Source: a virus | Virus record (IMG/VR): IMGVR_UViG_3300036772_000367 | Location: 1 to 64,000 of that record | Reading direction: 5' to 3' (one strand) | Length of the DNA stretch: 64,000 nucleotides | Part shown: positions 1 to 64,000 of the stretch, one piece after another | How the letters are laid out: every line of letters begins with the position of its first letter | Numbering within the stretch: position 1 is the stretch's first letter | Position numbers and translations under genes: made by a program | The notes under the pieces: model-generated | Database searches by the model: none | Seen by the model: only the letters and a program-made list of their open reading frames with translations | Told to the model about the DNA's origin: nothing

Positions 1-246
1 TGTCACCGCACCTTTGCCGATACCACTCTGTTCGATCTTCACCGAAGGTCACGAGGAAAGCACGGGATGTGTTGTGATCCCTCTCGATTGCGGCAGTCCA
101 CAGGCGATCCCGTCATGGCGTTGTCGGCGGGAGTGTGGCAGTATTCCTCCCACGCCGCACCGGGAGACCAGTCGAACACTGTTGGTCCGGTACAGCACAA
201 TCGGCACTACGCACAAGATCACTACTCTGTTACGAGGGGCGTTTAC

Positions 247-738
247 ATGGCGAAGGAAGTCGAGACTCGTCTCATTGATGACCTGGTGAAGGCGCGGACC
301 GGCGAACGTGTCTTGGCCAGTCAGCAGGTGAAGTTCGCGGTCAACGATGTCAAGTATGAAATTGACCTCACTGACGACAACGCGGCCGAGTTTTTCCGGA
401 TGATGAAGCCGTACATGGCGGCAGCCACTGAGGTCAAGATTCGGCAGCTTCCTACTCGTAGGCCGAGTGCCCCTCGCGCCCCCACGGAGAAGGTCGCCAG
501 CAGCCCGTCGACCAAGACTCGGACTGACCGGGAGCGGACCGACGCCATCCGGCTGTGGGCGAAGAACAACAACTTCCAGGTCTCCGATCGGGGTCGCATT
601 CCCGGCACGGTGCTGACCGCCTACGAGGAGGCAGGGAGCCCGACGCTGGATGCTCTTCACGGTGGTCCGTCGGTCAACCATGGAACTCACGAAGATTTCA
701 CTCCCTCGGCTGGCGAGAACTACTCCTACGCTGGCTGA
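247..738 (+). CDS. lsr2: Lsr2-family nucleoid-associated protein
   Basis: N-terminal LIDDL...VKYEIDL dimerisation region and C-terminal IRLWAKNNNFQVSDRGRIP motif; ATG 247 after GAGGGG. Confidence 0.9.
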   Translation: MAKEVETRLIDDLVKARTGERVLASQQVKFAVNDVKYEIDLTDDNAAEFFRMMKPYMAAATEVKIRQLPTRRPSAPRAPTEKVASSPSTKTRTDRERTDAIRLWAKNNNFQVSDRGRIPGTVLTAYEEAGSPTLDALHGGPSVNHGTHEDFTPSAGENYSYAG

Positions 739-746
739 TACCGTCT

Positions 747-789
747 CTCCGAGGCTGGAGATGAACACCGAATCTCTCCAGCCTCGGAG
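747..789 (+). terminator. Hairpin after lsr2, probable terminator
   Basis: 15-bp perfect stem CTCCGAGGCTGGAGA/TCTCCAGCCTCGGAG, 13-nt loop, no U tract. Confidence 0.6.
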
Positions 790-985
790 TTACCATCTAC
801 GCTCTACGACGACGTGAGGACCCCACGATGCATCACCGTCACTCGGTCTGGACCAGGATGGTCCGCCGCACACAGCAGTTCGTCGACTCGCTGTTCGTCA
901 GTGCCCACCACGGACAGCCCGGTGGTGTCTCAGTGCGCGACCTGCTGACCCGCGAGGGCGCACATGACCTGTTGGCACTGTTGGT

Positions 986-1216
986 ATGACGACCCACGTC
1001 CCGTTGGACTACGAGATCATCGCCCGGCGGGCCGCTGAGGATCTGGCTCGGTTGCCCGGCATGTTGATCGACATCATTGAGCGGGTGGCAATGGCCGTGG
1101 GCGTGCTGGAAGACATGATCCAGGAGGCAGAAAAGAAGCTGGTGCTGCCGACTCTGGTTCTTCACCAGCCGGTCGACCGACCGGATGATCAATCATGGCT
1201 GGAGACAGAAGGATAG
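986..1216 (+). CDS. hypothetical protein
   Basis: ORF in + strand gene array. Confidence 0.5.
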   Translation: MTTHVPLDYEIIARRAAEDLARLPGMLIDIIERVAMAVGVLEDMIQEAEKKLVLPTLVLHQPVDRPDDQSWLETEG

Positions 1217-1310
1217 CTTTCTCGCTATGAAGAACGTAAACTGGTAGGGCTAGTCCTCGCACGAGTCGAACACCGAACCCGGACTCGTGACACCGAACCA
1301 GGAGGAAGCC

Positions 1311-1571
1311 GTGCCAAAGTTGAGTCCTGCTCACCGGAGATTTCTCTCCAAGATCTTTGACCCGAGCCGTCGCTCTCGACGCTTCATCGCTCGATTGGAA
1401 CATGACGGTCATTGGCAGATGTTCCGGGTATTGCGGGACATGGGTATGTTGATCCGGCATCCCAATGGTACGCCGGGGATGTACATTCCCACTCGCAAGG
1501 CTGTCACGGAGATGGGCTTCGAGGTGCCCGATACCCTCGTGTTGTTGTGGGCCGAGCCGCTCGTCAAGTGA
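1311..1571 (+). CDS. hypothetical protein
   Basis: GTG after AGGAGG; stop overlaps next start. Confidence 0.6.
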   Translation: MPKLSPAHRRFLSKIFDPSRRSRRFIARLEHDGHWQMFRVLRDMGMLIRHPNGTPGMYIPTRKAVTEMGFEVPDTLVLLWAEPLVK

Positions 1572-2092
1572 AGGAGGGAGAAGTGGTCGACGCTGAACGA
1601 CCTCGTGATGTAGTGGAGGGGTCGGGACATCGTGGTGAAAATCGACATCTTGATCAGATGATCTCCGCACGTTTTGATCCAGTTCTGATCGTCGAGCTGA
1701 AGCGGTTGGCAGCCGGTCGTGGCATGTCACTGAGCGATGTTCTGCGTCTGGCCGCGCTTCTGTTGATTCCCACGCAACTACATGGTCAAGATGGTCTTGA
1801 CCAGCAAACAGATATAACGTTGCCTTTTCTTGCTCCGCGTGGATATGTGTACCAGGACCTGGATGAGGTTCAGGTTTGTGATCTCAGATCTGGTGATGTG
1901 ATCTGTGTCGATGGAGCATGGGAGACCGTGCTGTCTCTCCGACCGGTTGATCATTTCGCTATTGATTATGTCGTCGCTACCCACTCTTTCGTCACTGACG
2001 ATATTCGCGCGCGTACGTATCTCAACTCGCCTGATCGTATGCTCAGCACGTATCAGCGCATAGATACTCGCATCAGGGCGGTGCGGCGTTGA
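1568..2092 (+). CDS. ribbon-helix-helix (CopG-like) domain protein
   Basis: MISARFDPVLIVELKRLAAGRGMSLSDVLRLA fits RHH pattern; GTGA overlap. Confidence 0.55.
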   Translation: MKEGEVVDAERPRDVVEGSGHRGENRHLDQMISARFDPVLIVELKRLAAGRGMSLSDVLRLAALLLIPTQLHGQDGLDQQTDITLPFLAPRGYVYQDLDEVQVCDLRSGDVICVDGAWETVLSLRPVDHFAIDYVVATHSFVTDDIRARTYLNSPDRMLSTYQRIDTRIRAVRR

Positions 2093-2403
2093 CGCGATTC
2101 GGGCTGCACGATCCCAACACCAGTCGACATCACATTCTGGTCTTGATGGCGGTGGTGTCGCGGCTCGGGGAGTCGGTGGAGATCCCGTACGACGAACTGG
2201 AGGCCGTGGCACGAGCCGGATGGAATATCGAGCTGGTGAATGACATTGCACATGGTGTCATTCGCATTAATTTGATCACCGCACCGGAGGATGATCGTGA
2301 GCGCGAACTACGAGGTCGAGGACGACGAGGGCTACCAGCCCCAGGACTTGAACATCCTGGACAGAAAGACGGGGAAGCCTCGACTGCTCCAGACGATGTG
2401 TGA
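2089..2403 (+). CDS. hypothetical protein
   Basis: TTGA coupling to previous gene; tail overlaps next gene. Confidence 0.45.
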   Translation: MTRFGLHDPNTSRHHILVLMAVVSRLGESVEIPYDELEAVARAGWNIELVNDIAHGVIRINLITAPEDDRERELRGRGRRGLPAPGLEHPGQKDGEASTAPDDV

Positions 2404-2641
2404 CACGTGTGTGTTCCATCCTGGCAACCTGATGCATCTGAAATCAGGGCGGCTGAAGGACATGGTGGAGGGTGCTCTCGCCGAGGGCACCTACATCGTC
2501 TGTCACAGCACGCTGCCGGGCGCCCTGAACGCCGAGGGCACTCAGGCGGCCGTGTGCCGGGGCTTCTACGAGAAGTTCGGCGATCAGTCCACCGAGCTGC
2601 GTGTCTACACGCGGCTCGGTGGCTTTGAGGAGGTCGCGTGA
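2297..2641 (+). CDS. Cys/His-rich hypothetical protein
   Basis: CDTC...CH...CRGF; preceded by CCGCACCGGAGG motif. Confidence 0.65.
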   Translation: MSANYEVEDDEGYQPQDLNILDRKTGKPRLLQTMCDTCVFHPGNLMHLKSGRLKDMVEGALAEGTYIVCHSTLPGALNAEGTQAAVCRGFYEKFGDQSTELRVYTRLGGFEEVA

Positions 2642-2910
2642 GCGCCTCCACCGTGCCGCTGGACGATGTTCTGGCGGAACTGGAAGCCGATCTGTTGATC
2701 CAGAACCCTGACGTGGCACACGCCATCTGTCAGCTGTGTTTCCCGCATCCTCGCCCCGCAGACATCCTGCGAGCGGTCTGTGGCTGGGAGTGGCAGTGGT
2801 CAGGTCGTCTGTGCCCTTGGGGGAGTTGGCCGAAGACCTGTGATATCTGTGACGATCTCAGTGATACGGTTCGACTTCCCTGCGGTCATCCGGGGGAGCG
2901 CTGCTTCTGA
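2638..2910 (+). CDS. Cys-rich hypothetical protein
   Basis: CxxC pairs; GTGA overlap. Confidence 0.55.
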   Translation: MSASTVPLDDVLAELEADLLIQNPDVAHAICQLCFPHPRPADILRAVCGWEWQWSGRLCPWGSWPKTCDICDDLSDTVRLPCGHPGERCF

Positions 2911-2931
2911 TCATCATCGTAGTGAAAAACC

Positions 2932-2960
2932 TTGCTACGCAGACCCCAGTGTGACACACT
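2932..2960 (+). promoter_or_regulatory. early-type promoter
   Basis: TTGCTA-N17-CACACT; 14-bp perfect inverted repeat 2940-2968 covers spacer and -10. Confidence 0.65.
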
Positions 2961-2997
2961 GGGGTCTGTTCGGTTCTCGACCGCACCGGAGGTCACG

Positions 2998-3174
2998 ATG
3001 GCTCGCAAAAAGCCTCACGTCGTGCTCGTAGTACCGCGCCTGAGCGCGGACGAGGTTCAGCGTGTCCAGCGACTCCGCCACTCCGGGGCGGCAGGCACCC
3101 ACGGCCAGGGACCGCGTCGTGAGCGGTGCCGTTCGGCCAGCCGCGCGGCGGAGATCCGTCGCGCCTCGGAGTGA
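2998..3174 (+). CDS. small basic protein
   Basis: ATG after CCGCACCGGAGGTCA; Arg-rich. Confidence 0.6.
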   Translation: MARKKPHVVLVVPRLSADEVQRVQRLRHSGAAGTHGQGPRRERCRSASRAAEIRRASE

Positions 3175-3183
3175 GAGGTCGAT

Positions 3184-3684
3184 ATGGAAAAGCGTAAGCC
3201 CACCGAAGACGAAATCGTCTCGGTGCTCACCTGGGACGGTCGCGCCGTTGTTGAATCAGTAGGCGGCATCGTGTGGCTGCTGGAGCGATACTTCAGTATC
3301 AAGACCAGCGAGCACACGGTCAAGCCCTTGGTCTTGGCATTAATGAAAGCAGGTCGCCTGAAGATGGTATCTCGCGATATCAATTCAGGAGCGCTCGCAC
3401 TGGCACATCGTCACATACGCGAGGGAGCCACCTACTACGGTCCGGCAGCTGAAGTCACTGAAGCGCACCGGCAGTGGCAGGACCGTTACATCGCTCGGGC
3501 TGATGCGGCCAAGCTCGTGGGCGACATGCACGATGTGGATGGTCCGGACGAGTTCAAGGACTCCAAGATCACGTACGACGGTGAGGGGAATATCCGTCTC
3601 ACCATCAGCCAGGAGCAGGCTCGCCGGTTGTGGTTCGGCGCCGAGCGGGAGGTATCTCAGCGCATGACGGCAACGACTGAATAA
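3184..3684 (+). CDS. hypothetical protein, paralog of 33913-34455
   Basis: shared PTxDE[IV] and GATYYG motifs. Confidence 0.7.
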   Translation: MEKRKPTEDEIVSVLTWDGRAVVESVGGIVWLLERYFSIKTSEHTVKPLVLALMKAGRLKMVSRDINSGALALAHRHIREGATYYGPAAEVTEAHRQWQDRYIARADAAKLVGDMHDVDGPDEFKDSKITYDGEGNIRLTISQEQARRLWFGAEREVSQRMTATTE

Positions 3685-3697
3685 GGAGATTGGAATC

Positions 3698-4015
3698 ATG
3701 TGGTCGCTGATGATCAATCTCGTGGCTGCCGTGGCGTTGGCAGTGGACGCCATGATTAGCTACCGTTTCGGTCTTCGTCGTGGGATAAGGGTTTCTTCGC
3801 ACAAGACGCCTTATCTGTGTGCGTGTGAACATTCCATTGCAGCCCACACAGCATCAGATCATTCCGGTCAATGCATGGTGCAATTCAAACGTGCGCATTA
3901 CGATAATATCGGTACGCGCAACGGTCATGAGTACGCGAGGTGTCCCTGTACGGGTTACGTCGGAGATCGACCCTTGACCCCGACGGATATCCAGAACTTG
4001 CTCAAAGATCCGTAA
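3698..4015 (+). CDS. membrane-anchored Cys/His protein
   Basis: N-terminal TM helix; CACEH...H...C...CPC; AAGGAG RBS. Confidence 0.6.
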   Translation: MWSLMINLVAAVALAVDAMISYRFGLRRGIRVSSHKTPYLCACEHSIAAHTASDHSGQCMVQFKRAHYDNIGTRNGHEYARCPCTGYVGDRPLTPTDIQNLLKDP

Positions 4016-4194
4016 TGGACGAGATCATTGTTGTGTTACTACCGTGTCCGGTGTGTGGTGAGCTGCATCCACAGGGCAGCGCGGTGGTCTTCCTGAGTCG
4101 ACGCTGCCGGCAGCGGTTCGATCGACTGCCACCGAACCGGCAGCGGGACGTCCTGGAGTTCGTCGTGGAGTTCGATCTACCTGAGGAGACATGA
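4015..4194 (+). CDS. small CxxC protein
   Basis: TAATG coupling; CPVCGELH. Confidence 0.5.
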   Translation: MDEIIVVLLPCPVCGELHPQGSAVVFLSRRCRQRFDRLPPNRQRDVLEFVVEFDLPEET

Positions 4195-5375
4195 TGGAGA
4201 AGCTGTCGGACAAGCTACTGTCCTGGGCGTCCATCCTGGAGCCGAACACGCAGGCCCAGGCTGAGATGACCTCGGCCATGCCCTTCGTGCGTCCGCACCT
4301 GGCGTTGATGCCTGACTGCCATCTCGGAAAAGGCTCCACGGTCGGTTCTGTCATTCCGACCGAGAGGGCCATCATGCCGGCGGCGGTGGGCGTGGATATT
4401 GGCTGCGGGATGATGGCGGTGAAGACCCAGTTCACCGAGGAGCAATTCCGGGAGCGTGCCGAGCAGTATCCACTGGCGCACCTGCGCGAGGACATCGAGC
4501 TGTCCATTCCGTTGTCCAAGGGCAACGCCAACGCTCACCTGACGTCCTCGGCGGTGAGCCGGATCAGCCAGTTGGAAGGTCACGCAGAGCGGGCCAGATT
4601 CGATCCGGCGGAACGGCTGTCCAACTGGCAGTATCAGCTCGGCACGTTGGGCTCAGGTAACCACTTCATTGAGGTGACCGCCGACGAAGCTGGTTCAGTG
4701 TGGCTGTTCCTGCACTCCGGCAGCCGAGGTGTTGGCAACCGGATCGCGCAGAAGTACATCAAGGTCGCTCAACAGTGGTGCGAGCGGTGGTTCATCGATC
4801 TCCCGAATCCCGACCTTGCCTATCTGGTGCAGGACACCGAGGACTTCTGGGCCTACATACGAGAGATGAACTGGGCGCAGGAGTTCGCGTGGCTCAACCG
4901 TCAAGAAATGATGGACCGGGTGGAACGGGCTATCGAGCGGTACATGCATCGAACCGTGGCTCGGTTGGAGACGGTGCATTGCCACCACAACTTCACCCAG
5001 CAGGAGGTCCACTTCGGCCGTGAGCTGTGGGTGTCGCGCAAGGGAGCGATCCGTGCCGGCAAGGGTGAGATGGGTCTGATCCCCGGCAGCATGGGCACCG
5101 CCTCCTACGTGGTGTCGGGCCTGGGCAACGTCGCGTCGATGTCCTCGGCACCGCATGGCGCCGGTCGAGTGTTGTCGCGGGGAGCGGCCAAGCGCACCTT
5201 CGACCTGGAGGGCCTGCGTACGGCCATGACCGGCATCGAGTACCGAGACTCCGACGTGTTCCTGGATGAGCACCCGAACGCGTACAAGGATGTGGAAGTC
5301 GTGATGAAGGATGCGGCCGACCTGGTCGAGATCCAACACACGTTGCACCAGACTCTGAATGTAAAGGGGGATTGA
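4191..5375 (+). CDS. rtcB: RtcB RNA ligase
   Basis: MPDCHLG, GVDIGCG, GSGNHF, LHSGSRG, HHN, PGSMG, HGAGR motifs. Confidence 0.96.
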   Translation: MMEKLSDKLLSWASILEPNTQAQAEMTSAMPFVRPHLALMPDCHLGKGSTVGSVIPTERAIMPAAVGVDIGCGMMAVKTQFTEEQFRERAEQYPLAHLREDIELSIPLSKGNANAHLTSSAVSRISQLEGHAERARFDPAERLSNWQYQLGTLGSGNHFIEVTADEAGSVWLFLHSGSRGVGNRIAQKYIKVAQQWCERWFIDLPNPDLAYLVQDTEDFWAYIREMNWAQEFAWLNRQEMMDRVERAIERYMHRTVARLETVHCHHNFTQQEVHFGRELWVSRKGAIRAGKGEMGLIPGSMGTASYVVSGLGNVASMSSAPHGAGRVLSRGAAKRTFDLEGLRTAMTGIEYRDSDVFLDEHPNAYKDVEVVMKDAADLVEIQHTLHQTLNVKGD

Positions 5376-5668
5376 TGGAGAACTCACCAGAGCCGACGTG
5401 GGCGCAGCTTCGTGTTCAGCTCAAGCAGAATCTGCTGGGGCCGGTCACCATCCCGACCTACATCGCTTACACCAATCTGATCTGTCTCCTTGCCTGGGTG
5501 ATATGGCTGATCAGTTCAGGTGGTCTCCGTACTCTGATGCTCACTGTGGTGGTCACCTTGTCAGGCGTGGGTGTGGGGCAGTCCGTTGCGTCCTCCGTGG
5601 CCCAGGTTCGACGTAGGCGTCGGAAGGCGACCGAGGATACGACGATGGCGACGGAGAACAACGAATGA
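5372..5668 (+). CDS. membrane protein
   Basis: two hydrophobic helices then a basic tract. Confidence 0.6.
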   Translation: MMENSPEPTWAQLRVQLKQNLLGPVTIPTYIAYTNLICLLAWVIWLISSGGLRTLMLTVVVTLSGVGVGQSVASSVAQVRRRRRKATEDTTMATENNE

Positions 5669-6033
5669 CCGAGACCCCTCAGGTCCCCACTGACCAACTG
5701 ATGCTGACGCACGAGCTGGCTGTTCTCCGGAAGACCCTGCGTCTCCTCACGGCTGTGCTGGAGGCCATGCAGGAGGAGCCGGGACGTGAAACCCTCACCG
5801 TAGTGGACCAGATGCTCGTGGAGGCCGGTTGGATCGGCCGGTCGACACAGCAAGGTGTGCTGGATCTGATCACCCAGCGCAACGTGCACCTGGAGTGGGG
5901 CCGGCAGGTACGACCCTTCCTGAACCGGTTGGCACAACTGGACGATCCCGACAATGTCGAGGCAGTGCGGGACCGGCGCACCATCACCCTGAACGACATC
6001 ATCGCCGAGGCACAACGATTGCAGGCCCTGTAA
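5665..6033 (+). CDS. hypothetical protein
   Basis: ATGA coupling, GC3-rich codons. Confidence 0.6.
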   Translation: MTETPQVPTDQLMLTHELAVLRKTLRLLTAVLEAMQEEPGRETLTVVDQMLVEAGWIGRSTQQGVLDLITQRNVHLEWGRQVRPFLNRLAQLDDPDNVEAVRDRRTITLNDIIAEAQRLQAL

Positions 6034-6251
6034 TGATCAGTCGGGAGCAGTTCGAGAAGTACGTCGCCCAGGATCTGGAGCGGCTGTTGGGTCCTGCACG
6101 GCCCCATATTACCGAGTTCATGCGGTGGGATATCCATACCGGATATTGGCGACAGTTCCAGGAGGCTGGTATCACCGTGGAAGGAGTGACCGAGCGAACC
6201 TACCAAAAGCTGGCCAGAGCGGCTTCTCTTGATCCCGAAGGGAGGACATGA
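6033..6251 (+). CDS. hypothetical protein
   Basis: TAATG coupling; MISREQFEK. Confidence 0.5.
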   Translation: MISREQFEKYVAQDLERLLGPARPHITEFMRWDIHTGYWRQFQEAGITVEGVTERTYQKLARAASLDPEGRT

Positions 6252-6252
6252 C

Positions 6253-6795
6253 GTGGACCAGAACAGTTACTTCCGCGCGTCGACTGCATTGGCGAAGGAT
6301 CTCCGAGACTTCCAGGCTTGCCGCCGGCAGTACGTGGTCGACCACGTCGATCCCTACCGCGTTGAGTTCCCCCAGAACTCGCCCTGGATGCTTCTGCTCG
6401 AAGAGAAGGTCGTGGGTTTCACTGACGATGCTCCCCACCTACCGCCACCAGCAGGACTGAGTCGGTCGAGCCGACGTGACTATCTGATTCCCCTGACAGG
6501 GAAGATCGGTGCGCGGTGGCGTGAACGATTGGATTTGTTCAACAACAAGTTGCCGAAGTCTTCAGACGTGTGGAAGAAACATGATATTCCGCGAGATGTG
6601 TTGCGTGGCGACTCGATTTACCTCACGCATTACGTCGACTTTGGTCCTGGCAATTTGATTGTCATTACTGGTGGCATATTTGAGCCTATCCCTATCGTGT
6701 TGTCTCCTCTTCGCACCAGCGAGTTCTTCTTGCTGAAGGAGGAGTACGAGGATGCTCATTCTGACTGGCATGAGCAGTTAAGGAATTACCCGTGA
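6253..6795 (+). CDS. hypothetical protein
   Basis: GTG after GGAGG. Confidence 0.6.
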   Translation: MDQNSYFRASTALAKDLRDFQACRRQYVVDHVDPYRVEFPQNSPWMLLLEEKVVGFTDDAPHLPPPAGLSRSSRRDYLIPLTGKIGARWRERLDLFNNKLPKSSDVWKKHDIPRDVLRGDSIYLTHYVDFGPGNLIVITGGIFEPIPIVLSPLRTSEFFLLKEEYEDAHSDWHEQLRNYP

Positions 6796-7214
6796 CTATC
6801 CCCACTTCGAATTCACGATTCCAGAAGTTCGATCTGCACACTATGAAGGAGCTGCGGGGTCGGTATCCAGGTGCCGCAGCTCGATCGTTGCGTCTGGTCT
6901 GGTGGTTGCCCGTCGTGCACATGCTGGCTCTGGTGGGCACTGTGATGACGCTCGGTTGCTTCCTGACGGCCCTGATGGCCGATCAAGTCATCTGGCTAGG
7001 CGTGGCGCTCCCACCCTTCGCAGTGGTGCTACTGAGCATCCTCGTGCTGCCCTGGCTGTTGGTGCCGGCACAACGGCTGGAGCGGCAGCGCGCCGAGGTG
7101 ACCCAGCCGATCGTCATTCCATGGCATCTCATCCCAGCTCAGACCACGTACGTGCCGATGTCGGGCCGAGACTCGACCACGACACGCCGGCGAGATCACG
7201 ATCTACGTAGCTAG
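6792..7214 (+). CDS. membrane protein
   Basis: two long hydrophobic segments; GTGA overlap. Confidence 0.6.
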   Translation: MTIPTSNSRFQKFDLHTMKELRGRYPGAAARSLRLVWWLPVVHMLALVGTVMTLGCFLTALMADQVIWLGVALPPFAVVLLSILVLPWLLVPAQRLERQRAEVTQPIVIPWHLIPAQTTYVPMSGRDSTTTRRRDHDLRS

Positions 7215-7219
7215 AATTC

Positions 7220-7248
7220 TTGCCACAACGTAGGTGCTTTGATACGCT
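7220..7248 (+). promoter_or_regulatory. early-type promoter
   Basis: TTGCCA-N17-TACGCT, followed by CCGCACCGGAGGTCA RBS. Confidence 0.7.
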
Positions 7249-7287
7249 CTTCTCAGTACACACATCCGACCGCACCGGAGGTCACCC

Positions 7288-7965
7288 ATGAACGACACCA
7301 CGGTTTACCCGATGGTTCCCCTGAAGAAGATCACTGAGCGGGTTCTGCTTGATCTCGGAGCCTGCTCGGACCGCCACAACTTCACCCGGGTTTTTCCGGA
7401 CGGCGCCACCCCCACCTTCAAGATCGCGGACGAGCACTACGACGACTGGAACTGGGGATGGGCCGCTGGCTACTTGCTCAATCCCGAGGGGAAAGAGCTG
7501 TACTCGGAGCGAAACGACGCGTTGACGCGAGAGTTCCGCAAGATCGACAGTGACGCCTACACCCAGTGGCGCGACCGGGACTACGAGAAGTACCGCGAGA
7601 TAGCAGATAAGGCCAGGAAACAGGTTCGGCACTCTCAGGCTCGCCTGTTCGTGGAGCTGTTCCGGAAGTACCCGATCCTGGTACGGGATCGCTCGAAGCT
7701 CGATCCCAACGCAGGATTGGATCGATTGCGGAACCTGATCACAACGGTGGAAGACTACGCGGTCTACGACAACTGGGCCACGCTGACGGAGATGGCGGCG
7801 TTGGTTAAGGACCTGGATCAGCTGATGTCGAAGGGTCGGCGCAAGCCGACGGCATGGACTCGACGTCGGTCGGTGCCCGAGCCGGTGTCCGAATCGGCTA
7901 TCGAGCCAGTTGTGCGGAACGAGCCGGACCTGTCACCCATGATGCAGCAGGGCGCCGCTGCCTGA
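7288..7965 (+). CDS. hypothetical protein
   Basis: ATG after start-associated motif. Confidence 0.7.
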   Translation: MNDTTVYPMVPLKKITERVLLDLGACSDRHNFTRVFPDGATPTFKIADEHYDDWNWGWAAGYLLNPEGKELYSERNDALTREFRKIDSDAYTQWRDRDYEKYREIADKARKQVRHSQARLFVELFRKYPILVRDRSKLDPNAGLDRLRNLITTVEDYAVYDNWATLTEMAALVKDLDQLMSKGRRKPTAWTRRRSVPEPVSESAIEPVVRNEPDLSPMMQQGAAA

Positions 7966-7969
7966 TCAG

Positions 7970-8020
7970 ACCGAGCCCGTAGCAGAACTCCTTGCTACGG
8001 GCTCGGTTATTTGTTACTCT
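7970..8020 (+). promoter_or_regulatory. terminator hairpin fused with promoter
   Basis: IR 7970-7984/7993-8007; TTGCTA(7992)-N17-TACTCT(8015). Confidence 0.75.
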
Positions 8021-8058
8021 TCAGTTAGCCCATCGACCGCACTGGAGGTCAGATCAAC

Positions 8059-8496
8059 ATGATCAAGGAAATTAAGGACGCAGCTGAGGCAAGGAATGCC
8101 CTGCGTCGTGGAAGTTGGCTGTATTGGGCACCGGGGGACGCGACGAAGTACCGTGTCGCCCTAATTCGGGCTGCTCCCGCGCTGGCGATGTACGAGCACC
8201 TGTTGCCTCCACACGTGGAAGGCGAAGTCATGGAGAGCTTCCCTCACCCCATCCTCATGCTGGTGATACAGGTGGCCGATGGTCTGTTGCGGCGGGACTC
8301 GTTGGTGATCAATGCCCCGGACTCGTTCAACTTGTGGAACCCGGTGCGCTGGGTCGAGCGAGGCTTCCCGCCCGGTTGGTGGGCTGGCGTACGGCCACTA
8401 CTGGCCGAATTGCTTTGGACCGATCGGGAATACTCCGGCTCGAAGTTTCGCCACGACGACAACGCTGTGTTCGCCAAGTTGGGGCTGGTGTCGTGA
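8059..8496 (+). CDS. hypothetical protein
   Basis: ATG after CCGCACTGGAGGTCA. Confidence 0.7.
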   Translation: MIKEIKDAAEARNALRRGSWLYWAPGDATKYRVALIRAAPALAMYEHLLPPHVEGEVMESFPHPILMLVIQVADGLLRRDSLVINAPDSFNLWNPVRWVERGFPPGWWAGVRPLLAELLWTDREYSGSKFRHDDNAVFAKLGLVS

Positions 8497-9062
8497 GTCC
8501 CCCGCGCCTGCGGTTGAGCAACCCACAGGTGTTCGTTCTGCGGTCGGTGCGGGATTGGGGCCGGATTCCACTGGTGGCGCGCGAGGTGACTGTTGTGGCC
8601 CTGCGACGACTGAAGCTGATCGGTTATGTGGATCACTCCTGGACCAAGGCGCAGCTGACGTACCGAGGCCAGGAAGCGCTGGAGCGATACGAGCGGCGAT
8701 CATCCAGGGCATCGTCACTCGTGGTACGCACAGAAGGAAAACTGATAATGATGAAGACGGCCTACGTGGCTTGCGACACGAGCAGGTTTGCGGAGCCGAA
8801 CAGCAGTGGTCGGTACGAGCTGTTTGAGAATTTTTGGTGGCGAACAGACGAGGACGGCAATATTCTGTTCGCCAAGCTGGGCACCCGAGTCCGGCCGCAG
8901 TGCAATAGGGATGAGCGCGTCACCCAGAAGCTCCATGATCTCTATGGGTTTGCCGATGCGCAGATCATCCAGGTTCCGCGTGTGTTCGTTCCGCTCGTCA
9001 CCGTCAATGGTGATCAGGAATACAGACTATCGAAGGACAGTATCGTTCGGGAAATCGTATGA
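8493..9062 (+). CDS. hypothetical protein (possibly two fused genes; internal RBS+ATG near 8748)
   Basis: GTGA overlap; in-frame AGAAGG...ATGATG inside. Confidence 0.5.
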   Translation: MSPPRLRLSNPQVFVLRSVRDWGRIPLVAREVTVVALRRLKLIGYVDHSWTKAQLTYRGQEALERYERRSSRASSLVVRTEGKLIMMKTAYVACDTSRFAEPNSSGRYELFENFWWRTDEDGNILFAKLGTRVRPQCNRDERVTQKLHDLYGFADAQIIQVPRVFVPLVTVNGDQEYRLSKDSIVREIV

Positions 9063-9436
9063 CGCTACGTAAGCACTATATCAGCTACCGACGTGACTTC
9101 GTAGGGCTGGTGACGGGGGTCGCCGATCATCAGCCGCACTGGGTCATGGACGACTGTCCGAACTGCGCGCTAGGTGGTTCATACCCTTGCGAGCACCCGG
9201 ACATCCTCGTATGTGGGGTCTGTCTGGACGAGTGGCCCTGCGACACCATCCGAGTCGTGGCGGCCGAGCTGAAGGAGCTGGGACGTCTCCTTCCATCCAT
9301 AGAGGGATGGAAAGATCCAGGCCCTGCCATTGTCGAGGGCTTGACGAAACAGATCGTACTCAAACGAGCGGCAGCCTTGCTGCGGGGAGTGAGGAAGAGC
9401 GATGCCCAGCATCAAGACCAATCCGATCTTTCGTGA
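9059..9436 (+). CDS. Cys-rich hypothetical protein
   Basis: CPNC, CGVC...WPCDT. Confidence 0.6.
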   Translation: MTLRKHYISYRRDFVGLVTGVADHQPHWVMDDCPNCALGGSYPCEHPDILVCGVCLDEWPCDTIRVVAAELKELGRLLPSIEGWKDPGPAIVEGLTKQIVLKRAAALLRGVRKSDAQHQDQSDLS

Positions 9437-10151
9437 CGCCTACGGTCGCGAGCTGCACGACGGTGATCACGTGCTGCCCTGGTGGCGGGAAGGCCAGAAG
9501 CCGATCAACATCCCGACGCAGGCTCGCGACGGCGTGATCGTGGGCCGAGGGACACGCCGCGTGTTCGTCTCCTTCGTTGGGGGCGATTACTACCACGGCC
9601 CCTCGACGTTCCACCGGGTCTACAGCCAGGACCTGATGCTGGCGCGCACGGCGAGCGGTCAACTCGTCATGCCCAGTAGCCGTCGGACCGACGCACTGCT
9701 GTACCGCGACACCACAGGCATGTGGATCTTGGAGATCATGATGCCCCCAGGTGAGAGGGAGTATCAGGTACCGCTCGGCAAGAACTACGCGGACGATCCG
9801 CAGTGGCGGGAGACCGTCGAGGGAATGGCCGACATGTTGATCAACGAAGGTGGTTGGGTCGCCGAAACCGATTACTGGCGGTACGAGAGCGAGACGAAGG
9901 GAGTTAGGAGGGTCGTGAGCGACATCGATCAGACGGCAGGTTGGGAGATCCCCGAGGAGGCTCTGGATCTGGCCGTGGATAACGGAGCCGCCGAGGCGGG
10001 CATCATGCTGGCCGTGGTGCACTCCTGGCAGTGGTTGGCCGATCGGGTGGAGACCGAGTTCCAGCATCCCTCGGCGACCGCAGTGGCAGCCTATCTCCGT
10101 GCACTGGCGGCCCGGGAGGACGCTCATGTCGTCCCAACATCCGGCGCATAA
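9402..10151 (+). CDS. hypothetical protein
   Basis: DAYGRELHDGDHV N-terminus; GAGGA RBS. Confidence 0.65.
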   Translation: MPSIKTNPIFRDAYGRELHDGDHVLPWWREGQKPINIPTQARDGVIVGRGTRRVFVSFVGGDYYHGPSTFHRVYSQDLMLARTASGQLVMPSSRRTDALLYRDTTGMWILEIMMPPGEREYQVPLGKNYADDPQWRETVEGMADMLINEGGWVAETDYWRYESETKGVRRVVSDIDQTAGWEIPEEALDLAVDNGAAEAGIMLAVVHSWQWLADRVETEFQHPSATAVAAYLRALAAREDAHVVPTSGA

Positions 10152-10374
10152 TCATGTGCTGTCAGTGGCTCAGGGCGGTGCGGTGCATGTGCGTACCGAC
10201 ACGAGTGCGCGCCGCATCGCCCTGGGTACGTTGGCCACCACGGAGGTCATGATGACCGAGGGCGAGGTGCGTGGACTCATTCAGGTGCTGGCGGACGAGT
10301 ACACGTCTCTGACCGGTCGGCGACCGTTCGCCAAGCACGGAGCTGTCACTCCTGTGTCTTCAACAGACTCCTAA
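10126..10374 (+). CDS. hypothetical protein
   Basis: ATG after GGGAGG. Confidence 0.5.
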   Translation: MSSQHPAHNHVLSVAQGGAVHVRTDTSARRIALGTLATTEVMMTEGEVRGLIQVLADEYTSLTGRRPFAKHGAVTPVSSTDS

Positions 10375-10447
10375 TCTCACTCAAACAACGTCGGCATAAA
10401 CCTTGCTATACTGTACCTAGTATGTTCCAATCCTCAGTGGAGAGCTC

Positions 10448-10630
10448 ATGACTGATCAGCCGCAATGGAAATGTGCTCGGTGTCAGAAGCCTCTCGACAA
10501 GTGCAAGGGACATCTGACCAGCGAGCCGCCGGCACGACAAGTGGCTCCCAAGGCTGTAGAACCCAAGGTTAAGAGAAAGGGAAAGGGAGACGATGGCAGC
10601 CAACAGTCAGATCGTAAACGGCCCCGATAG
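10448..10630 (+). CDS. small basic Zn-binding protein
   Basis: CARC...CKGH, Lys-rich tail. Confidence 0.5.
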   Translation: MTDQPQWKCARCQKPLDKCKGHLTSEPPARQVAPKAVEPKVKRKGKGDDGSQQSDRKRPR

Positions 10631-10701
10631 CTCTGAGCTGGTCTGGAGCATCATGGACAACGCATATGTGACCAGAGGCTACTGGGAGTGGGTGAACGGA
10701 C

Positions 10702-11088
10702 GTGGGTGCGATCATGGAATCAGTTCCACTGACACCAACATCCGCGACTGAGATTTCCACAATGACGGAGATTCCCGGAACCATCGACCAGTCCAGCAGA
10801 TTCCGCTGTGCCGTCTGCGGGGCCGTGTCGGATGCCGCCGGTCTGGTGCTGGAAGGGCCACTACGGCCACCGCCGGTACCGACTACCAGTCTGACCGAGG
10901 ACGAGCTGCGGCAACGGAGCAATGCGGTCGGCAATCTGTTGGCTGAGTTCATCATCTTCACCCGCGATCACACCACCGTGGTCGAGGCCCGCAAGCGCAT
11001 CCAGCGGCTCGTGTTGATGCTGGACGACCTCTACGCACCCACTACGACGGCCGAGCCTTCCGACTCGGCGGTGTCTGTTACCGAGTAA
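10702..11088 (+). CDS. hypothetical protein
   Basis: ORF with CAVC; start uncertain. Confidence 0.5.
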   Translation: MGAIMESVPLTPTSATEISTMTEIPGTIDQSSRFRCAVCGAVSDAAGLVLEGPLRPPPVPTTSLTEDELRQRSNAVGNLLAEFIIFTRDHTTVVEARKRIQRLVLMLDDLYAPTTTAEPSDSAVSVTE

Positions 11089-11099
11089 GGAGCCCTACC

Positions 11100-11939
11100 T
11101 TGGCTAGGAAAATTGTACTGCCCACCGAACCACACGAGCCCATCTTCACCATCGAGTCGGTAACACCTGCGATGGCCGAGGAGTGGTTGGAGAACAACGT
11201 CAACAACCGTTCTCTGAGCATGGTTCTGGTCAAGCAGTACGCCCGTGACATGGAGCAAGGCAACTGGAAGCTCGTCGGCGACCCCGTCCGGTTCTCCCCC
11301 GATGGCAATCTGATCGACGGCCAGAAGCGACTGGCCGCGATCGTGCTGTCCGGCACGACCCAGCGGTTCGTCGTGGCCAGGAACGTCCCGGAAGAGGATC
11401 GGTTGATCATGGACTCCGGCCAGAAGAGGTCGGCTGCGCACTCCATGCAGATGCAGGGCCTCAAGGACGCGAACGCCATCGCCGGCATGGTCCGGCTGTT
11501 GCTCCAGTGGCAGCAGGGTCTCTTGCTGGAGCGGGTCACGTTCAGCAACCAGGAGTTGCAGAGCTTCGTGGAGACCTTCGAGCCGGACTTGTACACGGCG
11601 GTGTCCCTCGGCCACCAGGCCCGCAGCACGATGTACGCCCGCGTGCCGGTCGCCGGAGCGGTGTACTTCCGCGCGGTGCACCACTTCGGGGCCGACTTCA
11701 CCGAAGATTTCTACCAAAAGTTGATCTCGGGGGAGGAAATCCCCTCTGGCAGTCCCATCGGCGCGTTCCGGCGCAGTGTTTGGCGCGCGAAGTCGGAGAA
11801 CTTGTACATGCCGCGCAACACGGAGCTGTTCTACAACATCCGAGCACTCAACGCCGTTGCCAAGGGCGAGAAGCTCGTCAAGATGAACTTGCCCCGAGGT
11901 GATTGGCGGATCGAGCACTTCGACTTCGTCACCACGTAA
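11100..11939 (+). CDS. ParB/Srx-like domain protein
   Basis: VTPAMAEEWLENNVNNR...LIDGQKRLAA; TTG after AAGGAG. Confidence 0.75.
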   Translation: MARKIVLPTEPHEPIFTIESVTPAMAEEWLENNVNNRSLSMVLVKQYARDMEQGNWKLVGDPVRFSPDGNLIDGQKRLAAIVLSGTTQRFVVARNVPEEDRLIMDSGQKRSAAHSMQMQGLKDANAIAGMVRLLLQWQQGLLLERVTFSNQELQSFVETFEPDLYTAVSLGHQARSTMYARVPVAGAVYFRAVHHFGADFTEDFYQKLISGEEIPSGSPIGAFRRSVWRAKSENLYMPRNTELFYNIRALNAVAKGEKLVKMNLPRGDWRIEHFDFVTT

Positions 11940-12022
11940 TTTCCCTACTACCGCACCGGAGGTGGTCATGACGACCCTGATTCGTCAGGGTCGTCGTGCA
12001 CGTAGTCAGAAAGGTGAAATCC

Positions 12023-12259
12023 ATGATGTTGCGACAGCATTTCGAAATGATCGCACGCGTGCTGCTGAACACGGAGATGCCGGCGGCCGTGCGCAAGAAC
12101 TTGGCCGAGTCGTTCGCCCACGAGTTGGTGAGTACCAACTCACACTTCGACAGGGATCGTTTCGTGCAGTCGGCTATGACGCAGGAATCCCCGCTTGCTC
12201 GGGGGCCGTCGATGTCGAGGGCCAAGAAGATTGCTCGTGGTGACAGAGGGGACACGTGA
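12023..12259 (+). CDS. small phage protein (RQHFEMIA...NSHFDRDRF type)
   Basis: AAAGGTGA RBS; motif resembles common small phage proteins. Confidence 0.65.
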   Translation: MMLRQHFEMIARVLLNTEMPAAVRKNLAESFAHELVSTNSHFDRDRFVQSAMTQESPLARGPSMSRAKKIARGDRGDT

Positions 12260-12687
12260 TGAAGGAGAACTCGATCAGTGCTGATGAGCTGGAGGCAGTG
12301 CGCGCCGAGTTGCAGGATTACCAGGACGCCCATATCCAACAGCGCAGCGAGTTGATCCGGCTCCGCAGGGAGCGTCAGAAGCTCTCGGACGCCCTGTACG
12401 GTCCCGGGCAGAAGTTGGCCGAGGGTCCTCATCCCAGCCTCGTCACGCAGGTACAGGGCTTTCTTAACGAGCTGCGGGAGCTGACCCGTGTGCAGAACGA
12501 GTACACCTCGCGGTTGAGGCGCGTCATCAGGAATGTCTTGACCTCGTTCGAGAGGGAGATCGGCTGGACGGAGAAGACCGGAGCCGCTGAACGGCTTCGA
12601 GGCATCCCAGCGGACAAGCTCGATGACGTGGTGGATTCGATCATGCGCCACCCGCTCCTACACGAGGCGCAGGAGAAGGACTCATGA
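12256..12687 (+). CDS. coiled-coil hypothetical protein
   Basis: GTGA overlap, heptad-like charge pattern. Confidence 0.6.
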   Translation: MMKENSISADELEAVRAELQDYQDAHIQQRSELIRLRRERQKLSDALYGPGQKLAEGPHPSLVTQVQGFLNELRELTRVQNEYTSRLRRVIRNVLTSFEREIGWTEKTGAAERLRGIPADKLDDVVDSIMRHPLLHEAQEKDS

Positions 12688-12854
12688 TGATCATCATCGA
12701 GGTGGATGACGCCAACGAGACGGAACTCCGGCTGGCCGGCACCTTCGTCCAGACGGTGGAGCGGGACGGCTTCGTGGGGTTCGAGGACCCCACGGACCAC
12801 TATGACCTCAAAGGCTTCAACGTCGTCAGCATCAGCAGCGTCATGGGTCCCTGA
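12684..12854 (+). CDS. 56-aa acidic protein (not in ORF track)
   Basis: ATGA coupling, AAGGA RBS; MMIIIEVDDANETEL... Confidence 0.6.
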   Translation: MMIIIEVDDANETELRLAGTFVQTVERDGFVGFEDPTDHYDLKGFNVVSISSVMGP

Positions 12855-12873
12855 CCAGGACAAATCAAAATCC

Positions 12874-12903
12874 TTGACTCGTCCGCAGAACCCCGGCTAC
12901 ACT
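12874..12903 (+). promoter_or_regulatory. promoter of tRNA operon
   Basis: A-rich upstream, TTGACT-N18-TACACT. Confidence 0.7.
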
Positions 12904-12911
12904 GGTGCTCA

Positions 12912-13087
12912 GCTCGACCGGACCAGCTCCACCGGGAAACCGGATGGCGGACTCCCGCCCAGGACGGTAAGGTCGAGCATAGGACCTGGACATCGGCCGC
13001 ACTGGAGGTCATCATCAAGCAGGCGAGAGGCCGACAGCGACAGCGCTGAAGGTCTCCAGCAGAACTTTCCTCTTGCAGGGAAGAAGA
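12912..13087 (+). ncRNA. structured leader RNA of tRNA operon
   Basis: GCTCGACC/GGTCGAGC outer stem, CCGG-GAAA-CCGG and other hairpins; internal copy of start-associated motif. Confidence 0.5.
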
Positions 13088-13132
13088 GGTACGAGACAGC
13101 GTTGGCCTGACCTCCGGTGTCTGTCTCGTACC
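13088..13132 (+). ncRNA. hairpin RNA antisense to early-gene RBS motif
   Basis: 12-bp stem; TGACCTCCGGTG (13108-13119) is the reverse complement of CACCGGAGGTCA. Confidence 0.55.
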
Positions 13133-13135
13133 CAA

Positions 13136-13209
13136 CGCGGAGTGGCGCAACTCGGTAGCGCGCTGGGCTCATAACCCAGAGGTCCCTGGTTCGAATCCAG
13201 GCTCCGCTA
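13136..13209 (+). tRNA. tRNA-fMet(CAT)
   Basis: cloverleaf, C1:U72 mismatch, three G-C pairs in anticodon stem. Confidence 0.93.
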
Positions 13210-13254
13210 CGTAGGATAGATGTGGGTCGGACTTAGGCCGTCAGCATATGATCT

Positions 13255-13273
13255 CTGACAACTCCATGACCAT
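13255..13273 (+). repeat. left arm of 19-bp inverted repeat (boxA-like)
   Basis: CTGACAACTCCATGACCAT is the exact reverse complement of 23743-23761. Confidence 0.9.
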
Positions 13274-13372
13274 TCCCGGTAGTCCGCCAAGCTACTGGGC
13301 TGTGCGGGGCAGTCTCCCCGTGTATCAATCCTTGACGGCCGTCCGTGTCATATAGCGGATCGGACGGCCGAT

Positions 13373-13443
13373 GACGGAGTGGCCGAGAGGCGAGGCGACC
13401 GCCTGCAAAGCGGTGCACACGGGTTCGAATCCCGTCTCTGTCT
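13373..13443 (+). tRNA. tRNA-Cys(GCA)
   Basis: cloverleaf, loop CTGCAAA, U73. Confidence 0.92.
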
Positions 13444-13505
13444 CATAGGCTCCTAGGAGGGCACCAGTTGTCTGGACTGGTGGGAGTGAGGAAAGCCCTC
13501 CGCTT

Positions 13506-13578
13506 GGGGTCGTGGCGCAATTGGTAGCGCGCCTGTCTGGCAGACAGGGGGTTGTGGGTTCAATTCCCACCGATTCCA
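13506..13578 (+). tRNA. tRNA-Ala(GGC)
   Basis: cloverleaf, G3.U70. Confidence 0.92.
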
Positions 13579-13708
13579 CGGCTGATGTTCGACTACGTGC
13601 GCCATGCCTGTAGGCGGAAGACATCAGTGGCCGGCACCAGCCTGCTGCGGCAGGGTGACCCGGCGTCCGGTCTGAGGGCTCCAACATTGTCCTCAGACCG
13701 GACCATAA

Positions 13709-13781
13709 GGGCTGCTAGCTTAATTGGAAGAGCGACTCCTTTGCACGGAGTTAGGTCGGGGTTCGAGTCCCCGGTGGTCCA
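13709..13781 (+). tRNA. tRNA-Ala(TGC)
   Basis: cloverleaf, G3.U70. Confidence 0.92.
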
Positions 13782-13883
13782 CGTGGGAATGCAGGTCAAC
13801 ATCACCTTCCCTCCCCAGGAGACTTGCATTCCCCTTTTCCAAGGAGGTGGTTGTTCATGGATTAGCTCCCCTAGGAGGTAATC

Positions 13884-14096
13884 GTGAGCAGGACCGATAA
13901 AGATCGCAAGCGCCACCATCTGCCCGAGGACGAACAGCCTCGTATCTTCCACGGTGGCGGCGACTGGCAGGGCATCAACAGGTACGTGAACATGTACTTC
14001 ACCAGGCCCGACCGGCGCCGCGCCAAGCGCGCGTGCCAGCTCGGACAGGAGTACACCAGGCCCCATCGTCACGATGGGCGCTGGATGTACTGGTAG
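13884..14096 (+). CDS. small basic protein (MSRT...W type)
   Basis: GTG after AGGAGGT. Confidence 0.65.
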   Translation: MSRTDKDRKRHHLPEDEQPRIFHGGGDWQGINRYVNMYFTRPDRRRAKRACQLGQEYTRPHRHDGRWMYW

Positions 14097-14204
14097 ACGG
14101 AGTCGGCTACCTGGGAGATACCCCGGTGCACCGGGACGGCTCAGGTCCGTTGAAATGCCGACCGCGCTGCCTGCCTCACCCCCCTGCGGTAGGCAGCGCG
14201 TCAT

Positions 14205-14278
14205 GGTGGATGTAGCTCAGCTGGCAGAGCGCCGGGCCGTGGTCCCGGAGGCGGTGGGTTCGAACCCCACCATTCACC
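14205..14278 (+). tRNA. tRNA-His(GTG)
   Basis: cloverleaf, G-1:C73, unusual C33. Confidence 0.9.
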
Positions 14279-14281
14279 CGA

Positions 14282-14346
14282 GAGAGAAAGACCAGGTTTG
14301 AATCCTGGCTGGCGACAGTCGGCAGTGTGTGAAGAGCACGCCTCTC
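14282..14346 (+). ncRNA. circularly permuted tRNA-like RNA 1
   Basis: T arm, then acceptor hairpin closed by GACA, then D arm, closed by GAGAG/CTCTC. Confidence 0.5.
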
Positions 14347-14352
14347 GTTATA

Positions 14353-14419
14353 CGCAGTGCGCCGCAACGGCCTCGTGCTTTCAGGAACCGGCCAGCCCGT
14401 TCGAGTCGGGCCACTGCGC
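14353..14419 (+). ncRNA. tRNA-like element, central TCA, defective anticodon stem
   Basis: 7-bp acceptor CGCAGTG/CACTGCG, T arm GCCCG-TTCGAGT-CGGGC, mini D arm. Confidence 0.5.
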
Positions 14420-14530
14420 AGTTCTGCCACGGCAGCTACCCGGTAAGCCCTCCGCTTCGGCCGACACGGTGCCGGGTCGTGGTAGTTGAAACGCTGCACG
14501 GAGCACTTTGGCGCCGAAGTGCTCCACCAT

Positions 14531-14604
14531 GCGGATGTAGCTCAGATTGGTAGAGCGCGACCTTGCCAAGGTCGAGGCCACGGGTTCGATCCCCGTTATC
14601 CGCT
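14531..14604 (+). tRNA. tRNA-Gly(GCC)
   Basis: canonical cloverleaf. Confidence 0.94.
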
Positions 14605-14620
14605 CGCGTTGATTTGACAT

Positions 14621-14693
14621 GCTCCTATCGTCTAGCGGCCTAGGATCTCGGATTTTCACCCCGGGGGCACGGGTTCGAATCCCGTTGGGAGTA
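14621..14693 (+). tRNA. tRNA-Glu(TTC)
   Basis: cloverleaf, one anticodon-stem mismatch. Confidence 0.9.
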
Positions 14694-14697
14694 CGAA

Positions 14698-14772
14698 GGG
14701 AAAGGTAGAGGTTCAATTCCTCTCCGCCCGGCCACATCGGGCGAGTGGTGTTAACGTGGCGTGCACATTCCC
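14698..14772 (+). ncRNA. circularly permuted tRNA-like RNA 2
   Basis: GGGAA-AGGT-T arm-CCGCCCG-G-CCA-cat-CGGGCGAG-TG-D arm-A-TTCCC. Confidence 0.7.
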
Positions 14773-14779
14773 GGCTCTT

Positions 14780-14851
14780 GGCGATTTAGCTCAGTGGAAG
14801 AGTGCTTCCGTGACATGGAAGATGTCCCAGGTTCGATCCCTGGAATCGCTA
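14780..14851 (+). tRNA. tRNA-Val(GAC)
   Basis: cloverleaf, G32. Confidence 0.9.
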
Positions 14852-14852
14852 C

Positions 14853-14925
14853 GGCGGTATAGCTCAGTCGGCAGAGCGCGCGATTCATATTCGCGTCGTC
14901 CCTGGTTCGATCCCAGGTACCGCTA
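14853..14925 (+). tRNA. tRNA-Met(CAT), elongator type
   Basis: cloverleaf, GGC start. Confidence 0.85.
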
Positions 14926-15024
14926 CGTAGTACTCACCCCGAGGTACGCCCGACGTGAGAGCAGGCGGAATTTGTCAGGTATCAGACTGATCATCTGAGG
15001 TTTTGGCGTTCGTGGTCTGCATCC

Positions 15025-15099
15025 GCTCCGTTCGTCTAGTTGGCCTAGGACATCACGTCCTCAGCGTGAAGATCATGGGTTCGAATCCCATACGGAGTA
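15025..15099 (+). tRNA. tRNA-Glu(CTC)
   Basis: cloverleaf, C33. Confidence 0.9.
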
Positions 15100-15174
15100 C
15101 ATGAGGATTCCAGGAGTGGCCACTCCCGAGATCATGCAGGACCCCGATAGCTCAGGAATCCCTGTCGGGGGAAG

Positions 15175-15260
15175 GGAAGTGCGGCGGAGATGGCGGGCCG
15201 CGCCTGACTGTAAATCAGGAGTCCGTAGGACCGTTGGAGGTTCGAATCCTCTCGCTTCCA
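15175..15260 (+). tRNA. tRNA-Tyr(GTA)
   Basis: class II cloverleaf. Confidence 0.92.
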
Positions 15261-15487
15261 CTCGCCCTGGATTGTAGCCAGGGCGAACTACGTCGCCGAA
15301 CTGGAATGGGCACGGCGTCCTGCTCACCCAGGGGATAATGTTGCATACCAGCTACGGAGCGACGACCGTCAACAAGGCTGGGAGGGTTCTAGTCAACCCG
15401 AGCCAGGAAGTGCTGATCGAGGTGGAGTTCTCGGACTGCCCTGAGTCTGGGGACAGAGAAGCTGTTGACGTCGCCCTTCCTGGTCTT

Positions 15488-15560
15488 GCGTCGTTAGCTC
15501 AGTTGGTAGAGCACCATCCTCTTAAGTTGGGGGTCGAGAGTTCGAGCCTCTCACGGCGCA
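15488..15560 (+). tRNA. tRNA-Lys(CTT)
   Basis: cloverleaf. Confidence 0.92.
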
Positions 15561-15985
15561 CTGAGTCGGAACCATTTTTGTGTTTTAGCGGTTCGCCTCA
15601 TATGACAGTTGGCGCAAACAACTTGGCATTTCTCGATTTCACGGAGAATTCGTGACCATGCCAAACCACTGCCAATCATCACACTGAGGTTAGCGATCTT
15701 GTCGTGCTGATGATCGAATTGAAGTACGACAATATCCGTCTCTCCGCAGTCAGTGCATGGATGCTCGATCAAGTAGTCGCAGATCTTGTTTCGTAGTTCT
15801 ACGCCATACTGTTTCTTCCGCGCGTAGCGTGTGGGATTGTGAATGTCCTTAGTTTTCGTATAGTATGCTGCGTTGTATGATTTGCGACATTCTTTGCAAT
15901 GTACCTGTAAGCCGTCCGCCTTGGCTTTATTCGATCCAAATTCGGAGACTGGCTTGTCGTGTTTGCAGCCGGAGCAATATTTCAT
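15551..15985 (-). CDS. HNH endonuclease with N-terminal Zn finger
   Basis: CxxC...CxxC, then PCTDCG...FDH...CANCH; lower GC; only clear minus-strand gene. Confidence 0.88.
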   Translation of the reverse strand: MKYCSGCKHDKPVSEFGSNKAKADGLQVHCKECRKSYNAAYYTKTKDIHNPTRYARKKQYGVELRNKICDYLIEHPCTDCGETDIVVLQFDHQHDKIANLSVMIGSGLAWSRILREIEKCQVVCANCHMRRTAKTQKWFRLSAP

Positions 15986-16010
15986 TGTAAGAGTCTAACA
16001 GAGTAAGAGG

Positions 16011-16083
16011 GCTCCCTTAGCTCAGGGGTGAGAGCGGCTGGCTTATATCCAGTGGGTCGGGGGTTCAATTCCTCCAGGGAGCA
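16011..16083 (+). tRNA. tRNA-Ile(TAT)
   Basis: cloverleaf, loop CTTATAT. Confidence 0.88.
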
Positions 16084-16149
16084 CGAGGGGACTCGGTCGG
16101 ATCAGGAGGGCCGAGGATATCGGGTAGCGGGCTGACCCCGATGCATGAT

Positions 16150-16221
16150 GGTCCTATAGCTCAGCGGGAGAGCACCTCGTTCACACCGAGGGGGTCGGAG
16201 GTTCAATCCCTCCTGGGACTA
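16150..16221 (+). tRNA. tRNA-Val(CAC)
   Basis: cloverleaf. Confidence 0.92.
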
Positions 16222-16401
16222 CGCCGTACATGCGGCTCCAATCGAGCGTGAGAGGAAAGATCAGCCCTTGCGATCCCGGAATCATCGGCGGGTTAAAGGG
16301 TGTCGGATGGTCTCACGGCGGATAGGGGATGAGTCCGCTAGTCTCTCTACTTGATCCAGGTGATGTTAGGAAGCGAGGGCTGTTGCGCCAGTCCTCGTCT
16401 T

Positions 16402-16475
16402 GGCTGTGTAGCCCAACGGCAGGAGGCACCTGGCTTAGACCCAGGACAGTGCACGTTCGAATCGTGTCGCAGCCA
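16402..16475 (+). tRNA. tRNA-Leu(TAG), short variable loop
   Basis: cloverleaf, Leu-type D arm, A73. Confidence 0.9.
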
Positions 16476-16603
16476 CGTGGCGCAACGGGAATTGATCACC
16501 CGTTGTTGTTGACAAAGGGCCTTGGTCTGACCCTGCCACAGAAAATTCACCCGCTCTGGCAGCTCATGTCGTCCTAGGCAACGGCGGTGGGCAGGAGCGT
16601 TAA

Positions 16604-16677
16604 ACCCCATTAGCTCAGGCGGATAGAGCGTCGCGCTACGAACGCGAAGGCCGGAGGTTCGAATCCTCTATGGGGTG
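16604..16677 (+). tRNA. tRNA-Arg(ACG)
   Basis: cloverleaf, A20. Confidence 0.93.
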
Positions 16678-16678
16678 C

Positions 16679-16912
16679 GTGACCGATCAAATCGAAGTCG
16701 AGAGACTGAAGAATGGTCTCAAGTGGATCGAGCACATTGCTACCGTGCACTGGTACGGACAGGCATTCGAGCCACATCATATGCATGCTCTCGCACAACT
16801 GGCCAGCCAGCTATGCGACGGCAAGGAATTGCCTGATTTTGATACCCGGATGCGCGCAGCGATGGAGCGCGGTCAGCAGATATCCGAGGACATGGGGAAG
16901 CACTCGGAATGA
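16679..16912 (+). CDS. hypothetical protein directly after tRNA-Arg
   Basis: GTG 1 nt after discriminator. Confidence 0.55.
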   Translation: MTDQIEVERLKNGLKWIEHIATVHWYGQAFEPHHMHALAQLASQLCDGKELPDFDTRMRAAMERGQQISEDMGKHSE

Positions 16913-17004
16913 GCGAGACGTGGACAGCCGCAGAACGATCTGGGAGAGCGCCATGGGCTGGCTGGTGGCGATGTCCCTATGTCTCTCGGATGACCTAAGT
17001 TCTT

Positions 17005-17078
17005 GTCCTTGTAGCCCAACTGGCAGAGGCGGCGGGTTTAAGCCCCGCGCGGTGTGGGTTCGAATCCCACCGAGGACA
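17005..17078 (+). tRNA. tRNA-Leu(TAA), short variable loop
   Basis: cloverleaf. Confidence 0.9.
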
Positions 17079-17107
17079 CTGCTCTGGGATATTTCAAGGG
17101 AGACAGT

Positions 17108-17281
17108 ATGAGCGGAAACAGAGCTTTCGGCTATGGCCTGGGTGCTGGAGTCGCCACCGTTTCTATTCCTATGATGTTCTCTGCTAACTTTGGGGGCGGC
17201 CTGATTCTTCTGTGCGCTGCGAGCGCGATTATCGCGATAACCGGCGGCACTGATCGGATAGTCAAGCGTATCCGGAGGTAA
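17108..17281 (+). CDS. small membrane protein
   Basis: AAGGGAG RBS; two hydrophobic helices, basic tail. Confidence 0.6.
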   Translation: MSGNRAFGYGLGAGVATVSIPMMFSANFGGGLILLCAASAIIAITGGTDRIVKRIRR

Positions 17282-17290
17282 TCGCAAGAG

Positions 17291-17363
17291 GTTCCTGTAG
17301 CCCAATGGTAGAGGCACTGGCATGAGAGGCCAGACAGTGCAGGTTCGACTCCTGTCAGGAACA
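17291..17363 (+). tRNA. tRNA-Leu(GAG), short variable loop
   Basis: cloverleaf, A32. Confidence 0.9.
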
Positions 17364-17433
17364 CGTGATCACTCGGAGTCGCGGACCGCCGCGACGTTAC
17401 TTGGCCAGCCACCGGCCCCTGTCCCTACTATTC

Positions 17434-17507
17434 GCTCCTGTGACCCAATTGGCAGAGGTACCAGAATCAGAATCTGGTTGTTGGAGGTTCGAATCCTCTC
17501 GGGAGCA
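17434..17507 (+). tRNA. tRNA-Leu(CAG), short variable loop
   Basis: cloverleaf, A32. Confidence 0.9.
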
Positions 17508-17509
17508 CG

Positions 17510-17578
17510 GCGGGAAGTCAGGGGTTCGAGTCCCCTTCGGTCCACGCAGGGGCCGGTACCTCAGCGGCAGAGGCCCGC
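17510..17578 (+). ncRNA. circularly permuted tRNA-like RNA 3
   Basis: GCGGG-AAGTC-T arm-TCGGTCC-A-cgcag-GGGCCGG-TA-D arm-CCCGC. Confidence 0.8.
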
Positions 17579-17582
17579 ATTT

Positions 17583-17656
17583 GTCCTTGTAGCCCAACTG
17601 GCAGAGGCGTCCGATTCAAGATCGGAATGTTGGGGGTTCGAATCCCTCCTAGGACA
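17583..17656 (+). tRNA. tRNA-Leu(CAA), short variable loop
   Basis: cloverleaf. Confidence 0.9.
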
Positions 17657-17657
17657 C

Positions 17658-17864
17658 ATGGCCAGTTACGATCGAGCCCTGGATGCTGCTCTCGCTGCTC
17701 AGGTGAGAGTAGGAATCACACTGGATGAGCTCTTTAGACAGAACTTGGGGAAGGAGCTTCCCATCGAGCTTCTTCTGCGAGCTTTGGAAATTAACACTCA
17801 GTGTGGCTTCCTGGCAGCACGGATCGCCGAGATTCATCTACAAGCACGAGGGAAGGCCACATGA
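17658..17864 (+). CDS. hypothetical protein directly after tRNA-Leu
   Basis: ATG 1 nt after discriminator; ATGA coupling to VWA gene. Confidence 0.55.
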   Translation: MASYDRALDAALAAQVRVGITLDELFRQNLGKELPIELLLRALEINTQCGFLAARIAEIHLQARGKAT

Positions 17865-18529
17865 GCAAGCCGGGTTACACGGCGATCTGTCTGGTGATCG
17901 ACTCGTCGGGGTCAATGTTCAGCATCAAGAAGGTCACCGAGGAGACGGTGAACGGCTTCATCACCGAGCAGGCCCAGGCCGAGGGATATCGCACCCTGCG
18001 GCTGGCGACGTTCAGCAGCGGTTGGGTGATGGATGGCAGCCCCTGGTTGGCCGACAGCGGCTCCAGCGTGCCCGCCAGCGAGGTAGAATCCTTCGTCCTG
18101 CATCCCGAGGGCGCTACGGCCCTTCTGGACGCTGTCGGCACCATGGTGACCAAGTTCGGGCAGGAGCTGGCCGACCTGGACGAGGCCGACCGGCCTGAGC
18201 ACGTGGTCTTCGCCCTGATGACCGATGGCCAGGAGAACTCCTCGCGGGAGTACACCTGGGAGCAGGTCAGCAAGATGCTGACGCATCAGCAACAGGTGTA
18301 CTCCTGGAACGTCACCTTTCTGGGTGCCAACCAGGATGCCATCGCCACGGCCAGCAAGCTGTCCATTCCGCGCGGCAGCAGCCTGACGTTCGCGGCGAAC
18401 GATCAGGGCGTCCACGGCTCGATGAGCGCCTTCAGCACCTACACGAAGTCGGCTGCCGCCGGCATGACGTACAATTACACCGACGACGATCGGATTCGCT
18501 CGTCGGGTCTGGCGCCGAAGCAGCCGTAG
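17861..18529 (+). CDS. von Willebrand factor A domain protein
   Basis: MIDAS DSSGS, T-A-L-L-D-A, MTDGQENSS. Confidence 0.88.
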   Translation: MSKPGYTAICLVIDSSGSMFSIKKVTEETVNGFITEQAQAEGYRTLRLATFSSGWVMDGSPWLADSGSSVPASEVESFVLHPEGATALLDAVGTMVTKFGQELADLDEADRPEHVVFALMTDGQENSSREYTWEQVSKMLTHQQQVYSWNVTFLGANQDAIATASKLSIPRGSSLTFAANDQGVHGSMSAFSTYTKSAAAGMTYNYTDDDRIRSSGLAPKQP

Positions 18530-18537
18530 CGTCAGGG

Positions 18538-18610
18538 GCGCTCCTAGCTCAATGGATAGAGCATCGCTTTCCTACAGCGACGGTTGGGGGTTCGACTCCC
18601 CCGGAGTGCA
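18538..18610 (+). tRNA. tRNA-Arg(CCT)
   Basis: cloverleaf, A20. Confidence 0.92.
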
Positions 18611-18772
18611 CACCCTTTCATTCCGGGGTTATGGAATGCCCTTACGCCGATATGGGGTTAGGATGAGGCCGGGAGTAGGTCGACACTCACCAGTTGTCTA
18701 ATCGGAAGTGGTCGTACTCGTAGTACACCTCGTTTCCCCGAGCAACGAGACGAAATGAGGCGGCCCACCTAA

Positions 18773-18846
18773 GCGCTACTAGCTCAGCTGGACAGAGCAC
18801 CACTTTCCGAAAGTGGAAGTCGGGGGTTCGAGTCCCTCGTAGCGCA
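18773..18846 (+). tRNA. tRNA-Arg(CCG)
   Basis: cloverleaf, A20. Confidence 0.92.
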
Positions 18847-18847
18847 C

Positions 18848-18991
18848 GCAGGAGAGGCACTGGAGGATGCGGCGGGTCAGCCGCCGCTGCGTACCGTCGT
18901 CCAGGGACACCCTGGCCGGTGTGTAGGAATACTCAACCATCCGTTGTCCCTTGAGTAAGGACAGGGGGTTCGACTCCCCCACCTCTCCTGC
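18848..18991 (+). ncRNA. 144-nt multi-stem RNA with tRNA T arm
   Basis: 10-bp closing stem GCAGGAGAGG/CCTCTCCTGC, GGGGG-TTCGACT-CCCCC, three internal arms. Confidence 0.6.
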
Positions 18992-18994
18992 CCG

Positions 18995-19066
18995 TGCGAT
19001 GTCGTCCAACGGTCAGGGCACCGAGCTGATAACTCGGGAACGAAGGTTCAATTCCTTCCGTCGCAA
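18995..19066 (+). tRNA. tRNA-Ile(GAT)
   Basis: cloverleaf. Confidence 0.9.
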
Positions 19067-19141
19067 CTCGGAGAGGTCACTGCGGAATACCGGGGTTGCG
19101 TTACCGTACGCGTGACAACCGTCGCGCACCTCTCCGTTCAA

Positions 19142-19216
19142 CGCCTTGTAGCTCAATGGACAGAGCCGGGAGCCTCTACCTCCTGTGAGTTGGGGGTTCG
19201 AGTCCCTCCAGGGCGG
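19142..19216 (+). tRNA. tRNA-Arg(TCT)
   Basis: cloverleaf, A20, C33, 7-nt variable region. Confidence 0.82.
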
Positions 19217-19231
19217 CGTAGTAAAGACCAT

Positions 19232-19302
19232 GGCATCATAGCTTAGGGGCAAAGCATTCGCCTGAAAAGCGAGAGACGGAGGTTCGATTCCTCCTGTTGC
19301 CA
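19232..19302 (+). tRNA. tRNA-Phe(GAA)
   Basis: cloverleaf. Confidence 0.9.
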
Positions 19303-19325
19303 CGCAGAAAAGGAGATCAGACACA

Positions 19326-19562
19326 ATGGCTCATTGTTCAGCATGTAAGACTAAGGCGAAGTGCACGATCGAGGGCTGTGTCATCTTCGGTGGCCATTTC
19401 CGTACGAGCAGCTACTGCAAGATCGATACTCCGCAGTGTGTTGCGGTGATACACCACTCCACGTACGCGGCCGTGCAGGACACCAAGAGCACCAAGGTGC
19501 TGGTGATGTCCCCGACAATGTTCATCAAGTTCGTGAACTCGGATCTCGTCCAGTCGCGGTAG
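19326..19562 (+). CDS. small Cys-rich protein; C-terminus DUF397-like
   Basis: AAAGGAG RBS; FRTSSYC...CVAV...AVQDTK. Confidence 0.55.
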   Translation: MAHCSACKTKAKCTIEGCVIFGGHFRTSSYCKIDTPQCVAVIHHSTYAAVQDTKSTKVLVMSPTMFIKFVNSDLVQSR

Positions 19563-19568
19563 TCCGGT

Positions 19569-19641
19569 GCCTGCGTAGCTCAACTGGCAGAGCCCCGTTC
19601 TTGTAAAACGGTGGTTGGGGGTTCGAGTCCTCTCGCAGGCT
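19569..19641 (+). tRNA. tRNA-Thr(TGT)
   Basis: cloverleaf. Confidence 0.92.
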
Positions 19642-19721
19642 CGTCTTCCCGTGAGCGTGCCCGTGCGCGCGGGAGGAAAGATCGAAGAACCGGCGGTACA
19701 CGGGATTCTCCGGTTACATCT

Positions 19722-19793
19722 GCCCTTTTAGCTCAGTGGTAGAGCACCTTCTTGGTACGAAGGGGGCCGCGAGTTCGATCCTCGCATTGGGCT
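19722..19793 (+). tRNA. tRNA-Thr(GGT)
   Basis: cloverleaf, two U.U mismatches in acceptor stem. Confidence 0.85.
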
Positions 19794-19901
19794 CGGGAAG
19801 TATCCCAGGTAACATAAACTGATTCGGCTCGGTGAGGGTCCTCGGTGCTTCCTAGTAAAAGGACGGGCTGCTTCACATGGCAGGGGAGTAGCCCGTCCTT
19901 C

Positions 19902-19974
19902 GCCTCAGTAGCTCAGTTGGCAGAGCGTTCCTCTCGTAAAGGAAAGGCCGGAGGTTCAATCCCTCTCTGAGGCT
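19902..19974 (+). tRNA. tRNA-Thr(CGT)
   Basis: cloverleaf. Confidence 0.92.
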
Positions 19975-19975
19975 C

Positions 19976-20074
19976 GTTGTGAGTAGCTCAGTGGCAGAGC
20001 GGTAGCAGCAGGGTGAAACCTCGCTGTGCATCGACGTCAGTTTATGACACAGGTTCGATTCCTGTCTCACAACT
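19976..20074 (+). ncRNA. tRNA-like RNA with elongated, non-canonical anticodon arm
   Basis: 8-bp acceptor GTTGTGAG/CTCACAAC, canonical D and T arms. Confidence 0.75.
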
Positions 20075-20079
20075 TTCAT

Positions 20080-20153
20080 TGGGTAGTAGGGGAAATGGCA
20101 GACCCACCTGGCTCTGACCCAGGGTTTTGGAGGTTCGAGTCCTCCCTACCCAG
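20080..20153 (+). tRNA. tRNA-Gln(CTG)
   Basis: cloverleaf, U1-A72. Confidence 0.9.
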
Positions 20154-20170
20154 CTTTTTAGGAGGGCAAT

Positions 20171-20407
20171 GTGCGATTAACTGAAGCACAAGAGCGAACC
20201 CTAGAGGAAGCAACCTGCCAGAAATGCTTCCAAGCAGGTGGATTGACAGTCGAGTACAGACTGACCGCCATGCCGATCGGCAGCTTCTCACTGGCTGGTG
20301 CCCAGATGAAAGTCAGTGCCCTTGAGTGGCCCTGGCTGATGTGCCGGCACTGTGGCGCGGAATGCCAGGGCAAGCAAGTCACTACGACCACTCCGGAGGG
20401 CACGTGA
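20171..20407 (+). CDS. zinc-ribbon protein
   Basis: CQKC...CRHC; AGGAGG RBS. Confidence 0.65.
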   Translation: MRLTEAQERTLEEATCQKCFQAGGLTVEYRLTAMPIGSFSLAGAQMKVSALEWPWLMCRHCGAECQGKQVTTTTPEGT

Positions 20408-20631
20408 GCGAGGATCTCTACGAAGTCGGTATGCCGGTTGTGGGTTTGAACAGGTATGGGGACGTGGTCGAAGGTGTCTACCACGGCGCCACTGAGCAGA
20501 CCTATGTCTGTCGAGGGCATCTCGTCTCCACACCTGTTCACCATATTGTCGATGACACGGGCCTTGGCCGAATGGTTTTCCCCGACACTGTCGTAGCACT
20601 CACTGATCTGGAGAGGATGCCCCGGGCATGA
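20404..20631 (+). CDS. hypothetical protein
   Basis: GTGA coupling, GGAGG RBS. Confidence 0.6.
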   Translation: MSEDLYEVGMPVVGLNRYGDVVEGVYHGATEQTYVCRGHLVSTPVHHIVDDTGLGRMVFPDTVVALTDLERMPRA

Positions 20632-21107
20632 CGGACGACCAGGTACCGAATGAGGATGCTTCGGCACCGTACGACGGCCCCAGTGGCGAGATCATCGCCC
20701 AGACCCTCCGGGAGGCCCTGGGGATGCTGAAGAACGGCTACGACGACACCAAGGAGATCCTGGGTGCTTCGGTGGCCGCCGCGCTCGTGGCGCTGTTCCA
20801 GGAGGAGCTGGACGCCATCACCGAACACCTCTCCGGATCGGACGGCGAGCCGGCAGCGGTGGCTGTCTCTCCCTGTCGCAGTGAGACGTGTGCAGCCGAT
20901 CTGGCCCAGGCCCTGCTGGATGAGTACTGGAAGGGCATCGAGGAAGCGCCCGCCGTGGAGATCCCGGAGAACGGCGGCGCGGCCATGGTGGAGCTGCATG
21001 TACGCGGTCAGCATGTGTCCCTGTCGAAGGAGTTCGACACGCTGCCTGAGCTGGCCGTCGGTCTGGATGACATGGCGACCAAAGTCCGAGGGCTGATCAA
21101 GGAGTAA
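20628..21107 (+). CDS. acidic hypothetical protein
   Basis: ATGA coupling, GC3-rich. Confidence 0.65.
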   Translation: MTDDQVPNEDASAPYDGPSGEIIAQTLREALGMLKNGYDDTKEILGASVAAALVALFQEELDAITEHLSGSDGEPAAVAVSPCRSETCAADLAQALLDEYWKGIEEAPAVEIPENGGAAMVELHVRGQHVSLSKEFDTLPELAVGLDDMATKVRGLIKE

Positions 21108-21114
21108 GGAGCGC

Positions 21115-21189
21115 GGGTCGTTAGCTCAAATTGCGCAGAGCATCCGGCTTTTACCCGGAGGGTTCTGGGTTCGAATCCCAGGCGGCCTA
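21115..21189 (+). tRNA. tRNA-Lys(TTT)
   Basis: cloverleaf; D loop lacks GG. Confidence 0.88.
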
Positions 21190-21193
21190 CTAA

Positions 21194-21264
21194 TCCGGAT
21201 TGGTCTAATGGCAGGACAACGCTCTTTGGAAGCGTGAGCAAAGGTTCGAATCCTTTATCCGGAG
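21194..21264 (+). tRNA. tRNA-Gln(TTG)
   Basis: cloverleaf, U1-A72. Confidence 0.9.
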
Positions 21265-21279
21265 CAGAGGTGATGTTGA

Positions 21280-21732
21280 TTGAGTTACTGTCGATTGTCC
21301 GATGACGATTACCAATGTGATGTGTACGTGTACGAGGACGCCAGCTTCGGCGGATGGACTACCTGGGTGGCATCCCACCGGCCTGTGCTGGTCGATCTTC
21401 CGGACCCCATTGATCTGCCCGACGAGCACACCGAGGCTCAGTTCGCGGCGTTCTACGAGCGGTGGCGCGCGGTAGGCAAGTTGGTGGAGAAGGCCGAGAG
21501 AATCGAGATCGGCCTGCCCCATGACGACGGCCAGTTTCGCCATGGCTCGCCGGGAGAGTGTGCGGACAACCTCCTGCGGCTGCGGGAGATGGGCTACAAC
21601 GTGCCCGACTACGCCATCGAACGACTGCGGGCAGAGCAAGCCGAGGGTCACACGAATCCGCTAAAGTCGATGGACGATCTCATGAAAGAGATCACGGGGG
21701 AACTTGCGGGCGAAGTTGGTGATGCTGGATGA
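21280..21732 (+). CDS. conserved-looking phage protein (MSYCR...CDVYVYE)
   Basis: TTG after GAGGTGA. Confidence 0.7.
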   Translation: MSYCRLSDDDYQCDVYVYEDASFGGWTTWVASHRPVLVDLPDPIDLPDEHTEAQFAAFYERWRAVGKLVEKAERIEIGLPHDDGQFRHGSPGECADNLLRLREMGYNVPDYAIERLRAEQAEGHTNPLKSMDDLMKEITGELAGEVGDAG

Positions 21733-21911
21733 AAAGTACGGCCGGGCGCCCCAGCATGGGTAAGCGGACACGCAAGGGTGGTGCTGAGTACGACGCCTTC
21801 TCGCGGTACTGGCGACACTTCATGAGCCAACGCCGAGGTGTCATCAAGACCTTGGCTCGTCGCCGTGAGCGACGTCAAGCACACCAGTGGGATTGGACCA
21901 CCGGCTGGTGA
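21729..21911 (+). CDS. small basic protein
   Basis: GAEYDAFSRYWR...RRERR. Confidence 0.55.
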   Translation: MKSTAGRPSMGKRTRKGGAEYDAFSRYWRHFMSQRRGVIKTLARRRERRQAHQWDWTTGW

Positions 21912-22044
21912 CAGAGTTCGGGACCTCTTGTCCGCGTATGGCACGCAGGGCACGGGATACAACACCATCGCGATCTCCCAACGGCACGTGACGTGGTGGA
22001 GATCTTGGGAAACGCTGGTTGCGCACTGGCGCCCGGACCCCTAG

Positions 22045-22131
22045 GGAGGTATGGCAGAGTGGTAATGCGCTGTCCTGCTAAGACAAGGCTCGGTTTAAAA
22101 CCCGACGAAGGTTCAATTCCTTCTACCTCCG
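22045..22131 (+). tRNA. tRNA-Ser(GCT)
   Basis: class II cloverleaf, G73. Confidence 0.92.
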
Positions 22132-22133
22132 CT

Positions 22134-22254
22134 GGCTAGTGGTGTAACGGCGCACACCCGAAGATCTCGGCAATACTAGTTGAGCCTGAAGCGTGAGTGC
22201 ACCGCGCGGAAAAGAGAAGCTTCGGTAGGTTCGGTTCGACTCCGGCGGCCTACC
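22134..22254 (+). ncRNA. tRNA-like RNA with about 60-nt structured insert at the anticodon position
   Basis: D arm GTGT-AACGGC-GCAC, CCGAAG/CTTCGG stem, TTCGACT T loop. Confidence 0.55.
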
Positions 22255-22271
22255 CTCGTGAAAGGATATTC

Positions 22272-22667
22272 ATGGCTCGGTCCGAAGGTAAGTTCAGTGT
22301 GGGAAACCACAACGAGCAGATCCTGTATCTGCGTGGTGCCGAGCGAGATGCCGATCTGATGGTGGCGGCCTTCTTCAAGTCCGGTGTCGGCAAAGCAATC
22401 GCTGAGGTGCTGAACAATCATCTGGATGAGGTTATTCATACCATCATGACGTACACAGGGAGTGTACGACCGGGAATCCCGGTGAAGCCCGACAACAGCG
22501 AGGCACGAAAGACGACGATCAACGCGGGGGTCACAACAGTACTTAGCCAACTCAACAGTTCCGATGCTGCTGCCGTCTCCCTGATGACCGGACTCAGCAA
22601 TACTGAACTCGACGATCTCGGTGGATTGCCGTCCGACTCGATCTATGACGATCGGGCGTCGGACTGA
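22272..22667 (+). CDS. hypothetical protein
   Basis: AAAGGA RBS. Confidence 0.6.
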   Translation: MARSEGKFSVGNHNEQILYLRGAERDADLMVAAFFKSGVGKAIAEVLNNHLDEVIHTIMTYTGSVRPGIPVKPDNSEARKTTINAGVTTVLSQLNSSDAAAVSLMTGLSNTELDDLGGLPSDSIYDDRASD

Positions 22668-23017
22668 TGACTGATTCCCTAGTCATACAATTCACGATCG
22701 ATCTGGCGGATCTCCTGGGTAGCCCGCACCACACCTTCACCCAAGAGATGATGCGCGGGATGGGAGACAAGACAGTGCCGCTACGGAAGGGAGAGGGTGG
22801 CCCTCAGATCGGCTACGGCGTCATTGTGGAAGACCAGGACACTGAACACCTCTTCCTGTACGCCACGGTTACCAACTCACCCGAGCTGTTCGCGGACGTG
22901 ATGTCGTCCTACAGTGTTGGCTTCACCGAGTGCACCAGCCCGCTGCACGGCCGGGATCGGCACACCGAGGACGGTTGTGCCCTGCGGCAGATGTCAGACA
23001 AGCTGGATGTGGATTGA
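22667..23017 (+). CDS. hypothetical protein
   Basis: TGATG coupling. Confidence 0.6.
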   Translation: MTDSLVIQFTIDLADLLGSPHHTFTQEMMRGMGDKTVPLRKGEGGPQIGYGVIVEDQDTEHLFLYATVTNSPELFADVMSSYSVGFTECTSPLHGRDRHTEDGCALRQMSDKLDVD

Positions 23018-23022
23018 AAGAA

Positions 23023-23094
23023 CGGGGCGTAGCTCAGCGGTAGAGTGCCTGATTTGGGATCAGGAAGTGGCAGGTCCGACTCCTGTCGCCCCGA
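23023..23094 (+). tRNA. tRNA-Pro(TGG)
   Basis: cloverleaf; T loop TCCGACT. Confidence 0.9.
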
Positions 23095-23095
23095 C

Positions 23096-23272
23096 GTGAA
23101 ACAATGTTCGAGCTGTGGATTGATGAAGTCTTATGATGAATTTCATCGGAATGTGGCTCGGTCAGATGGATATCAGAATGCGTGCAAGGATTGCCGTAAG
23201 ACTATAAGAGGCGTTTCGGTTGTTCGAGGAGAGCGGGTTCTTCGACTACCTTGCTCAGTAGTTGTTTGGTAG
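23096..23272 (+). pseudogene. truncated HNH endonuclease (Zn finger only)
   Basis: KQCSSC...EFHRN...DGYQNACKDCRK matches N-terminus of 15551-15985; no HNH core. Confidence 0.65.
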
Positions 23273-23281
23273 TCGATCGAT

Positions 23282-23352
23282 GCGAGTGTCGTCTAACGGC
23301 AGGACAACAGCCTTCCAAGCTGTTTACGCGGGTTCGAATCCCGTCACTCGCT
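23282..23352 (+). tRNA. tRNA-Gly(TCC)
   Basis: cloverleaf. Confidence 0.92.
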
Positions 23353-23451
23353 CTCGTCTCTAGGCTTCTCGCAGTTCTGAGAAGCTATCGGGTCCACTCT
23401 CTACCACGCCAAAGGTGGAGATATCGAGTGGTGACGTAATCACCTGTACAA

Positions 23452-23534
23452 GGAAGGTCGCGGCGACGGTAGCCAGCTCGATTCGAAATCGAGTGCCAGG
23501 GTGACACCTGAAGGTTCGAATCCTTGTCCTTCCG
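23452..23534 (+). tRNA. tRNA-Ser(CGA)
   Basis: class II cloverleaf with mismatches. Confidence 0.82.
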
Positions 23535-23538
23535 CCCA

Positions 23539-23626
23539 GGAGGGTGGCGCCTATGGTTGGTACCTCGTCTTGAAAACGAGTATGCCGGGTGAAAGCCCGA
23601 GGGTTCAATTCCTTCTCCCTCCGCCA
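23539..23626 (+). tRNA. tRNA-Ser(TGA), CCA encoded
   Basis: class II cloverleaf, GCCA end. Confidence 0.85.
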
Positions 23627-23640
23627 GACAGTAGTATCGA

Positions 23641-23728
23641 AGAAGCGTAAGCCGAGTTGGTCTACCGGCGCCCGCCTGGAACGCGGGAAGGGGTCACACC
23701 CGTGCGAGTTCGAGTCTCGCCGCTTCTG
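23641..23728 (+). tRNA. tRNA-Ser(GGA)
   Basis: class II cloverleaf. Confidence 0.88.
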
Positions 23729-23742
23729 CTCATATTAGATCT

Positions 23743-23761
23743 ATGGTCATGGAGTTGTCAG
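23743..23761 (+). repeat. right arm of 19-bp inverted repeat
   Basis: ATGGTCATGGAGTTGTCAG, 14 nt after the last tRNA of the main cluster. Confidence 0.9.
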
Positions 23762-23868
23762 TCGATCGTGCCCAGTATTGAACTTGGTGTGAAATATGGT
23801 AACCATCTGTCGAGCTGCACCCATCTTCCCCCCAGGGGAATACTGAGACGATTCTTCAGGAAACTATC

Positions 23869-24219
23869 ATGCGTGAGCGTATTTTGTCAGTAAGCATCAA
23901 GGACTGCGAAGTTCAGCATTTCCGTTCCGGTGGCAAGGGTGGTCAAAATCAAAACTGCCGCGACACCGGTACGCGCGTCATCCACCATGAGTCTGGCGCG
24001 CGAGGCGAGTCCCGCGAAGAGCGGTCCCAGCTCCAGAACGAGCGCACCGCTTTCCTGCGGATGGTGGAGTCGGTGGCCTTCAAGCGCTGGATGGGCCTGA
24101 AGTTGCTGGAGGGGCCGTCGCCCGAGGAGCGCGTACGCCAGGAGATGAAGCCAGAGAACATCCGGACCGAGGTTCGTCGAGATGGAGTCTGGATGGAAGT
24201 GAAGGAAGTTCATAGCTAG
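23869..24219 (+). CDS. RF-1 domain peptidyl-tRNA hydrolase (ArfB/YaeJ-like)
   Basis: FRSGGKGGQNQN...RVIH...ERSQLQN. Confidence 0.88.
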   Translation: MRERILSVSIKDCEVQHFRSGGKGGQNQNCRDTGTRVIHHESGARGESREERSQLQNERTAFLRMVESVAFKRWMGLKLLEGPSPEERVRQEMKPENIRTEVRRDGVWMEVKEVHS

Positions 24220-24224
24220 AAAGC

Positions 24225-24253
24225 TTGCTACACACCTCTGGTTTTGCTAAGCT
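24225..24253 (+). promoter_or_regulatory. early-type promoter
   Basis: TTGCTA-N17-TAAGCT with TG extension. Confidence 0.7.
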
Positions 24254-24288
24254 GACGTTGTCAGGCCAGCAGCACACTGGAGGTCCCC

Positions 24289-25170
24289 ATGACTGAGAAC
24301 ATCACCGACGTCACCCTGAAGATCACGCTCGGTCGGATCGAGCCGTCTGTCATCGACGTCGAGATCCGCACGGTCAACGACAAGTTGGCCCAGGTCAGCC
24401 ACCGCATCTCCAGCCTGTCCTCGGTCTTGGACCGGTTGCAGGACGAAGACACCCGTGCCCAGTACCAGGCCGACTTGCTCCAGGCGATCGATCGGCAGGC
24501 CGAGTTGTTCACCTCGCGTCGGCCGCTGAACGACGAGTTCGTCGACCGGGGTGGCTGGACCCGCTACTGGATCGTCACTAACGGCAACGGTCACGTGCAC
24601 CGGTCCCAGAGCTGTTCGACCTGCCGACCGACCACCGACTTCTACTGGCTGGCCGAGCTGTCCGGCATGACTCACACCAAGCTGGTGGAGTTATCCGGCG
24701 AGCGTGCCTGCACCGTGTGCTTCCCCAGTGCCCCCGTGGAGGCCCGCAACCGGCCGACGAGCATCTTTACCCCGGCCGAGCTGGAGCGCCAGGAGCGCAC
24801 CGCCGAGCGCGAGCGCAAGGCCCTGCTCAAGAAGGCCAAGGAGATCACCACGCCGAATGGCCAGCCGCTGCGAGACTCCCTGGGTCTGATCATCAAGACC
24901 GAGGTCACCGCCCAACGCGAGTACATCCAGTCGGCGGCCGAGGCGATCGTGTGGGATCCGGCCAACGGCGAAGGTCCCTACGGTAAGCGCCCTGAGCACG
25001 TCCCTGCGGATGAGTGGACGAATCGACAGCAGAGGACTGCCGAGGAGGCAGGGGATCACGCTCAGCGGCTCGTGGAGGCTCTGGCGGCCAAGCGGAGGAC
25101 CACGGTGCACGAGCAGCGCGCCGCGCTGGAGCCCAAGGTCCGCGCCTACATCAAGAAGAACTTCAGCTAA
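24289..25170 (+). CDS. Zn-binding phage protein
   Basis: GGWTRY...GHVH...CSTC...ACTVCFPSAP; CACTGGAGGTC RBS. Confidence 0.75.
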   Translation: MTENITDVTLKITLGRIEPSVIDVEIRTVNDKLAQVSHRISSLSSVLDRLQDEDTRAQYQADLLQAIDRQAELFTSRRPLNDEFVDRGGWTRYWIVTNGNGHVHRSQSCSTCRPTTDFYWLAELSGMTHTKLVELSGERACTVCFPSAPVEARNRPTSIFTPAELERQERTAERERKALLKKAKEITTPNGQPLRDSLGLIIKTEVTAQREYIQSAAEAIVWDPANGEGPYGKRPEHVPADEWTNRQQRTAEEAGDHAQRLVEALAAKRRTTVHEQRAALEPKVRAYIKKNFS

Positions 25171-25185
25171 CGAACTGAAATTCTC

Positions 25186-25243
25186 ATATACCGAAGACTT
25201 CGTAGCAAGAAAACTTGCTACGGAGTCTTCGGTATGTCATGAT
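25186..25243 (+). promoter_or_regulatory. terminator hairpin fused with promoter
   Basis: 22-bp IR 25188-25209/25214-25235; TTGCTA(25215)-N17-CATGAT. Confidence 0.72.
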
Positions 25244-25279
25244 GGTCTTATCAACAAGACAGCACCACCGGAGGTCATC

Positions 25280-25603
25280 ATGGCAAGCATCCGCTGCGGC
25301 AAGTGCAAGAAGACCCACCACTCCGTCGAGGTCGTGAAGTTCTGCTACGCCGGCCAGGTCTTTCCCTGCGACTGGCTGGTTCGGGCCGGGTATGACGAGG
25401 ACGGTCAGCAGATCATCCTGGAATGCGGCGCTGACGCGGTCGTCACCGGCCGGGGCTTCCAATGCGAGGCAGGCCACGAGCACGTCACCGCCGAGGCCCG
25501 CACCGAGGAGGGCTGGGAATACGCCGAGGACCGCGCCGAGGCCCTGGGGCTGGTCAAGGCTGGCGTGCACCCGGTGCAGATGGATGGCCACGAGTTCGTC
25601 TGA
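25280..25603 (+). CDS. Zn-binding hypothetical protein
   Basis: CGKCKKTH...C; CACCGGAGGTCATCATG. Confidence 0.7.
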   Translation: MASIRCGKCKKTHHSVEVVKFCYAGQVFPCDWLVRAGYDEDGQQIILECGADAVVTGRGFQCEAGHEHVTAEARTEEGWEYAEDRAEALGLVKAGVHPVQMDGHEFV

Positions 25604-25610
25604 TCTCATC

Positions 25611-25664
25611 AACAGAGAGTCCGTAGCAAGAATCATTGCTACGGACTCTCTGTTTTGCTACACT
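25611..25664 (+). promoter_or_regulatory. terminator hairpin fused with promoter
   Basis: 19-bp IR 25611-25629/25636-25654 plus T tract; TTGCTA-N17-TACACT. Confidence 0.78.
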
Positions 25665-25697
25665 GAACGGGTAAGCCAAGCCGCACCGGAGGTCATC

Positions 25698-26090
25698 ATG
25701 CAAGCAGCTGAATTCCTGGCCACGTACGACGACATCACGATCGAACTCACCCACGTCCGCGACTACACCGAGCGGATGGACGGCTACTCGATATCGCGCC
25801 GTGAGTGGCTAGGCATGCTGAGCGGGCCGGACGGGGACATCACGTTCTCGTACTTCACCGGAATCCAGGAGAACGACCCAGACACCCTGTTCGCGCTCTA
25901 CAGCATCGCGTCCGACTGCGCGGCTGGGTCGCAGCCGCTGGAGGACTTCCTGGACGAGTACGGCACCGACCACGTCAAAGAGCAGATCGCGACGTGGCGC
26001 GCGTGTGAGGAATCGGCTCAGCGGTTCCGTGAGTGGATGGACAACCCTGCCATGTGGGACGACTTCCTCACCATCGAACCCAACGACTGA
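25698..26090 (+). CDS. acidic hypothetical protein
   Basis: CCGCACCGGAGGTCATCATG. Confidence 0.72.
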   Translation: MQAAEFLATYDDITIELTHVRDYTERMDGYSISRREWLGMLSGPDGDITFSYFTGIQENDPDTLFALYSIASDCAAGSQPLEDFLDEYGTDHVKEQIATWRACEESAQRFREWMDNPAMWDDFLTIEPND

Positions 26091-26107
26091 TCGCACTGGA
26101 GATCATC

Positions 26108-26413
26108 ATGGAATCGCAGATCGTCAAGATGACGCCGAGCCTGGCACACGCACTGCTGGCCGCCAGTCCCCGCGCTGTGAGGAGAGTCAGCCGTCACTTC
26201 GTGGCATCGATGGCCGACTGCATGTCTGACGCGAGGTGGTCAGAAGGATCTTTGCCACCCGAGATCGTTCTCAACGAGGAGGGGATCCTGCTAGATGGTC
26301 GACAGGTACTGATGGCCGTGACCATGGCGAAGAAGACCATCTCGGTGGAACTGATCTCGGGTGCTTCGAACCCCGATTGGATCGCGGAGACCGCGCTGCG
26401 CATCGACAAGTGA
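26108..26413 (+). CDS. short ParB-like protein, paralog of 11100-11939
   Basis: MTPSLAHALL...LLDGRQVLMAV. Confidence 0.6.
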   Translation: MESQIVKMTPSLAHALLAASPRAVRRVSRHFVASMADCMSDARWSEGSLPPEIVLNEEGILLDGRQVLMAVTMAKKTISVELISGASNPDWIAETALRIDK

Positions 26414-26428
26414 ATCCCGGCGAGAACA

Positions 26429-26479
26429 TCGGACCATGTAGCAGGCAAACTTGCTACATGGTCCGACTTCTGGCAAGAT
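26429..26479 (+). promoter_or_regulatory. hairpin fused with promoter
   Basis: 15-bp IR 26429-26443/26452-26466; TTGCTA-N17-CAAGAT. Confidence 0.7.
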
Positions 26480-26514
26480 GAGTTCTGTCAGATCAGACCG
26501 CACCGGAGGTCACC

Positions 26515-26748
26515 ATGGGACAACCCACGCCAGGCCAGCTCGTCGAGTTGCGCTGGATCGCCGAGTTTGGCTCCACACGCTCCACCCGCCAGCTCAATGT
26601 AGTGGTCCAGCACGGCTGGGCCGAGCGTGTGGAGGGCCAGGGACGCTACGGCGCCCGCCTCACCGATCTGGGGGAGGCACTGATCCAGGCGACCCCTCGG
26701 GCGGCACCTCTGGCTCGGCCGGATAACATCTTTGCCTTGTTCGACTGA
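26515..26748 (+). CDS. small winged-helix-like protein
   Basis: HGWAE...RLTDLGEAL; start-associated motif. Confidence 0.6.
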   Translation: MGQPTPGQLVELRWIAEFGSTRSTRQLNVVVQHGWAERVEGQGRYGARLTDLGEALIQATPRAAPLARPDNIFALFD

Positions 26749-26772
26749 CCAAGAAGGAGTACAGCGAGCCAG

Positions 26773-26928
26773 ATGGCAAAGAAAGAATCCCATACCTGCA
26801 TACCTGTCGTTAGATGGATCTGGGATCCAACGAAGCGACGAGGTAAAGGTGCATGGGTGAGCCCATGTAAAACGTGTGGACTTCCGCTGACTCATCCCAA
26901 CAAATCAGTAAAGGATGATCCCAATTAA
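26773..26928 (+). CDS. 51-aa basic protein (not in ORF track)
   Basis: AAGGAG upstream; MAKKESHTC...CKTC. Confidence 0.5.
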   Translation: MAKKESHTCIPVVRWIWDPTKRRGKGAWVSPCKTCGLPLTHPNKSVKDDPN

Positions 26929-27068
26929 TGGCCGATAAATACACTATCGTTCGTGATGGTAAGAAGTGGCAGATCGTTGATGTGAAAAGTGGTGTTCCAG
27001 CTAAAAGAAATCTGAGTAAAGGTGCAGCAATAGATCAATGTAAAACACTCAACGATCAGGCGAAGTAG
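26928..27068 (+). CDS. 46-aa basic protein (not in ORF track)
   Basis: TAATG coupling; MADKYTIVRDGKKWQIVD. Confidence 0.55.
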   Translation: MADKYTIVRDGKKWQIVDVKSGVPAKRNLSKGAAIDQCKTLNDQAK

Positions 27069-27074
27069 AGGATC

Positions 27075-27278
27075 ATGGGTATCTGGGGCAACCGTAACAA
27101 ACCCCCCATGAAGGGGGAGGGGACAATGAAATACAAAAATGCCCGCAAACTTACGAGCGTGCCGGAAGAGCCGGAGTGCAAGAAAAAAGAATGCCACAGT
27201 GCCGCAGGTGGCCATCGATTCAAACAGTCCGGTGCCGAACACTACTGCAAGAAGCACGCCCACCCGGGCAACCGCTGA
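27075..27278 (+). CDS. small Cys/His protein
   Basis: CKKKEC...YCKKH; alternative start 27126. Confidence 0.5.
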   Translation: MGIWGNRNKPPMKGEGTMKYKNARKLTSVPEEPECKKKECHSAAGGHRFKQSGAEHYCKKHAHPGNR

Positions 27279-27458
27279 TGATCAAGGGGGAGATCAAAAG
27301 GCAGTAACAATCGCAGAGCGGCGCAGCAGTGGACAGCCGATAAAACATGGGCAAGCACTGAAGTAAACAGAAGAATCCTCTTGATCCCCCGTCTGGCGCA
27401 GGTCCCCCCACTGGTACCCTGTGTCACACCGGCACCATGCCACCGGAGATGGCCGGTT

Positions 27459-27803
27459 ATGTCAGCCCCTACCCGTTTAACCAGCGGGCGGCCTGACGTG
27501 CCGTGGTGCGTGTTCCTGCCACGAAAGATCATCATCATGGTTGTTCCTACCCGGACCCTCGGAGTCACCCTCGTCGTCATCCTCTGCGCCCTGGCGCAGT
27601 GGGTGCTCACCGCGCCACCCGTGTTCGACCCCTCGTCCTACCGAGCGGGTGTCGAGTACATGCGATCCCAACCACCAGCGTTGCGTGATGCGACACTGAC
27701 CGACTGCAAGATCTATGCCGCCGACGGTATGGCGGAGGCACACGGTTACTCCTGGCCCAGTTTCGTAGGGGGATGTTATGAAGTTGCTCTCAACGGCGAA
27801 TGA
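27459..27803 (+). CDS. membrane-anchored protein
   Basis: TM helix; CACCGGAG RBS. Confidence 0.55.
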   Translation: MSAPTRLTSGRPDVPWCVFLPRKIIIMVVPTRTLGVTLVVILCALAQWVLTAPPVFDPSSYRAGVEYMRSQPPALRDATLTDCKIYAADGMAEAHGYSWPSFVGGCYEVALNGE

Positions 27804-27804
27804 A

Positions 27805-28200
27805 ATGAGCATGAATGGAATGTGGCTATTCTTCCTCATTCTGGTCGCTGCTGTTTTGATCCTCGTGTTGTGGCAGGTCCGTCAGAATCGCCGCCACGCT
27901 CGGCAGCTCCGCGAGCTGTACGACATGGTGGGTACCCTCCGGGAGTGGTGCGGCGCCCAGGGTGAGAATGTGGAGTTCCTGAAGACGCGCTTGCCCTTCG
28001 CTCCGGTGGGCTTGCCCAACGCGGCACACACACCTGCTGTCGAGCGAGCTACTCAGATCATGATGGCTGCCGGCGTCGGGTATCCCCGAGCCTACGAGTT
28101 GATCTACAAGACCGTTCACCGAGGCGATGATCCGGAAGCCTTCGCTACGACCTACGCGGGCTTCACGAGAGGAAAGAATGTTCATGCCTCCATCCATTGA
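27805..28200 (+). CDS. membrane-anchored protein
   Basis: N-terminal TM helix. Confidence 0.6.
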   Translation: MSMNGMWLFFLILVAAVLILVLWQVRQNRRHARQLRELYDMVGTLREWCGAQGENVEFLKTRLPFAPVGLPNAAHTPAVERATQIMMAAGVGYPRAYELIYKTVHRGDDPEAFATTYAGFTRGKNVHASIH

Positions 28201-28999
28201 AATCCTCCCTCCGAGGAAGATCGCCTTCGCCGGAGATTGGCATGGCAACATCTCTTATGGTCGTCGCGCGATCTCCTATGCCATCGATCAGGGTGCCGAC
28301 GTTATTCTTCACCTCGGCGACTTCGGGATCATGGGTTTCTTCCAGCGGTATCTGGATGGTTTGACCGACATCCTGACATATGGCAACCTCAACCTATATT
28401 TTCTCGACGGCAACCACGAGGACCATCCACGGCTCGCCGAGATGCCTTACATCGAGGACGGTACGCAACCATTCACCGAGCGGATCTTTCACTTGCCTCG
28501 GGGTTACCGGTGGCAGTGGGACGGCGTGCGGTTCCTGGCGCTGGGCGGTGCGCACTCAGTCGACCGCCAGCTCCGGACGCCGGGAATGAATTGGTGGCCG
28601 GAGGAACTGGTGACCGGATCCCAGGCCATGGCCGCCATCCAGGGTGGTAGGACCGATGTCATGCTCACGCACGACGCGCCGGCAGGCTGGGTGATCCCCG
28701 ATCTGGAGAGTGAGGATTACTGGCCTCCTGAGGAGATCCGCACCGCGAACCAGCATCGCAGCGTATTGGCGGCGGTCGCGGAGATCGTGCAGCCCACCTG
28801 GTTGTTTCATGGTCATTATCACGTGCGATACACCCTTACTAATGCTCTGGTGGGCAATGATGGAAAGTTGGGTGAGCGGTACGTCATTCCCCACGTCGAG
28901 GGATTGGCCCTTGATGGCAGTTCTTTCGCCGACAATGTTGTAGTGAAGACATTGGACGAACTCAAAGAAGGAATAAGAAGTGAAGGCGCACAAGCATAA
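28178..28999 (+). CDS. calcineurin-like metallophosphoesterase
   Basis: GDWHG, LGDFG, GNHE, THDAP, HGHYH. Confidence 0.92.
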   Translation: MFMPPSIEILPPRKIAFAGDWHGNISYGRRAISYAIDQGADVILHLGDFGIMGFFQRYLDGLTDILTYGNLNLYFLDGNHEDHPRLAEMPYIEDGTQPFTERIFHLPRGYRWQWDGVRFLALGGAHSVDRQLRTPGMNWWPEELVTGSQAMAAIQGGRTDVMLTHDAPAGWVIPDLESEDYWPPEEIRTANQHRSVLAAVAEIVQPTWLFHGHYHVRYTLTNALVGNDGKLGERYVIPHVEGLALDGSSFADNVVVKTLDELKEGIRSEGAQA

Positions 29000-29153
29000 G
29001 ACACGCAGTCAGCCTGTATTCATCAATCCGAAGAAGGGATGGGTGGCGACGTGTGAAATCTGTCTTCGGCAATTCTCTGCACCTACCAGAGAAAAGCTGA
29101 AGGATAAAATCCAATTCGGAGTCAGTACCCTCAACGAAGACTGAGCAGGAGAG

Positions 29154-29792
29154 ATGGCTGAGGAGAAGTCCAAGACCATTCAGCTGGTAGCCAGCAGTGT
29201 GGCGGCGGTTGCGGCGGCTTTCGTCGGTTCCCGGCTCGGTGTAGTTGGTACTGCCATGGGAGCCGGGCTCGGCAGTGCAGTCACCATGGGTGTCTCCTCT
29301 CTCACGGAGGGCGGTCTCTCACGCACCAGCGTGAAGCTGCGCCGTCGCCTCACTGCCCACGAGAAGGCCGAGGACGCTCCCACCGTCCTGATCCGGCCGG
29401 TGCTGACAACTAAGCGGCGACCCTTTCCGATGAAATGGGCGATCATCGGTGCGGCCTCGGCCTTCGTGGTCGCGATGGGTCTCCTGACAGTGGTTGAACT
29501 CGGGCTGGGGCGACCGGTCTCCGGCGGCAACGAGGGCACCACGCTCACGGGCTTGGTGGGAGGCGCCACGTCGCATTACACGGCTCCGGTGACCTCTACC
29601 GAGACTCTCGTGCCCACGACCAGTGTCGAGCCCTCCACGAGCCTCTCAGGGTCATCGAGCACTCTCAGTAGTTCTCCTACTACATCCAGTAGTTTGGAAA
29701 CAACGGCGCCTACTTCGTTGTTGTCCACTACGGTGACCACGTCGGCCCCGCCGACCAGCACCACTCCGCCGCTCATGCCGAGCGCGCGGTAG
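29154..29792 (+). CDS. membrane protein with Ser/Thr-rich tail
   Basis: three hydrophobic segments; S/T/P-rich C-terminus. Confidence 0.75.
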   Translation: MAEEKSKTIQLVASSVAAVAAAFVGSRLGVVGTAMGAGLGSAVTMGVSSLTEGGLSRTSVKLRRRLTAHEKAEDAPTVLIRPVLTTKRRPFPMKWAIIGAASAFVVAMGLLTVVELGLGRPVSGGNEGTTLTGLVGGATSHYTAPVTSTETLVPTTSVEPSTSLSGSSSTLSSSPTTSSSLETTAPTSLLSTTVTTSAPPTSTTPPLMPSAR

Positions 29793-29815
29793 TCCCCGCA
29801 CCGGAGGGAAGTCTC

Positions 29816-30088
29816 ATGGCACGTCTGCCCAGTGACCGCTACTTGATCCAACAGATCGACGGAGAGGTCGTCCTCTTCGAGGAGGGCACCGAGGCGGAGA
29901 TCGTCCGCTTCGATCCCCGGAACGCCGATGACGTCGCGAAGTCCCAAAAGATCATCTATGACTCTGCCCTAGGCGACGAAGACAAATGCTTCGCGCACTT
30001 CTGGGCCGGTTACTTCTACGCCCACGCGAGCATGGGTGCCGATGAGTCGATCGAGGTGGTGAAAAGTGAGCCTCCGACCACCTCGTGA
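29816..30088 (+). CDS. hypothetical protein
   Basis: CCGCACCGGAGG RBS. Confidence 0.65.
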   Translation: MARLPSDRYLIQQIDGEVVLFEEGTEAEIVRFDPRNADDVAKSQKIIYDSALGDEDKCFAHFWAGYFYAHASMGADESIEVVKSEPPTTS

Positions 30089-30701
30089 TTTCTTCACCGC
30101 AGACCTTCACCTGAACCACAAGGCGCCGGTCGAGAAAGGCTGGAGAAGATTCGATTCAGTGAAGGATATGAACGAATGTATTATCAGTCGGTGGAACGAG
30201 ACGGTCTCTCCGGGCGACCGAGTATGGATCCTGGGGGATGTGTTTCTGGGCAACGAAGCCGAGGGACTGGCCTTGGTACAACAGCTCCAGGGCGAGAAGC
30301 ACCTGATCGCGGGCAACCACGACAGGGTGTGGTCGGGCAATCGCGACGGCTTCAAACATTTCCGCAAATGGTTGGGGTCCTTCGAGACGATCCAGTCGTT
30401 CGCCCGGCGTCGGATCGCGGACCAGACCGTGCTTCTATCTCACTTCCCCTTCCAGGGAGCGGGCGACCATACGGAGACCGAGCGCTACAGCCGGTACCGG
30501 TTCCCGGACGACGGCTCGTATCTGATTCACGGCCACGTCCACGAGGCGTGGAAGCAGCGTGGCCGCAGGATGCTCAACGTGGGCATGGACATGTGGGGGT
30601 TCCAGCCAGTTTCCATGGAGATCATCACGATGTGGGTCGACGGCAAGATCAGCTTCGGAGCCGACCCCGAGTTTTTGAACGTCGGTTCCGCGATCGCATA
30701 G
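30066..30701 (+). CDS. calcineurin-like metallophosphoesterase
   Basis: ADLHLNH, LGD, GNHD, SHFP, HGHVH. Confidence 0.92.
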   Translation: MSLRPPRDFFTADLHLNHKAPVEKGWRRFDSVKDMNECIISRWNETVSPGDRVWILGDVFLGNEAEGLALVQQLQGEKHLIAGNHDRVWSGNRDGFKHFRKWLGSFETIQSFARRRIADQTVLLSHFPFQGAGDHTETERYSRYRFPDDGSYLIHGHVHEAWKQRGRRMLNVGMDMWGFQPVSMEIITMWVDGKISFGADPEFLNVGSAIA

Positions 30702-30919
30702 CCTTCGCAGGTTGGTACTCGATGAGCTTCTTCGTAGTAGGACGATGGCATGATGCCGTCGTAGACCGTCTTGTCGTCCTCGCTCAACGACACGGTTGGG
30801 CGGGTGCGGTCCGTAGCTCTCTGCGGACATAGTATTTAGATGTCCGTGTGTTTCAGGGTTGCCAACCATGGCACGACACGCTAGTGTCGTAGGTGTCGGT
30901 CCTTCGGGACCGGCACCAG

Positions 30920-30991
30920 AGGTCCGTAGTTCAACGGAAGAACAGCCGCCTCCAAAGCGGTACGTTGCAGGTTCAAATCCTGCCGGATCTG
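30920..30991 (+). tRNA. tRNA-Trp(CCA)
   Basis: cloverleaf. Confidence 0.92.
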
Positions 30992-31250
30992 CAAGTCGTC
31001 GGTGCGAGGTAGCGGAGTGGCTCTCGGGTCACACACCTCCGACCACGGCGGCGGGAGAGGAACCGGTGATAGCCTCTGTCCCCCTGGGGATATGCTGCCC
31101 ATCCTTGTTTGACCGTCGCTCAGGAACCCTCGCGTCAAACGTCGGTGTGGGGTAGGGCCTGAGCAAAGCTCAGGTCTCCGGCCACGGTCGGTGTCCTCGG
31201 AAGAGTATCCGTGTTCTTCCGAGGACACCGAGCAGAGAACCCCCACGTAA

Positions 31251-31322
31251 TGGCTTGTAGCTCAATGGCAGAGCACGGTGCTGTTAACACCTTGGTTGGA
31301 GGTTCGAGTCCTCTCAGGCCAG
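31251..31322 (+). tRNA. tRNA-Asn(GTT)
   Basis: cloverleaf. Confidence 0.92.
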
Positions 31323-31403
31323 CTCTCCCTTCTGTGGACCTGGGTGGGAGAACGCCGATCGAGGGTTCCAGCGAGTTGCAGAACTCGCCTCGATCGGCAC
31401 CAT

Positions 31404-31477
31404 GGCTGTGTAGCTCAGATGGTTAGAGCGCCGCCCTGTCACGGCGGAGGCCGGGGGTTCGAATCCCCTCACAGTCG
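31404..31477 (+). tRNA. tRNA-Asp(GTC)
   Basis: cloverleaf, G73. Confidence 0.93.
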
Positions 31478-31613
31478 CGTTACAGCCCTACCGTGCGTAG
31501 GTCGCGTGCAAGCCTTTCGCAGTGCCCACAGACTTCGGTCGCCGGGACAGAATGGAGCTACACCGACGAGGGGCAGGACTGCATCTCGAATACGGCGGGA
31601 TCAGTCATTTTTT

Positions 31614-31685
31614 GCTCTGGTAGCTCAGTGGTAGAGCACCCGGTTGTCAGCCGGAAGGTCGCGAGTTCAATCCTCGTCTGGAGCG
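31614..31685 (+). tRNA. tRNA-Asp(GTC), second divergent copy
   Basis: cloverleaf, loop TTGTCAG, G73. Confidence 0.88.
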
Positions 31686-31750
31686 CCCTATCACTTTTCC
31701 CCGCCACACTTACGTGGCACACTCATCACCTCTACCAGCAAGGGACGTAC

Positions 31751-32434
31751 ATGCCCGAGTACACGTTCGAACAACTGAATGACCTCACACCGATGGTGAA
31801 GGATCCGGCTGTCAAGATCGAGCCAGTCGCACTGATCGACACCAGCGGCAGCAACCTGTGGATGGCGACCTCCGGCGGCAAGGTCAGCCGGTGGGAGCTG
31901 GTCACCGAGCTGATGCAGGGCGTCGTCACGAAGCTGGCCCCGGCCGACTCTCAGGCCGAGCACGAGGAGGACGGCGGCGGCCTGATGATCGTCACCTTCG
32001 CCAACCCGCCGGGTCAGCACCACGAGGCACGGGTGGTCGGTGATCTGAACCCCGACAATTTCTCCACGGAATGGGGGACCATCGAGGTCGGCGGCGGTAC
32101 GTACGCCATGCCCGGCTGGGACCTGATGTTGGACAACTTCGTGAAGGAGTTCAAGGACGAGGCTGTGATGCCCACTCTCGGTCTGCTCGTCGTGACCGAC
32201 GGTGAGATGGCCGACCTGTCCCAGTTCGCCGCGAAGATCGGCGGTGTCGGTGACACCGTGAAGGTGGTCATGGCCGTGCACGGATATGGTGCCGACCACG
32301 ACCGTGCGGTGACCTCCTACCGCGCCGTGGAGAAGGCGCATCCCGACGCTCTGCGGGTCCTCCAGGTGGTGCCGAACACGAGCCCCGATGTGGTGGCTGA
32401 TGCCATGCTGACCCTTCTGGGTCTGAACGGCTGA
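31751..32434 (+). CDS. von Willebrand factor A domain protein
   Basis: LIDTSGS, GGGT, VVTDGE. Confidence 0.8.
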   Translation: MPEYTFEQLNDLTPMVKDPAVKIEPVALIDTSGSNLWMATSGGKVSRWELVTELMQGVVTKLAPADSQAEHEEDGGGLMIVTFANPPGQHHEARVVGDLNPDNFSTEWGTIEVGGGTYAMPGWDLMLDNFVKEFKDEAVMPTLGLLVVTDGEMADLSQFAAKIGGVGDTVKVVMAVHGYGADHDRAVTSYRAVEKAHPDALRVLQVVPNTSPDVVADAMLTLLGLNG

Positions 32435-32501
32435 ACCACGGTCGATCACCACATCACAATGCCGCTGTCTCGCTGAAAGCCAGCGGTCAAGAAAAATCGA
32501 A

Positions 32502-32648
32502 GTGACAACAAAACACAAGGTCGAAGTGATCCACGCTCCGGACTATTGGCGAGCTATCTGTACGTGCGGTTGGAAGGGCAAGGTTCGGCGTCATGCTGCT
32601 AAGGTGCATGAAGATGCTCTTAACCATGGCAAGGAAAACTGGAAGTAA
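32502..32648 (+). CDS. 48-aa CxCGW protein (not in ORF track)
   Basis: HKVEV...WRAICTCGW...H. Confidence 0.45.
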   Translation: MTTKHKVEVIHAPDYWRAICTCGWKGKVRRHAAKVHEDALNHGKENWK

Positions 32649-32686
32649 TAAACAACCCCGCCACACATTGTGGCGGGGTTGTTTAT
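32648..32686 (+). terminator. intrinsic terminator
   Basis: 18-bp perfect inverted repeat with AT-rich ends. Confidence 0.75.
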
Positions 32687-32703
32687 ATGAGAGGATGTAT
32701 TCC

Positions 32704-33024
32704 ATGCGCAAGATCGCTACGAACGTCACCGCGACCGAGAACTGCACCAATGCGGAGATTGCCATCTCAGGTTTCCTCACCGTGGTGCTGGTCGAGCAGG
32801 TAGCCAAGAACCCCGACGAGTACGAGATCGTCCTGGACGACCGCCTGAAGGGCACCAAGACAGAGATCCCGTTCGACTGCATGGGGTCCTTCACCGAGGC
32901 GGTGGCTGCCGCCGGTCGTGCCCTGCTTCAAGCCGCTCAGGATGCGAAGCTGGACGACATGGACGGAGTACTTGCCAGCGAGATGGCGAAGTCCTTCGAA
33001 CGGACTGGCTCTACCGAAGTGTAG
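32704..33024 (+). CDS. hypothetical protein
   Basis: GAGAGG RBS. Confidence 0.6.
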   Translation: MRKIATNVTATENCTNAEIAISGFLTVVLVEQVAKNPDEYEIVLDDRLKGTKTEIPFDCMGSFTEAVAAAGRALLQAAQDAKLDDMDGVLASEMAKSFERTGSTEV

Positions 33025-33033
33025 TGAGAAACC

Positions 33034-33062
33034 TTGCTATGAGCCTTGTCTCCTGGTAACGT
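33034..33062 (+). promoter_or_regulatory. early-type promoter
   Basis: TTGCTA-N17-TAACGT; upstream GTAGTGAGAAACC nearly identical to that at 2919. Confidence 0.7.
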
Positions 33063-33099
33063 CAGTCTTGTCAGTCACCCGACCGCACTGGAGGTCAGA

Positions 33100-33321
33100 A
33101 TGCCCGGTTCGATCCCTGATCGTGGCATGGAAGCACTGGTCCAGGTTGCTGGATCGATGAGCGACTTCGATGCTCGTATCTTGGTGGAAATCGGAGGCAT
33201 CCAGTACTGCCTGGGCTCACTGGGGAGCACCGACCTGGTCGAGTTGGCCAGCTATTTCCGCGACGCGGGGAATGCGATCGATCTTTTGTTTCTTGAAGCC
33301 AAGGTCGACGGCAGTCTGTGA
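33100..33321 (+). CDS. hypothetical protein
   Basis: CCGCACTGGAGGTCA RBS. Confidence 0.6.
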   Translation: MPGSIPDRGMEALVQVAGSMSDFDARILVEIGGIQYCLGSLGSTDLVELASYFRDAGNAIDLLFLEAKVDGSL

Positions 33322-33500
33322 CCGACAACCATCAACACAATTACATCGGAGGTCTCTTGAGCATCAAGATCGAGCGTCGGCTGCGATGGGGCGCTCTGTT
33401 CATCGCCATCATGGTCTTGGAAGTGGCGTCGAAGCAATTGACCAAGATTCTCACCAAGGAGATGCGCGACGCCAAGGGTGCTCGTTGCAAGCACTCGTGA
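33318..33500 (+). CDS. small membrane protein
   Basis: GTGA coupling; one TM helix. Confidence 0.45.
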   Translation: MTDNHQHNYIGGLLSIKIERRLRWGALFIAIMVLEVASKQLTKILTKEMRDAKGARCKHS

Positions 33501-33546
33501 CGATCGTTTGATCCACAACCAATACAACCGCACCGGAGGTTTTACC

Positions 33547-33846
33547 ATGAACACCTACACCGTCAAGATCACGGGCGACGCACGCTCCATGATGCCGCCC
33601 CACTTCCTGAGCACCGTCGAGGAGACCCGGCTGTCCGCTTCGACGGCGGAAGACCTGGAGCAGGTGATTCGGGCACTCGTCGCTGGCTACCAGGCTGGCA
33701 TGAACCTGCACCTGCCGTTGGAGGACTTCGTGCTGAAGCTGGACGAGAACGGCAACGGCGCCGGCAGCGTCAGGAGCGACAACTGGGAGATCCCCTTCCA
33801 GGTCACCCGCGTGGTTCCGGCCGAGCCGGAGTCGGAGACCGTCTGA
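33547..33846 (+). CDS. hypothetical protein
   Basis: CCGCACCGGAGGT RBS. Confidence 0.68.
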   Translation: MNTYTVKITGDARSMMPPHFLSTVEETRLSASTAEDLEQVIRALVAGYQAGMNLHLPLEDFVLKLDENGNGAGSVRSDNWEIPFQVTRVVPAEPESETV

Positions 33847-33848
33847 CC

Positions 33849-33888
33849 AAACGAGGGACGTGCGCATCGTCGCACGTCCCTCGTTTTT
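33849..33888 (+). terminator. intrinsic terminator
   Basis: AAACGAGGGACGTGCG/CGCACGTCCCTCGTTT plus T tract. Confidence 0.8.
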
Positions 33889-33912
33889 GTGATCGCACTG
33901 GAGGTTTTCGAT

Positions 33913-34455
33913 ATGACCCATGTACGGCGGGAGACTGCGCCCGCACCGACCCCTGACGAGGTCCAGGATGTCCTGGAGAACTCGGGGGCCGGTCAGTATG
34001 CGCTGGCTGTCACGGAGCTGGCTACGAGGATCTGGTGGGACCGAGGCGGTGTTGGTAACCCCTACGACATCGCCAACAGCGATCCGACCCCGCGCATCTT
34101 CCCGGACCGGCTGAAGGTTCTGCTGGAGGAGATGGTGCACGCCCGTACCTTGCTGCCGGTGTCGGAGAAGTGGAATTATCAGGCACGGAGCGCGATGGTG
34201 CCGAATCCCCAACATGGAGCCACCTACTACGGCTTGACCGAGCAGGTGATTGCTGCATGTGAGGTTGGTGAGAAGCGCATGATACGACGCGATGAAGCAA
34301 TCGCCCTGGTCCGACAGGTGCGCGAGTACTACTCCGAGGTACTCAAAGATGTTGTCACGACGCCGTCGGGTGACATCTCACTGTTGATGAGCATCGAGCA
34401 GTTCCGACACTTCTTTGATCTTCCCGATCCCGAGGCCGATGACCACGATGGCTGA
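33913..34455 (+). CDS. hypothetical protein, paralog of 3184-3684
   Basis: PTPDEV...GATYYG; CGCACTGGAGGT RBS. Confidence 0.7.
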   Translation: MTHVRRETAPAPTPDEVQDVLENSGAGQYALAVTELATRIWWDRGGVGNPYDIANSDPTPRIFPDRLKVLLEEMVHARTLLPVSEKWNYQARSAMVPNPQHGATYYGLTEQVIAACEVGEKRMIRRDEAIALVRQVREYYSEVLKDVVTTPSGDISLLMSIEQFRHFFDLPDPEADDHDG

Positions 34456-34681
34456 TGAGGATGACATTCAGTTTCTGGCACCGGCTGTTGCCTCGGCACA
34501 GATCGCGGCCGAGCCGCAGATCGTGTCTCTATCTGTCACGGGAGCCACCAGTGACAGACTCGGCTCCTTCTTGGATGTGGTCGAGCATATCGCCCATGCC
34601 ATGAATCTGAATGTCATCCTTGATGTGCCTGGCTACACTCGTGCATTCTATGGCTGGGAGTGCGACATCTGGAATGGCTGA
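34448..34681 (+). CDS. hypothetical protein
   Basis: 8-nt overlap coupling. Confidence 0.5.
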   Translation: MADEDDIQFLAPAVASAQIAAEPQIVSLSVTGATSDRLGSFLDVVEHIAHAMNLNVILDVPGYTRAFYGWECDIWNG

Positions 34682-34946
34682 CAACGAGAATCGTTATGTC
34701 GATCATATTGCACTCTCCGTGACCTTCACGATGGAGGGACGCGATCTTGACAGCATGTTCGAGAACGCAAAAGTGGAGGCAGCGGCAGTGTTCAATCGCC
34801 CCATTGACCGCCTGTACATTATCAGCCATACTCCTGTGCGACCCGCTACGGCGACGAAATTCCGTGCCCACTTGGATGAGCCTTCCTTTGTGGAGACGTG
34901 GAAAGTTGACGTAACTATTGGCGTGAAACCTGAAGGGGAAGAATGA
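34674..34946 (+). CDS. hypothetical protein
   Basis: 8-nt overlap coupling. Confidence 0.55.
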   Translation: MADNENRYVDHIALSVTFTMEGRDLDSMFENAKVEAAAVFNRPIDRLYIISHTPVRPATATKFRAHLDEPSFVETWKVDVTIGVKPEGEE

Positions 34947-35272
34947 TGGCTGGACAGCATCGCAGGAATGTCGAAGACCCTGCCGTCGCGATCGGTACTC
35001 TTGCACAGGGAATGGTCACCACGGCCGGGCTCGCGTTGTCCGTCTGGTTGCTGTTGAGTAACTACCAGGCTGCGAATCACGGTTTGTACTTCCTCTATAC
35101 CGTGATTGCGGCGGGGGGTCCTATTCTTGCATTCTTTCTCGGGCGGAAGTTGAAGGGATGGATTTCGGCCTATGAAACGGCACCCCGAGCTGAAGAGAGT
35201 TTTGGATTCTTTGGGGAGCGAATTCAGAGTGAAGTCTACGAAGAACACGCGATATCTGCTCTACGCTCCTAA
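34943..35272 (+). CDS. membrane protein
   Basis: two TM helices. Confidence 0.55.
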   Translation: MMAGQHRRNVEDPAVAIGTLAQGMVTTAGLALSVWLLLSNYQAANHGLYFLYTVIAAGGPILAFFLGRKLKGWISAYETAPRAEESFGFFGERIQSEVYEEHAISALRS

Positions 35273-35372
35273 TGGAGAGTCTTATACAACCCATGCGTCA
35301 ACGGATCCACATAGTAAACGTAATTTAGTCGCCTGGATTCGTCGCAATGGATTACCCAACTTTACAGCTTGA
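35172..35372 (+). CDS. HicA-like small protein
   Basis: alpha-beta-beta-beta-alpha pattern RVKSTKN...YAPNG...TTHASTD...RNLVAWIRRNG. Confidence 0.5.
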   Translation: MKRHPELKRVLDSLGSEFRVKSTKNTRYLLYAPNGESYTTHASTDPHSKRNLVAWIRRNGLPNFTA

Positions 35373-35383
35373 AGGAGATCGCA

Positions 35384-35758
35384 GTGACAACGGTAGCGTC
35401 CTGGAAGGACACGCCGGATTACGACGCACTCGTCGAGGAGATCGGTGATCCTCTCGAATGTGTTCGCGATCTTGATCAATTACTCGCCAGCACACAGGTG
35501 ACCTGGAACCAGTTCTTCGCGGAGCAGTTGGATACCAGCTTCCCGCCGCCGGTCGACGTCGAGCAGCTTTTGGCCCAGTACCCCAATCCGCTCTGGCCGA
35601 CCGTGCAGAGCATCTGGGACGAGTTGTGGCCACCACCGGAACCCCCGATCGATCTGGGCTTCCTCTCGTTGCCTCTGGAGCTTCAGGAGCACGCCACCCA
35701 GATACTGAACATGGCCAAGGACACGCTGCTCGCGTTGCCGTCAGAAGTTACCTCATAA
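35384..35758 (+). CDS. acidic Pro-rich protein
   Basis: AAGGAG RBS. Confidence 0.55.
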   Translation: MTTVASWKDTPDYDALVEEIGDPLECVRDLDQLLASTQVTWNQFFAEQLDTSFPPPVDVEQLLAQYPNPLWPTVQSIWDELWPPPEPPIDLGFLSLPLELQEHATQILNMAKDTLLALPSEVTS

Positions 35759-35778
35759 CCACTTGCACTGGAGAGTTC

Positions 35779-36126
35779 GTGAGTTATCAACAAGTAGCCC
35801 AAGCCCTGAAGGACGGCGCCGATCCAGCCATGTTGTGCCTGACGTGCCCATGGGATCGCTTCTGTGTGCAGTCACCCACAATGACCCAGGCCGAGTTGGA
35901 AGCCAAGATGGATGAGGCTTCCCGGCAGGACGAGGAGCAGGCTCGTACCGCTGAGCTGGAGGGCAAGAGGGTGGGGCTGCCGGTTCGCCTGTTGCTCACC
36001 GCCGCGACGATGACGCCCCATGTCACCAAGGCCGAAATGTGCCCGGTGCTGGCCCTAGGTCTGCGGCTGCCCGAGGGCCAGCAGATCGCGGGAGTGCTCA
36101 AGCAGTACATGCAGACGTCTCACTGA
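35779..36126 (+). CDS. hypothetical protein
   Basis: GCACTGGAG RBS; CLTCPWDRFC. Confidence 0.6.
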   Translation: MSYQQVAQALKDGADPAMLCLTCPWDRFCVQSPTMTQAELEAKMDEASRQDEEQARTAELEGKRVGLPVRLLLTAATMTPHVTKAEMCPVLALGLRLPEGQQIAGVLKQYMQTSH

Positions 36127-36144
36127 CAAAAAGAAAGAGGATTG

Positions 36145-36405
36145 ATGTCGGCTATTGACGACACGGTCGTATTGTTGCTACACGCGCGGGACAAGATCGA
36201 GCAAACCGGTCAGATGATCGAGGCATTCCGGCGAGAACTGGACGAGGCTGGTGCCCTACTCGTTCAGGCCGGAGGTGAGTACTACGGGACATTCGCACAA
36301 GGGCTCGTATTGGCGTTGGACACGGCCGAGCAGGCTAAGCAGTCCGCTGGAATTGTGGCTAAGGGAATTACTGATGAGGTCGCACGACTCCAGATGCCTC
36401 GATGA
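36145..36405 (+). CDS. helical hypothetical protein
   Basis: GAGGA RBS. Confidence 0.55.
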   Translation: MSAIDDTVVLLLHARDKIEQTGQMIEAFRRELDEAGALLVQAGGEYYGTFAQGLVLALDTAEQAKQSAGIVAKGITDEVARLQMPR

Positions 36406-36588
36406 GGAGGGGGAAAACTATGAGTGACCGCGACTACTGAGTGAAGACAATGGCTGCCATGATGCGCGCACGACAATACGGTCATCCGTGTCGTGTTAAG
36501 AATCATGGCAGCCATTGTGAGGTTTCTCAGCGGCGACTTCTCCGAACCCGTGCACACGAAAAGATCCAGTGGCGAAAGGATATCGACA

Positions 36589-36945
36589 ATGCAGTTCGTG
36601 GCGTTCACCGAGATGAATGAGTCGGAGGGTGAAGACTGGCGCTTCTGGCTTCAGCGCGATGGCAACGAGGAGAAGCTGAAGCAACTGAAGGCTCAGCTCG
36701 ATGAATACGATAAAGAGCATGAAGAATACGAACTGGATATGACTCCTACTGAAAAGTGGGAAGTCGACGTGTTGGTGAAGCACACCACTGGTGGTTATAT
36801 GCCCTTCGAGAATAAGTGCGTGGGGATTCTTCAGCTTCCTGAGCTTGTTCAGGATCATCCACTGGAAGCCTACTACGGTGGCAAGATCAGGAAATGCTTT
36901 GAGGTCTCTGTCGTAGATGATGGAGAGACGGATGCCAATGTCTAG
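36589..36945 (+). CDS. acidic hypothetical protein
   Basis: AAAGGA RBS. Confidence 0.65.
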   Translation: MQFVAFTEMNESEGEDWRFWLQRDGNEEKLKQLKAQLDEYDKEHEEYELDMTPTEKWEVDVLVKHTTGGYMPFENKCVGILQLPELVQDHPLEAYYGGKIRKCFEVSVVDDGETDANV

Positions 36946-37183
36946 TCCTGAGGTTGAACGTAGGCTGCTCTGTGAGAGGTTGGGTGCCTGGTACTCCGGT
37001 CGCGAGGATGGAGACTACTGGGAGGTCGGCCCATACCGCATTCGACGTACATTGAAGGATAAGGACAATGTAGAGCGAGCTGTCTTCTTCGGTGGGCACC
37101 GTGTGGAGACATGTGTGGATTTCTTGGAGGCTCTGGAGTACGTGGATCAGCAGATTAATATGAAGGAAGGACATGTCGGCTAG
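36938..37183 (+). CDS. hypothetical protein
   Basis: overlap coupling. Confidence 0.5.
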   Translation: MSSPEVERRLLCERLGAWYSGREDGDYWEVGPYRIRRTLKDKDNVERAVFFGGHRVETCVDFLEALEYVDQQINMKEGHVG

Positions 37184-37370
37184 GTATTGGCGCGATACGA
37201 ATTCGAAGCACGTCATCTATCGAACGAATGACGATGGAAGCGTGGATGTTCGTATGAGAAGTAATGGCTGGAGAATTAAGAAGTCGAAGATATACAAGTT
37301 GGCAATTAATCTGATTTCTGACACAACCATGCGAGAAGTCAACAGCAGCGAGTGGAACAAACCAGAGTAA
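37173..37370 (+). CDS. hypothetical protein
   Basis: AAGGAAGG RBS. Confidence 0.5.
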   Translation: MSARYWRDTNSKHVIYRTNDDGSVDVRMRSNGWRIKKSKIYKLAINLISDTTMREVNSSEWNKPE

Positions 37371-37383
37371 AGGATGTATCAAT

Positions 37384-37833
37384 ATGGATGTAGGTGAGGC
37401 CGAACACATTCTGAATCTGGAGGGCACCGGCTACTTTAGTCGAGCTTCGTGCACGGGGTGCGACTTCGTCATGAGAGGCCATGCCGACGACATCCAGCGT
37501 GCCTTCGACCGACAACACGAGGTGGAGCAGCCCTTCGTCGCCCCACCTCGTGTCGCGCTGCCGGAGGCCGCCGAGGATCCCACCCTAGCCAAGATCGAGC
37601 AGCGCATCATCATCCTGCTCACCCACCGAGTGGACTTCCAGACCTCTTCGGCCCTCTACGTGGCCCTGGGGCTCGCCGAGGCGCGCAGCTACCTGTTGGG
37701 TGACCACAGCGACCCGAGGGGCTATGTCAGCGTCCTGATGGCCCGCATTACCCACATGAGCAAGCACCAGCGCGAGAAGCTCCGTCACCCTACGCGCACG
37801 CGGGTCGAGCAGCATCAGTTGATGGAGGGGTAA
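37384..37833 (+). CDS. hypothetical protein
   Basis: AAAGGA RBS. Confidence 0.55.
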   Translation: MDVGEAEHILNLEGTGYFSRASCTGCDFVMRGHADDIQRAFDRQHEVEQPFVAPPRVALPEAAEDPTLAKIEQRIIILLTHRVDFQTSSALYVALGLAEARSYLLGDHSDPRGYVSVLMARITHMSKHQREKLRHPTRTRVEQHQLMEG

Positions 37834-38111
37834 TGATAATTTGTATACGCGAGGTGCGAGGCGATGATCGTCTTGCTTCTCCTTGTGTGGAATGTGGGCA
37901 CACTACTGTGGTGCATCCGGGGAAGGTGTCTAATCCTTCCATTGTGGCGTGTGTGATTTGTATGCTCATGCGTCTCCGAGACCCTCAACGTTTTGATGCA
38001 GCCACATCATGGGATGAGATTGAAGGGGCACAAGAGTTCGATCCCATCGATCCCCATCCAGGACAGCCGAATTGGCCCATGCCGGGATGGGCGCGACCGG
38101 AGGATCGATGA
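37833..38111 (+). CDS. Cys-rich hypothetical protein
   Basis: TAATG coupling; CVECGH...H...CVIC. Confidence 0.5.
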   Translation: MIICIREVRGDDRLASPCVECGHTTVVHPGKVSNPSIVACVICMLMRLRDPQRFDAATSWDEIEGAQEFDPIDPHPGQPNWPMPGWARPEDR

Positions 38112-38352
38112 GTACTCCACACTTCCAGACCGGTGGGACAGCGGCGATCGCCGAGCGCTCGTGTGAGGCTTGTCAAGTAGACGACCATGGGCGATGCCAG
38201 CGGTATCAGGGCAGCCAACGTGATAATGACCTATGGCATGGGATCCGCAGGATAATGCTTCTTTCGGCGAGCCGTATTATCCCTGGTGTTCTTGTTATGA
38301 ATATCTGCATGAGCAGCAATACCCAGAATACTACGATGGAGAGCTGGAATAA

Positions 38353-38880
38353 ATGTTCGGCCCACTTTGTGGTAGCACTCACCCTACTGGTACCACGTGT
38401 GTGAAACTTCCTGACGGCCATAAATGGTGTCTGGGATGGCATGATGGTGCCATGATCTATTGGGATAATCCGCACTACATACCGGTACCGTCGAAGGTGC
38501 GCGAACGCAGTACTCCCCAAAAGACTTTGACGAAGATGGCTGCTCGCGTTGACCCCTCAACGTCGGTGACAGCCCGAGAGATGGCTGTGAAGGGTGCGGA
38601 ACGCGCGGAGGCGATGTGGACACCGGAACAGCGCCGCGAGGTCTTTGACGCCATCCTGGCGGTCGCCCGAAACCTGAAGCGATTTACTGCTGATGATGTA
38701 TGGCGGCACTTGGACAACACCGTGCCGATAACGATGGGACTGGCCGCTGTTCTACGACGTGCTGTCGCAGCGGGACATATCCAGCCTACCTCGGACTTCG
38801 CCTATTCCACCCGACAGGATCGCACTGATCACGATTACGGTCGGCATCTACGTATATGGCAGTCCACTGACGTGACCTGA
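38353..38880 (+). CDS. hypothetical protein, possible winged helix (FTADDVW)
   Basis: GGAG RBS; motif pattern. Confidence 0.6.
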   Translation: MFGPLCGSTHPTGTTCVKLPDGHKWCLGWHDGAMIYWDNPHYIPVPSKVRERSTPQKTLTKMAARVDPSTSVTAREMAVKGAERAEAMWTPEQRREVFDAILAVARNLKRFTADDVWRHLDNTVPITMGLAAVLRRAVAAGHIQPTSDFAYSTRQDRTDHDYGRHLRIWQSTDVT

Positions 38881-38975
38881 TGCCTGTGCCAAGCCTGGAC
38901 TCTCCCGCACAAGAGATAGAAGGAGAGCCGACATTCACCGATGGTGAGCGCGGAAGAATCCAGGAAGGCCGGAGA

Positions 38976-40475
38976 ATGCCTGATAGCACCGACGTGCAAC
39001 GGCTGCTGGTGGAGGCAGCGAAGGCACCCACATTGCAGGAGACCCAGCGTCTGGTGACGGCTGCGGAGGATCTACGCAGTCAGTTGTACGCCGAGGCCGC
39101 AGCAGTACGTGACGTTGAGCTGGGCAATGCCCTGGTACTCGACCATCTACGACCGGTTGCCACCTACGAGCGACACAGCACTGCTACCGACTGGATCGGC
39201 GACCTGGTCACCAATTCCGATGCTCGGACCGCTTCTGCACAAGCTCAGGCCCGGGGCACCGTCTGGTTCAACAAGCTGGCCGCTGTGGTTGTGGCCGATG
39301 AGGACGAGTTCGTTCAGCAGGCCCTTGGCATGGCTCAGCGCATCGCGGGCCCCCATGGTGAGCAGGCCCCGGTCGTGAAGCAAGCCTTCCTGGATCACGT
39401 CGTTGCTCTACGACAGCATGATGCCATGTTGCATGAGGCCATCAATCCAGCTACATTTCCCAGCAATCTCAATGGCACCTATGAAGGAATGCCTGAGGGA
39501 TATACCACATCGGAACGCGCACCGGTCATCGAGCAGTTGGAAGCGAATGATGGCCCGAACGCGTCACAGAATGTTGTGCCCGTGAATGATCCGGGGCTGG
39601 GACAAGTAGACACTCAAGTCGAGCGTATCAACAATACCGATCTCGGCGGCCAGAACCAGCCCACCACCAACACGGCTGACCTTGGTCAGGACAAGCAAGC
39701 ATCTCGTCGGACAGTGCACAAGGAGAGCGGTATGCAGCAGGCACAGTGCCCGACCTGCGGACACGGTCGTGTGGCCGTGCGGCAGGCTCCGTTGCCCAGC
39801 ATCGAACAGATCATCCGCCAGGGTGTGTCGGGGCTGGACCAGATCGACCAGACCGTGGATCCCCACGACAACGGTGCGGCGCCCACCCCGTATCCTGCGG
39901 ACGTTGCTTTTCCCTGGACCATGCAGGAAGGCGCACAACAGCAGACCATCAATCAGGCCGAGCAGCAGATCGCGCAGCGTGAGCAGCAAAAGGGTGCCTC
40001 CCGGCGCATGTCCAAGCAGGAGGCCGCCAACTACGCCGCCCAGGAGGCGTACCGACAGGTGATGGCCGGTTACGACGCTTCTGGTTGGGCTGGCGACATG
40101 GGCGCCACACCGCCCGGTCCAGGCCAGCAGGATGGTGGCCCTGGTGCCGGCCCGGCGGTGAACCTGGGCTTCCCCGATCCGGTGTATGGCGAGGGCGGCG
40201 ACAACGGCAATCAGCCGATGCGGCCTTACGGCCAGGACGAGGCGAACGACTACACCAACAACCAGGGCATGAACTACACCCCTGGTCAGCCCACCCAGTA
40301 CGACACCCCCATCCAGACCTCCAATGCTCCGGCTGGTGGTGGCGCACCGGGCTTCCCGAATCCCCCGATCAACAACGGTGCCCAGCAGAAGAAGTCCTCG
40401 GTGGATACCGACCCCGAGCTTCAGAAGGCCCTGGCTTTCGTGCGGCAGCGTCGGGCTTTCCTGGAAGCCAGCTAA
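38976..40475 (+). CDS. virion head-associated protein (low complexity, Q/G/P/N-rich)
   Basis: GGAG RBS; first gene of the structural block. Confidence 0.7.
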   Translation: MPDSTDVQRLLVEAAKAPTLQETQRLVTAAEDLRSQLYAEAAAVRDVELGNALVLDHLRPVATYERHSTATDWIGDLVTNSDARTASAQAQARGTVWFNKLAAVVVADEDEFVQQALGMAQRIAGPHGEQAPVVKQAFLDHVVALRQHDAMLHEAINPATFPSNLNGTYEGMPEGYTTSERAPVIEQLEANDGPNASQNVVPVNDPGLGQVDTQVERINNTDLGGQNQPTTNTADLGQDKQASRRTVHKESGMQQAQCPTCGHGRVAVRQAPLPSIEQIIRQGVSGLDQIDQTVDPHDNGAAPTPYPADVAFPWTMQEGAQQQTINQAEQQIAQREQQKGASRRMSKQEAANYAAQEAYRQVMAGYDASGWAGDMGATPPGPGQQDGGPGAGPAVNLGFPDPVYGEGGDNGNQPMRPYGQDEANDYTNNQGMNYTPGQPTQYDTPIQTSNAPAGGGAPGFPNPPINNGAQQKKSSVDTDPELQKALAFVRQRRAFLEAS

Positions 40476-41024
40476 GTGGCAACGCACTGGGTCTTCCAGA
40501 TTCCACAGCGCCATGTTGAGCGAGAACTAGTCGCCGCTCATGGTGATGGCTTCGCCACGTTCGCCGAAGGCGTGGCGAAGGGGCTCGGCACCAAGACCTT
40601 CCTGATCTGGCAGACAGTCGTGGTCATCCTCTGGATCACGCTGAACCTTGTCGGTCTCACCGTCTGGCACTGGGATCCCTATCCTTTTATCTTGCTTAAT
40701 CTTGGTTTCTCGACCCAGGCAGCGTACGCGGCACCCTTTATCATGTTTGTAGGCAATCGCCAGGAGAAGCGGGCGAAGATTCGGGCTGACATCGAGTTCG
40801 AGAATGATCTGCGCAATCGTGTATATATCACGGCCCTCTGCCATAAGTTGGGTGTGTCAGTAGAGGAATTGGAGAACGTGGTGCAGCAGGAGTTGACGTC
40901 GGTACGGGATCAAGAGGTCCAGGCCGACATGACAGCTCAGCCTCGGCACAAAGCCATCGTGGACTCCGCCAGCACCGACATTCAAAGCGCTGTCCAGGAG
41001 AAGACGGATAATGGGGCGACCTAA
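40476..41024 (+). CDS. DUF1003 membrane protein
   Basis: WDPYPFILLNLGFSTQAAYAAP. Confidence 0.88.
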   Translation: MATHWVFQIPQRHVERELVAAHGDGFATFAEGVAKGLGTKTFLIWQTVVVILWITLNLVGLTVWHWDPYPFILLNLGFSTQAAYAAPFIMFVGNRQEKRAKIRADIEFENDLRNRVYITALCHKLGVSVEELENVVQQELTSVRDQEVQADMTAQPRHKAIVDSASTDIQSAVQEKTDNGAT

Positions 41025-41190
41025 AAAGCCTCCTAAAAAGATCAAACGCCTGGAAAAACCAGCTACGACGGAGTATCAGCGGGAACAAGCAAATGAAATA
41101 GGCGGAGTGCGCGTTAGCAAGGCTGAGGCGCGGCGGCGAGAGAAAGATAAGAAGAAGAAAGATGATGATGCGGACACCGAAAAGGGATAG
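41011..41190 (+). CDS. 59-aa Lys-rich protein (not in ORF track)
   Basis: MGRPKKPPKK...; fills the gap between genes. Confidence 0.5.
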   Translation: MGRPKKPPKKIKRLEKPATTEYQREQANEIGGVRVSKAEARRREKDKKKKDDDADTEKG

Positions 41191-41194
41191 GTAA

Positions 41195-41566
41195 ATGAAC
41201 TTCCTGGCAGCGGCGATTCACTTGGCTGATGGTCTGTCCAGCGACATGAGCATGGATCCCGCCATGCAGGATGCCGCCCTACCCACGACCCGCACCTGGA
41301 CACAACCGGAGCCAGAGACCGACGAGCTGGATCCCGCCGCGCCGGGAGGTCCGTCACCGTACAACGGGGTCGAACCCTTTGGTCATCCAGTCACCACCGA
41401 TCAGGAGTGGCTCGATCCCAATGGCCGCAAGCCCCGTCGGTACGAGACGATGCCGCACATCAAGGGACCGGACGAGGACGTGGCCACCCTGCACGCTGCC
41501 ACGTTGCACTCAGCTCGGCGCAACTCCTACGAGGACAAGGCGGTGCGCTATGCCCGACGTAGCTGA
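41195..41566 (+). CDS. virion-associated hypothetical protein
   Basis: AAPGGPSPYNGVEPFG motif. Confidence 0.65.
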   Translation: MNFLAAAIHLADGLSSDMSMDPAMQDAALPTTRTWTQPEPETDELDPAAPGGPSPYNGVEPFGHPVTTDQEWLDPNGRKPRRYETMPHIKGPDEDVATLHAATLHSARRNSYEDKAVRYARRS

Positions 41567-41759
41567 GTCCGTTTCCGAGGAAGTCTGGGTTGCGACGCAA
41601 CAAAGGATCGCTGAAATCCTACGGACTCATCAGTTTGATGAAAGTCGCCTCGATGGTTACTGCTTCTGCGGTAATCCGATGGGTGATCAGGACGAACATC
41701 AAGCTGACGCTCTGATCCAGGATGGCATCGTCCCGCTGGAGAGGTCGTCCCATGGCTGA
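41550..41759 (+). CDS. small Zn-binding protein
   Basis: H...CFCG...HQAD. Confidence 0.5.
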   Translation: MPDVAESVSEEVWVATQQRIAEILRTHQFDESRLDGYCFCGNPMGDQDEHQADALIQDGIVPLERSSHG

Positions 41760-41967
41760 TGCGATAGGCGTCCGCAGGCTGACGAGGGACAACTTCCATG
41801 CTGTCGGTCGGTGGGCTCAGTCCGACGACTACTGGCCCCTGCACGCACCACGACCGGCTTTGTTCTGGTGGTCCGCACCACACGCAGTTCGTCGAGCCCA
41901 TCTCGGTGACATCATCGTTAAATGCGGCACATATGTGCTCATCCTTCATAGGAGGACCCGTGACTGA
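41752..41967 (+). CDS. hypothetical protein
   Basis: GAGAGG RBS; AHLGDIIVK. Confidence 0.45.
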   Translation: MADAIGVRRLTRDNFHAVGRWAQSDDYWPLHAPRPALFWWSAPHAVRRAHLGDIIVKCGTYVLILHRRTRD

Positions 41968-43795
41968 TCTCTGGGTGGAGGCGTCGCGGGACGTCGAAGC
42001 CGAAGTGTTCGCGACCCGTATGGCGTACGCCAAGGTGGCGTCGGCATCCCTCTGGCCCTTCTTGGCCAGTGCCCAGAGTGACGGGGAGTTCAACCACCGG
42101 CTGGCGTTGTCCTACGAGACCCTCGCGGCCCGGGTTGAACCGGAACTCGTGGACTCCCTGGTGGCCTCCCTGCGGGAGGATTACCAGTCACTGCGGCCGT
42201 CCACAGCAGCGTCCACAGGAGTAGGGCCACTGACGCCCGGCAGTACGCCCCACAGCCCCCAGTTCACGGTGACGTCCTCGTCGAACGTGACTCTCACCGA
42301 TCCCGTGATGCAGATGTGGCATGTGGGTTCGCAGAAATGGGTGCAGATCGTCGCAGCCGCCCAAGAATCTCCGCAGAACCCCAATTACATTCCAGCCCTG
42401 GAGGCCGGACCGGAAACTGGAGAAACAGGAACATTCCCACAAGAAGTGAATGGACCTGATCCCTGGAATCCCATTAACGGCAATCTGCCCTTGCCTCCCA
42501 GTAATGTCATCCCGCCGGCCAATCGTTTCCCGGCACAGCCACAGCAGTGGTCAGTGCCACCCAACGCCGGTTGGGTAGAGAACCCCATGCAGTTCGGGCC
42601 GTACCGGTCTGCCCAGCTCAGCACCCATGCGGACGCCAACACTAACCCAGTTCAGCAGATGCAGTCGGGGCCCCTCTCGTACACTGACGAGGGAGTAGAG
42701 ACGGGGACCGGGCAGAACCCGTATTACTTCGGCCAGGGTGATGAGGGACTCCAGAGCCAGGATGGTGGATTCCCGCCGGATCCTTCTCTGGCCGAGCCCA
42801 ACGAGCGGGTGGACATGTACCAGAATGCCCAGCCGAATGCCCAGTACATGGGCTATGAGCAGGGGTACATGGCTGCTCTCCACCAGGCCAATCAGTACAT
42901 CCACCCGGCCGAGGGTGGTGGGTTCAACGTCGTGCAGAAGGGCACTGGCAAGGTGTTGAGCCACCACGACTCCCAGGAGGACGCCGAGGCCAGCTTCCGG
43001 GCGATGGAGTGGCACAAGCACCAGGGTGTCCAGCAGGCGCCGGTCCAGTTCTTCGATGCGACCCTGCACCGCACCGCTGACCAGGGTATGGACAGCGGAA
43101 ACCAGATGGCCGGTAACCCGTACATGACCTCGGGTAATCAGCTCGCCCCGGCCAATCCAGTGCAGGCACCGCCAGCGATGCAGCAGGGTGGCCCGGGAGC
43201 CGAGGCGATGCCACCGATGGGCGCAGGAGGTCCTACACCGGGTCAGAACTCTCCCGGTGGTATGGGGCCCTCCGATCCTGGTGGGAGCGACGTAGCAGCC
43301 AAGACAGGGGTCGCTATCACCCATCTGAGTGCCGGACCCCCACCACGAGGTGGCTGGCTGCCCCGCGTCACGGCCCGGCAGTACCTGCGGCAGGTAGAAG
43401 CCGATGAGTACCGGGGTCGCCCCACCCGGGAGGACCCTACGGGTGCTGGTGACGACTACACGGCCAGGACGTGGGAGAACCAGCTCAACCAGAGCCCACG
43501 TCAGGACACCGAGGACCGTGGTGCCAACACACCGCAGCGTCCGCAGGAGCCGATCCCGACGATCTCCTCGTCGGATCGGCAACCAGCCCAGAACGATGAT
43601 GAAATGGACGAAAGGGACAGAGAGCGAGAGGCATCCCTGAACGTCTACAGTGGAATAGGACAAAACGGACCACCCTATCTGACCAGGGATTCGTGGCAGA
43701 CTTCCCCCCAGGGCGGCGCGGCGCAAAACTCGCTTTTGAAGATCATCAATGCTTCGGTTTCTCGCGCATTGGTTCAGACCAGAGGGGCACGTTGA
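41960..43795 (+). CDS. virion head-associated protein, low complexity
   Basis: GTG after AGGAGG; contains QKGTGKVLSHHDSQEDAEASFRAM module. Confidence 0.72.
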   Translation: MTDLWVEASRDVEAEVFATRMAYAKVASASLWPFLASAQSDGEFNHRLALSYETLAARVEPELVDSLVASLREDYQSLRPSTAASTGVGPLTPGSTPHSPQFTVTSSSNVTLTDPVMQMWHVGSQKWVQIVAAAQESPQNPNYIPALEAGPETGETGTFPQEVNGPDPWNPINGNLPLPPSNVIPPANRFPAQPQQWSVPPNAGWVENPMQFGPYRSAQLSTHADANTNPVQQMQSGPLSYTDEGVETGTGQNPYYFGQGDEGLQSQDGGFPPDPSLAEPNERVDMYQNAQPNAQYMGYEQGYMAALHQANQYIHPAEGGGFNVVQKGTGKVLSHHDSQEDAEASFRAMEWHKHQGVQQAPVQFFDATLHRTADQGMDSGNQMAGNPYMTSGNQLAPANPVQAPPAMQQGGPGAEAMPPMGAGGPTPGQNSPGGMGPSDPGGSDVAAKTGVAITHLSAGPPPRGGWLPRVTARQYLRQVEADEYRGRPTREDPTGAGDDYTARTWENQLNQSPRQDTEDRGANTPQRPQEPIPTISSSDRQPAQNDDEMDERDREREASLNVYSGIGQNGPPYLTRDSWQTSPQGGAAQNSLLKIINASVSRALVQTRGAR

Positions 43796-44487
43796 TGTCC
43801 GCTCTCTCACTTCCTCCACCGACCCCCATCCTGTGTCTGGGATGTGGTGCCACCGGTTCGGTGGATCGAGTCACAGCCCACCTGCAATGCCAGTGTGGCT
43901 CGACCGACCTGGACCTGTACACCGCGTCGCCCGAGCAGCAGGCCCACATTGCCGCCCTACGTCCTCCCCAGCGTCCTGGCTCGGTTTCTAAGCCAGTTCC
44001 CTTCGCTCAGTGGATGACAGGCCGTGTGGCGATCAATGAAGGGCCACAGCAGCAGCGTCGGTCTCCCGTCGGTACCGAGATTCCCGGCTGGAACGAGTAC
44101 GCCGGACCCAAAGCGTCCCCGAACTCGATGCAGAACGGCATCGGCACCCCGTACGTCTGCCCGGTGTGTCATGGCACCGGCTTTGACCTCCAGGACGGCG
44201 GCACATGCCGGATGTGTGGTGGCGCGAAGATCATCACGCCGAACGCGGACGAACACCAGGAAGTACCGGCGGTAGCTCGGCATGACTATCCGTCCAATCA
44301 GACACAGGTGCCCTTCCTGGGTAAGCGCAAGTCAAAGAAGACCACCACGAACAACACCACGACGAAGCAGAACTCCAATCCGCTGGCGACGCTCGTGGCC
44401 ACCATCCAGCACAGTAATCCAGGACTGTCCCGTGCCGCAGCGCTAGATCTGGCGCAACGCACGCTGCACTATGCGGGGAGCCGCTGA
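43795..44487 (+). CDS. zinc-finger protein (DnaJ-like CxxCxGxG)
   Basis: CLGCG, CQCGS, CPVCHGTG, CRMCGG. Confidence 0.7.
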   Translation: MSALSLPPPTPILCLGCGATGSVDRVTAHLQCQCGSTDLDLYTASPEQQAHIAALRPPQRPGSVSKPVPFAQWMTGRVAINEGPQQQRRSPVGTEIPGWNEYAGPKASPNSMQNGIGTPYVCPVCHGTGFDLQDGGTCRMCGGAKIITPNADEHQEVPAVARHDYPSNQTQVPFLGKRKSKKTTTNNTTTKQNSNPLATLVATIQHSNPGLSRAAALDLAQRTLHYAGSR

Positions 44488-44490
44488 CCC

Positions 44491-45039
44491 ATGAGCATTC
44501 TGCGTGAGGGACGCTTGGCCACCTATATCGGCGAGGGTGATGACTTCGGTGCGCAAGTCGAGGTGCTCTCACTGGAGAACCGCGCGGCGTGGGGGAGATT
44601 CGTGACCGGCGCACGCACCGGAGAGATCGAGCTGATCGAGGACCTCGATCTCACGCCGGCCGAGCCACGCTCACGTTATGCCAGGCTCGACCCTGTTGTG
44701 GTTCCCGTTTCACCCGTGAGCGCCCCTGTGGTGGTCATAGCGGCCCGGGATGACCTGGACGACTCCTTGGACGTTGGGTTGCCCTTGCGGGTGGGTGTAG
44801 CTCAGGTACAGCACACGCAAGGCACTCTGGGTGTACTGACCATGCTGGCCACTCGGGGGGATCTCCAACGGTTGTCCACTGTCGTGGACGAGGCGTTCAT
44901 GGTGGTGGCCAACCGCATCCGCCAGGATCCCAATGTCCGCACCGTCATCGCACAGCTCGACGACGAGGATGCCGAGAACCTGGTGCAGATGGCATCGTTG
45001 ACGTTGTTGCACTCGGCCTTCGGAGAGCAGCGACAGTGA
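44491..45039 (+). CDS. hypothetical structural-region protein
   Basis: ORF in gene array. Confidence 0.65.
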   Translation: MSILREGRLATYIGEGDDFGAQVEVLSLENRAAWGRFVTGARTGEIELIEDLDLTPAEPRSRYARLDPVVVPVSPVSAPVVVIAARDDLDDSLDVGLPLRVGVAQVQHTQGTLGVLTMLATRGDLQRLSTVVDEAFMVVANRIRQDPNVRTVIAQLDDEDAENLVQMASLTLLHSAFGEQRQ

Positions 45040-45710
45040 CGTTGATGCTGCATGTCGCCACGTCAGTCGAGGATCACGTCGACCGACTGGTAGCGGGGAC
45101 CGATCTGGAAGGCAATGAGAGTATGCGTAAGCACATTGCCAAGGTCGTCGCGACTGTGCCTGAGCAGCATCTGGCGACATTGGGCAGCATCTCTATCAAG
45201 CCAGACAAGGACCCTAATACGCGCGGTCGATACCGGAGCCGTGGCTATTCGGCCCGTACCAAGCAACCCGTTCCCGCATCTATCACCTTCACGCCGCATG
45301 TGGTGAACGATGAGAAGGGGTACCACTCAGAGATTCGCGACTCTGAGAAGAAAGGTTGGCTGCGACGGACAGGTTTGCCAGGCGTGCAGGCGACCTTGCA
45401 TCATGAAGTAGGTCATCATCTCTATGATGCTATGAATCAAAAGCAGCATGATGCCATGTGGACTGAGGTTGGGGCACAACCAGAGTTCAAGCCACCCAAT
45501 ACTCGTAGTGCCCAACCCATTGGTCCGCGCTTCATTCGTAGTAATCGATCCAATATGGTCAATCAAGTCGGTGTATATGGCGCATACAATGAACGTGAAG
45601 CTGCATCTGAACTGTATGCGCAGCATCACGGGAAGTATCCCACTGAGGCATCACACATTGCATTTCGCCATATGACGGGAGGGACCGATGAAGATCCCGG
45701 GGCCTCGTGA
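45036..45710 (+). CDS. zincin metallopeptidase (HExxH)
   Basis: TLHHEVGHH...YGAYNEREAASELY. Confidence 0.75.
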   Translation: MTLMLHVATSVEDHVDRLVAGTDLEGNESMRKHIAKVVATVPEQHLATLGSISIKPDKDPNTRGRYRSRGYSARTKQPVPASITFTPHVVNDEKGYHSEIRDSEKKGWLRRTGLPGVQATLHHEVGHHLYDAMNQKQHDAMWTEVGAQPEFKPPNTRSAQPIGPRFIRSNRSNMVNQVGVYGAYNEREAASELYAQHHGKYPTEASHIAFRHMTGGTDEDPGAS

Positions 45711-47877
45711 AGTCGGTGCGGTACTCGCTGGAGTATTGAGCGAACCGCCCTCGCTTGCTCGTGATCGTGCGCTGGCCATCCTGAGTGGAGAGGCACACAC
45801 GGCAGCCACTATCCCAGCCGGTTGGGAAGGCGCGCAGGGACCGTTCCGTAGTGACTACAACGAGCCGCATGTCTACGCTCGTGACATTCATTCCGGCGCC
45901 GGTAACTGTGTCTGCGGTGCTGGATTGCAAGAGCGAGTTCATCTCCAAGCAGCTCCGGGTGTAGAGATACCTGACAGAATGCGCACCACAGCATTCCCTA
46001 CGAGGGAGTGCGATAACTGCGGCGGTAGGATGTCACCTCGGTGGCCACGTACCAGACTCGATGATGGACGAATGGTGTGCCCCATGTGCGCTCAGAACGG
46101 GCCGCGTACCGCTGTGATCATGCCTAAGGAGTGGCTGAATTGGGCACGACAGCCGCGACTCGCGGGCCTCTCTCCTCACGATCGTGAATGGCATCACGGG
46201 TGGGATCTGGGATATGACCACGGTCGTGCCAGCGAGCCAGATCTCAGTGAGAGGGATCGAGCGTTTCACCGCTCGGCGCACAAAGAGCAGTTCTCCCAGG
46301 GATACTCTCATGGACTGCATTCCGGTCTGGATCAGACGACATCTTCGTCCACCACATCCGTGGTCGCCGTGCGGGATGACGGACAACTGCGGGTGCTGGC
46401 TCATGACTCTGGTTCGGTGGAGGTCATCTACCACTGCTTCGCAGGAGAGACGCGCTATCTCACCAAGGAGGGCACGAAGACCTTCGCTGAGACTGCGGGC
46501 ACCGTTCAAGAAGTGTTGACCTCTGCGGGTATTGCCAATGACCGTGGTCGGTGGGCGGAAGCCATCATCCATAGCTTCGGTCCGCAGCCAGTCATGACAG
46601 TGCGACTACGTCGCAACAAGGTTGTTAAAACCATTCGCGCCACACATAACCACGAATGGAACATTTTGGGTCGTAATAAGGCCCATCGTGTGGTGACCAC
46701 TCAGGATCTGAAGCCTGGTATGCGGATGGCCCACCTGCGAGCGCGGGGATACTTCTATGAGCCTGAGCATGAGGCTATTCGCATGGGCTTCGTCTTCGGT
46801 GATGGCGCTATTCTGCAACGTCCCCAACAGACATATGGTGTGGCAGTTCTCTGGGGGCCGAAGCGAGATCTGGCCAAATACTTTGATGAAGTATGTACGA
46901 CCGCCCCCCGGGAACGCACCACGATCAATGATGTACCGGGACTGGCATACACCTCCGGCATGGTGGGCTACACCAAAACACTGCCCCCGTTGACGGCACC
47001 ACTGGAGTACCTGCACGGCTGGTTGATGGGATACTTCGCCGCTGACGGCTCGGTCACTAAGACCAACATCAGCATGACGTCTTCAGTGCTGGAGAACCTT
47101 CAGCACGTGCGGGATGTAGCTATCCTATTGGGTATCGGTACTTATTCCATTACCTCGAAGTGGCGCACTGGGTTTGGTGTGACCTCGCAGATCCACACAC
47201 TCGGTTTTTCGGGTAAGGACATGGGTACGTCATTCTTCTTGCGGCATGACCATCAGGATGCCTACGACCTGCGTGACGAACGAGGCACCAATGACCGTGA
47301 GCGTTTCGGGTGGACAGTCGATGCCATTGAGGACACTGGTGAGGTCACCCCCGTCTACTGCGCTCGCGTACCGGAGACCGGCACCTTCGTGCTGGAAGAC
47401 AACATCTGGACCCGAAACTGTCCCTTCTGTGGTTCTGGTCAGGTGATCGCGCGTTCGGATGGCACTGTCATGTGCGAGTTCTGCAACTCTTCCTTCACCG
47501 TGCAGGTGCAGCCGGAGTTCTCGGCGTTCCCCCAGACCGTCGATGGTCAGCCGGTACAGATTCCTGGTCTGCCACCCGACTCCAACCAGGACGCGGGTGG
47601 TCTGCCTCCTGATGAGGGTGCACCAGGCGACCCCACGGCCGAGGACAACGTGCCGAACGATGCTGAGGAGAACGGCCCGCCCGAGGACGGCGACAACACC
47701 GAGGACGAGCCCATCGACTCCGGCGGCAATCCCTTGTTTAACAAGCACTCCTACCGCACCGCTTCGGGTCATGCCCTGTCCGAACTGGAGTATGTTCGTC
47801 ATCTTGCCTTGAAGATCACTCCCGACCGGAAGAATGTGCTCGCACGTATCCGGTTGGAGAGAGCAGCAGGTGACTGA
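45688..47877 (+). CDS. multi-module zinc-ribbon protein with intein
   Basis: CDNC...CPMC; spliced product gives YH-CPFCGSG...CEFC. Confidence 0.8.
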   Translation: MKIPGPREVGAVLAGVLSEPPSLARDRALAILSGEAHTAATIPAGWEGAQGPFRSDYNEPHVYARDIHSGAGNCVCGAGLQERVHLQAAPGVEIPDRMRTTAFPTRECDNCGGRMSPRWPRTRLDDGRMVCPMCAQNGPRTAVIMPKEWLNWARQPRLAGLSPHDREWHHGWDLGYDHGRASEPDLSERDRAFHRSAHKEQFSQGYSHGLHSGLDQTTSSSTTSVVAVRDDGQLRVLAHDSGSVEVIYHCFAGETRYLTKEGTKTFAETAGTVQEVLTSAGIANDRGRWAEAIIHSFGPQPVMTVRLRRNKVVKTIRATHNHEWNILGRNKAHRVVTTQDLKPGMRMAHLRARGYFYEPEHEAIRMGFVFGDGAILQRPQQTYGVAVLWGPKRDLAKYFDEVCTTAPRERTTINDVPGLAYTSGMVGYTKTLPPLTAPLEYLHGWLMGYFAADGSVTKTNISMTSSVLENLQHVRDVAILLGIGTYSITSKWRTGFGVTSQIHTLGFSGKDMGTSFFLRHDHQDAYDLRDERGTNDRERFGWTVDAIEDTGEVTPVYCARVPETGTFVLEDNIWTRNCPFCGSGQVIARSDGTVMCEFCNSSFTVQVQPEFSAFPQTVDGQPVQIPGLPPDSNQDAGGLPPDEGAPGDPTAEDNVPNDAEENGPPEDGDNTEDEPIDSGGNPLFNKHSYRTASGHALSELEYVRHLALKITPDRKNVLARIRLERAAGD
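46435..47418 (+). mobile_element. intein with LAGLIDADG endonuclease (328 aa)
   Basis: CFAGET block A, ATHNHEW block B, GFVFGDG/GYFAADG, VYC...WTRN-C. Confidence 0.9.
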
Positions 47878-48161
47878 TGTTCGGTGCACACCGTCATGTC
47901 CCGATGATCGACGTGGTCTTCAGCGCACGACCTGATCTGACCGGACAGACCGTCTATCGACACGTGGAGTACAACAACACGGCGGTGGTGTTCGGGAGTT
48001 GGGTGAACCGTCCAGATGGCACTGTGGCGTTCCGGTTCTGGCCGGCGGATTTCCGGCCGGTGGGGTGGCGGGACCGGGTGTGGATGTGGTGGACCGGTTC
48101 ACCCACACCACGTGGCAGATGGGCCTATCCGATCAAGCCTGAACCACCACGGGAGGAATGA
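47877..48161 (+). CDS. hypothetical protein
   Basis: TGATG coupling. Confidence 0.5.
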   Translation: MFGAHRHVPMIDVVFSARPDLTGQTVYRHVEYNNTAVVFGSWVNRPDGTVAFRFWPADFRPVGWRDRVWMWWTGSPTPRGRWAYPIKPEPPREE

Positions 48162-48164
48162 TCT

Positions 48165-51100
48165 GTGACCGACCCAGGATTTCAGGTCAATGACCGACGT
48201 CGCACCACGAGGACGTCGGGCCTTGTCGTGGGCGGCTCCGTGGACGACGCCAAGGAATATGCCCGTCGCATGGGTCGGATGCCGCGCGAGGGCGTCACCT
48301 ACACCGGCATGGGTGATACCAACCCCTACTCACGCCAGTTCTCCCGCAACCGCTCCGAGGAGCAGGTTGTCGAGGAGATGCGCCTGAACCGGCGGGTCGC
48401 CTCACGTCGTACCGCGACGGCTGGTGGGACCACTGGGATTCCTGGTGGCGGGATGGCAGGGAATAACGTCAGCTTCGCTACGGGTCGACCACGTGACCCG
48501 ATGTTTTACTGGCGGCAATCGAACATTCCTTATGACGTCACCAAAGACGACGAGCTCAAGAAGATTCGTGAGTTTTGCAATACGCCAGAAGCTCCGATCT
48601 GGATGGGCGACTATTCATTCAAGCCCATCAGTGAGGTGCAGTCGGGTGATGAGGTAATTGGTTGGCAGTACAACACTGGTCCGAGTGGTGGTCAGCGTAA
48701 GAAGCTTGTGCGTACCAAGGTGCTCGCTGTGAAGCGTCGCGTCGCACCCCAGGTCGTGCGTATCACGATGGAGTCAGGCAAGGTCATTCGTTGTACCCCC
48801 GATCATCAGTGGGCGAATTACTCGTACTCACCCACTCAGAGGGAGGTACTCGATCGTCGTATCATGAAGGCGACGGGACAACCGCGCAATAAGCCGATTG
48901 CGTGGAAACAACCTGAGTACAGGGCTGCACAAGTGGGCGGTTATCTCACGTCTTTCATTGAACCCACGCCCGAGTTGACGGATGACAAGCAACGCATGGC
49001 TGCCATGTGGCTAGCGGGATTGTATGACGGCGAAGGCTGCGGCAATGAGCTAGGACAAAGCGCGACCCACAATCCAGCAGTATGTCAGCGTATCAAGGAT
49101 TCATTGGAAACACTGGGTCTGCCGTGGACTCAACAACCGAATGCTATCTACATTCGAGAAGCTGGACAAGGATATCGTTGGGGTGCACACCAGGATATGG
49201 TGAACTTCCTCAACTGGACTGAGCCGACCCGCAAGACCACCAAGCAGAATGATGCTGCGATCCTGGTGCGCCCTAGTGGTGGCAAGGACCGTGTCGTGTC
49301 CATCGAGTCCGAGGGCCCTGGTGAAGTCGTCTCCATGCAGACGGAGACGGGCAATTACGTGGCATGGGGCTATGCCTCAAAGAACTGTAGACTGTTATAC
49401 CTGACTCACCCGGTGATCGCGGCGTGTACCGACATCTTCACCAAGTTTCCATTGCAAGGCATGGAGCTGGAATGCAAGGACGACCAGCTCAAGGATTTCT
49501 ACGAGACATTGTTTTTCGACCAACTCGACTACCCCAACTACCTGAAGGACCTGGGCCGCGAGTACTGGTTGGTCGGTGAGGCATGGCCACTCGGGTCGTT
49601 CAACGAGATCCTGGGTGTCTGGGAGGACGAGGAGCTTCTCAATCCCGATGACGTTCAGGTGGAACGGTCACCGTTCTTGCGCGACCCGCGCTTCCTGATC
49701 AAGCTGCCGGAGACGCTGCGGCGTGTGCTGCAACAGCGCTCGCCTGCGTGGGAATACGACAAGCTGATGAGGGCGTACCCCGAGCTGGCTGCCTATGCCG
49801 GGGACGATGCTCTGATGCCAGTGAGCAACATCCTGCTGAAGCAGTTGCGTTTCAAGGGCGACACGTTCCACAAGCGCGGCATTCCTATCCTCATGCGCGG
49901 CTTTCGGGCCATCGTGCAGGAAGAGATGCTGAACACCGCGCTGGATGCCATCGCCGACCGCTTGTATACCCCGCTGATCCTGGCCAAGTTGGGTGCATCC
50001 GCTACAGACCTGGGTACCGACATGCCCTGGGTGCCCACCCAGCTCGACCTGGAGAACTTCGAAGAGGCTGTCGATGCCGCCCTGGCCGGAGACTTCCGGG
50101 TCATCACCCATCACTTCGCCACCGACATGGCGCCCGTTTTCGGTCGAGAGAACATGCCTGACCTCTCTGCCGACTTCGATCGCGTGCTTGATCGCATCCT
50201 CATGGTATATGGCATTTCTCGCACGATGCTCAACGGCGCAGAACAAGGCGAAACCTATGCGGCCGACGCTCTGAATCGGGATATGGTCAGCCAGACTCTG
50301 GCTGACTACCAGGCTCTGATCAAGGACTTCTTCCGTGATCGCGCCCTGGTAGTAGCCGAAGCACAGGAACATTTTGACTATGACGTACGCGGTGGCAAGC
50401 GCTACGTGAAGATGGAAGAAGTCATTGTTCCGGACGAGGAAACCGGCGAAGAGAAAATCATCGAACAGCCAGCCCTGTTGGTGCCCGAGCTGACGTTCAA
50501 GACCATGACTCTGGCCGATCAGCAAGAGGAACGCCAGTTCATGGAGGCATTGAACCAAGCAGGCGTGCCGGTGCCCTACACGCGGCGGCTCACGGGAACC
50601 GGTTTGGACTTCGACGACATCATTGAGCAGCGGCAGTCCGAACAGGTCGCGTTGGCCGTGGCCGAGCAGGAGACGCGCCGGGAGACCTTCAAGGCCCTGC
50701 GTGATGCTGGGCTGCCTATCCCCGCCGACCTGGCGCAGGACTTCCAGCCGAAGTCCATCCCAGCTGGACAGCCAGCGATGCCCGAGGCGCTGCCTGGCCA
50801 GGATGCGGCCATCCCCACGTTGGGTGCCCTACCTCCCGATCTGCCGGCCCTGGCGCCCAGCATGGAGGATCAACAGCAGACCGACGAGGAAGACGCCAGT
50901 GGGCCACCTGGGGCGGCGAATCCACTAGGCCAGGTCATCATGATGCCGAATGCCAACATGCCCCAGCCGGGAGACCAACGGCCGCCGGAGTCCGACGAAC
51001 AGCGTGGCCGGATGCCTAAGCCCGCGAAGCGCAAGGATGAGCTGGATCCCTACGATCAGTTCCGCGCGCGGCATTTCGGTCAGGTGAAGCAGGCAGCGCG

Positions 51101-51251
51101 AGAGTATTTCACAGCGCCTGACAATTCCGAAGAAGTCTCGCCCTCGCAGTACTATCCTTCGGGGAGGTTCGGCGATCCGCGTCATATCGGAATGCGTGCC
51201 TATGTGGATGTGCCCGAGGAATATCGTGTGCCAGACGAAGACGCATCGTGA
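48165..51251 (+). CDS. portal protein with intein
   Basis: F-CRLLYLTHPVIAACTDIFTKFP; AIADRLYTPLILAKLG; position in head module. Confidence 0.8.
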   Translation: MTDPGFQVNDRRRTTRTSGLVVGGSVDDAKEYARRMGRMPREGVTYTGMGDTNPYSRQFSRNRSEEQVVEEMRLNRRVASRRTATAGGTTGIPGGGMAGNNVSFATGRPRDPMFYWRQSNIPYDVTKDDELKKIREFCNTPEAPIWMGDYSFKPISEVQSGDEVIGWQYNTGPSGGQRKKLVRTKVLAVKRRVAPQVVRITMESGKVIRCTPDHQWANYSYSPTQREVLDRRIMKATGQPRNKPIAWKQPEYRAAQVGGYLTSFIEPTPELTDDKQRMAAMWLAGLYDGEGCGNELGQSATHNPAVCQRIKDSLETLGLPWTQQPNAIYIREAGQGYRWGAHQDMVNFLNWTEPTRKTTKQNDAAILVRPSGGKDRVVSIESEGPGEVVSMQTETGNYVAWGYASKNCRLLYLTHPVIAACTDIFTKFPLQGMELECKDDQLKDFYETLFFDQLDYPNYLKDLGREYWLVGEAWPLGSFNEILGVWEDEELLNPDDVQVERSPFLRDPRFLIKLPETLRRVLQQRSPAWEYDKLMRAYPELAAYAGDDALMPVSNILLKQLRFKGDTFHKRGIPILMRGFRAIVQEEMLNTALDAIADRLYTPLILAKLGASATDLGTDMPWVPTQLDLENFEEAVDAALAGDFRVITHHFATDMAPVFGRENMPDLSADFDRVLDRILMVYGISRTMLNGAEQGETYAADALNRDMVSQTLADYQALIKDFFRDRALVVAEAQEHFDYDVRGGKRYVKMEEVIVPDEETGEEKIIEQPALLVPELTFKTMTLADQQEERQFMEALNQAGVPVPYTRRLTGTGLDFDDIIEQRQSEQVALAVAEQETRRETFKALRDAGLPIPADLAQDFQPKSIPAGQPAMPEALPGQDAAIPTLGALPPDLPALAPSMEDQQQTDEEDASGPPGAANPLGQVIMMPNANMPQPGDQRPPESDEQRGRMPKPAKRKDELDPYDQFRARHFGQVKQAAREYFTAPDNSEEVSPSQYYPSGRFGDPRHIGMRAYVDVPEEYRVPDEDAS
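48576..49385 (+). mobile_element. intein with LAGLIDADG-like domain (270 aa)
   Basis: CNTPEAPI, RCTPDHQW, WLAGLYDGEG, TETGNYVAWGYASKN-C. Confidence 0.9.
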
Positions 51252-51260
51252 GGATATGAC

Positions 51261-51635
51261 ATGTCGCATTTGGTGAAGACCTTGGTTAAAGGACTGGAGT
51301 TGCCGGATGGCAACCTCTATCCCAATATCAATACGACGGTGACGCTTACCGATGAGCAGTTCGCCACTCTCAACGCCAGTGACTTTGTGTCCGACCTACA
51401 AGACCTTGGTGTGGCTTTCACCGCTATCACGGTCACTGCCTCCCCCTTCACCTATACCGTGGCGGCCTCGGGTACTCTCCTGATTAATCCCAGCGGAGCA
51501 ACGATCTCGGCGTTGACCTGGAACACACTCACGGTGCCCCCTGCCACTGCCCTGCTTCCTGTGTTGGCCAACGATGTACTGGTCGTGACTTACACAGGTG
51601 GCACTCCGTTGATGAACATTCGTAATCAGAGCTGA
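51261..51635 (+). CDS. virion structural protein
   Basis: Thr-rich; N-terminus paralogous to next gene. Confidence 0.7.
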   Translation: MSHLVKTLVKGLELPDGNLYPNINTTVTLTDEQFATLNASDFVSDLQDLGVAFTAITVTASPFTYTVAASGTLLINPSGATISALTWNTLTVPPATALLPVLANDVLVVTYTGGTPLMNIRNQS

Positions 51636-51637
51636 GC

Positions 51638-52069
51638 ATGGCACATATTGTCAAGACGTTGGTTCCCGGTATTTCGCTGACGGACGGTAAGTTTTATCCG
51701 TCGGCGAATGCTGTAGTCACTCTGACGGACGCTCAGTATGCGCAATTGTCGCCGAGCGTATTCTACGACAACATCTTGTTGGATTTGGGTACCGGTACGA
51801 CCGTCAGCACGGTACCAGTTGGTCTTCCAACGACATCAACGCAGGGTTCAGGAACACTATCTACTGGCAACGTGGCGGCAGCGGGGACCGTAGTGACCCC
51901 CATGACACAATGGACGATGGTGCATAATCTGGGGTTTTATCCAGCAGCGTTGTGCTGTCTCGATACGCAAGGAAATATCATGTGGCCCAGCTCAATCGAC
52001 TGGCCAGATCTCAACACGATGACGGCTGGTTGGTCACAGCTAGAATCTGGTTCGTGGAAGGTGTCCTGA
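51638..52069 (+). CDS. virion structural protein
   Basis: paralogous N-terminus; WTMVHNLGFYP module. Confidence 0.7.
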   Translation: MAHIVKTLVPGISLTDGKFYPSANAVVTLTDAQYAQLSPSVFYDNILLDLGTGTTVSTVPVGLPTTSTQGSGTLSTGNVAAAGTVVTPMTQWTMVHNLGFYPAALCCLDTQGNIMWPSSIDWPDLNTMTAGWSQLESGSWKVS

Positions 52070-52070
52070 C

Positions 52071-53180
52071 ATGATGAAGTTTGATGGACCAGTCAACTAC
52101 AATAATCAGAGTCTAGTGCAGGCTTTGGCTGAACTATTGTCGGTAGATCCGTCCACGCCCATAGAGGGCCGCTTCTGGTACGACACGACGAACCACTTGT
52201 ACAAGTGGTTCAACGGTTCGACGAATATCAACCCGCTGGCTCGTACGAGTCACTCGGGGACGCAGACGTCGGCGACGATCTCGGATCTGGCTGCCGTGGT
52301 GCAAGCGTACCGGCTATCTCAGTTCGCCGCGCCGAACGCCAGCGTGCCGATGGGTGCGCAACAGTTCTCCGGGCTGGCCACTGCCAACGCATCCGGGCAG
52401 GCAGTGGAGTACGCCCAGTTCCAGACGGCGCTCGCTGCTGTCCAGTCAGGGATGGACTTCAAGCAGCACGTCAGCATCATCGCGTTGGCGAACGTAACGA
52501 CATCGAGCCCCGGCGCCACGATCAACGGTCGGACGATGGTGGCCGGCGATCGTGTACTGCTGGCAGCGCAGACGACGACGTCTCAGAACGGCCTGTGGAC
52601 GTGGAGCGGTGCCGCCAGTGCGCTCACACGGCCCGCTGACGCCCCGACAGGTGCGACGGCTGCCGTGGTGGCCGGCACGATCGTGGAGGGCTACAACGCC
52701 ACGGTCAGGACTCTGTACATGCAGACGTCTCTGGGAACCGGTACGAACGGCGCGATCGTGGTGGACACGGATGCGCAGACGTGGACGCAGCCGTTCACCG
52801 GCACCACATATACGGCGGGCAACGGTCTGCAATTGATCGGATCAGTGTTCTCGGCACTGTTGCAGTCCGGCTCGCTGCTGTTGTCATCGGGATCCGGACT
52901 GGCGGTGGACAGTTCGAAGGTCCTTCAAAAGGTAACCGGAGTTGTGCCGACAGCCACGTCAGGAATCTTCACGATCTCGGGTAGCACGGTGACGATCAAT
53001 CACGGTCTGAACAACCAGGATGCTGATTTGTCATTGCGGTTCGGCAGTTCGCCGGGCGCAGGAAACACGACCGGTTCCAAATTGTATGTCGATCACGCAC
53101 CGGTCGACGCGAACAATTTGACGTTCACCTTGTCCGCTGCTCCGGCTGCGAACCAGTATCGCGTGATGGTCAGCGGCTGA
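52071..53180 (+). CDS. fibre-like structural protein
   Basis: GDRVLLAAQTTTSQNGLW, YTAGNGL, TINHGL. Confidence 0.72.
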   Translation: MMKFDGPVNYNNQSLVQALAELLSVDPSTPIEGRFWYDTTNHLYKWFNGSTNINPLARTSHSGTQTSATISDLAAVVQAYRLSQFAAPNASVPMGAQQFSGLATANASGQAVEYAQFQTALAAVQSGMDFKQHVSIIALANVTTSSPGATINGRTMVAGDRVLLAAQTTTSQNGLWTWSGAASALTRPADAPTGATAAVVAGTIVEGYNATVRTLYMQTSLGTGTNGAIVVDTDAQTWTQPFTGTTYTAGNGLQLIGSVFSALLQSGSLLLSSGSGLAVDSSKVLQKVTGVVPTATSGIFTISGSTVTINHGLNNQDADLSLRFGSSPGAGNTTGSKLYVDHAPVDANNLTFTLSAAPAANQYRVMVSG

Positions 53181-55387
53181 TGGGTGGCCCTTTGTGGCGG
53201 CAACCTGTGCGGTTGGACGCTGATCCCACCGCCTTGTCCTCGATCGCGACGAAGAACTATACGGATGGCCTGGGTGCCAGATGGGTGCCGGTCGCCGGTC
53301 GAGCGACAGTGGCGAATGAGAACACCAATTTCGCCAATGCAGGTTTGCAGTGGGCTACAGCCGCCCGGTACGGCCGCACGGTGCATCGGGTGATGGTGGG
53401 TGGCGCGAAGCAGATCCGACTGGAGTACGCGAACTGGGGCTGCCAGAACGGTGACTCGACCGCCGCTGTGGGCGGAACGTTGTCGTTGAGCGCGCGACCA
53501 TTTGAGGTGGCAAACCCCAATTCGGTGCAGTTTCGGGCGTCGATCGAGTATCCGGCGGGTGTATGGCGACAGACGGCTGGCAGCACGGCGTGGTCTTCGG
53601 CGACCGCCTATGCGATCGGGGACCAGGTCACCTCCAATGGCTCGACGTGGGTGTCGATCCAGGCCGGCACGAATCAGACCCCGGCCAGTGGTTCGGTTTT
53701 CTGGCAACAGTCACTGCGATACCTGGTGCACTGGGATGGCGAGGACACGACTCGCGCGGTGATATGTGCGGGTGGGACGATGGTGCAGTCGGTGCCGATA
53801 GCCGTTCCCACATTGCGATCCGGCACCTATCTTGCGGTGAACTCGATGGTGCTGACGGGATCAGCAACGAACAAGTTCACGGTTGGTGACATCTCCCGGT
53901 CGAAGGACTTCGCAGTCGACTACGCCACAACACCGCCGACCGCTGGTTCCGCGACAGACCCGGTTGATTCGGGGGTGACGACACAGACCTCGGCAACAGC
54001 CGGCACGCCAATCCCGATGCCGTTGATGGTGTCGGGGATCGCGTCGTCCAACACGGCGGTCGCGGTGATTGGTGACTCGATCGTGTACGGCTTGCAAGAC
54101 ACCGACACGGCGTGGGGTTTCCAGCGCGGTTATGCGGCGGCGGCGATGGAGGACACTCAGACATCCTGGCTGCGGGCTGCACAGTCTGGTTCGGAGGCAA
54201 GCCAGTATTTACCAGCGAATTCACCACTGCGGCTGTCGGTGATCAGTCGGTGTACGGCGGCATTCGTGAATCTCGGGGTCAACGACATCACTGACCAAGC
54301 CGGTGTGACGGCTACGGTGCAGGCGAATCTGGTGGCCTTGTGGACGGCGCTGGATCAGCTCGGCTTGCAAGTATGGCAGTCCACGATCATGCCTTCTACC
54401 ACGTCGACTGATAGTTGGGCCACCAAAGCGAACCAGACAGTGCAGGGCGCATTCGACACGAGCCGACAGGCGATTAACTCGTGGCTGCGTACCGGGGCGA
54501 CCTGGACGATCCTGGGGCAGTCCATTTCGATGGGTAACCCATTGCATCCACTGACCGGTGTGGTGGATCTGTCCTTGTGGACGGAAGACCCTACCGATTC
54601 GTCGCGGTGGCTATCGAATGGCACCGCGAGCTACTGGACGTTGGACGGTACGCATCCGTCCCCGGCGGCGTATGCATCGCTGGCCAGCCAGTTGATGCTC
54701 TTCGTGCGAAAGATGGCGTCCCTAGGCAGCCCCTACCCGTTTGCTGGGGCCCAGGTGGATGCGGTGCCAGCGCTGTTCTTCAACGGCCTGGTGTCTCTAG
54801 GTGGTGCGCAAGACGGATTCGTCTACGGTGACCTGCTGTCGTCGATGCCCCGCAAGGACGCCATATCGATGCTGGACACGGCGAAGTCGGGGAACTCGAA
54901 CGTGCTGACGACGCAGGCAGCCTCCACCACGAGGACGTACTACACCTGGTTGGGGACGCCGGGGATTCCACAAAAGGTGTCGACCATCAAGATTTGTCTG
55001 GGTTCGACGACATCGGCGTCAGCAACCAATGCCACGGCAGTCACGGTGGGTCTCTATGTGGGTCCATCGAATGTATCTCTGACCCAGGTTGCGACGGGGA
55101 CGGTCAGCACTCCGACGACAACCGGCGAAAAAGATGTGGCGTTGTCGAACTCGGTCACCATCAAGAATGGCCAGTACGCAGTGGTGATGGTGGCGGTCAC
55201 CCTCGGTGTGACGGCAGGTCAGGTGCTGTGCGCGAATGTCGCCGGATCCACTTTTGCTGGTGTCGCTACTCCAGCCGGACAGACCAGCTCCGGCTATGCG
55301 TTGCCGTCCGGTGCACTGCCGACTGGCACAATCAGTCTGGGTGGCTATCAACCCTTGCAGCAGAAGTTCTGGGCGGCACTCGCATAG
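53180..55387 (+). CDS. SGNH/GDSL hydrolase with CBM5/12-like module, probable receptor-binding protein
   Basis: AWSSATAYAIGDQV...W; IGDSI, GVND, DGTHP. Confidence 0.82.
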   Translation: MGGPLWRQPVRLDADPTALSSIATKNYTDGLGARWVPVAGRATVANENTNFANAGLQWATAARYGRTVHRVMVGGAKQIRLEYANWGCQNGDSTAAVGGTLSLSARPFEVANPNSVQFRASIEYPAGVWRQTAGSTAWSSATAYAIGDQVTSNGSTWVSIQAGTNQTPASGSVFWQQSLRYLVHWDGEDTTRAVICAGGTMVQSVPIAVPTLRSGTYLAVNSMVLTGSATNKFTVGDISRSKDFAVDYATTPPTAGSATDPVDSGVTTQTSATAGTPIPMPLMVSGIASSNTAVAVIGDSIVYGLQDTDTAWGFQRGYAAAAMEDTQTSWLRAAQSGSEASQYLPANSPLRLSVISRCTAAFVNLGVNDITDQAGVTATVQANLVALWTALDQLGLQVWQSTIMPSTTSTDSWATKANQTVQGAFDTSRQAINSWLRTGATWTILGQSISMGNPLHPLTGVVDLSLWTEDPTDSSRWLSNGTASYWTLDGTHPSPAAYASLASQLMLFVRKMASLGSPYPFAGAQVDAVPALFFNGLVSLGGAQDGFVYGDLLSSMPRKDAISMLDTAKSGNSNVLTTQAASTTRTYYTWLGTPGIPQKVSTIKICLGSTTSASATNATAVTVGLYVGPSNVSLTQVATGTVSTPTTTGEKDVALSNSVTIKNGQYAVVMVAVTLGVTAGQVLCANVAGSTFAGVATPAGQTSSGYALPSGALPTGTISLGGYQPLQQKFWAALA

Positions 55388-55444
55388 CTGTTCTGTCCTG
55401 CGTGGCGCAGAGAGCGCCTCTGGTAAGGAGTGAAGGAGGCAATC

Positions 55445-55978
55445 ATGGGGCTGGGATATCGTCACGCAAGTTTGCACGAAACAATGGCAGTACGCAGGCT
55501 AGCCATGGATACGTCGGTCTTCCACGTGTTCAAGGAAGGCCAGCAGGTGATGACCATTGACGGTGTGCCCGGCACCGTGACGGCCGTGCAGGATGGTCCG
55601 GTCGCGGGCAACGAGAACTACGACGTCACCCTGATCAATGGTCTGGGCGGCGGTCAGTACACGGCCAGCCAGCTCACCTCGATGGGTACTCCTACGGTGG
55701 CCTCGGAACACCACCTGGCGTCGGATGACTACGAGGAGCTGCGAGACATCCTCGTACAACGTCCTCCGATCGAACGAGAAGCTACGGCAGGGCGTCCCAA
55801 CGAGGATGAGCCGCATGACTCTACGTCTCTGACGGATCCCTTCGCCTGGGCGCCGGACGAGGAGGACTTCCAGGCCCCCGATCTGTCTCGGCAGCTTCCT
55901 CAAGGCGGCTACCACCAGCCCAACTCAGGTCCGGTACAGATGCCTGCCTACGTCGATCCGGAATGGAAGAATCACTAA
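55445..55978 (+). CDS. head-module protein
   Basis: AAGGAGG RBS; GQQVMTIDGVPG...GGGQY. Confidence 0.7.
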   Translation: MGLGYRHASLHETMAVRRLAMDTSVFHVFKEGQQVMTIDGVPGTVTAVQDGPVAGNENYDVTLINGLGGGQYTASQLTSMGTPTVASEHHLASDDYEELRDILVQRPPIEREATAGRPNEDEPHDSTSLTDPFAWAPDEEDFQAPDLSRQLPQGGYHQPNSGPVQMPAYVDPEWKNH

Positions 55979-56184
55979 TGAAGTATTGGTCATCCTTTAC
56001 GACCAATCAGCTTCATGAGGGTCGCATAGGATATGAAGCATATGGCGCCTATACAAATATGAAGACTTTCGACGGCCGCGACATGCCTCCGTGGGACAAG
56101 TTGCCTGATCGGACGCAGAATGCCTGGACAACCGCTGCGCAGGCACTCAAAGAGCAGTTCGCTCCCGACCCGGTAGACGAGTAG
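55978..56184 (+). CDS. small phage protein
   Basis: TAATG coupling; YEAYG...MPPWDKLP...AW. Confidence 0.6.
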   Translation: MKYWSSFTTNQLHEGRIGYEAYGAYTNMKTFDGRDMPPWDKLPDRTQNAWTTAAQALKEQFAPDPVDE

Positions 56185-56186
56185 GA

Positions 56187-59100
56187 GTGGTTGTGTGGCA
56201 TCCGTCCGATCGGCTCTACGCCACCGCTGAGGTCGCTGAGGGCGATCGCAACCCCAGCGGGGTGAAGCCGTTGACCTCGGATCTGCCCGAGCAACAGTTC
56301 GAGGGTGATGGCGGGCCGCCACCGTGCCCCTACTGTGGCCACCCCGAGTTCAAGGAGTTGCCGTCCAACGGCCGGGCCGATCGCGCCCAATGTGCCCAGT
56401 GTGGTGGCATGGTCTACTCGGTCAACGGCAGTCAGTGGCAACCTGAGCTGATCGGTGATCCTTCCAATCACCCCTCCAGCGCAGCGGACCCCGCGTCCGG
56501 TGGTGTGGGTGGTGCGGCGAACTCCGAGGTCCTGATGAACCAGGGACCTGTGCGGACGCACGACGATTCTCAGCTCCGCAACTCGTTGAGTTCACTGGTG
56601 AAGACGGCCGACGATGATCAGTGTCCGCGTTGCTCCGGCGACATGACCGACACAGCGCCGGATCGTTGCTTGGACTGTGGCTATACCCAACCGACTCGTG
56701 TCTCGGACAATCCTCCGCAACATTCTGGACAACGTGTCGCCCTACTGCATACCGCATTGTCCTGGGATGAGATTGGGGATCGGCATCCCCACGTCTACGG
56801 CGACTCCGAGATCCATGGGGATGCCGCTGACGGGGCAGATGGCCCAGGCATCGGATCGGCCGCCAATTACCTAGCCCACGAGACACCAGAGGATCCGGAT
56901 GGGGAAGGGCACTCCGAACACGAGCTGGAGTTCCGCGCGAGGACGGTGCACCCGCGCCACATCGACTACAGCCCCAGCGGTTCGGATGACTACCGGGTGA
57001 AGCGCGCCCGTGAGGGCTATCAGACCCAGCCGGAGATGATGCCGCCGCTGGTGTTGGTCAAGCGCCACAACGTATATCAGGTGGCCGATGGTCACCACCG
57101 GGCCGAGGCCGCTGCTTCGCTGAACCAGCCGGTGCGGGCCTACATCGCGGACTCTCCCTATCCCGATACACCTTTCCGGGACGGCGAGATCGGTCCCTTC
57201 CACCACGCCGAGCCGATCGAGGCCGAACACCACACGGCAGCGAAACCACGACCAAGCAAGAGCTTTCCCAATGGAAAGCGTCACGGCATCGAGATTACTG
57301 ACGGTGCCTACCCAGACGAGTCAGGCATTGTTCAGTGTGACAACTGCGGTAAATACCACTCTGCTACGTACGACCATGAAGGCCAGCACCACGAGGGGCC
57401 CATCCATGCGGTGACGTGCCCGCAGGATGGCATGACCGACTACTACACCAACGAGCGCCTGGAGCCACGCGAGGCGGCACTGAACGATGAGGTTCCCTGG
57501 TGTGCGCACCTTTACCACGGCAACTGCACCTATCCCGGTGACAAGCTGCCCAACGGCACCATCCTGGGCATCCCGCAGGATCGTGGTCCGTGCCCATGGA
57601 AGCACTCGGCGTTCCAGCAGGCCGCGTGTCCCATCTCAGCGCCAGGACCGATGGCTGTCATGACGGTGACAGCCGAGTCGCATACTGCTGATGGCGACTA
57701 TCGAATGCAGCACCAAGCGCCCGATGCCGACTACGGGGCCCCGCTGCATGATGTCGAAGAGATGATGCCCGACTTCTATACGCACCCGCATTACTACAAC
57801 ACTGGTCAGGAACATTTCTGGGATTCCGCTAACAAGATCATAAAGGCGCGCGGGAACCCAGAGAAGAAGGTTCAGATCTATCGGTCGCTGCCGGCCGACT
57901 ACGCGCACGAAGGTTTCCACACGGGCGATTGGGTCACCACATCGAAGGACTATGCCCGTGAGCATGGTAAGGCCACTGAGGACAAAGGATCAGAGCACGA
58001 CTGGCCGATCATCTCCACCAGGGTGCCAGCGAAGCACCTGCACACCGAGGGAGACGTCCACGAGTGGGCCTACAACGGCCCGGAGAAGCCCTTCGGCCAC
58101 ACGGTGAGCTTCCCGGGCGGTCGTGAGCAACAGATCCGGCAGCGTGCCGATGGCACCGTGCAACGGGTCAAGCATCGTCCTGTCGACCCGTTGAATGCCC
58201 AAGGGTACAGCTTCAGTCATCACATGCTGAACGAGAACTCGGATAACCCGGCGCATCAAGTGACGGCGTATGGCCCCGACGAGAACTATGCGGGGCACCA
58301 CCGAGTCGATGCGCAGGGCACCGTCGAGTCCCACGTCGAGCCCGAACATGAGCATATGGCAGATCCGCTGCGTGAGCGGATGGCCAATGAAGTCACCAAG
58401 CGCATGGCGTCACTGCATGTTGGTATCGAGGAAATGCAGCGGATTGCCATTTTTGACGGGGAAGAACAGTGGCATCTCACTGCGGTGACCGCTGGTGCGC
58501 ACGACAGCGATACAGAAATGAAGGGCTTCGGTCTCGATCCCCTGCATGAGGACGATGACTACGCCACTCTGCATCACAAATTCTCGCAGCACTATCGCAT
58601 TCTCGATCATGTTTATGCCAGCGGCAACGAAGCGCATCCAGACGACGTGGATGCTGCTGATGCCATTGATCGGCATCATCGTGACCATGATGTCCCGCCC
58701 ATCACGGATTCCACCTACGGTGATGCGCTACCGCATCAGATGGCGTCGGTGGCTGCCCAAATGATGGTCAACAAGCGTGCAGATCACAGAAGACTCGATC
58801 ATCCTACTGTGACCATGGAGCGAATTCCAGCGAAAGATCATGCGTCTGGGGATTTCAAACAAGGCAGTGTACTGGGTGACTATCAACACGACATCTCACA
58901 CATTCGGTTGGATCCTTATGTTTTGGCCAATGCTGAGATCAACCGCGAAGAGCACGCACCTCAGTCTGATGCACGTGGCTGGCACGTACCTGCTGGAAAT
59001 GCCAATCCGTGGCAGACCACTATCTCTCACGAGGGTGGGCACCACAGGGAAATGAGCCTGACGTCACAGCAACGTGCTTCTATGTTTCGCGACATTTCCC

Positions 59101-62100
59101 ATACTATTCCTGGAGTGACTCCATACACGGAGAAGCGGGCTACTGAACACGGATTGAATAAATGGCATAACGCGAACTATGCCCACCTCATCAATCACGT
59201 CGGGACGTATGCCGCAAAGAATTACCGCGAACTTGCAGCTGAGTTGTATTCTGAACATAGACATGCCGACAATCCATCGCTTGCTGCTCAGACAGCGGGC
59301 CGTCATCTGGAGGGGCGATTTGACGACGATAACAATGAACAGCGCGGATTTGCAGGAGAGTTTGGCGAAGCTAGTTCATATGGAGCCCAGCGCCGAACGG
59401 GATCAGGCCATCGCGAAGGTCATCTCACAGTTGGAGGAGTGCAGGCAGAAGGGTCTCTAACTTTCTGCACTGATACTGAGGAAATGCAGCGGGTCGCCGC
59501 GCTCGACAAAGAGGGACAGTGGCATCTGACGGCGTCCTGGGCAGACGTCAAGGACAAGGCGAAGCTGATCCGCGCGGGTGGTGGTGTCCGTATCGCCGTG
59601 GCATCGATGGATGGCATTGGCGGAGAAGTCCAGGGTGAGCACCATGTCTACGAGACACTGCTGACCTTCGTGCCCGGCTCGTACAAAGTGGGTTCCTGGC
59701 AGTGCGGCTGCAAGTGGGCTGCCTATGCTTGGGGCCGCTCGCCAGCGTATCGACGGTTCGAAGGCCGGATGTGCTCCCATGCCCTGGCCATGCAGTACGA
59801 GGCCCAGGCCCGAGGGATGTTCGGCCGCACTGTCCAGGAGGACCGGGAGCGTCCACACTGGCTCAAGCCGCACTCGCCGGTCGTAGTGCAGTACGAGCGA
59901 CCGAGTGAGAAGCACCCGCAGGGCATCGACCTGACGCGTCGTGCGGTGCCGCCGGGCAACATGCGCACGACGTTCGGGTCCAAGGAGGCAGCGATGGAAC
60001 CAGCACAACTGATCGCGCTGGCCGTGCTGACGATGTGCGACCACGATCCGGTGCGTGCCATCCCCTCCCTGGGGCTGTACGGCTTCGACCACCGCACTGC
60101 GCAACTGTTGATCAAGCAGGCGACCGAACACGAGGACGCGGAAAGTCTGAGCGTGCCGCCGTTGCGCTTGGAGCAGCTGCACCCCGAACCGATGCGGTCT
60201 ACTGCGTCGAAGCGATGCCCTGAGTGCAGTGCCTCGGTTTCCAGCAGTGCGCTGACGTGCCCCGAGTGCGGTGCGAACCTTGCCGATGTTCCCGAACTCC
60301 ATGAGGCTTCATGGCAGGACGAGGAGCAGCGCTGTCCGCACTGTGGTGGCTACCTGGGCCCGACCGCGTTCAAGGCGGGGCGCTGCCCGCACTGCGGCCA
60401 TGCACTGTCGCACCGGGAAGGTGCCTACGAGCCGGGCCTGCACAACACGCAGGATGCCCGGATGAACACCGAGGCCCCTGACTGGGGCACAGACCACCTC
60501 GTGCCCTGCGACCAGTGTCGTGGACAAGGCTGCGGTCACTGCGGCGGCACGGGCAACGTGGTGCAGATGAACGGGGTCACTGGCTCGCCTGTGCCTGACC
60601 AGTCCGAGGGTGCCGGCGACGTCATGCGTCAGGACGGCTTGGCGTGGGGTGATCCCATCTCGATGGGTGCCGTGTTGGCAGCACATGAAGATGACCCAAC
60701 TTACTTGCGCTTTGGCTCGTGGCCGAAGGACGAGCGATCGCGAAACAATATCACGGGGTTCCCTGAAGAAGGCGTGAGCGTCTACGATCTCGACCACCGT
60801 GGTGAGCCGAAGGATCCGGACGCCAACTTTGGTCGCTTGCATGAGCACCACGAGCATTGTGATCCGGACTGCGATTTGGACTCGTGGAACGAGGACTACG
60901 GTAACGACACCCTGGAGGAAATGCGGGGACGAGTGCATCGTGCCGAGAGGACTCGCTACAACGGCAACGAGAACCACAGCGATACCGGACATCTGGTCAA
61001 GGGCGAGATGGCGGGCATTGGCCATGACGGCGAGCCGCTGCTGAAGAATGTGCGCCGAGTCGGCGACTGGATCGATCATCGCCATCTGTTTTTCCCGCAG
61101 GCGGAGAGGCACCGACTGGCTCGTGATCCCTATGACGAGGACTACGAAGAGCCCAAGCTGAACAAACGTAGCGCAAAGAAGCAGGAGAGCCACGCGCCTT
61201 CGGTCGCGGGCGTGGCGCTCAAGGCGGCCGACACGGGTCGAGTACTGATGCTGCAACGTGGCCTAGAGGACAAGAAGGATCCTGCTGCTGGTACGTGGGA
61301 ATTCCCCGGCGGCCACATTGAGCCGGGCGACAAGACGTCTCTGCATGGTGCGATGCGGGAGTGGGAAGAGGAAGTCGGTCAACCGTTCCCGGACGGTGGT
61401 GTGGTCCACCACGTCTGGACGTCGCCGAATGGTGTCTACCAGGGTCACGTCGTGGTGATCCCCGCCGAGCGTGACCTGACGATGCACGACGGCCGCGTGA
61501 TGACCAATCCTGATGATCCACATGGTGATCATGCCGAGCAGGCTGCCTGGTGGCAGGTCGAGCACGCACGCAAGAACCCCGCACTGCGGCCCGAGGTGAA
61601 GCAGAATACGCCATGGAAGCAGCTTGCCAACGCAGGAATGCAGAAGGAAGCTGACTACGCCGCGAATGATGCACTCAGTGGCGGCGGTCCCGAGGTGCAC
61701 ACGCCTACCGACGCACCGCAGCACTCTAACTCCACAAACCCGGCCAGCACCGGCTACGCGACGTCCTGGGATCCGAACGGGTGGAACGGCGAGGAACCCT
61801 TCGGCGGTCGTGATGACGTGCCCATGGCGGGCTACTCGGCATCCTTGGCACCCATCATCGAACCCCGATACTCCTACCAGCCGCCGCAGGCCGTAGCGAG
61901 TGTCCTGGGCCAATGGGGGCAGGGACAGACACCCGTGGTGTTCGAGCGTGCCGCCAGGACGCTGGCCACTCTGCACGACGAGCCAGAACCTGCGCTGCCC
62001 TCCACCGATGGTGGTGACGAGCGCATGAAGCCGATCAACCACCTGCATCACGGCATCCCACACAATGACCAGGGCACAATGCCGTACGGCTATGACGATC

Positions 62101-62555
62101 TGAGCGAATTCCGCGAGGATCACCCCGAAGTGCCGACGCGCTATACCAACAACCCCTTCGACCCCTACTACGGCGACTCCAACGACACCGGCCAGGATTC
62201 CATTGGTGACACTGAGGATTCCCTCTCGCCCAACTCCGTCACGGCCGCTGGACACGCGACCACTCATGATGCGTCGGTGGCCGACATTGTCGCCCAGTTC
62301 CAGGCCACTGCCGCCGCAGGCCAGCTGATGACCTCAGGTGGTGCGCCCACTAACGACGGCATGAACATCGCCGCCGCCGCACAAGCACACCTGCGTAAGT
62401 CAGCGTTGAAGGACTTCAACTTCCATGAGCAGCAGGAGTTGATCAACGAGGGGGCGCGTGACCGAACACGGGCACGCAACATGGGAGACTTGCGCATCGA
62501 GGGAACGCACTACGAAATGCTTCCTGACGATGAAGACGCCAACTTGTTCGTCTGA
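56187..62555 (+). CDS. 2122-aa polyvalent protein (Zn ribbons, ParB-like, ART-like, metallopeptidase, SWIM, NUDIX)
   Basis: ADGHHRAEA; IYRSLP...GDWVTTS..YA..H; HEGGH; CGC...CSH; WEFPGGHIEPG...AMREWEEEVG. Confidence 0.85.
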   Translation: MVVWHPSDRLYATAEVAEGDRNPSGVKPLTSDLPEQQFEGDGGPPPCPYCGHPEFKELPSNGRADRAQCAQCGGMVYSVNGSQWQPELIGDPSNHPSSAADPASGGVGGAANSEVLMNQGPVRTHDDSQLRNSLSSLVKTADDDQCPRCSGDMTDTAPDRCLDCGYTQPTRVSDNPPQHSGQRVALLHTALSWDEIGDRHPHVYGDSEIHGDAADGADGPGIGSAANYLAHETPEDPDGEGHSEHELEFRARTVHPRHIDYSPSGSDDYRVKRAREGYQTQPEMMPPLVLVKRHNVYQVADGHHRAEAAASLNQPVRAYIADSPYPDTPFRDGEIGPFHHAEPIEAEHHTAAKPRPSKSFPNGKRHGIEITDGAYPDESGIVQCDNCGKYHSATYDHEGQHHEGPIHAVTCPQDGMTDYYTNERLEPREAALNDEVPWCAHLYHGNCTYPGDKLPNGTILGIPQDRGPCPWKHSAFQQAACPISAPGPMAVMTVTAESHTADGDYRMQHQAPDADYGAPLHDVEEMMPDFYTHPHYYNTGQEHFWDSANKIIKARGNPEKKVQIYRSLPADYAHEGFHTGDWVTTSKDYAREHGKATEDKGSEHDWPIISTRVPAKHLHTEGDVHEWAYNGPEKPFGHTVSFPGGREQQIRQRADGTVQRVKHRPVDPLNAQGYSFSHHMLNENSDNPAHQVTAYGPDENYAGHHRVDAQGTVESHVEPEHEHMADPLRERMANEVTKRMASLHVGIEEMQRIAIFDGEEQWHLTAVTAGAHDSDTEMKGFGLDPLHEDDDYATLHHKFSQHYRILDHVYASGNEAHPDDVDAADAIDRHHRDHDVPPITDSTYGDALPHQMASVAAQMMVNKRADHRRLDHPTVTMERIPAKDHASGDFKQGSVLGDYQHDISHIRLDPYVLANAEINREEHAPQSDARGWHVPAGNANPWQTTISHEGGHHREMSLTSQQRASMFRDISHTIPGVTPYTEKRATEHGLNKWHNANYAHLINHVGTYAAKNYRELAAELYSEHRHADNPSLAAQTAGRHLEGRFDDDNNEQRGFAGEFGEASSYGAQRRTGSGHREGHLTVGGVQAEGSLTFCTDTEEMQRVAALDKEGQWHLTASWADVKDKAKLIRAGGGVRIAVASMDGIGGEVQGEHHVYETLLTFVPGSYKVGSWQCGCKWAAYAWGRSPAYRRFEGRMCSHALAMQYEAQARGMFGRTVQEDRERPHWLKPHSPVVVQYERPSEKHPQGIDLTRRAVPPGNMRTTFGSKEAAMEPAQLIALAVLTMCDHDPVRAIPSLGLYGFDHRTAQLLIKQATEHEDAESLSVPPLRLEQLHPEPMRSTASKRCPECSASVSSSALTCPECGANLADVPELHEASWQDEEQRCPHCGGYLGPTAFKAGRCPHCGHALSHREGAYEPGLHNTQDARMNTEAPDWGTDHLVPCDQCRGQGCGHCGGTGNVVQMNGVTGSPVPDQSEGAGDVMRQDGLAWGDPISMGAVLAAHEDDPTYLRFGSWPKDERSRNNITGFPEEGVSVYDLDHRGEPKDPDANFGRLHEHHEHCDPDCDLDSWNEDYGNDTLEEMRGRVHRAERTRYNGNENHSDTGHLVKGEMAGIGHDGEPLLKNVRRVGDWIDHRHLFFPQAERHRLARDPYDEDYEEPKLNKRSAKKQESHAPSVAGVALKAADTGRVLMLQRGLEDKKDPAAGTWEFPGGHIEPGDKTSLHGAMREWEEEVGQPFPDGGVVHHVWTSPNGVYQGHVVVIPAERDLTMHDGRVMTNPDDPHGDHAEQAAWWQVEHARKNPALRPEVKQNTPWKQLANAGMQKEADYAANDALSGGGPEVHTPTDAPQHSNSTNPASTGYATSWDPNGWNGEEPFGGRDDVPMAGYSASLAPIIEPRYSYQPPQAVASVLGQWGQGQTPVVFERAARTLATLHDEPEPALPSTDGGDERMKPINHLHHGIPHNDQGTMPYGYDDLSEFREDHPEVPTRYTNNPFDPYYGDSNDTGQDSIGDTEDSLSPNSVTAAGHATTHDASVADIVAQFQATAAAGQLMTSGGAPTNDGMNIAAAAQAHLRKSALKDFNFHEQQELINEGARDRTRARNMGDLRIEGTHYEMLPDDEDANLFV
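58428..59534 (+). repeat. 57-bp imperfect direct repeats flanking the peptidase insert
   Basis: 58428-58484 EEMQRIAIFDGEEQWHLTA and 59478-59534 EEMQRVAALDKEGQWHLTA. Confidence 0.85.
59320..59460 (+). CDS. overprinted small helical protein (peptidase partner)
   Basis: GGAGGGG RBS, TTG 59320 or ATG 59335; similar to N-terminus of 45688 ORF. Confidence 0.5.
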   Translation: MTTITMNSADLQESLAKLVHMEPSAERDQAIAKVISQLEECRQKGL

Positions 62556-62566
62556 GAGGACCCTTC

Positions 62567-63859
62567 ATGCCGACAGTACCGAATCCGCCGACAGGGGCAA
62601 CCGCGACAGCGGGAAATACTCAGGCGACGGTGACTTATACGGCTCCGGCCAATAATGGCGGGGCTACCATCACTGGCTACACCGCGACGTCTACTCCCGG
62701 TAGCTTCACCGCTTCGGTCTCGGGGGCCACGGCCACGCCCATCACGGTGACTGGTCTGACCAACGGTCAGGCGTACACCTTCACCGTGCACGCCACGAAC
62801 TCCGTGGGTAACTCCACCGAGTCCACTGCGTCCAACGCGGTCACCCCGGCCACAGTGCCCAGCGCTCCGCAGACTCCTTCGGCAACAGCAGCCAATCAAC
62901 GAGCCACGGTCTCCTTCACCGCGCCTGCCTCTACTGGAGGCGCCAGCATCACCGGCTATACGGTGACCGCGACCGACACCACAACGTCGGGCAACGGTGG
63001 CCAGACCGCTACCGGTACCACCAGTCCCATCCTGGTCACCGGTTTGACCAACGGGGACAACTACACCTTCACCGTGCACGCCACGAACGTGGCGGGTAAC
63101 TCGGTGGAATCCTCGGCCACCTCGGCGGTCAGTCCGCATACGACAGTGCCTGACCCACCCACCAACGTCACAGGTGGCTCGGGAATCGAGCAGGTGGCCG
63201 TGTCGTTCTCGTCGCCCGCGAACAATGGCGGGCACGCCATTACCAGCTATACCGTCACGGCCACCGATACCATCATCTCGGGCAACGGTGGACAGATCGC
63301 CTCCGGAGCTTCCAGCCCCATCACCGTAATCGGTCTGACGCCCGGGGACGCGTACACCTTCACCGTCCATGCCACCAACGTGACGGGTAATTCGGTGGAG
63401 TCGACTGCATCGGCCGTGAGTGTCCCCCAAGGACCGTCCAGCCCACAGGTCGCTCCCCCACCGTTCACGAATGGAACGTCCTATACAGTCACTAAGCCGA
63501 TCAACATCACGCAGCTCACCGATGAGATGACGACGGCCGCTGGTCAGGCTGTGCTGTTGTCTCCCCAGGTTTCAGCAACGTCGCCACAGCAACCTGGTGG
63601 GCCGGTGTTGAACTTCAGTATGAGTGATCCTGGCACGCTATGGGTGTCCCCTTCCACTATCTCCTCTACTGTTGTGAACAACACCATTGCGGCGCATGTG
63701 GCCAATCCTAACTATGGTTTGCCTGCTTCGGTGCAGGCATATAATGTCGTTCTGGCGCAGGTGCAGAGTAATTATGCTCTTGATCTGACTTCTAGCCAGA
63801 TGCAAACGGCGCTCAAGGGGCTGTTGCTGAATGTAGCGGCTCTGGTGACCCCTCACTAA
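62567..63859 (+). CDS. fibronectin type III repeat protein
   Basis: three repeats P..P....A....ATV.F.AP...GG..ITGY...GLTNG..YTFTVHATN..G. Confidence 0.9.
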   Translation: MPTVPNPPTGATATAGNTQATVTYTAPANNGGATITGYTATSTPGSFTASVSGATATPITVTGLTNGQAYTFTVHATNSVGNSTESTASNAVTPATVPSAPQTPSATAANQRATVSFTAPASTGGASITGYTVTATDTTTSGNGGQTATGTTSPILVTGLTNGDNYTFTVHATNVAGNSVESSATSAVSPHTTVPDPPTNVTGGSGIEQVAVSFSSPANNGGHAITSYTVTATDTIISGNGGQIASGASSPITVIGLTPGDAYTFTVHATNVTGNSVESTASAVSVPQGPSSPQVAPPPFTNGTSYTVTKPINITQLTDEMTTAAGQAVLLSPQVSATSPQQPGGPVLNFSMSDPGTLWVSPSTISSTVVNNTIAAHVANPNYGLPASVQAYNVVLAQVQSNYALDLTSSQMQTALKGLLLNVAALVTPH

Positions 63860-64000
63860 AAAGTCACGCACGTAGGAATGCCTGTCTTTGCTCCGGAGGC
63901 TCCTATCAAGAGATGACGAGATATAATCTCGATTACTTGATGGGAGCCTCCGTCATGCCTGCAAATATTATCGAGGGGTAGTATGGCGGCTACCAGGCGA

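Follow-up and report, generated by a model that had tools for sequence, protein, structure and literature searches.

The window analysed here, the first 64 kb of a 155,226-bp IMG/VR virus contig with 59% G+C, contains 40 plus-strand tRNA genes between 13136 and 31688. The first of them, a tRNA-Met(CAT) (ARAGORN; Rfam tRNA, 64.8 bits), is initiator-like because it combines a C1xU72 mismatch with three G-C pairs closing the anticodon stem. It begins 3 nt past a 45-nt hairpin whose upper part is antisense to a sequence motif found ahead of gene starts in this phage. The features of the locus are as follows.

12874-12903, plus strand: sigma-70-like promoter TTGACT-18-TACACT of the initiator-tRNA unit (9/12 matches; 0.2 such sites expected)
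12912-12978, plus strand: first domain of the leader, branched and closed by CTCGACC/GGTCGAG (fold prediction)
12995-13011, plus strand: dummy ('decoy') copy of the motif, GGCCGCACTGGAGGTCA, with ATC in place of ATG and an 11-codon frame at 13014-13049
13023-13060 and 13065-13083, plus strand: two spacer hairpins between the dummy copy and the antisense hairpin (fold prediction)
13088-13132, plus strand: antisense hairpin
13136-13210, plus strand: initiator-like tRNA-Met(CAT)

RNAfold assigns the hairpin -25.6 kcal/mol (z = -4.1), and none of 200 shuffled sequences folds as well. Its arms, GGTACGAGACAG (13088-13099) and CTGTCTCGTACC (13121-13132), are perfect complements that form a 12-bp stem, above which lie a bulged U13120, a 6-bp extension CGUUGG/CCGGUG with three G.U pairs (13100-13105 with 13114-13119) and an 8-nt apical loop, CCUGACCU (13106-13113). 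On the plus strand, positions 13108-13119 spell TGACCTCCGGTG, to which the start-associated motif CACCGGAGGTCA is exactly reverse-complementary. This anti-motif is split between TGACCT in the loop, which costs 0.03 kcal/mol to open, and CCGGTG in the weak extension, which costs 5.7 kcal/mol. G13116 stands opposite the C/T position of the motif and accepts both bases, forming a single G.U pair with the T variant.

An earlier note on this DNA, made from the sequence alone, had described a hairpin displaying the antisense of the motif, with TGACCT in the loop, CCGGTG in a G.U-rich extension, a G that accepts both motif variants and an end 3 nt before tRNA-fMet. The arms, the exact 12-mer, the fold with its opening energies, G13116 and the ARAGORN start at 13136 bear this description out. 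So does the concession that part of the match is generic, since ACCUCC counts as an ordinary anti-Shine-Dalgarno sequence. The note also had the stem enclosing the antisense 12-mer; the 12-mer does lie inside the stem, but the enclosed segment is 21 nt and thus larger than the 12-mer.

The hairpin closes a non-coding leader of ~224 nt (about 12912-13135), the whole of which folds at -100.4 kcal/mol (z = -3.4). RNase P cleavage at the 5' end of the tRNA would set 13135 as the 3' end of this leader. We detected no coding signal in any frame of the leader. For 12856-13110 the coding score is -0.15 to -0.37 bits per codon, and G+C is flat by codon position, where real genes reach +0.5 to +0.6 bits per codon with GC3 of 0.8-0.9. 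A protein-coding reading was rejected, the ORF at 12706-13110 scoring as non-coding, and the 11-codon frame after the dummy copy scores likewise.

Other identities for the hairpin were also rejected. An Rfam scan of 12600-13400 (E <= 1) matched only the tRNA, and the c4 covariance model, a three-stem fold, gave no match, so that no known RNA family accounts for the hairpin. It is not an intrinsic terminator, there being no terminator-like site or U-tract and the hairpin being followed by CAA and then the tRNA. Origin by inverted duplication was discarded, with similarity of at most 12 nt and arms that have no second genomic copy, as was a role for the anti-motif as the ribosome site of a minus-strand gene, the 15 nt that follow it on that strand containing no start codon.

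The promoter at 12874-12903 is the best sigma-70-like promoter of the region, and the leader sits among motif-bearing genes. This promoter belongs to a 'class B' (TCCTTGAC) that lacks the palindrome found in promoters of motif-bearing genes. On the plus strand TCCTTGAC occurs only here and at 13329. This second box (13329-13372) lies between tRNA-fMet and tRNA-Cys and overlaps a 10-bp hairpin. Because it follows tRNA-fMet directly, the initiator tRNA may be a transcription unit of its own.

The start-associated motif and the rarity of its antisense

The core of the motif, CACYGGAGG, occurs 15 times on the plus strand of the window, against 1.9 copies expected on both strands together, and genome-wide it has 27 copies on the plus strand and 6 on the minus strand. 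Nineteen of the 27 plus-strand copies lie 5-10 nt ahead of an ORF start (ORFs of at least 30 codons), and the full consensus is GACCGCACYGGAGGTCA. Products of the motif-bearing ORFs include a DinG/XPD-like helicase, HNH-like and anti-restriction-like proteins and small proteins of no assigned function; it is plausible that these non-structural genes are 'early'. Single exact-motif matches at three further loci (L009, L016 and L017) fall inside genes and were set aside as chance.

The motif is usually preceded by a promoter whose -35 region lies inside the palindrome GTAGCAAGAAAACTTGCTAC. A motif leader comes next after eight of the nine plus-strand promoters of this type. Half of the 20-bp palindrome forms the -35 region, and the palindrome is probably an operator. 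Those in the window are at 7207-7234, 7979-8006, 25202-25229, 25623-25650, 26438-26465 and 33021-33048.

Four distant relatives share the core motif, which is invariant among them, with 12-38 copies each. Two are long (G001, 149.7 kb; G002, 155.3 kb), two are fragments (G003 and G004), and all have about 67% G+C; the portal proteins of G002 and the studied phage are 28% identical. In the relatives the motif copies come after promoters with another palindrome, CTACCCGAACGGGTAG, between -35 and -10, and those of G001 and G002 combine TTGAC with CTACCCGAACGGGTAG.

Comparison of 69 motif copies from three genomes revealed covariation of the flanks around CC-GCACYGGA-GG. In these flanks 84% of cells pair, compared with 68.5% after shuffling, and the covariation score is 0.345 against 0.104 for shuffled flanks; none of 500 shuffles reaches 0.345, and slid controls stay at or below 0.10. 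The third flank pair, for example, is AU in 22 copies, GC in 19, UA in 7, GU in 6 and CG in 3, and is unpaired in 12. On this covariation the motif is a predicted small RNA stem-loop, NNCC-GCACYGGA-GGNN, with a 3-4-bp stem that takes up half of GGAGG; written out as a hairpin it reads GACC-GCACCGGA-GGUC. Examples in the window lie at 2976-2998, 7265-7287 and 25676-25698, and others at loci L019-L034. The 8-nt loop is invariant across three genomes that differ in G+C, which suggests a putative factor that reads it.

The motif core, CCGCACCGGA-GGT, also resembles the 5' strand plus GGAA loop of helix 45 of Actinomycetota 16S rRNA (CCGTACCGGAAGGT). The match covers 12 of 13 aligned bases with one gap, and the 16S segment (L148:2558-2593) lies just upstream of the anti-Shine-Dalgarno tail. 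Of all 16S rRNA segments, helix 45 matches the motif best, a quality of match that 42 of 5000 shuffles also reach.

From Markov models (order 0-4), each strand of the 155-kb genome should hold 0.03-0.08 copies of the exact antisense 12-mer, which makes chance an unlikely source. It was observed twice, at 13108-13119 in the hairpin and in the leader of a genuine minus-strand gene at 107406. For the non-coding or pre-tRNA hairpin tops, a few hundred bases, we estimate an expectation of 1e-4 to 1e-3.

The earlier note supposed that the hairpin would explain why the motif is conserved. The relatives contradict this. G001, G002 and G004 hold 27, 38 and 21 motif copies without a dedicated antisense RNA, so three of the four relatives that keep the motif do so in its absence. 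Because its flanks covary as a stem, also in genomes without antisense RNA, the motif has a constraint of its own. In G001, G002 and G004 the antisense sequence occurs only in leaders of opposite-strand genes or, at chance frequency, in coding sequence, and no such element lies ahead of the tRNAs of G001 and G002. Two apparent exceptions were dismissed: reversed 9-mers in G001 and G002 are opposite-strand gene leaders or intragenic and occur at the expected frequency, and a 10/12 resemblance in a G002 pre-tRNA hairpin is one of 52 such matches in that genome.

Searches for closer relatives of the locus returned little. DNA and protein searches of GenBank phages gave no close relative, an IMG/VR search with the neighbouring proteins and the portal returned only G002, and a search of 5.8 billion proteins with the upstream gene matched that gene alone. 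A pattern joining the antisense to the 5' end of an initiator tRNA had no match in IMG/VR; its 11 matches in metagenomes were all rejected as chance hits in G+C-rich coding sequence. The promoter-palindrome pattern retrieved nine unrelated contigs of low G+C, and a search for loci based on RtcB retrieved unrelated phages of about 40% G+C. No homologue of the leader was found in the collections searched.

Partners for the antisense within the leader and beyond it

A candidate partner lies in the leader itself. The dummy motif copy is 108 nt upstream of the antisense, is a T variant and has no ATG, GTG or TTG within 3-13 nt. Apart from ATC for ATG, its sequence over 21 nt is the same as that around the start of the gene at 149400. 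It is one of only two well-formed gene-strand motif copies without a start codon. The other, at G000:C1:151161-151177, has no start codon within 13 nt, and the next gene lies about 90 nt downstream.

We think it probable that the antisense works by RNA-RNA pairing with the motif, in cis, in trans or both. Within this, our preferred though tentative explanation is an in-cis leader switch. The hairpin would be the last stem-loop of a ~224-nt non-coding 5' leader of the initiator-tRNA transcription unit, and its upper part would be an anti-Shine-Dalgarno element fitted to the phage's private start-associated motif, the likeliest partner being the dummy motif in the same RNA. In one fold the dummy ribosome site would be free and the antisense stored in the hairpin; in the other, dummy and antisense would be paired and the stem beside the tRNA opened. 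Such a switch might keep ribosomes off an abundant untranslated precursor or, alternatively, link the occupancy of the dummy by ribosomes to the structure that confronts RNase P 3 nt ahead of the initiator tRNA. That the leader RNA is made, that its folds interconvert in the cell and that these consequences follow, we infer.

Support for the in-cis switch includes the non-coding leader shared by dummy and antisense, the closeness of their pairing to the energy minimum, and a relative that holds the same three elements in cis. Forcing the helix between 13000-13011 and 13108-13119 gives -98.6 kcal/mol against -100.4 kcal/mol unconstrained, a cost of 1.8 kcal/mol. The complementarity and the two near-equal folds are thus present here, and the in-cis version is present in the relative.

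That relative is G003, where the locus lies on the minus strand (C1:24600-25900; L202; reverse-complement coordinates 14651-15018) and a five-tRNA cluster begins with tRNA-Met, as in the studied phage. The order of elements is promoter, start-less motif, 15-nt antisense, real motif with the ATG of a 21-codon ORF that is conserved in G002, hairpin and tRNA. The antisense pairs with the real ribosome site in a perfect 15-bp hairpin (-58.4 kcal/mol); with the dummy copy it folds at -56.4 kcal/mol, so that the two folds are within 2 kcal/mol, as the two mutually exclusive folds of the studied leader are. The nascent RNA, before the real site is made, folds into the dummy-antisense pairing. On these predicted folds the arrangement is a classical three-element translational switch, and we found nothing comparable in G001, G002 or G004. 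The encoded mini-protein (MGF...WVKDI..., 21-26 aa) lies directly before the tRNA clusters of G002 (L025:14373-14453) and G003 (reverse-complement about 14786-14851) and has no counterpart in the 64-kb window.

Several points count against the in-cis switch in the studied leader. The antisense is perfect for the majority C variant of the motif, and the dummy, a T variant, pairs with it through a G.U. The unconstrained minimum retains the local hairpin. We rejected extra complementarity specific to the dummy, whose flanks pair no better than shuffled ones (-28.2 vs -31.6 +/- 2.8), and several real gene leaders pair with the antisense better than the dummy does. In G003 the antisense covers a real downstream ribosome site, so that a translated ORF with a masked ribosome site is found there, whereas no ORF follows the leader here. 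No such element precedes the tRNAs of G001 and G002, and since no leader homologue was found, nothing shows selection on the leader.

One gene leader deserves mention for its flank. Ahead of the anti-restriction-like gene at 149895 (G000:C1:149868-149892), GGTACGA stands three nt before the motif and is the heptamer that begins the 5' arm of the hairpin. This leader could pair with the antisense plus the 3' arm (-35.3 kcal/mol), a value within the spread of shuffled flanks.

Action in trans is the strongest rival, and we regard it as doubtful. By cutting at the 5' end of the tRNA, RNase P would set free either the whole leader or a smaller piece with the hairpin, both ending in a nuclease-resistant 3' stem-loop. 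The RNA would damp the translation of at least 11 non-structural genes, its loop seeding on AGGUCA, zipping through the weak extension and covering the ribosome sites. Candidate targets in the window are the following.

2984-2995, plus strand: exact 12-nt complement, 5 nt before ATG 2998
7273-7284, plus strand: before ATG 7288 (HNH-like protein)
8040-8051, plus strand: T variant, before ATG 8059
25266-25277, plus strand: before ATG 25280
25684-25695, plus strand: before ATG 25698
26501-26512, plus strand: before ATG 26515
33086-33097, plus strand: T variant, before ATG 33100

In all, the exact 12-nt complement is present in eleven gene leaders, and a complement of 9-10 nt in about 8 others. 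Opening the 12 nt of the anti-motif costs 6.8 kcal/mol and opening the target sites about 5-8 kcal/mol, against duplexes of -21 to -23 kcal/mol, which leaves a net of about -9 kcal/mol for the 11 leaders. The seed UGACCU is free in the loop, and the locus thus shows the accessible seed and favourable net pairing to several ribosome sites expected of a trans-acting anti-Shine-Dalgarno sRNA. The antisense fits the majority motif variant rather than the neighbouring dummy, with a G that tolerates both, and its 12-nt match to the motif exceeds that of the 16S rRNA 3' tail, with which GGAGGU pairs and which needs a G where the motif has C. The full GGTCA flank accompanies 12 of the 27 motif copies of the studied phage, compared with about 10 of 65 in G001 and G002, an enrichment that may only mirror the lower G+C of the studied phage. 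Regulatory RNAs from tRNA spacers are known, for example 3'ETS-leuZ of E. coli, a tRNA-precursor RNA made by RNase E that sponges sRNAs (cited in bioRxiv 10.1101/2021.04.25.441314). The reversed start-associated sequence of Cluster K1 phages, single in each genome and in Anaya placed in the 10-nt apical loop of a conserved non-coding hairpin, offers a parallel, but that antisense loop is confined to K1-type phages though others share the motif.

Against action in trans, every molecule carries its own dummy target, motif-bearing relatives lack any such RNA, and one RNA would face at least 19 abundant messages. Leaders at the 5' end of tRNAs are usually short-lived. The proposal in the earlier note, that one trans-acting sRNA could shut off a regulon of early genes, is supported in part. 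Pairing in trans is feasible, at about -9 kcal/mol for 11 leaders, but the dummy copy and the G003 switch make self-pairing at least as likely. The timing it proposed, a shut-off of early genes once the tRNA operon is transcribed, has no basis: temporal separation is not evident from the promoters, the leader having the best sigma-70-like promoter of the region and lying among motif-bearing genes.

We thus favour the in-cis switch over regulon-wide control in trans, because every leader RNA brings its partner with it and because G003, alone among the relatives in having the antisense, uses it in cis. A partner on the same molecule would win out over trans partners at low concentration, and trans action after release by RNase P could coexist with the cis switch. 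In its boldest form, which we consider unlikely, the released initiator-tRNA leader would be a master riboregulator of at least 11 early or non-structural genes, its loop covering their private, hairpin-shaped ribosome-site tag, with the dummy as a built-in antidote or timer. If this were true, the leader and the reversed loop of Cluster K1 would provide the first mechanism for start-associated sequences of actinobacterial phages.

Readings without antisense pairing

Rather unlikely, in our judgement, is a hairpin of the common pre-tRNA leader type, with a match to the motif in its loop that arose through chance or descent. Such hairpins may serve processing or stability, for instance by shielding the 3' end that RNase P cleavage leaves on the upstream RNA. 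Among the 36 tRNAs with enough spacer, 13 have a hairpin of at least -15 kcal/mol in strength closing 2-6 nt upstream, compared with 4 of 20 control positions 60 nt further upstream. In G001, G002 and G003, too, the first tRNA is preceded by a hairpin, though the loops are unrelated. ACCUCC, as part of the match, is generic, and the hairpin was selected out of a very large scan, from which rare coincidences are expected. The hairpin as a structure is not special; only its loop content is unusual. It is this content that speaks against an ordinary hairpin, given the expectations for the exact 12-mer in 155 kb and in hairpin tops stated above, the absence of the anti-motif from all other pre-tRNA hairpins of the array and the start-less motif copy in the same leader, as in G003.

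The pre-tRNA hairpins of the array include those at 13336-13370, 13665-13703, 14163-14200, 19859-19900, 30892-30917 and 31354-31398, which may be processing or 3'-end-protecting elements.

We assign little probability to explanations other than pairing in cis, pairing in trans and an ordinary hairpin. Least probable is that the element is recognised as DNA, or that it serves a motif-reading factor as a binding site or decoy: in double-stranded DNA an inverted copy is the same site, and the inverted copy lies 108 bp, about ten helical turns, from the direct one, but the strand bias of the motif, its fixed spacing to start codons and its covarying flanks point to an RNA-level element, and the antisense RNA is unlike the motif hairpin that an RNA-binding protein would recognise.

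Relation to known systems

Start-associated sequences (SAS) of actinobacterial phages have been catalogued since 2011 without an assigned function. In Cluster K mycobacteriophages they are extended ribosome-site motifs, present in one orientation before 13-19 non-structural genes, a subset of which have a promoter and inverted repeat upstream (PMC3203893; PMC11373665; PMC12699233). The motif of the studied phage is similarly a private extension of the ribosome site a few nt before non-structural starts. Its 27-to-6 strand bias and the 19 of 27 copies at 5-10 nt parallel the single orientation and 3-9 nt spacing of SAS, and the eight of nine GTAGCAAGAAAACTTGCTAC promoters followed by a motif leader parallel the SAS subset with a SigA-like promoter carrying an inverted repeat. 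Both motifs have symmetric outer bases (GGG...CCC in Cluster K). The sequences are nevertheless unrelated, the 13-bp Cluster K consensus being GGGATAGGAGCCC and the motif here (GA)CCGCACYGGAGG(TCA), and so are the phages. Covariation of the flanks as a stem, seen here, is not reported for SAS.

Pope et al. described one reversed SAS per K1 genome, away from gene starts, and found no support for pairing of ESAS repeats (PMC3203893). The reversed copy of the studied phage differs in lying in a tRNA-operon leader beside a dummy copy. In Anaya the reversed SAS lies in a non-coding gap at 59870, with one mismatch that makes CCUCC, and forms the 10-nt loop at the tip of a GC-clamped hairpin; the region 59810-59944 (L057:39811-39945) folds as a two-tier conserved hairpin with apical loop CCUCCUAUCC. 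The Anaya-type scaffold is conserved in 138 phages and its reversed-SAS loop is invariant in six K1-type sequences, but other loops occur in Amgine and Ekdilam, whose SAS consensus is identical, and also in Keshu and SirPhilip. Judged from these comparisons, the antisense loop is lineage-limited, in Cluster K and in the studied clade, and not a universal partner of the motif. The Anaya loop also resembles the 16S rRNA 3' tail, and a hypothetical protein is annotated over the region in some records.

The c4 antisense RNA of P1 and P7 is a phage RNA excised by RNase P, with loops that pair on the same transcript and occlude a ribosome-binding site (Citron & Schuster 1990; Hartmann et al. 1995; summarised in PMC5320573). 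The studied leader would share with it RNase P processing and pairing with a ribosome-site copy on the same transcript. It differs in its fold, the three-stem c4 family of Rfam giving no match, and in that RNase P makes the 5' end of c4 but would make the 3' end of this leader. Furthermore, c4 controls a single immunity operon, whereas the motif is common to many genes.

Hfq-independent Gram-positive bacteria have sRNAs with C-rich loops, such as 6C/B11 of actinobacteria, RsaE and RNAIII, whose pyrimidine-rich loops pair with G-rich ribosome sites. The studied hairpin may likewise pair through its loop with the ribosome sites of several messages. They are free-standing genes with conserved folds, whereas the loop here carries a 12-nt, motif-specific sequence and has no Rfam match.

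By-products of tRNA operons have been used or proposed as base-pairing RNAs elsewhere: besides 3'ETS-leuZ, the sRNA2 of phage PAK_P3 lies between tRNA genes, and the band C and D RNAs of T4 are mentioned with it (PMC4933390). None of these is antisense to a shared ribosome-site motif, and the PAK_P3 and T4 RNAs have no established targets.

Some anti-Shine-Dalgarno switches act in cis through mutually exclusive helices, such as the ermC leader attenuator and the pairing of the icaR 5' and 3' UTRs. The studied leader likewise holds a complement of a ribosome site in the same RNA and alternative pairings of similar energy, and G003 has the full three-element form. No translated ORF follows the studied leader, so its output would be something other than translation. 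RegB endoribonuclease and the RegA repressor of T4 shut off a class of early messages through their ribosome-binding sites; the likeness lies in the whole class of early messages, and the difference in effectors that are proteins.

In the studied clade a start-associated motif can, on the covariation described above, be an RNA stem-loop around the ribosome site, and antisense copies of it are built into leaders of tRNA operons, with a clear in-cis switch in one relative. If the pairing is real, it would tie the control of translation initiation in the phage to the unit that makes its own initiator tRNA.

Two further genes of the window are of interest. An RtcB RNA ligase gene at 4191-5375 (Pfam E = 8e-115) precedes the tRNA array by 8 kb, and Cluster K phages also have RtcB. 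The gene at 45688-47877 encodes a 729-aa protein with a central LAGLIDADG domain (residues 442-490), possibly an intein.

Follow-up and report, generated by a model that had tools for sequence, protein, structure and literature searches.

The arms of a perfect inverted repeat that brackets most of a long tRNA gene array in a soil phage may work in RNA as an rRNA operon (rrn)-style leader-trailer module of that operon, a reading of the sequence that we hold tentatively, at a probability of about 45%. By analogy, the phage may copy the layout of an rRNA operon to make its 10-kb tRNA transcript. The window analysed here is the 64,000-nt stretch at positions 1 to 64,000 of IMG/VR record IMGVR_UViG_3300036772_000367, from a genome of 155,226 bp (Table 1), and we document the sequences of the arms, where they lie and that they are unique, how closely they resemble rrn boxA, how the motif turns up again in tRNA arrays of other phages, and how rrn operons are built.

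The array contains 36 clustered tRNA genes, 35 of them inside the bracket, and four further tRNAs lie outside it at 30.9–31.7 kb. The original prediction had the repeat enclosing the tRNA operon, with its left arm just after the first tRNA. The right boundary stands as proposed, the right arm beginning 14 nt 3' of the last tRNA of the array, but the first tRNA is left outside and the left arm, though downstream of this tRNA-Met, starts 45 nt 3' of it. The description of the bracketed 10.5 kb as mostly untranslated did not hold, with about ten ORFs called there in an independent assembly, two of them assigned to PHROG families. The candidate promoter lies approximately 345 nt upstream of the boxA-like motif, and no convincing plus-strand terminator was found between the arms.

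Table 1. Features of the tRNA unit and its flanking repeats, in window coordinates.
Feature	Position	Strand	Basis or remark
Candidate promoter, TTGACT-18-TACACT	12874-12903	+	Inferred; consensus scan only
tRNA-Met, first tRNA of the array, outside the bracket	13136-13210	+	ARAGORN, Rfam
Direct repeat, left copy, CATATGATCT	13245-13254	+	Overlaps 5' half of boxA-like motif
Outward extension, left strand	13247-13253	+	Cofold
boxA-like motif TGATCTCTGACAACTC, 8-nt core UGAUCUCU	13249-13264	+	13/15 to Firmicutes rrn leader boxA
Left arm, CTGACAACTCCATGACCAT	13255-13273	+	Perfect 19-bp inverted repeat
Local hairpin, 9 bp	13275-13299	+	Directly 3' of left arm
Bracketed cargo: 35 tRNA genes, tRNA-like RNAs, ~10 ORFs	13373-23729	+	
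Direct repeat, right copy, CATATTAGATCT	23731-23742	+	Directly 3' of tRNA-Ser
Right arm ("anti-boxA"), ATGGTCATGGAGTTGTCAG	23743-23761	+	Exact antisense of boxA 3' part plus 9 nt
Outward extension, right strand	23764-23770	+	Cofold
RF-1 domain (ArfB-like) gene, last of the unit	23869-24219	+	Pfam PF00472 (8.4e-13), phrog_3122
Hairpin, repeat family D8, candidate terminator at unit end	24205-24238	+	Function inferred

The two arms are complementary at 19 of 19 positions, and the perfect inverted repeat lies where it had been predicted. With up to three mismatches allowed, these are the only two copies of the 19-mer in the window and in the whole genome (0.01 matches in the shuffled window). None of 2.9 million viral contigs contains the 19-mer, and its three scattered single matches in 596 Gb of genomes equal the chance expectation. 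A check of significance across the genome, as the original prediction proposed, yields only two distant exact inverted repeats of at least 19 nt.

The sequence around the left arm, TGATCTCTGACAACT, matches the rrn leader boxA of Bacillus velezensis and Paenibacillus (TGATCTTTGAAAACT) at 13 of 15 positions, and the published B. subtilis consensus AUGAUCUUUGAAA at 11 of 13 (PMC13753749). Recognition by NusB-NusE is limited to boxA nucleotides 1–8, according to the crystal-structure paper (PMC3177189), and the phage core keeps the positions stressed there (G2, C5, U6 and U8). Against the core references used for the boxA family (E. coli UGCUCUUU, Bacillus leader UGAUCUUU and Aquifex GGCUCCUU), the phage core agrees at 7/8 positions with the Bacillus and Paenibacillus leader and at 6/8 with E. 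coli, whose longer consensus GYTCTTTAANA is matched at 8/11. Core position 7 is C in the phage and U in every rrn boxA fetched (C in 0 of 17). The proposed likeness to boxA is hence borne out by the Bacillus and Paenibacillus leaders and by recurrence in the arrays of other phages, but the six actinobacterial rrn boxAs match at only 12/15, a level reached 23 times in the phage genome. With at most one mismatch, an rrn-derived pattern finds four sites genome-wide, all on the plus strand, and the motif in Table 1 is the sole non-coding one. It lies 38 nt 3' of the first tRNA, near the start of a long and poorly translated unit, an order of first tRNA and then boxA that is also seen in the phage contig G002 and in the B. 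velezensis rrn leader, and it includes CTGACA, similar to a -35 hexamer. In all nine Gram-positive rrn operons fetched, leader boxA pairs with an anti-boxA located in the 16S-23S spacer, through helices of 27–34 bp that include 12–13 of 14 boxA nucleotides; rrn operons thus truly place boxA within the left arm of a long-range stem.

The same 14–15-nt island was found again, on the sense strand and with non-alignable flanks, in the tRNA arrays of three other phage contigs, and an alignment of six phage sites with two rrn leaders leaves G.TCT.TGA.AACT invariant between otherwise unalignable flanks. Contig G001, the sole contig compared with this phage at the protein level, shows no protein similarity to it and carries an identical 16-mer in a tRNA spacer, 20 nt 3' of the tRNA, as well as the C variant at core position 7. 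In G004, the consensus promoter TTGACA-17-TATAAT is followed about 20 nt on by TGATCTTTGACAACTGAA, which is identical to the Paenibacillus leader at 19 of 20 positions and precedes the first of 32 clustered tRNAs by 590 nt. G002 has two modules of hairpin, unpaired boxA and hairpin, each following a first tRNA, and the stems of the modules differ in sequence while their pairing is kept; the local hairpin 3' of the left arm in our phage occupies a place analogous to that of the hairpin 3' of boxA in both modules. In all three contigs the motif is positioned comparably to that of our phage, on the sense strand of a long and poorly translated unit. Across roughly 225 kb of arrays, the pattern matches nine times in sense and once in antisense orientation, in five independent phage contigs. 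Among the matches listed for IMG/VR, 2–3 of 116 fall in strand-matched array spacers, whereas the reversed pattern gives 0 of 120, a moderate enrichment among those matches (binomial p from 0.006 to 0.0002). One further pattern match within an array corresponds to a ROOL RNA.

The array motif is not general among phages: six of seven cultured tRNA-rich actinophages show no match to the boxA pattern. The seventh has two, which we take to fall away from its tRNA array. No convincing partner arm for the motif was found in G001, G002 or G004, the last offering a weak candidate elsewhere in the leader, and the stem between boxA and anti-boxA is therefore so far a single instance. No relative with alignable spacers was found in IMG/VR, JGI metagenomes, GTDB genomes, GenBank phages or Logan, nor any other genome bearing both arms, so that covariation is not available.

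Pairing of the arms had been predicted to extend outward by about 7 bp across a small internal loop, and cofolding agrees, giving five Watson-Crick and two G-U pairs beyond a 1x2 internal loop; the two G-U pairs can form only in plus-strand RNA, the strand of the tRNAs. The full helix comprises some 26–27 bp (-42.9 kcal/mol) and pairs 13 of 14 boxA nucleotides. Long-range complementarity of at least about 20 bp is thus present around mature RNAs that are presumably co-transcribed, as 19 perfect pairs plus 7. Its energy is not significant by itself, because shuffled zones of GC-rich DNA also yield duplexes of about -40 kcal/mol when bulges are allowed, and GATC, being 2.1-fold over-represented in the phage genome, lends its part of the extension less weight. 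In the local minimum-energy fold of its spacer the left arm stays unpaired, and the 61 nt around the right arm fold worse than 198 of 200 shuffles, which points to an accessible right arm. The element CATAT(TA)GATCT reported ahead of both arms is likewise there, as the two copies of the direct repeat.

This direct repeat bears on the possibility, which we rate as unlikely, that the left site is a working boxA-type antiterminator but does not pair in RNA with the right arm, so that there is no processing stalk. The right arm would then be a neutral or recent inverted copy, made for example by a template switch or short gene conversion in which the CATAT..GATCT flank was copied along, or would have an unrelated role. 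A duplication predicts a 5' flank in direct rather than inverted orientation, which a pure helix model does not; the perfect 19/19 identity suggests recency, the duplex energy is unexceptional, and G001, G002, G004 and phage Joe all have the motif unpartnered. However, the copy sits exactly 14 nt past the last tRNA, in a region that is unusually unstructured, its pairing extends past the 19-mer through G-U pairs on the sense strand, and the resulting layout is that of the nine rrn operons; occupation of both boundary positions by chance is put by our zone-size estimate at about 1e-5 or less per repeat pair.

Chance altogether, in the form of an unrelated 19-mer match that happens to resemble boxA in a genome rich in short repeats, is an unlikely explanation. 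About 0.07–0.09 exact distant 19-mers are expected genome-wide, a figure that real genomes exceed, and distant inverted repeats of at least 16 nt number 15 here against about 4 expected. The ungapped helix score is equalled in 1 of 150 shuffles, boxA-like strings are common at three mismatches, and the features were picked after the fact by a reader seeking anything notable. Between two boundary zones of roughly 1 kb, about 7e-6 exact 19-mers are expected (our calculation, from base composition). Chance is opposed by four improbable and largely independent features, namely the joint placement at both boundaries, the overlap with the sole non-coding pattern site, the adjoining direct repeat and the extension; the same motif island also appears in the arrays of other phages.

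A perfect inverted repeat of a length typical of terminal repeats also invites the view that the arms act in DNA, as opposed binding or recombination sites whose resemblance to boxA is coincidental: as inversion ends, as transposon-like terminal repeats of a tRNA island, or as sites for looping or insulating proteins. GATC stands just outside both arms, tRNA arrays are variable and island-like in related phages, and on the minus strand the right arm is promoter-like (CTGACA-18-TAATAT). We consider such a role quite improbable. Serine and tyrosine recombinase domains (PF00239 and PF00589) have no match in the whole phage genome, although control genomes do match, the rve transposase domain is absent from it as well, and the bracketed ORFs contain no recombinase or transposase domains. 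The flanks read GATC-T and TC-GATC, which is not a clean target-site duplication; no third or degenerate arm copy exists in the genome, the 19-mer is missing or at chance level in the collections described above, and base composition is the same inside and outside the bracket. An inverted array would, moreover, leave 35 tRNAs antisense to the promoter. Two specific candidates were rejected: inversion of the Hin/Gin/Cin type or a tyrosine-recombinase shufflon, for which neither element nor genome has a recombinase gene, and an IS or transposon with terminal inverted repeats, for which there is no transposase, clean target-site duplication or further end copy.

In the leader-trailer reading, the left boxA-type site would emerge about 345 nt into the transcript, right after the first tRNA, and load host NusB-NusE (S10), rendering RNA polymerase resistant to termination. 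Neither Rho nor tRNA-like structures that pause or terminate transcription would then cut short the 10.5-kb, largely untranslated and hairpin-rich transcript. Once the right site has been transcribed, it would pair with the left site, which the Nus complex would keep close to the polymerase as has been proposed for rrn operons, and the resulting helix of about 26–27 bp would be an RNase III substrate with the size and design of the Gram-positive 16S leader-spacer helix. With boxA buried in the helix, antitermination could cease ahead of the terminal RF-1 gene and its hairpin. Nus binding, antitermination, pairing in vivo, cleavage and reset are all predicted steps. Cleavage of the stalk would require the host enzyme, because no RNase III gene was found in the phage genome. 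Processing of the tRNAs should release the left arm from the transcript well before transcription reaches the right arm, and arm pairing would hence need tethering or action in trans; in addition, 19 Watson-Crick pairs free of G-U resemble a recent or DNA-level repeat, and the position of the first tRNA outside the bracket also speaks against this reading. The idea of a tRNA transcript disguised as pre-rRNA is thus favoured by the boxA likeness, its recurrence and the layout common to nine of nine rrn operons, and weakened by the lack of a relative with both arms and of a partner elsewhere.

Recruitment of Nus factors outside rrn operons has precedents. Regulation through boxA has been described for the suhB leader (Baniulyte et al., 2017; PMC5725501) and, as cited in PMC13753749, for enterobacterial CRISPR arrays. 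In these cases NusB/E is recruited by a boxA near the start of a transcript that is long or untranslated, and Rho-dependent termination is blocked. The tRNA array resembles them as Rho-exposed, untranslated RNA, whereas those cases are cellular, gammaproteobacterial and without an anti-boxA partner. In analogy with lambda nut (boxA, boxB and N protein), the phage would use a boxA on its RNA to commandeer the Nus factors of its host, and the hairpin, boxA and hairpin of G002 recall the nut layout. In contrast to nut, neither an N-like protein nor any partner that would bind boxB was identified in this phage, the motif is of the rrn type rather than the weakened lambda type, and it serves a tRNA array instead of early mRNAs. 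In support of the boxA reading, cultured R4-like Streptomyces phages (Joe, Endor1, Lika, Amela and about 110 others) have an rrn-type boxA in the leader of their right-end operon, of which no published description was found in the literature searched. This host-like boxA lies 3' of a promoter (TTGCAC-17-TAGAGT ... GATCCTTGAGAACTGAACAGAGTG) and shares A at core position 3 with our phage, but it has the canonical actinobacterial TTGAGAACT form, leads a protein-coding operon and, in phage Joe, has no anti-boxA partner.

In E. coli rrn operons, both RNase III cleavage of leader-trailer helices and Nus loading at boxA are established (PMC10250234; PMC3177189). The phage arrangement departs from rrn operons in its cargo (35 tRNAs and ORFs instead of 16S rRNA), in a span of 10.5 kb, five times as long as in any of the rrn helices examined (1.7–2.0 kb), and in a helix with a perfect 19-mer and 1–2 G-U pairs overall, where rrn helices have 1–11. 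Its core differs at position 7, and no further boxA that could serve a second helix was identified downstream. Like the rrn operons of Actinomycetota and Bacillota, however, it carries a boxA-type 14-mer in the 5' strand of the helix, downstream of a tRNA (in B. velezensis boxA follows a tRNA directly), and an anti-boxA in the 3' strand, straight after mature RNA, the two joined through 27 pairs with one small interruption inside boxA.

The IMG/VR record of which the window covers the initial 64 kb is 155,226 bp long and complete by CheckV, and ARAGORN locates 36 tRNA genes on its plus strand (13136–23729) and four others at 30.9–31.7 kb. The perfect inverted repeat reported at the edges of the tRNA array is present as an exact 19-nt complement. 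The arms do lie at the array boundaries, which bears out the original observation with two corrections: the first tRNA falls outside them, and the 10.5-kb stretch they enclose carries, besides tRNA genes, about 10 ORFs, of which two belong to PHROG families. The suggested outward extension of the pairing is borne out by cofolding, which adds seven pairs (13247–13253 with 23764–23770; five Watson-Crick and two G-U) across a 1×2 internal loop and brings the helix to about 26–27 pairs at −42.9 kcal/mol. The G-U pairs of this extension can form in plus-strand (tRNA-strand) RNA only. The left arm is an unpaired stretch in the minimum-energy fold of its spacer and the right-arm region folds more poorly than 198 of 200 shuffles, a predicted local folding that agrees with accessibility of both arms; neither arm matches a known RNA family in Rfam. 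The CATAT(TA)GATCT direct repeat described in front of both arms is also there; it has no account under a helix model, and hints that the right site is perhaps a partial copy of the left one. Between two tRNA-Ser genes of the array, a sub-threshold Rfam tRNA-Sec/Ser-like match (23538–23623, 34.4 bits, no ARAGORN call) may represent an additional tRNA-like RNA.

Features of the putative boxA/anti-boxA pair in the window
Feature	Position	Strand	Remark
Left arm, CTGACAACTCCATGACCAT	13255–13273	+	begins 45 nt past first tRNA (Met)
Right arm, exact reverse complement of left arm	23743–23761		begins 14 nt past last tRNA (Ser)
Left-site RNA, putative NusB–S10 target, UAUGAUCUCUGACAACUC			rrn-like form has U7

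Three significance tests on the arm pairing yield outcomes that disagree. From base composition, about 7e-6 exact 19-mers are expected between the two ~1-kb boundary zones and about 0.08 genome-wide, and at up to three mismatches no copy of the arm 19-mer beyond the two arms occurs in the window or elsewhere in the genome. Only one other distant exact inverted repeat of at least 19 nt occurs in the genome, a 22-mer that resembles a repeated GGAGGTCA-containing motif, and short inverted repeats are in general excess (15 of at least 16 nt observed vs about 4 expected). When the 3′ zone is dinucleotide-shuffled, one of 150 trials attains the ungapped helix score of the phage pair, a score that tolerates G-U pairs and one mismatch. 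The flexible duplex energy, computed with bulges allowed in 34-nt windows, is unexceptional, with shuffles of this 59% G+C DNA averaging −40.4 kcal/mol. The genome-wide check on the inverted repeat thus upholds the rarity of its exact match and placement but finds an ordinary duplex energy, so that identity and placement, rather than stability, are what is unusual. A chance origin, compatible with the ordinary energy and the excess of short repeats but hard to square with an exact 19-mer at both boundaries, is considered unlikely. The perfect identity and placement point to shared origin or sequence selection, and the pattern alone fits RNA and DNA function equally.

This ambiguity leaves room for a pair of sites acting at the DNA level, which we regard as improbable. 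DNA inversion ends had been named as a competing explanation, and searches of the whole genome revealed no resolvase, tyrosine recombinase or rve transposase gene, nor do the bracketed ORFs contain recombinase or transposase domains; an invertible segment is hence unlikely in a genome without serine or tyrosine recombinase. Mobile-element ends were rejected on the absence of the 19-mer from IMG/VR, of a transposase and of a clean target duplication in the flanks, and base composition is uniform across the bracket boundary. The 19-mer forms no repeat family in the collections searched; its three scattered single matches in GTDB genomes, equal to chance expectation, likewise weigh against mobile-element ends and led to a captured piece of host rrn being discarded. 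A self-targeting CRISPR protospacer was rejected for want of a third copy at up to three mismatches. Inversion or transposition is therefore unlikely, while a role involving a host enzyme or protein binding is compatible with the same results.

Two further features of the genome were recorded. The last ~124 nt of the record (genome 155087–155226) directly repeat the first ~125 (window 1–125) and are followed by a 15-nt fold-back that is the reverse complement of 70–84, indicating that the genome is terminally redundant or circular, though linear in IMG/VR; an apparent 18-bp terminal inverted repeat (70–87 / 155209–155226) is an assembly-end artefact. GATC is 2.1 times as frequent genome-wide as base composition predicts (1214 occurrences vs 566), a bias that may be relevant to methylation or to avoidance of restriction.

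For comparison with the left site, rrn operons were taken from plasmid-collection records for nine bacteria, six of them Actinomycetota and three Bacillota. The leader boxA reads GTT[C/G/T][C/T]TTGAGAACTC in the Actinomycetota and TGATCTTTGAAAACT in Bacillus and Paenibacillus, the latter in line with the B. subtilis boxA consensus AUGAUCUUUGAAA (PMC13753749). The phage motif, TGATCTCTGACAACT, matches the Firmicutes leader at 13 of 15 positions, the best actinobacterial leader at 12 of 15 and the E. coli consensus GYTCTTTAANA at 8 of 11 (PMC5725501). The NusB–NusE crystal structure confines recognition to nucleotides 1–8, among which G2, C5, U8 and a U or C at position 6 are stressed (PMC3177189). 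All of these are present in the phage core, UGAUCUCU, but its C at position 7 is seen in none of the rrn boxAs examined. The boxA likeness originally proposed is closest for the Bacillus and Paenibacillus leaders, lower for the actinobacterial ones and atypical at C7. Similarity alone is weak evidence, because 23 sites in the genome reach the actinobacterial 15-mer at three mismatches. A pattern derived from rrn instances alone occurs far less often at one mismatch, at four genomic sites (8819, 13250, 32125 and 66570), all on the plus strand; of the two inspected, 13250 is non-coding and 8819 lies within a 315-codon ORF. A reading of the CTGACA/TTGACA within the motif as a promoter −35 element is not favored, since no consistent −10 element is found at 16–18 nt across six phage sites, and it is further weakened by a contig (G004) in which a consensus promoter already lies just upstream of the motif. 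By eye, a weak promoter-like pair, TTCGAA-16-TAGGAT, spans the tRNA-Met T-loop and 3′ trailer (window 13190–13217) and would place a transcription start about 25 nt ahead of the boxA-like motif.

Motifs of this type are also found in the tRNA arrays of other phages. The G004 motif, TGATCTTTGACAACTG, was identified among loci carrying relatives of the RF-1 gene, the last gene of the tRNA unit in this phage. It lies on a 156-kb contig of 36% G+C (IMGVR_UViG_3300046710_000261), about 20 nt past a TTGACA-17-TATAAT promoter and 590 nt ahead of the first of 32 clustered tRNAs, and is identical to a Paenibacillus rrn leader at 19 of 20 positions. A scan of IMG/VR with TGATCTYTGACAACT returned at least 116 matches, and the majority of those listed are presumably due to chance. 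Two of the 116 listed fall in strand-matched tRNA–tRNA spacers (contigs G001 and G002), whereas none of the 120 matches listed for a reversed-pattern control adjoins a same-strand tRNA. With the spacer fraction taken from control loci, the binomial p for enrichment among the matches listed is 0.006 for two matches and 0.0002 for three. G001 (59% G+C) carries the identical 16-mer 20 nt past a tRNA and shows no protein similarity to this phage across the 14 kb compared. G002 (IMGVR_UViG_3300016665_000612) has two paralogous modules, at 26.9 kb (L313:5300-5460) and 45.8 kb (L137:7880-8040), in each of which a first tRNA leads into a short hairpin, followed by a boxA-like 15-mer left unpaired and then by a second hairpin with loop AUGAAGAGU. 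Their stems differ in sequence and keep their pairing (fold z-scores −2.9 and −2.7), in a layout that resembles the boxB/boxA/boxC order of rrn and nut sites. Locus L163 was left out of the count; its motif lies between half-site copies, and the site may be an operator. When the six phage sites are aligned with two rrn leaders, G.TCT.TGA.AACT is invariant and the sequence around it unalignable. Among seven cultured tRNA-rich actinophages the generality of boxA at arrays was negative: six (Skog, Pupper, E3, Kela, Bxz1 and Myrna) lack pattern matches and LilMartin has two, at 66–70 kb, about 20 kb from the one tRNA located there. On these sequence comparisons, it is moderately well supported that some phage tRNA arrays contain a boxA-type element and that the left site of this phage is one of these.

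Two other occurrences were observed outside this count. Locus L215 (3240–3900; IMGVR_UViG_3300045590_000160) contains a ROOL RNA (RF03087, 210.8 bits, 3308–3882) inside a phage tRNA array, directly following a TTGCTT-17-TATACT promoter. At its 5′ end the ROOL RNA reads GCTCCTTGAAAACTGAATCC, which agrees with the rrn boxA pattern and pairs with the 3′ end in a 28-bp helix. This arrangement resembled a second boxA/anti-boxA bracket but is really the closing helix of the ROOL RNA, and it was kept out of the evidence. Matches to the boxA region of the Streptomyces rrn leader, at 83–97% over 31–41 nt, occur in 114 cultured Streptomyces phages, which are R4-like/Camvirus phages and relatives. Among about 40 matches listed, some 0.7 kb separates the site from the right genome end; it falls mostly where nothing is annotated, and in Joe and phiScoe56 under a weak hypothetical-protein call. 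In Joe (KX815338.1, ~48.0–48.4 kb, minus strand; L301:560-900), TTGCAC-17-TAGAGT is followed by GCGCGAGATCCTTGAGAACTGAACAGAGTGCC and then by the leftward operon gp79–gp73, a sequence arrangement that resembles a phage operon leader containing a host-type boxA.

The rrn-operon-like layout of the original prediction proves a closer analogy than could then be known. In nine of nine Gram-positive rrn operons, boxA sits within the long-range helix, with 12–13 of its 14 nucleotides paired with an anti-boxA in the 16S–23S spacer, in helices of 27–34 pairs and −25 to −54 kcal/mol with one small interruption within boxA. The phage helix (27 pairs, 13 of 14 boxA nucleotides paired, −42.9 kcal/mol) lies within this range and shares the same design. 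We favor, at a probability of about 0.45, an rrn-style module: a boxA-type site past the first tRNA would load Nus factors, and its exact antisense past the last tRNA would pair with it in a helix that RNase III would cut and that may also switch antitermination off. The phage has no RNase III or NusB gene of its own anywhere in its genome. Against the module stand its span, several times that of rrn operons, and tRNA processing, since RNase P and 3′ trimming are expected to release the left spacer well before transcription reaches the right arm. The arms could therefore pair only if boxA stayed tethered to polymerase through Nus factors until the right arm emerged, as proposed for rrn, or if processed fragments met in trans.

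A functional boxA with a non-functional partner arm is a possible but doubtful reading. It accords with the recurrence of the motif and with the lack of an anti-boxA partner in G001 and G002, whose contigs end in or near the array, and in G004, whose array is complete; this lack also counts against the stalk. A weak candidate array-bracketing helix in G004 (L042:4369-4387 / 15890-15908), 125 nt past boxA and 206 nt past the last tRNA, has 18 pairs, three of them G-U, and one mismatch besides; rich in GC although the genome has only 36% G+C, it is matched by 3 of 150 shuffles and is suggestive only. Protein-anchored scans, exact-protein look-ups and DNA search of the available collections yielded no relative of this phage nearer than ~61% amino-acid identity.

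A broader proposal, that boxA and anti-boxA constitute an on/off switch for host Nus antitermination and that boxA-type elements recur in phage tRNA arrays and ornate RNAs such as ROOL, is speculative and, taken whole, unlikely. In such a switch, boxA would load NusB–S10 just past the first tRNA, to travel with RNA polymerase over 10.5 kb, and the antisense copy after the last tRNA would strip boxA from the complex, restoring normal termination at the operon end and simultaneously creating an RNase III site.

Big phages commonly carry large tRNA arrays, and we know of no account of how their 5–15-kb, largely untranslated and structure-rich transcripts escape Rho and intrinsic termination. If arrays borrow the rrn boxA, and this phage the entire leader–trailer helix as well, they would constitute a new class of targets for Nus-factor antitermination, the beginnings of phage tRNA transcription units could be recognized by a simple sequence, and the present array would provide a natural test, over 10 kb, of an antitermination complex carrying the 5′ helix strand until the 3′ strand is made. 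The putative host-type boxA in operon leaders of more than 100 cultured Streptomyces phages makes the general idea testable in a tractable laboratory system. A literature search found no paper tying boxA to phage tRNA arrays or to Streptomyces phages. The element itself is of a known kind, seen in rrn operons, lambda nut, suhB and CRISPR boxA; what is new is its cargo, its phage context and its span, 10.5 kb as against the 1.7–2.0 kb of rrn operons.

What the first reader, a model, noticed from the sequence alone, without database searches (positions are those of the whole stretch)
14698..14772. Second permuted tRNA mimic, with an internal NCCA in the linker
Seen: GGGAA / AGGT / AGAGG-TTCAATT-CCTCT / CCGCCCG / G-CCA / cat / CGGGCGAG / TG / GTGT-TAACGTGGCGT-GCAC / A / TTCCC, packed between tRNA-Glu (ends 14693) and tRNA-Val (starts 14780). 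CCA sits exactly after the discriminator position although almost none of the true tRNA genes here encode CCA. Inference: RNase P could cut at 14738 to give a two-piece tRNA with a real CCA end and an open anticodon, a pre-nicked tRNA mimic or an RtcB substrate.
Basis: partly seen in the sequence, partly recalled or inferred. Interest (0 to 1): 0.85.

Follow-up and report, generated by a model that had tools for sequence, protein, structure and literature searches.

The report
Permuted tRNA mimic with built-in CCA
Between two tRNA genes of an uncultured soil phage lies a conserved 75-base RNA that folds like a tRNA with its halves swapped: a stand-alone version of the tRNA-like part of bacterial Y RNAs, with no anticodon, its "amino-acid end" closed by a loop that already contains CCA, and no Ro60 partner.

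Summary
Bases 14698-14772 form a circularly permuted cloverleaf. In order it has a 5-bp closing stem, a canonical T arm, a 6-bp (+C.A) acceptor hairpin capped by G-CCA-CAU, and a D-like arm. It fills the gap between tRNA-Glu(UUC) and tRNA-Val(GAC).

It is not chance or debris. An ortholog in a related metagenomic phage differs at 9 positions and none breaks a pair. Two changes are compensatory pairs, and CCA-CAU is kept. Across 7 family members, 18 of 21 pairs covary.

[quoted passage not shown] M. smegmatis YrlA is already known to be cut by RNase P in this cap and to receive CCA. The RtcB-substrate idea does not fit the end chemistry.

Three things are new:
- There is no Ro60-binding helix, no Ro60 gene and no Rfam hit.
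- Several copies sit inside a 40-tRNA operon.
- N-CCA is genomically encoded in 4 of 7 members but in 0 of 39 true tRNAs.

Verdict: a new variant of a known kind. The scan had already noted sibling copies in this genome.

The parts
14698..14702 (+). 5' strand of the closing ('anticodon-stem') helix, GGGAA
   Evidence: It pairs with 14768-14772. All 5 pairs show changes on both sides across the family.
14703..14706 (+). Variable-region equivalent, AGGT
   Evidence: It is identical in the L053 ortholog.
14707..14723 (+). T arm AGAGG-TTCAATT-CCTCT with a canonical T loop (T54 T55 C56 R57 A58)
   Evidence: In the ortholog the G-C pair became C-G, a compensatory change.
14724..14730 (+). Acceptor 3' strand CCGCCCG
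   Evidence: It pairs with 14738-14744 (6 bp + C.A). In the ortholog a C-G pair became U-A.
14731..14737 (+). Cap of the acceptor hairpin: discriminator G14731, CCA 14732-14734, linker CAU 14735-14737 (U at RNase P position -1)
   Evidence: CCA-CAU is conserved in L053 while the discriminator changed G to U. N-CCA is present in 4 of 7 family members.
14738..14744 (+). Acceptor 5' strand CGGGCGA. C14738 would be tRNA position +1, the predicted RNase P cut site 14737/14738.
   Evidence: The cut site is inferred from the M. smegmatis YrlA precedent.
14745..14767 (+). Spacer GUG, D-like arm GTGT-TAACGTGGCGT-GCAC (loop contains GG), and A26-like A14767
   Evidence: The stem GTGT/GCAC is shared with L053 and L055 homologs.
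14768..14772 (+). 3' strand of the closing helix, TTCCC
14621..14693 (+). tRNA-Glu(UUC). Its 3' processing would set the 5' end of the element.
   Evidence: The same neighbour is found in L053 and L055.
14780..14851 (+). tRNA-Val(GAC). RNase P at its 5' end would set the 3' end of the element.
17510..17578 (+). Sibling element el1 (cap ACGCAG, 7-bp acceptor with G3.U70 and A73)
   Evidence: Rfam YrlA 28.3 bits. Homologs at L050:2289-2358 and L055:2825-2895.
14282..14346 (+). Sibling element el3 (3-nt cap, T loop TTTGAAT)
   Evidence: 50.3 bits with R3.
4191..5375 (+). RtcB RNA ligase gene (context only; in bacteria RtcB is genomically linked to Ro60/YrlA)
   Evidence: Pfam PF01139 384.9 bits; PHROG 1075. 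It is conserved upstream of the array in L053 and L054.

Best explanation
The element is a functional, stand-alone tRNA-mimic RNA of the YrlA-module type. It is a circularly permuted tRNA body (T arm, capped acceptor stem, D arm, ends meeting in the anticodon-stem position) with no anticodon loop and no Ro60-binding helix.

Shown here:
- The fold is conserved.
- It covaries across orthologs and paralogs.
- It is as well conserved as the neighbouring tRNAs.

Inferred:
- It is co-transcribed with the tRNA operon.
- It is released by the same enzymes that mature its neighbours: 3' processing of tRNA-Glu, and RNase P at the 5' end of tRNA-Val.

Inferred from the M. smegmatis YrlA precedent:
- RNase P also cuts between U14737 and C14738. 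The determinants are a 12-layer acceptor/T stack, a T/D elbow, U at -1 and a cis NCCA.
- The 3-nt CAU tail is then trimmed.
- The product is a nicked, anticodon-less tRNA look-alike with a genuine, genome-encoded CCA end. It would be held together by the acceptor and closing helices.

Most speculative: because it cannot decode, it would act as a tRNA-shaped decoy or cofactor for proteins that read the elbow or the acceptor/CCA end. Candidates are host tRNA-directed defence toxins and RNA-repair or processing factors. This would serve a phage that brings 40 tRNAs and an RtcB ligase.
For: Fold and order:
- The segments are all present in the stated order.
- The re-permuted sequence is called a tRNA by ARAGORN.

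Ortholog at L053:13843-13916, also directly after tRNA-Glu(UUC):
- It is 88% identical, within the 69-96% range of the orthologous tRNAs, while the spacers diverge to 12-81%.
- All 9 differences spare base pairing.
- Two are compensatory pairs, one in the T stem and one in the acceptor stem.

Family alignment of 7 members:
- 97% of cells are paired.
- 18 of 21 pairs change on both sides.
- The covariation score is 0.80, against 0.22 for shuffles (0 of 500 reach it) and 0.27 or less for slid controls.

Link to YrlA:
- The order T arm, capped acceptor, D arm is the same as in the Rfam YrlA consensus.
- The sibling el1 hits YrlA at 28 bits.
- A model built from el2 (R2) detects the siblings el1 and el3, the ET08 array element and a Ro60-adjacent Y RNA in another phage.

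CCA:
- It is kept in the ortholog.
- N-CCA follows a 7-bp acceptor in 4 of 7 members from at least 3 lineages.
- 0 of 39 true tRNAs encode it.

Precedent: M. smegmatis YrlA is cut by RNase P in the cap and carries CCA in vivo (PMC4201824). The YrlA module is a crystallographically proven tRNA mimic (bioRxiv 10.1101/312249).

Stability: the two predicted pieces co-fold at -29.9 kcal/mol, against -24.0 for the pieces apart.

Context: RtcB is encoded 9 kb upstream and is syntenic in relatives.
Against: - There are no RNA data of any kind, so transcription, RNA ends and RNase P cleavage are all unshown.
- el2 itself gives no YrlA hit at E<10, and its D stem differs from the strongly conserved YrlA D stem.
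- The acceptor has only 6 Watson-Crick pairs plus C.A. Chen et al. attribute RNase P cleavage to a full 7-bp stem.
- A closed 7-nt cap may be a poor RNase P substrate.
- The more distant homolog L055:317-382 has a 3-nt cap, a degenerate T loop (TGAAATT) and no GG in its D loop. Neither the CCA nor the elbow is therefore indispensable to the lineage.
- The discriminator is not conserved (G vs U), which argues against specific aminoacylation.
- Only one close ortholog exists, and the covariation alignment was fitted to the structure by cmalign.
- No binding partner is identified, so the decoy/cofactor role is conjecture.
Confidence: 0.55

Rival explanations
1. Closed-cap mimic. The element is the same conserved tRNA-shaped RNA, but the cap is never opened. 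The G/U-CCA-CAU loop would be a recognition motif, or simply a stable loop, and the RNA would act as an intact 'circularly permuted tRNA', as proposed for most YrlA RNAs.
For: [quoted passage not shown]
- el2 has only 6 WC pairs plus C.A.
- The siblings el3 and L055:317-382 have 3-nt caps that can hardly be cut.
- CAU is conserved together with CCA in the ortholog.
Against: - N-CCA sits at a fixed distance from the acceptor 3' strand, while loop length varies from 7 to 10 nt among the CCA-bearing members. That fits a 3'-end signal better than a loop motif.
- U at -1 and a cis NCCA are classic bacterial RNase P determinants (established knowledge).
- M. smegmatis YrlA is cleaved.
Confidence: 0.2
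2. Genuine Y RNA. The element would bind the host's Ro60 (Rsr) and tether it to an effector, like YrlA.
For: - It has the same tRNA-like module.
- Distant relatives (cluster C mycobacteriophages) encode Ro60 with an adjacent YrlA.
- Actinobacterial hosts such as M. smegmatis have Rsr.
Against: - There is no room for a Ro60-binding helix. The closing stem is 5 bp and the flanks are tRNAs 4-7 nt away.
- The GNCGAAN0-1G motif is absent and the flank is not conserved (CGAA vs CUGA).
- There is no TROVE or vWA_Ro60 gene in the complete 155-kb genome.
- There is no Rfam YrlA hit.
Confidence: 0.08
3. Non-functional relic of tRNA-gene rearrangement. It would be a decayed junction of two tandem tRNA copies that merely still looks like tRNA halves.
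For: - It lies in a dense tRNA array containing several other odd tRNA-like fragments.
- YrlA itself is thought to derive from dimeric tRNAs.
- The thermodynamic z-score is unremarkable.
Against: - Two compensatory changes and no pair-breaking change among 9 differences from the ortholog.
- Conservation equals that of the working tRNAs while spacers decay.
- There is no detectable sequence similarity to any of the phage's 40 tRNAs, so it is not a recent rearrangement.
- There is family-wide covariation.
Confidence: 0.07
4. True permuted tRNA gene. The ends would be ligated (for example by the phage RtcB) into a circle that creates an anticodon loop. The acceptor would then be opened by RNase P/Z to give a decoding tRNA, as in Cyanidioschyzon merolae.
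For: - The pre-tRNA architecture is identical to algal permuted tRNA genes.
- The phage encodes RtcB.
- CCA is encoded.
Against: - The flanks that would make the loop are not conserved between orthologs: CGAA plus GGCUCUU versus CUGA plus a trailer of about 57 nt.
- They give 10-11 nt rather than a 7-nt loop with U33/R37. The same test fails for el1 in three genomes.
- There is no bulge-helix-bulge motif or splicing endonuclease.
- RNase P/Z ends are chemically wrong for RtcB.
Confidence: 0.04

Closest known systems
YrlA (Y RNA-like A, Rfam RF02553) of Salmonella, Mycobacterium smegmatis and cluster C mycobacteriophages
   Same: - A tRNA-like module with the T arm 5' of the D arm, the acceptor stem closed by a loop, and the 5' and 3' ends meeting in the anticodon-stem position.
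- Canonical T loop and GG in the D loop.
- In M. smegmatis the cap is cut by RNase P and the 3' strand ends in CCA.
- Genomic association with RtcB and with tRNA genes.
   Different: - No Ro60-binding helix or GNCGAAN0-1G motif, and no Ro60 gene in the phage.
- 75 nt instead of about 110-150 nt, and below any Rfam score.
- A different D stem (GUGU/GCAC instead of the conserved GCUC/GAGC).
- Full CCA is encoded in the genome; M. smegmatis encodes only C and adds CA.
- Three or more copies sit inside a tRNA operon.
Unannotated YrlA-like element inside the tRNA array of mycobacteriophage ET08 and about 200 other cluster C1 phages (NC_013650: 92485-92610)
   Same: - It lies between two tRNA genes.
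- It has the same module order and a 7-bp acceptor starting C1-G72, G2-C71, G3-C70.
- Its cap begins G-CCA-CA.
- The el2-derived models R2 and R3 detect it (27.7 and 62.3 bits).
   Different: - It is 126 nt, with an additional long outer stem (AUGCCAAG/CUUGGCAU) and an extra hairpin, so it may still bind the phage's own Ro60.
- It matches Rfam YrlA over the full model length, at 24.6 bits.
Circularly permuted tRNA genes of Cyanidioschyzon merolae and some other algae and archaea
   Same: The 3' half is encoded before the 5' half. The acceptor is initially a closed loop that RNase P/Z must open. The anticodon stem is formed by the transcript ends.
   Different: Those genes carry the anticodon-loop nucleotides and a bulge-helix-bulge motif. 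They mature through a circular intermediate to decoding tRNAs. Here no anticodon loop can be assembled and the organism is a phage of bacteria.
Two-piece (permuted) tmRNA of alpha- and beta-proteobacteria and cyanobacteria
   Same: Permuted gene order, with T arm, acceptor 3' strand and CCA first, and the acceptor 5' strand later. The product is a nicked tRNA-like domain with a CCA end. The beta_tmRNA model weakly hits the sibling el1.
   Different: There is no tag reading frame, no pseudoknots and no SmpB-replacing architecture. ARAGORN finds no tmRNA. el2 lacks the G3.U70 alanine identity pair; the sibling el1 has it.

Membership tests
YrlA / bacterial Y RNA (RF02553) | tRNA-like module in the order closing stem, T arm, loop-capped acceptor stem, D arm | tested here: met
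   The layout is the same as the Rfam consensus structure line shown.
YrlA / bacterial Y RNA (RF02553) | Ro60-binding helix formed by the 5' and 3' ends, carrying the GNCGAAN0-1G motif | tested here: not met
   The closing stem is only 5 bp, with tRNA genes 4 and 7 nt away. The upstream UACGAAG lacks the leading G and is not conserved in L053 (CUGA).
YrlA / bacterial Y RNA (RF02553) | Encoded next to a Ro60 (TROVE-domain, rsr) gene | tested here: not met
   There is no PF05731 or PF25045 match in the complete 155,226-bp genome. The positive control ET08 gives TROVE at 128.5-129.6 kb.
YrlA / bacterial Y RNA (RF02553) | Score at or above the Rfam gathering threshold (69 bits) | tested here: not met
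   There is no hit at E<10 for 14698-14772, and the sibling el1 scores 28.3 bits. The ET08 YrlA-like match next to its Ro60 gene reaches only 37.4 bits in the same pipeline.
YrlA / bacterial Y RNA (RF02553) | Elbow nucleotides (T-loop UUCRA, D-loop GG) conserved | tested here: inconclusive
   They are present in el2 and its close ortholog. Both are lost in the distant homolog L055:317-382. The conserved YrlA D-stem sequence is absent.
Canonical tRNA | Acceptor ends free, anticodon arm with a 7-nt loop; detected by ARAGORN or Rfam RF00005 | tested here: not met
   It is not called in native order. It is called only after artificial re-permutation with an added loop.
Permuted tRNA gene (C. merolae type) | 3' half encoded upstream of the 5' half, joined by a short linker at the acceptor | tested here: met
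Permuted tRNA gene (C. merolae type) | Flanks supply a complete anticodon loop and a bulge-helix-bulge processing motif | tested here: not met
   The flanks give 10-11 nt, are not conserved between orthologs and have no U33/R37 pattern. The same is true of el1.
Permuted tRNA gene (C. merolae type) | Circular RNA intermediate | not testable with these tools
   No RNA holder is listed for this DNA.
Two-piece tmRNA | Tag-peptide reading frame and pseudoknots between the acceptor 5' strand and the T arm; G3.U70 | tested here: not met
   ARAGORN finds no tmRNA. The element is 75 nt in all, and its position-3 pair is G-C.

The most novel reading that the evidence does not exclude
The element and its siblings may form a previously unrecognised class of phage anti-defence RNAs. 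They would be Ro60-independent, anticodon-less 'split tRNAs' that RNase P converts into molecules with an authentic CCA end. These would soak up, or be preferentially modified by, host toxins that attack the tRNA acceptor/CCA end, such as nucleotidyltransferase or pyrophosphokinase toxins of actinobacteria. Being without an anticodon, they would be immune to anticodon nucleases. The G3.U70/A73 sibling might even be aminoacylated. This would show that the YrlA tRNA-like module has a function of its own, independent of Ro60.
Probability: 0.15. Interest if true: 0.8.

Novelty: new variant of a known kind. Interest (0 to 1): 0.6.

Why it matters
What the tRNA-like domain of bacterial Y RNAs binds, and why, has been open since 2014. 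Here the same module occurs stripped of its Ro60-binding half. It sits in a phage that has no Ro60, in several diverged but structurally conserved copies, and is embedded in a tRNA operon beside an RtcB ligase.

That argues the module has an activity of its own. It also gives a minimal 75-nt version to work with. The genome-encoded, conserved CCA in the cap makes the RNase P opening step seen in M. smegmatis YrlA look selected for, at least in some lineages.

A related, unannotated element sits in the tRNA arrays of about 200 cultivable cluster C mycobacteriophages. The idea is therefore directly testable in M. smegmatis.

The finding also shows that phage tRNA arrays hold conserved non-decoding tRNA look-alikes that standard tRNA and Rfam annotation miss.

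Tried and rejected
**Rfam**
- At gathering thresholds it finds only tRNAs in the window.
- At E<10 it finds nothing on el2. The YrlA hit at 14795-14905 is the known false positive made by two adjacent tRNAs.

**Search for close relatives**
- There is no close phage in the INPHARED (GenBank phage) collection, by DNA or with the 531-aa protein.
- The nearest are cluster C phages at 40% portal identity.
- IMG/VR relatives found through the portal have 0-5 tRNAs and no module.
- RtcB relatives in IMG/VR lack arrays.
- A vWA protein search of IMG/VR gave nothing.
- The ORF at 12706-13110 has no homologs.

**Exact-pattern scans**
- Scans of viral contigs for el2 and for tRNA-Met were empty.
- The first metagenome scan was empty. 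The second gave two chance hits that the model R3 rejects.

**Alignment and models**
- MAFFT could not align the three window copies.
- R1, a model built from el1 alone, did not recover el2.
- My relaxed pattern scanner was too noisy on ET08.

**RNA evidence**
- No RNA holder is listed for this DNA.

**Ideas rejected**
- Circularisation to a decoding tRNA: rejected on the loop-length and flank-conservation test.
- A Ro60-type vWA or a phage CCA-adding enzyme: none found.
- Recent origin from one of the phage's own tRNAs: no similarity.

Full report
**Context**

The window is the first 64 kb of a complete 155,226-bp virus record from a soil metagenome. Its portal protein is about 40% identical to those of cluster C (Bxz1-like) mycobacteriophages and of Gordonia and Rhodococcus phages. 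It is therefore a distant actinophage relative of that group. It carries 40 ARAGORN tRNA genes, mostly in one plus-strand array at 13.1-23.7 kb. It also carries an RtcB RNA ligase gene at 4191-5375.

**Observation**

Two corrections apply:
- The acceptor hairpin has six Watson-Crick pairs plus a C14724.A14744 mismatch at its base.
- The acceptor-to-D spacer is 3 nt.

The element fills the gap between tRNA-Glu(UUC) (ends 14693) and tRNA-Val(GAC) (starts 14780). Native-order tRNA finders and Rfam do not see it. When I joined its 5' half, an artificial 7-nt loop and its 3' half, ARAGORN at default stringency called a tRNA.

My own pattern scan of both strands of the genome recovers this element and a sibling at 17510-17578 under strict rules. 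It recovers a third at 14282-14346 under relaxed rules. The non-T-arm requirements are met at only 0.35% of genome positions. With about eight orphan T arms in the array, chance predicts about 0.03 complete elements.

The MFE is essentially the permuted cloverleaf, but it is not unusually stable (z = -0.41).

**Comparative evidence**

Public phage and IMG/VR collections held no close relative with an array. Protein look-ups did find one. A phage assembled from the public sequencing run SRR24358106 has neighbouring proteins 83% and 73% identical and a syntenic tRNA array, split over two contigs (L053 and L050).

Directly after its tRNA-Glu(UUC) lies the ortholog, L053:13843-13916. It differs from el2 at nine positions:
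- Two form a G-C to C-G swap in the T stem.
- Two form a C-G to U-A swap in the acceptor stem.
- Three lie at the variable T-loop positions 57, 59 and 60, and the purine at 57 is kept.
- One is the discriminator (G to U).
- One is a single-base deletion in the D loop.

No change breaks a pair. The closing stem, the C.A mismatch, the D stem and the cap sequence CCA-CAU are identical. Overall identity is 88%, inside the range of the orthologous tRNAs (69-96%). The inter-tRNA spacers range from 12% to 81%.

A second, more distant relative comes from the run SRR29078248. Its array-embedded vWA protein is 53% identical to the window's (L055). It has a positional homolog after tRNA-Glu(UUC) at 317-382. 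That homolog has the same four helices and the same D stem GUGU/GCAC. However, its cap is 3 nt, its T loop is degenerate and its D loop has no GG.

**Family and covariation**

A covariance model built from the two el2 orthologs (R2) detects, besides itself:
- the L053 and window copies of el3;
- the three el1 homologs;
- the L055 element;
- an element in the tRNA array of mycobacteriophage ET08;
- a Y RNA next to a Ro60 gene in yet another phage (L056);
- one domain of a tandem pair at about 110.2 kb of this genome.

On the seven-member structural alignment:
- 97% of cells pair.
- 18 of 21 pairs change on both sides.
- The covariation score is 0.80, against 0.22 for column shuffles (0 of 500 reach it) and at most 0.27 for slid partners.

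The alignment was fitted to the structure, which inflates these figures somewhat. The two-sequence ortholog comparison does not depend on that.

A model built from the seven (R3) finds exactly the three window elements in the whole genome at E<0.01. It finds none of the tRNAs or tRNA-tRNA junctions. The halves of el2 show no special similarity to any of the phage's tRNAs or to el1 and el3, so these are old, diverged copies rather than recent rearrangements.

**What it resembles**

The order closing stem, T arm, loop-capped acceptor, D arm is that of the tRNA-like domain of YrlA Y RNAs. This is visible in the Rfam consensus structure. Its discoverers describe it as a circularly permuted tRNA (bioRxiv 10.1101/312249).

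The sibling el1 matches RF02553 over model positions 17-92 at 28.3 bits. In ET08 the YrlA-like match next to the phage's Ro60 gene scores only 37.4 bits in the same pipeline, so sub-threshold scores are the norm for phage members.

el2 nevertheless fails the defining YrlA features:
- It has no Ro60-binding helix or motif.
- There is no TROVE or Ro60-type vWA gene anywhere in the genome.
- It gives no Rfam hit.

I therefore file it as working like the YrlA module, but not as a YrlA family member.

**The CCA**

None of the 39 Rfam-confirmed tRNAs is followed by CCA. All 39 are followed by C. The phage has no CCA-adding enzyme.

Yet N-CCA immediately follows a 7-position acceptor strand in these members:
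- el2 (G-CCA)
- its ortholog (U-CCA)
- the L053 copy of el3 (G-CCA)
- the ET08 array element (G-CCA-CA)

Cap length varies from 7 to 10 nt among them, and all four have C at +1 paired to G72. Three of the seven members lack it (el1 homolog, window el3, L055:317). Recurrence at a fixed register in at least three lineages is far above the roughly 1/64 chance per element.

The ET08 element is conserved at 95% identity or more in 202 cluster C phage records and is annotated in none of the 30 records listed.

**Mechanism**

Chen et al. showed the following for M. smegmatis YrlA, the one YrlA they examined that has a 7-bp acceptor (PMC4201824):
- It is cut by RNase P exactly at the tRNA +1 position of the cap, in vivo and with M1 RNA.
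- The 3' strand then ends in CCA.

el2 offers the same determinants plus two more, a U at -1 and a pre-formed NCCA.

I therefore consider the following the most likely course. The operon transcript is cut at the flanking tRNAs, releasing about 14694-14779. RNase P opens the cap at 14737/14738. The CAU tail is trimmed. A nicked, anticodon-less tRNA look-alike with a real CCA end results. The two pieces co-fold about 6 kcal/mol better than apart.

All of these steps are inference. No RNA data exist for this DNA (see Tried and rejected).

What the product does is unknown. It cannot decode. The discriminator drift argues against specific charging. A decoy or cofactor role toward elbow- or CCA-end-reading proteins is my best guess, given a phage that invests in 40 tRNAs and RtcB.

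RtcB itself is unlikely to act on RNase P/Z products, because the end chemistry is wrong. Circularisation into a decoding tRNA is excluded by the flanks: wrong length, not conserved, and no U33/R37 pattern.

**Verdict**

This is a real, conserved, structured RNA. The proposed RNase P/CCA step is plausible and precedented, but it is not novel as a mechanism. The novelty lies in three things:
- a minimal, Ro60-independent form;
- multiple copies inside a tRNA operon;
- the encoded and conserved CCA.

Earlier notes of this scan had already flagged the sibling at 17510-17578 and a tandem pair near 110 kb in the same genome. I confirmed the former and partly confirmed the latter.

Noticed in passing
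window 17510-17578; L050:2289-2358; L055:2825-2895: The sibling element el1 keeps a 7-bp acceptor with G3.U70 and discriminator A73 in all three genomes, while positions 5-7 change compensatorily. That is the alanine identity set shared with tmRNA. Its position in the array differs between genomes: between Leu-CAG and Leu-CAA here, between Leu-UAA and Leu-GAG in L050, and between Leu-UAA and Leu-CAA in L055.
   Followed up: partly
window 14282-14346 and L053:13494-13567: The third permuted element, el3, lies right after tRNA-His. The window copy has a 3-nt cap and T loop TTTGAAT. The L053 copy has a longer G.U-rich acceptor hairpin whose cap starts G-CCA.
   Followed up: partly
window 13209-31685 (3' ends of all tRNAs): All 39 Rfam-confirmed tRNAs are followed by C at position 74, and none by CCA. 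This may be a uniform 3'-processing or CCA-repair signal. The phage has no CCA-adding enzyme gene.
   Followed up: partly
window 23539-23626: This is a likely tRNA-Ser(UGA) missed by default ARAGORN and by Rfam. It is called at relaxed threshold and is homologous to the relative's tRNA-Ser(UGA). It is the only tRNA here with an encoded G-CCA 3' end.
   Followed up: yes
window 19976-20079: A normal-order tRNA-like RNA with an 8-bp acceptor, a canonical D arm and T arm, and an oversized, odd anticodon region of about 45 nt. It has no counterpart in the relative L050.
   Followed up: no
window 18848-18994: A 10-bp acceptor-like helix plus a canonical T arm enclose a structured insert of about 100 nt. 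ARAGORN calls nothing without the intron option.
   Followed up: no
window 14354-14418: A normal-order 65-nt mini tRNA-like element (7-bp acceptor CGCAGTG/CACTGCG, T arm GCCCG-TTCGAGT-CGGGC, no proper D arm) lies just downstream of el3.
   Followed up: no
window 17801-18529; L050:3032-3682; L055:3273-3953; L056:10001-10648: A stand-alone vWA-domain (YegL-like) protein gene sits inside the tRNA array next to el1 and is syntenic in both relatives. In an unrelated phage (L056) its 47%-identical homolog lies 4 kb upstream of a Ro60 (TROVE + vWA_Ro60) gene with YrlA-like RNAs. This hints at a possible protein partner for the tRNA-like modules.
   Followed up: partly
G000:C1:110113-110337, minus strand (outside the window; L002): Another permuted tRNA-like domain has a perfect 7-bp acceptor (CCGGAGC/GCUCCGG) whose cap is a 56-nt two-hairpin insert. 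It is nested in a larger structure with a second T arm. It scores 26.4 bits on Rfam YrlA over the full model.
   Followed up: partly
NC_013650.1 (phage ET08) 92485-92610 = L021:1501-1626: A 126-nt YrlA-like element lies between tRNA-Met and tRNA-Cys with the cap G-CCA-CAAAU. It is 95% or more identical in 202 cluster C mycobacteriophage records and is annotated in none of the 30 records listed. It is separate from the YrlA next to the phage's Ro60 gene at 128.2 kb.
   Followed up: partly
window 45688-47877 and 48165-51251: The 729-aa protein carries a LAGLIDADG domain, so it possibly contains an intein. The portal is 1028 aa, with about 300 residues more than its cluster C homologs cover.
   Followed up: no
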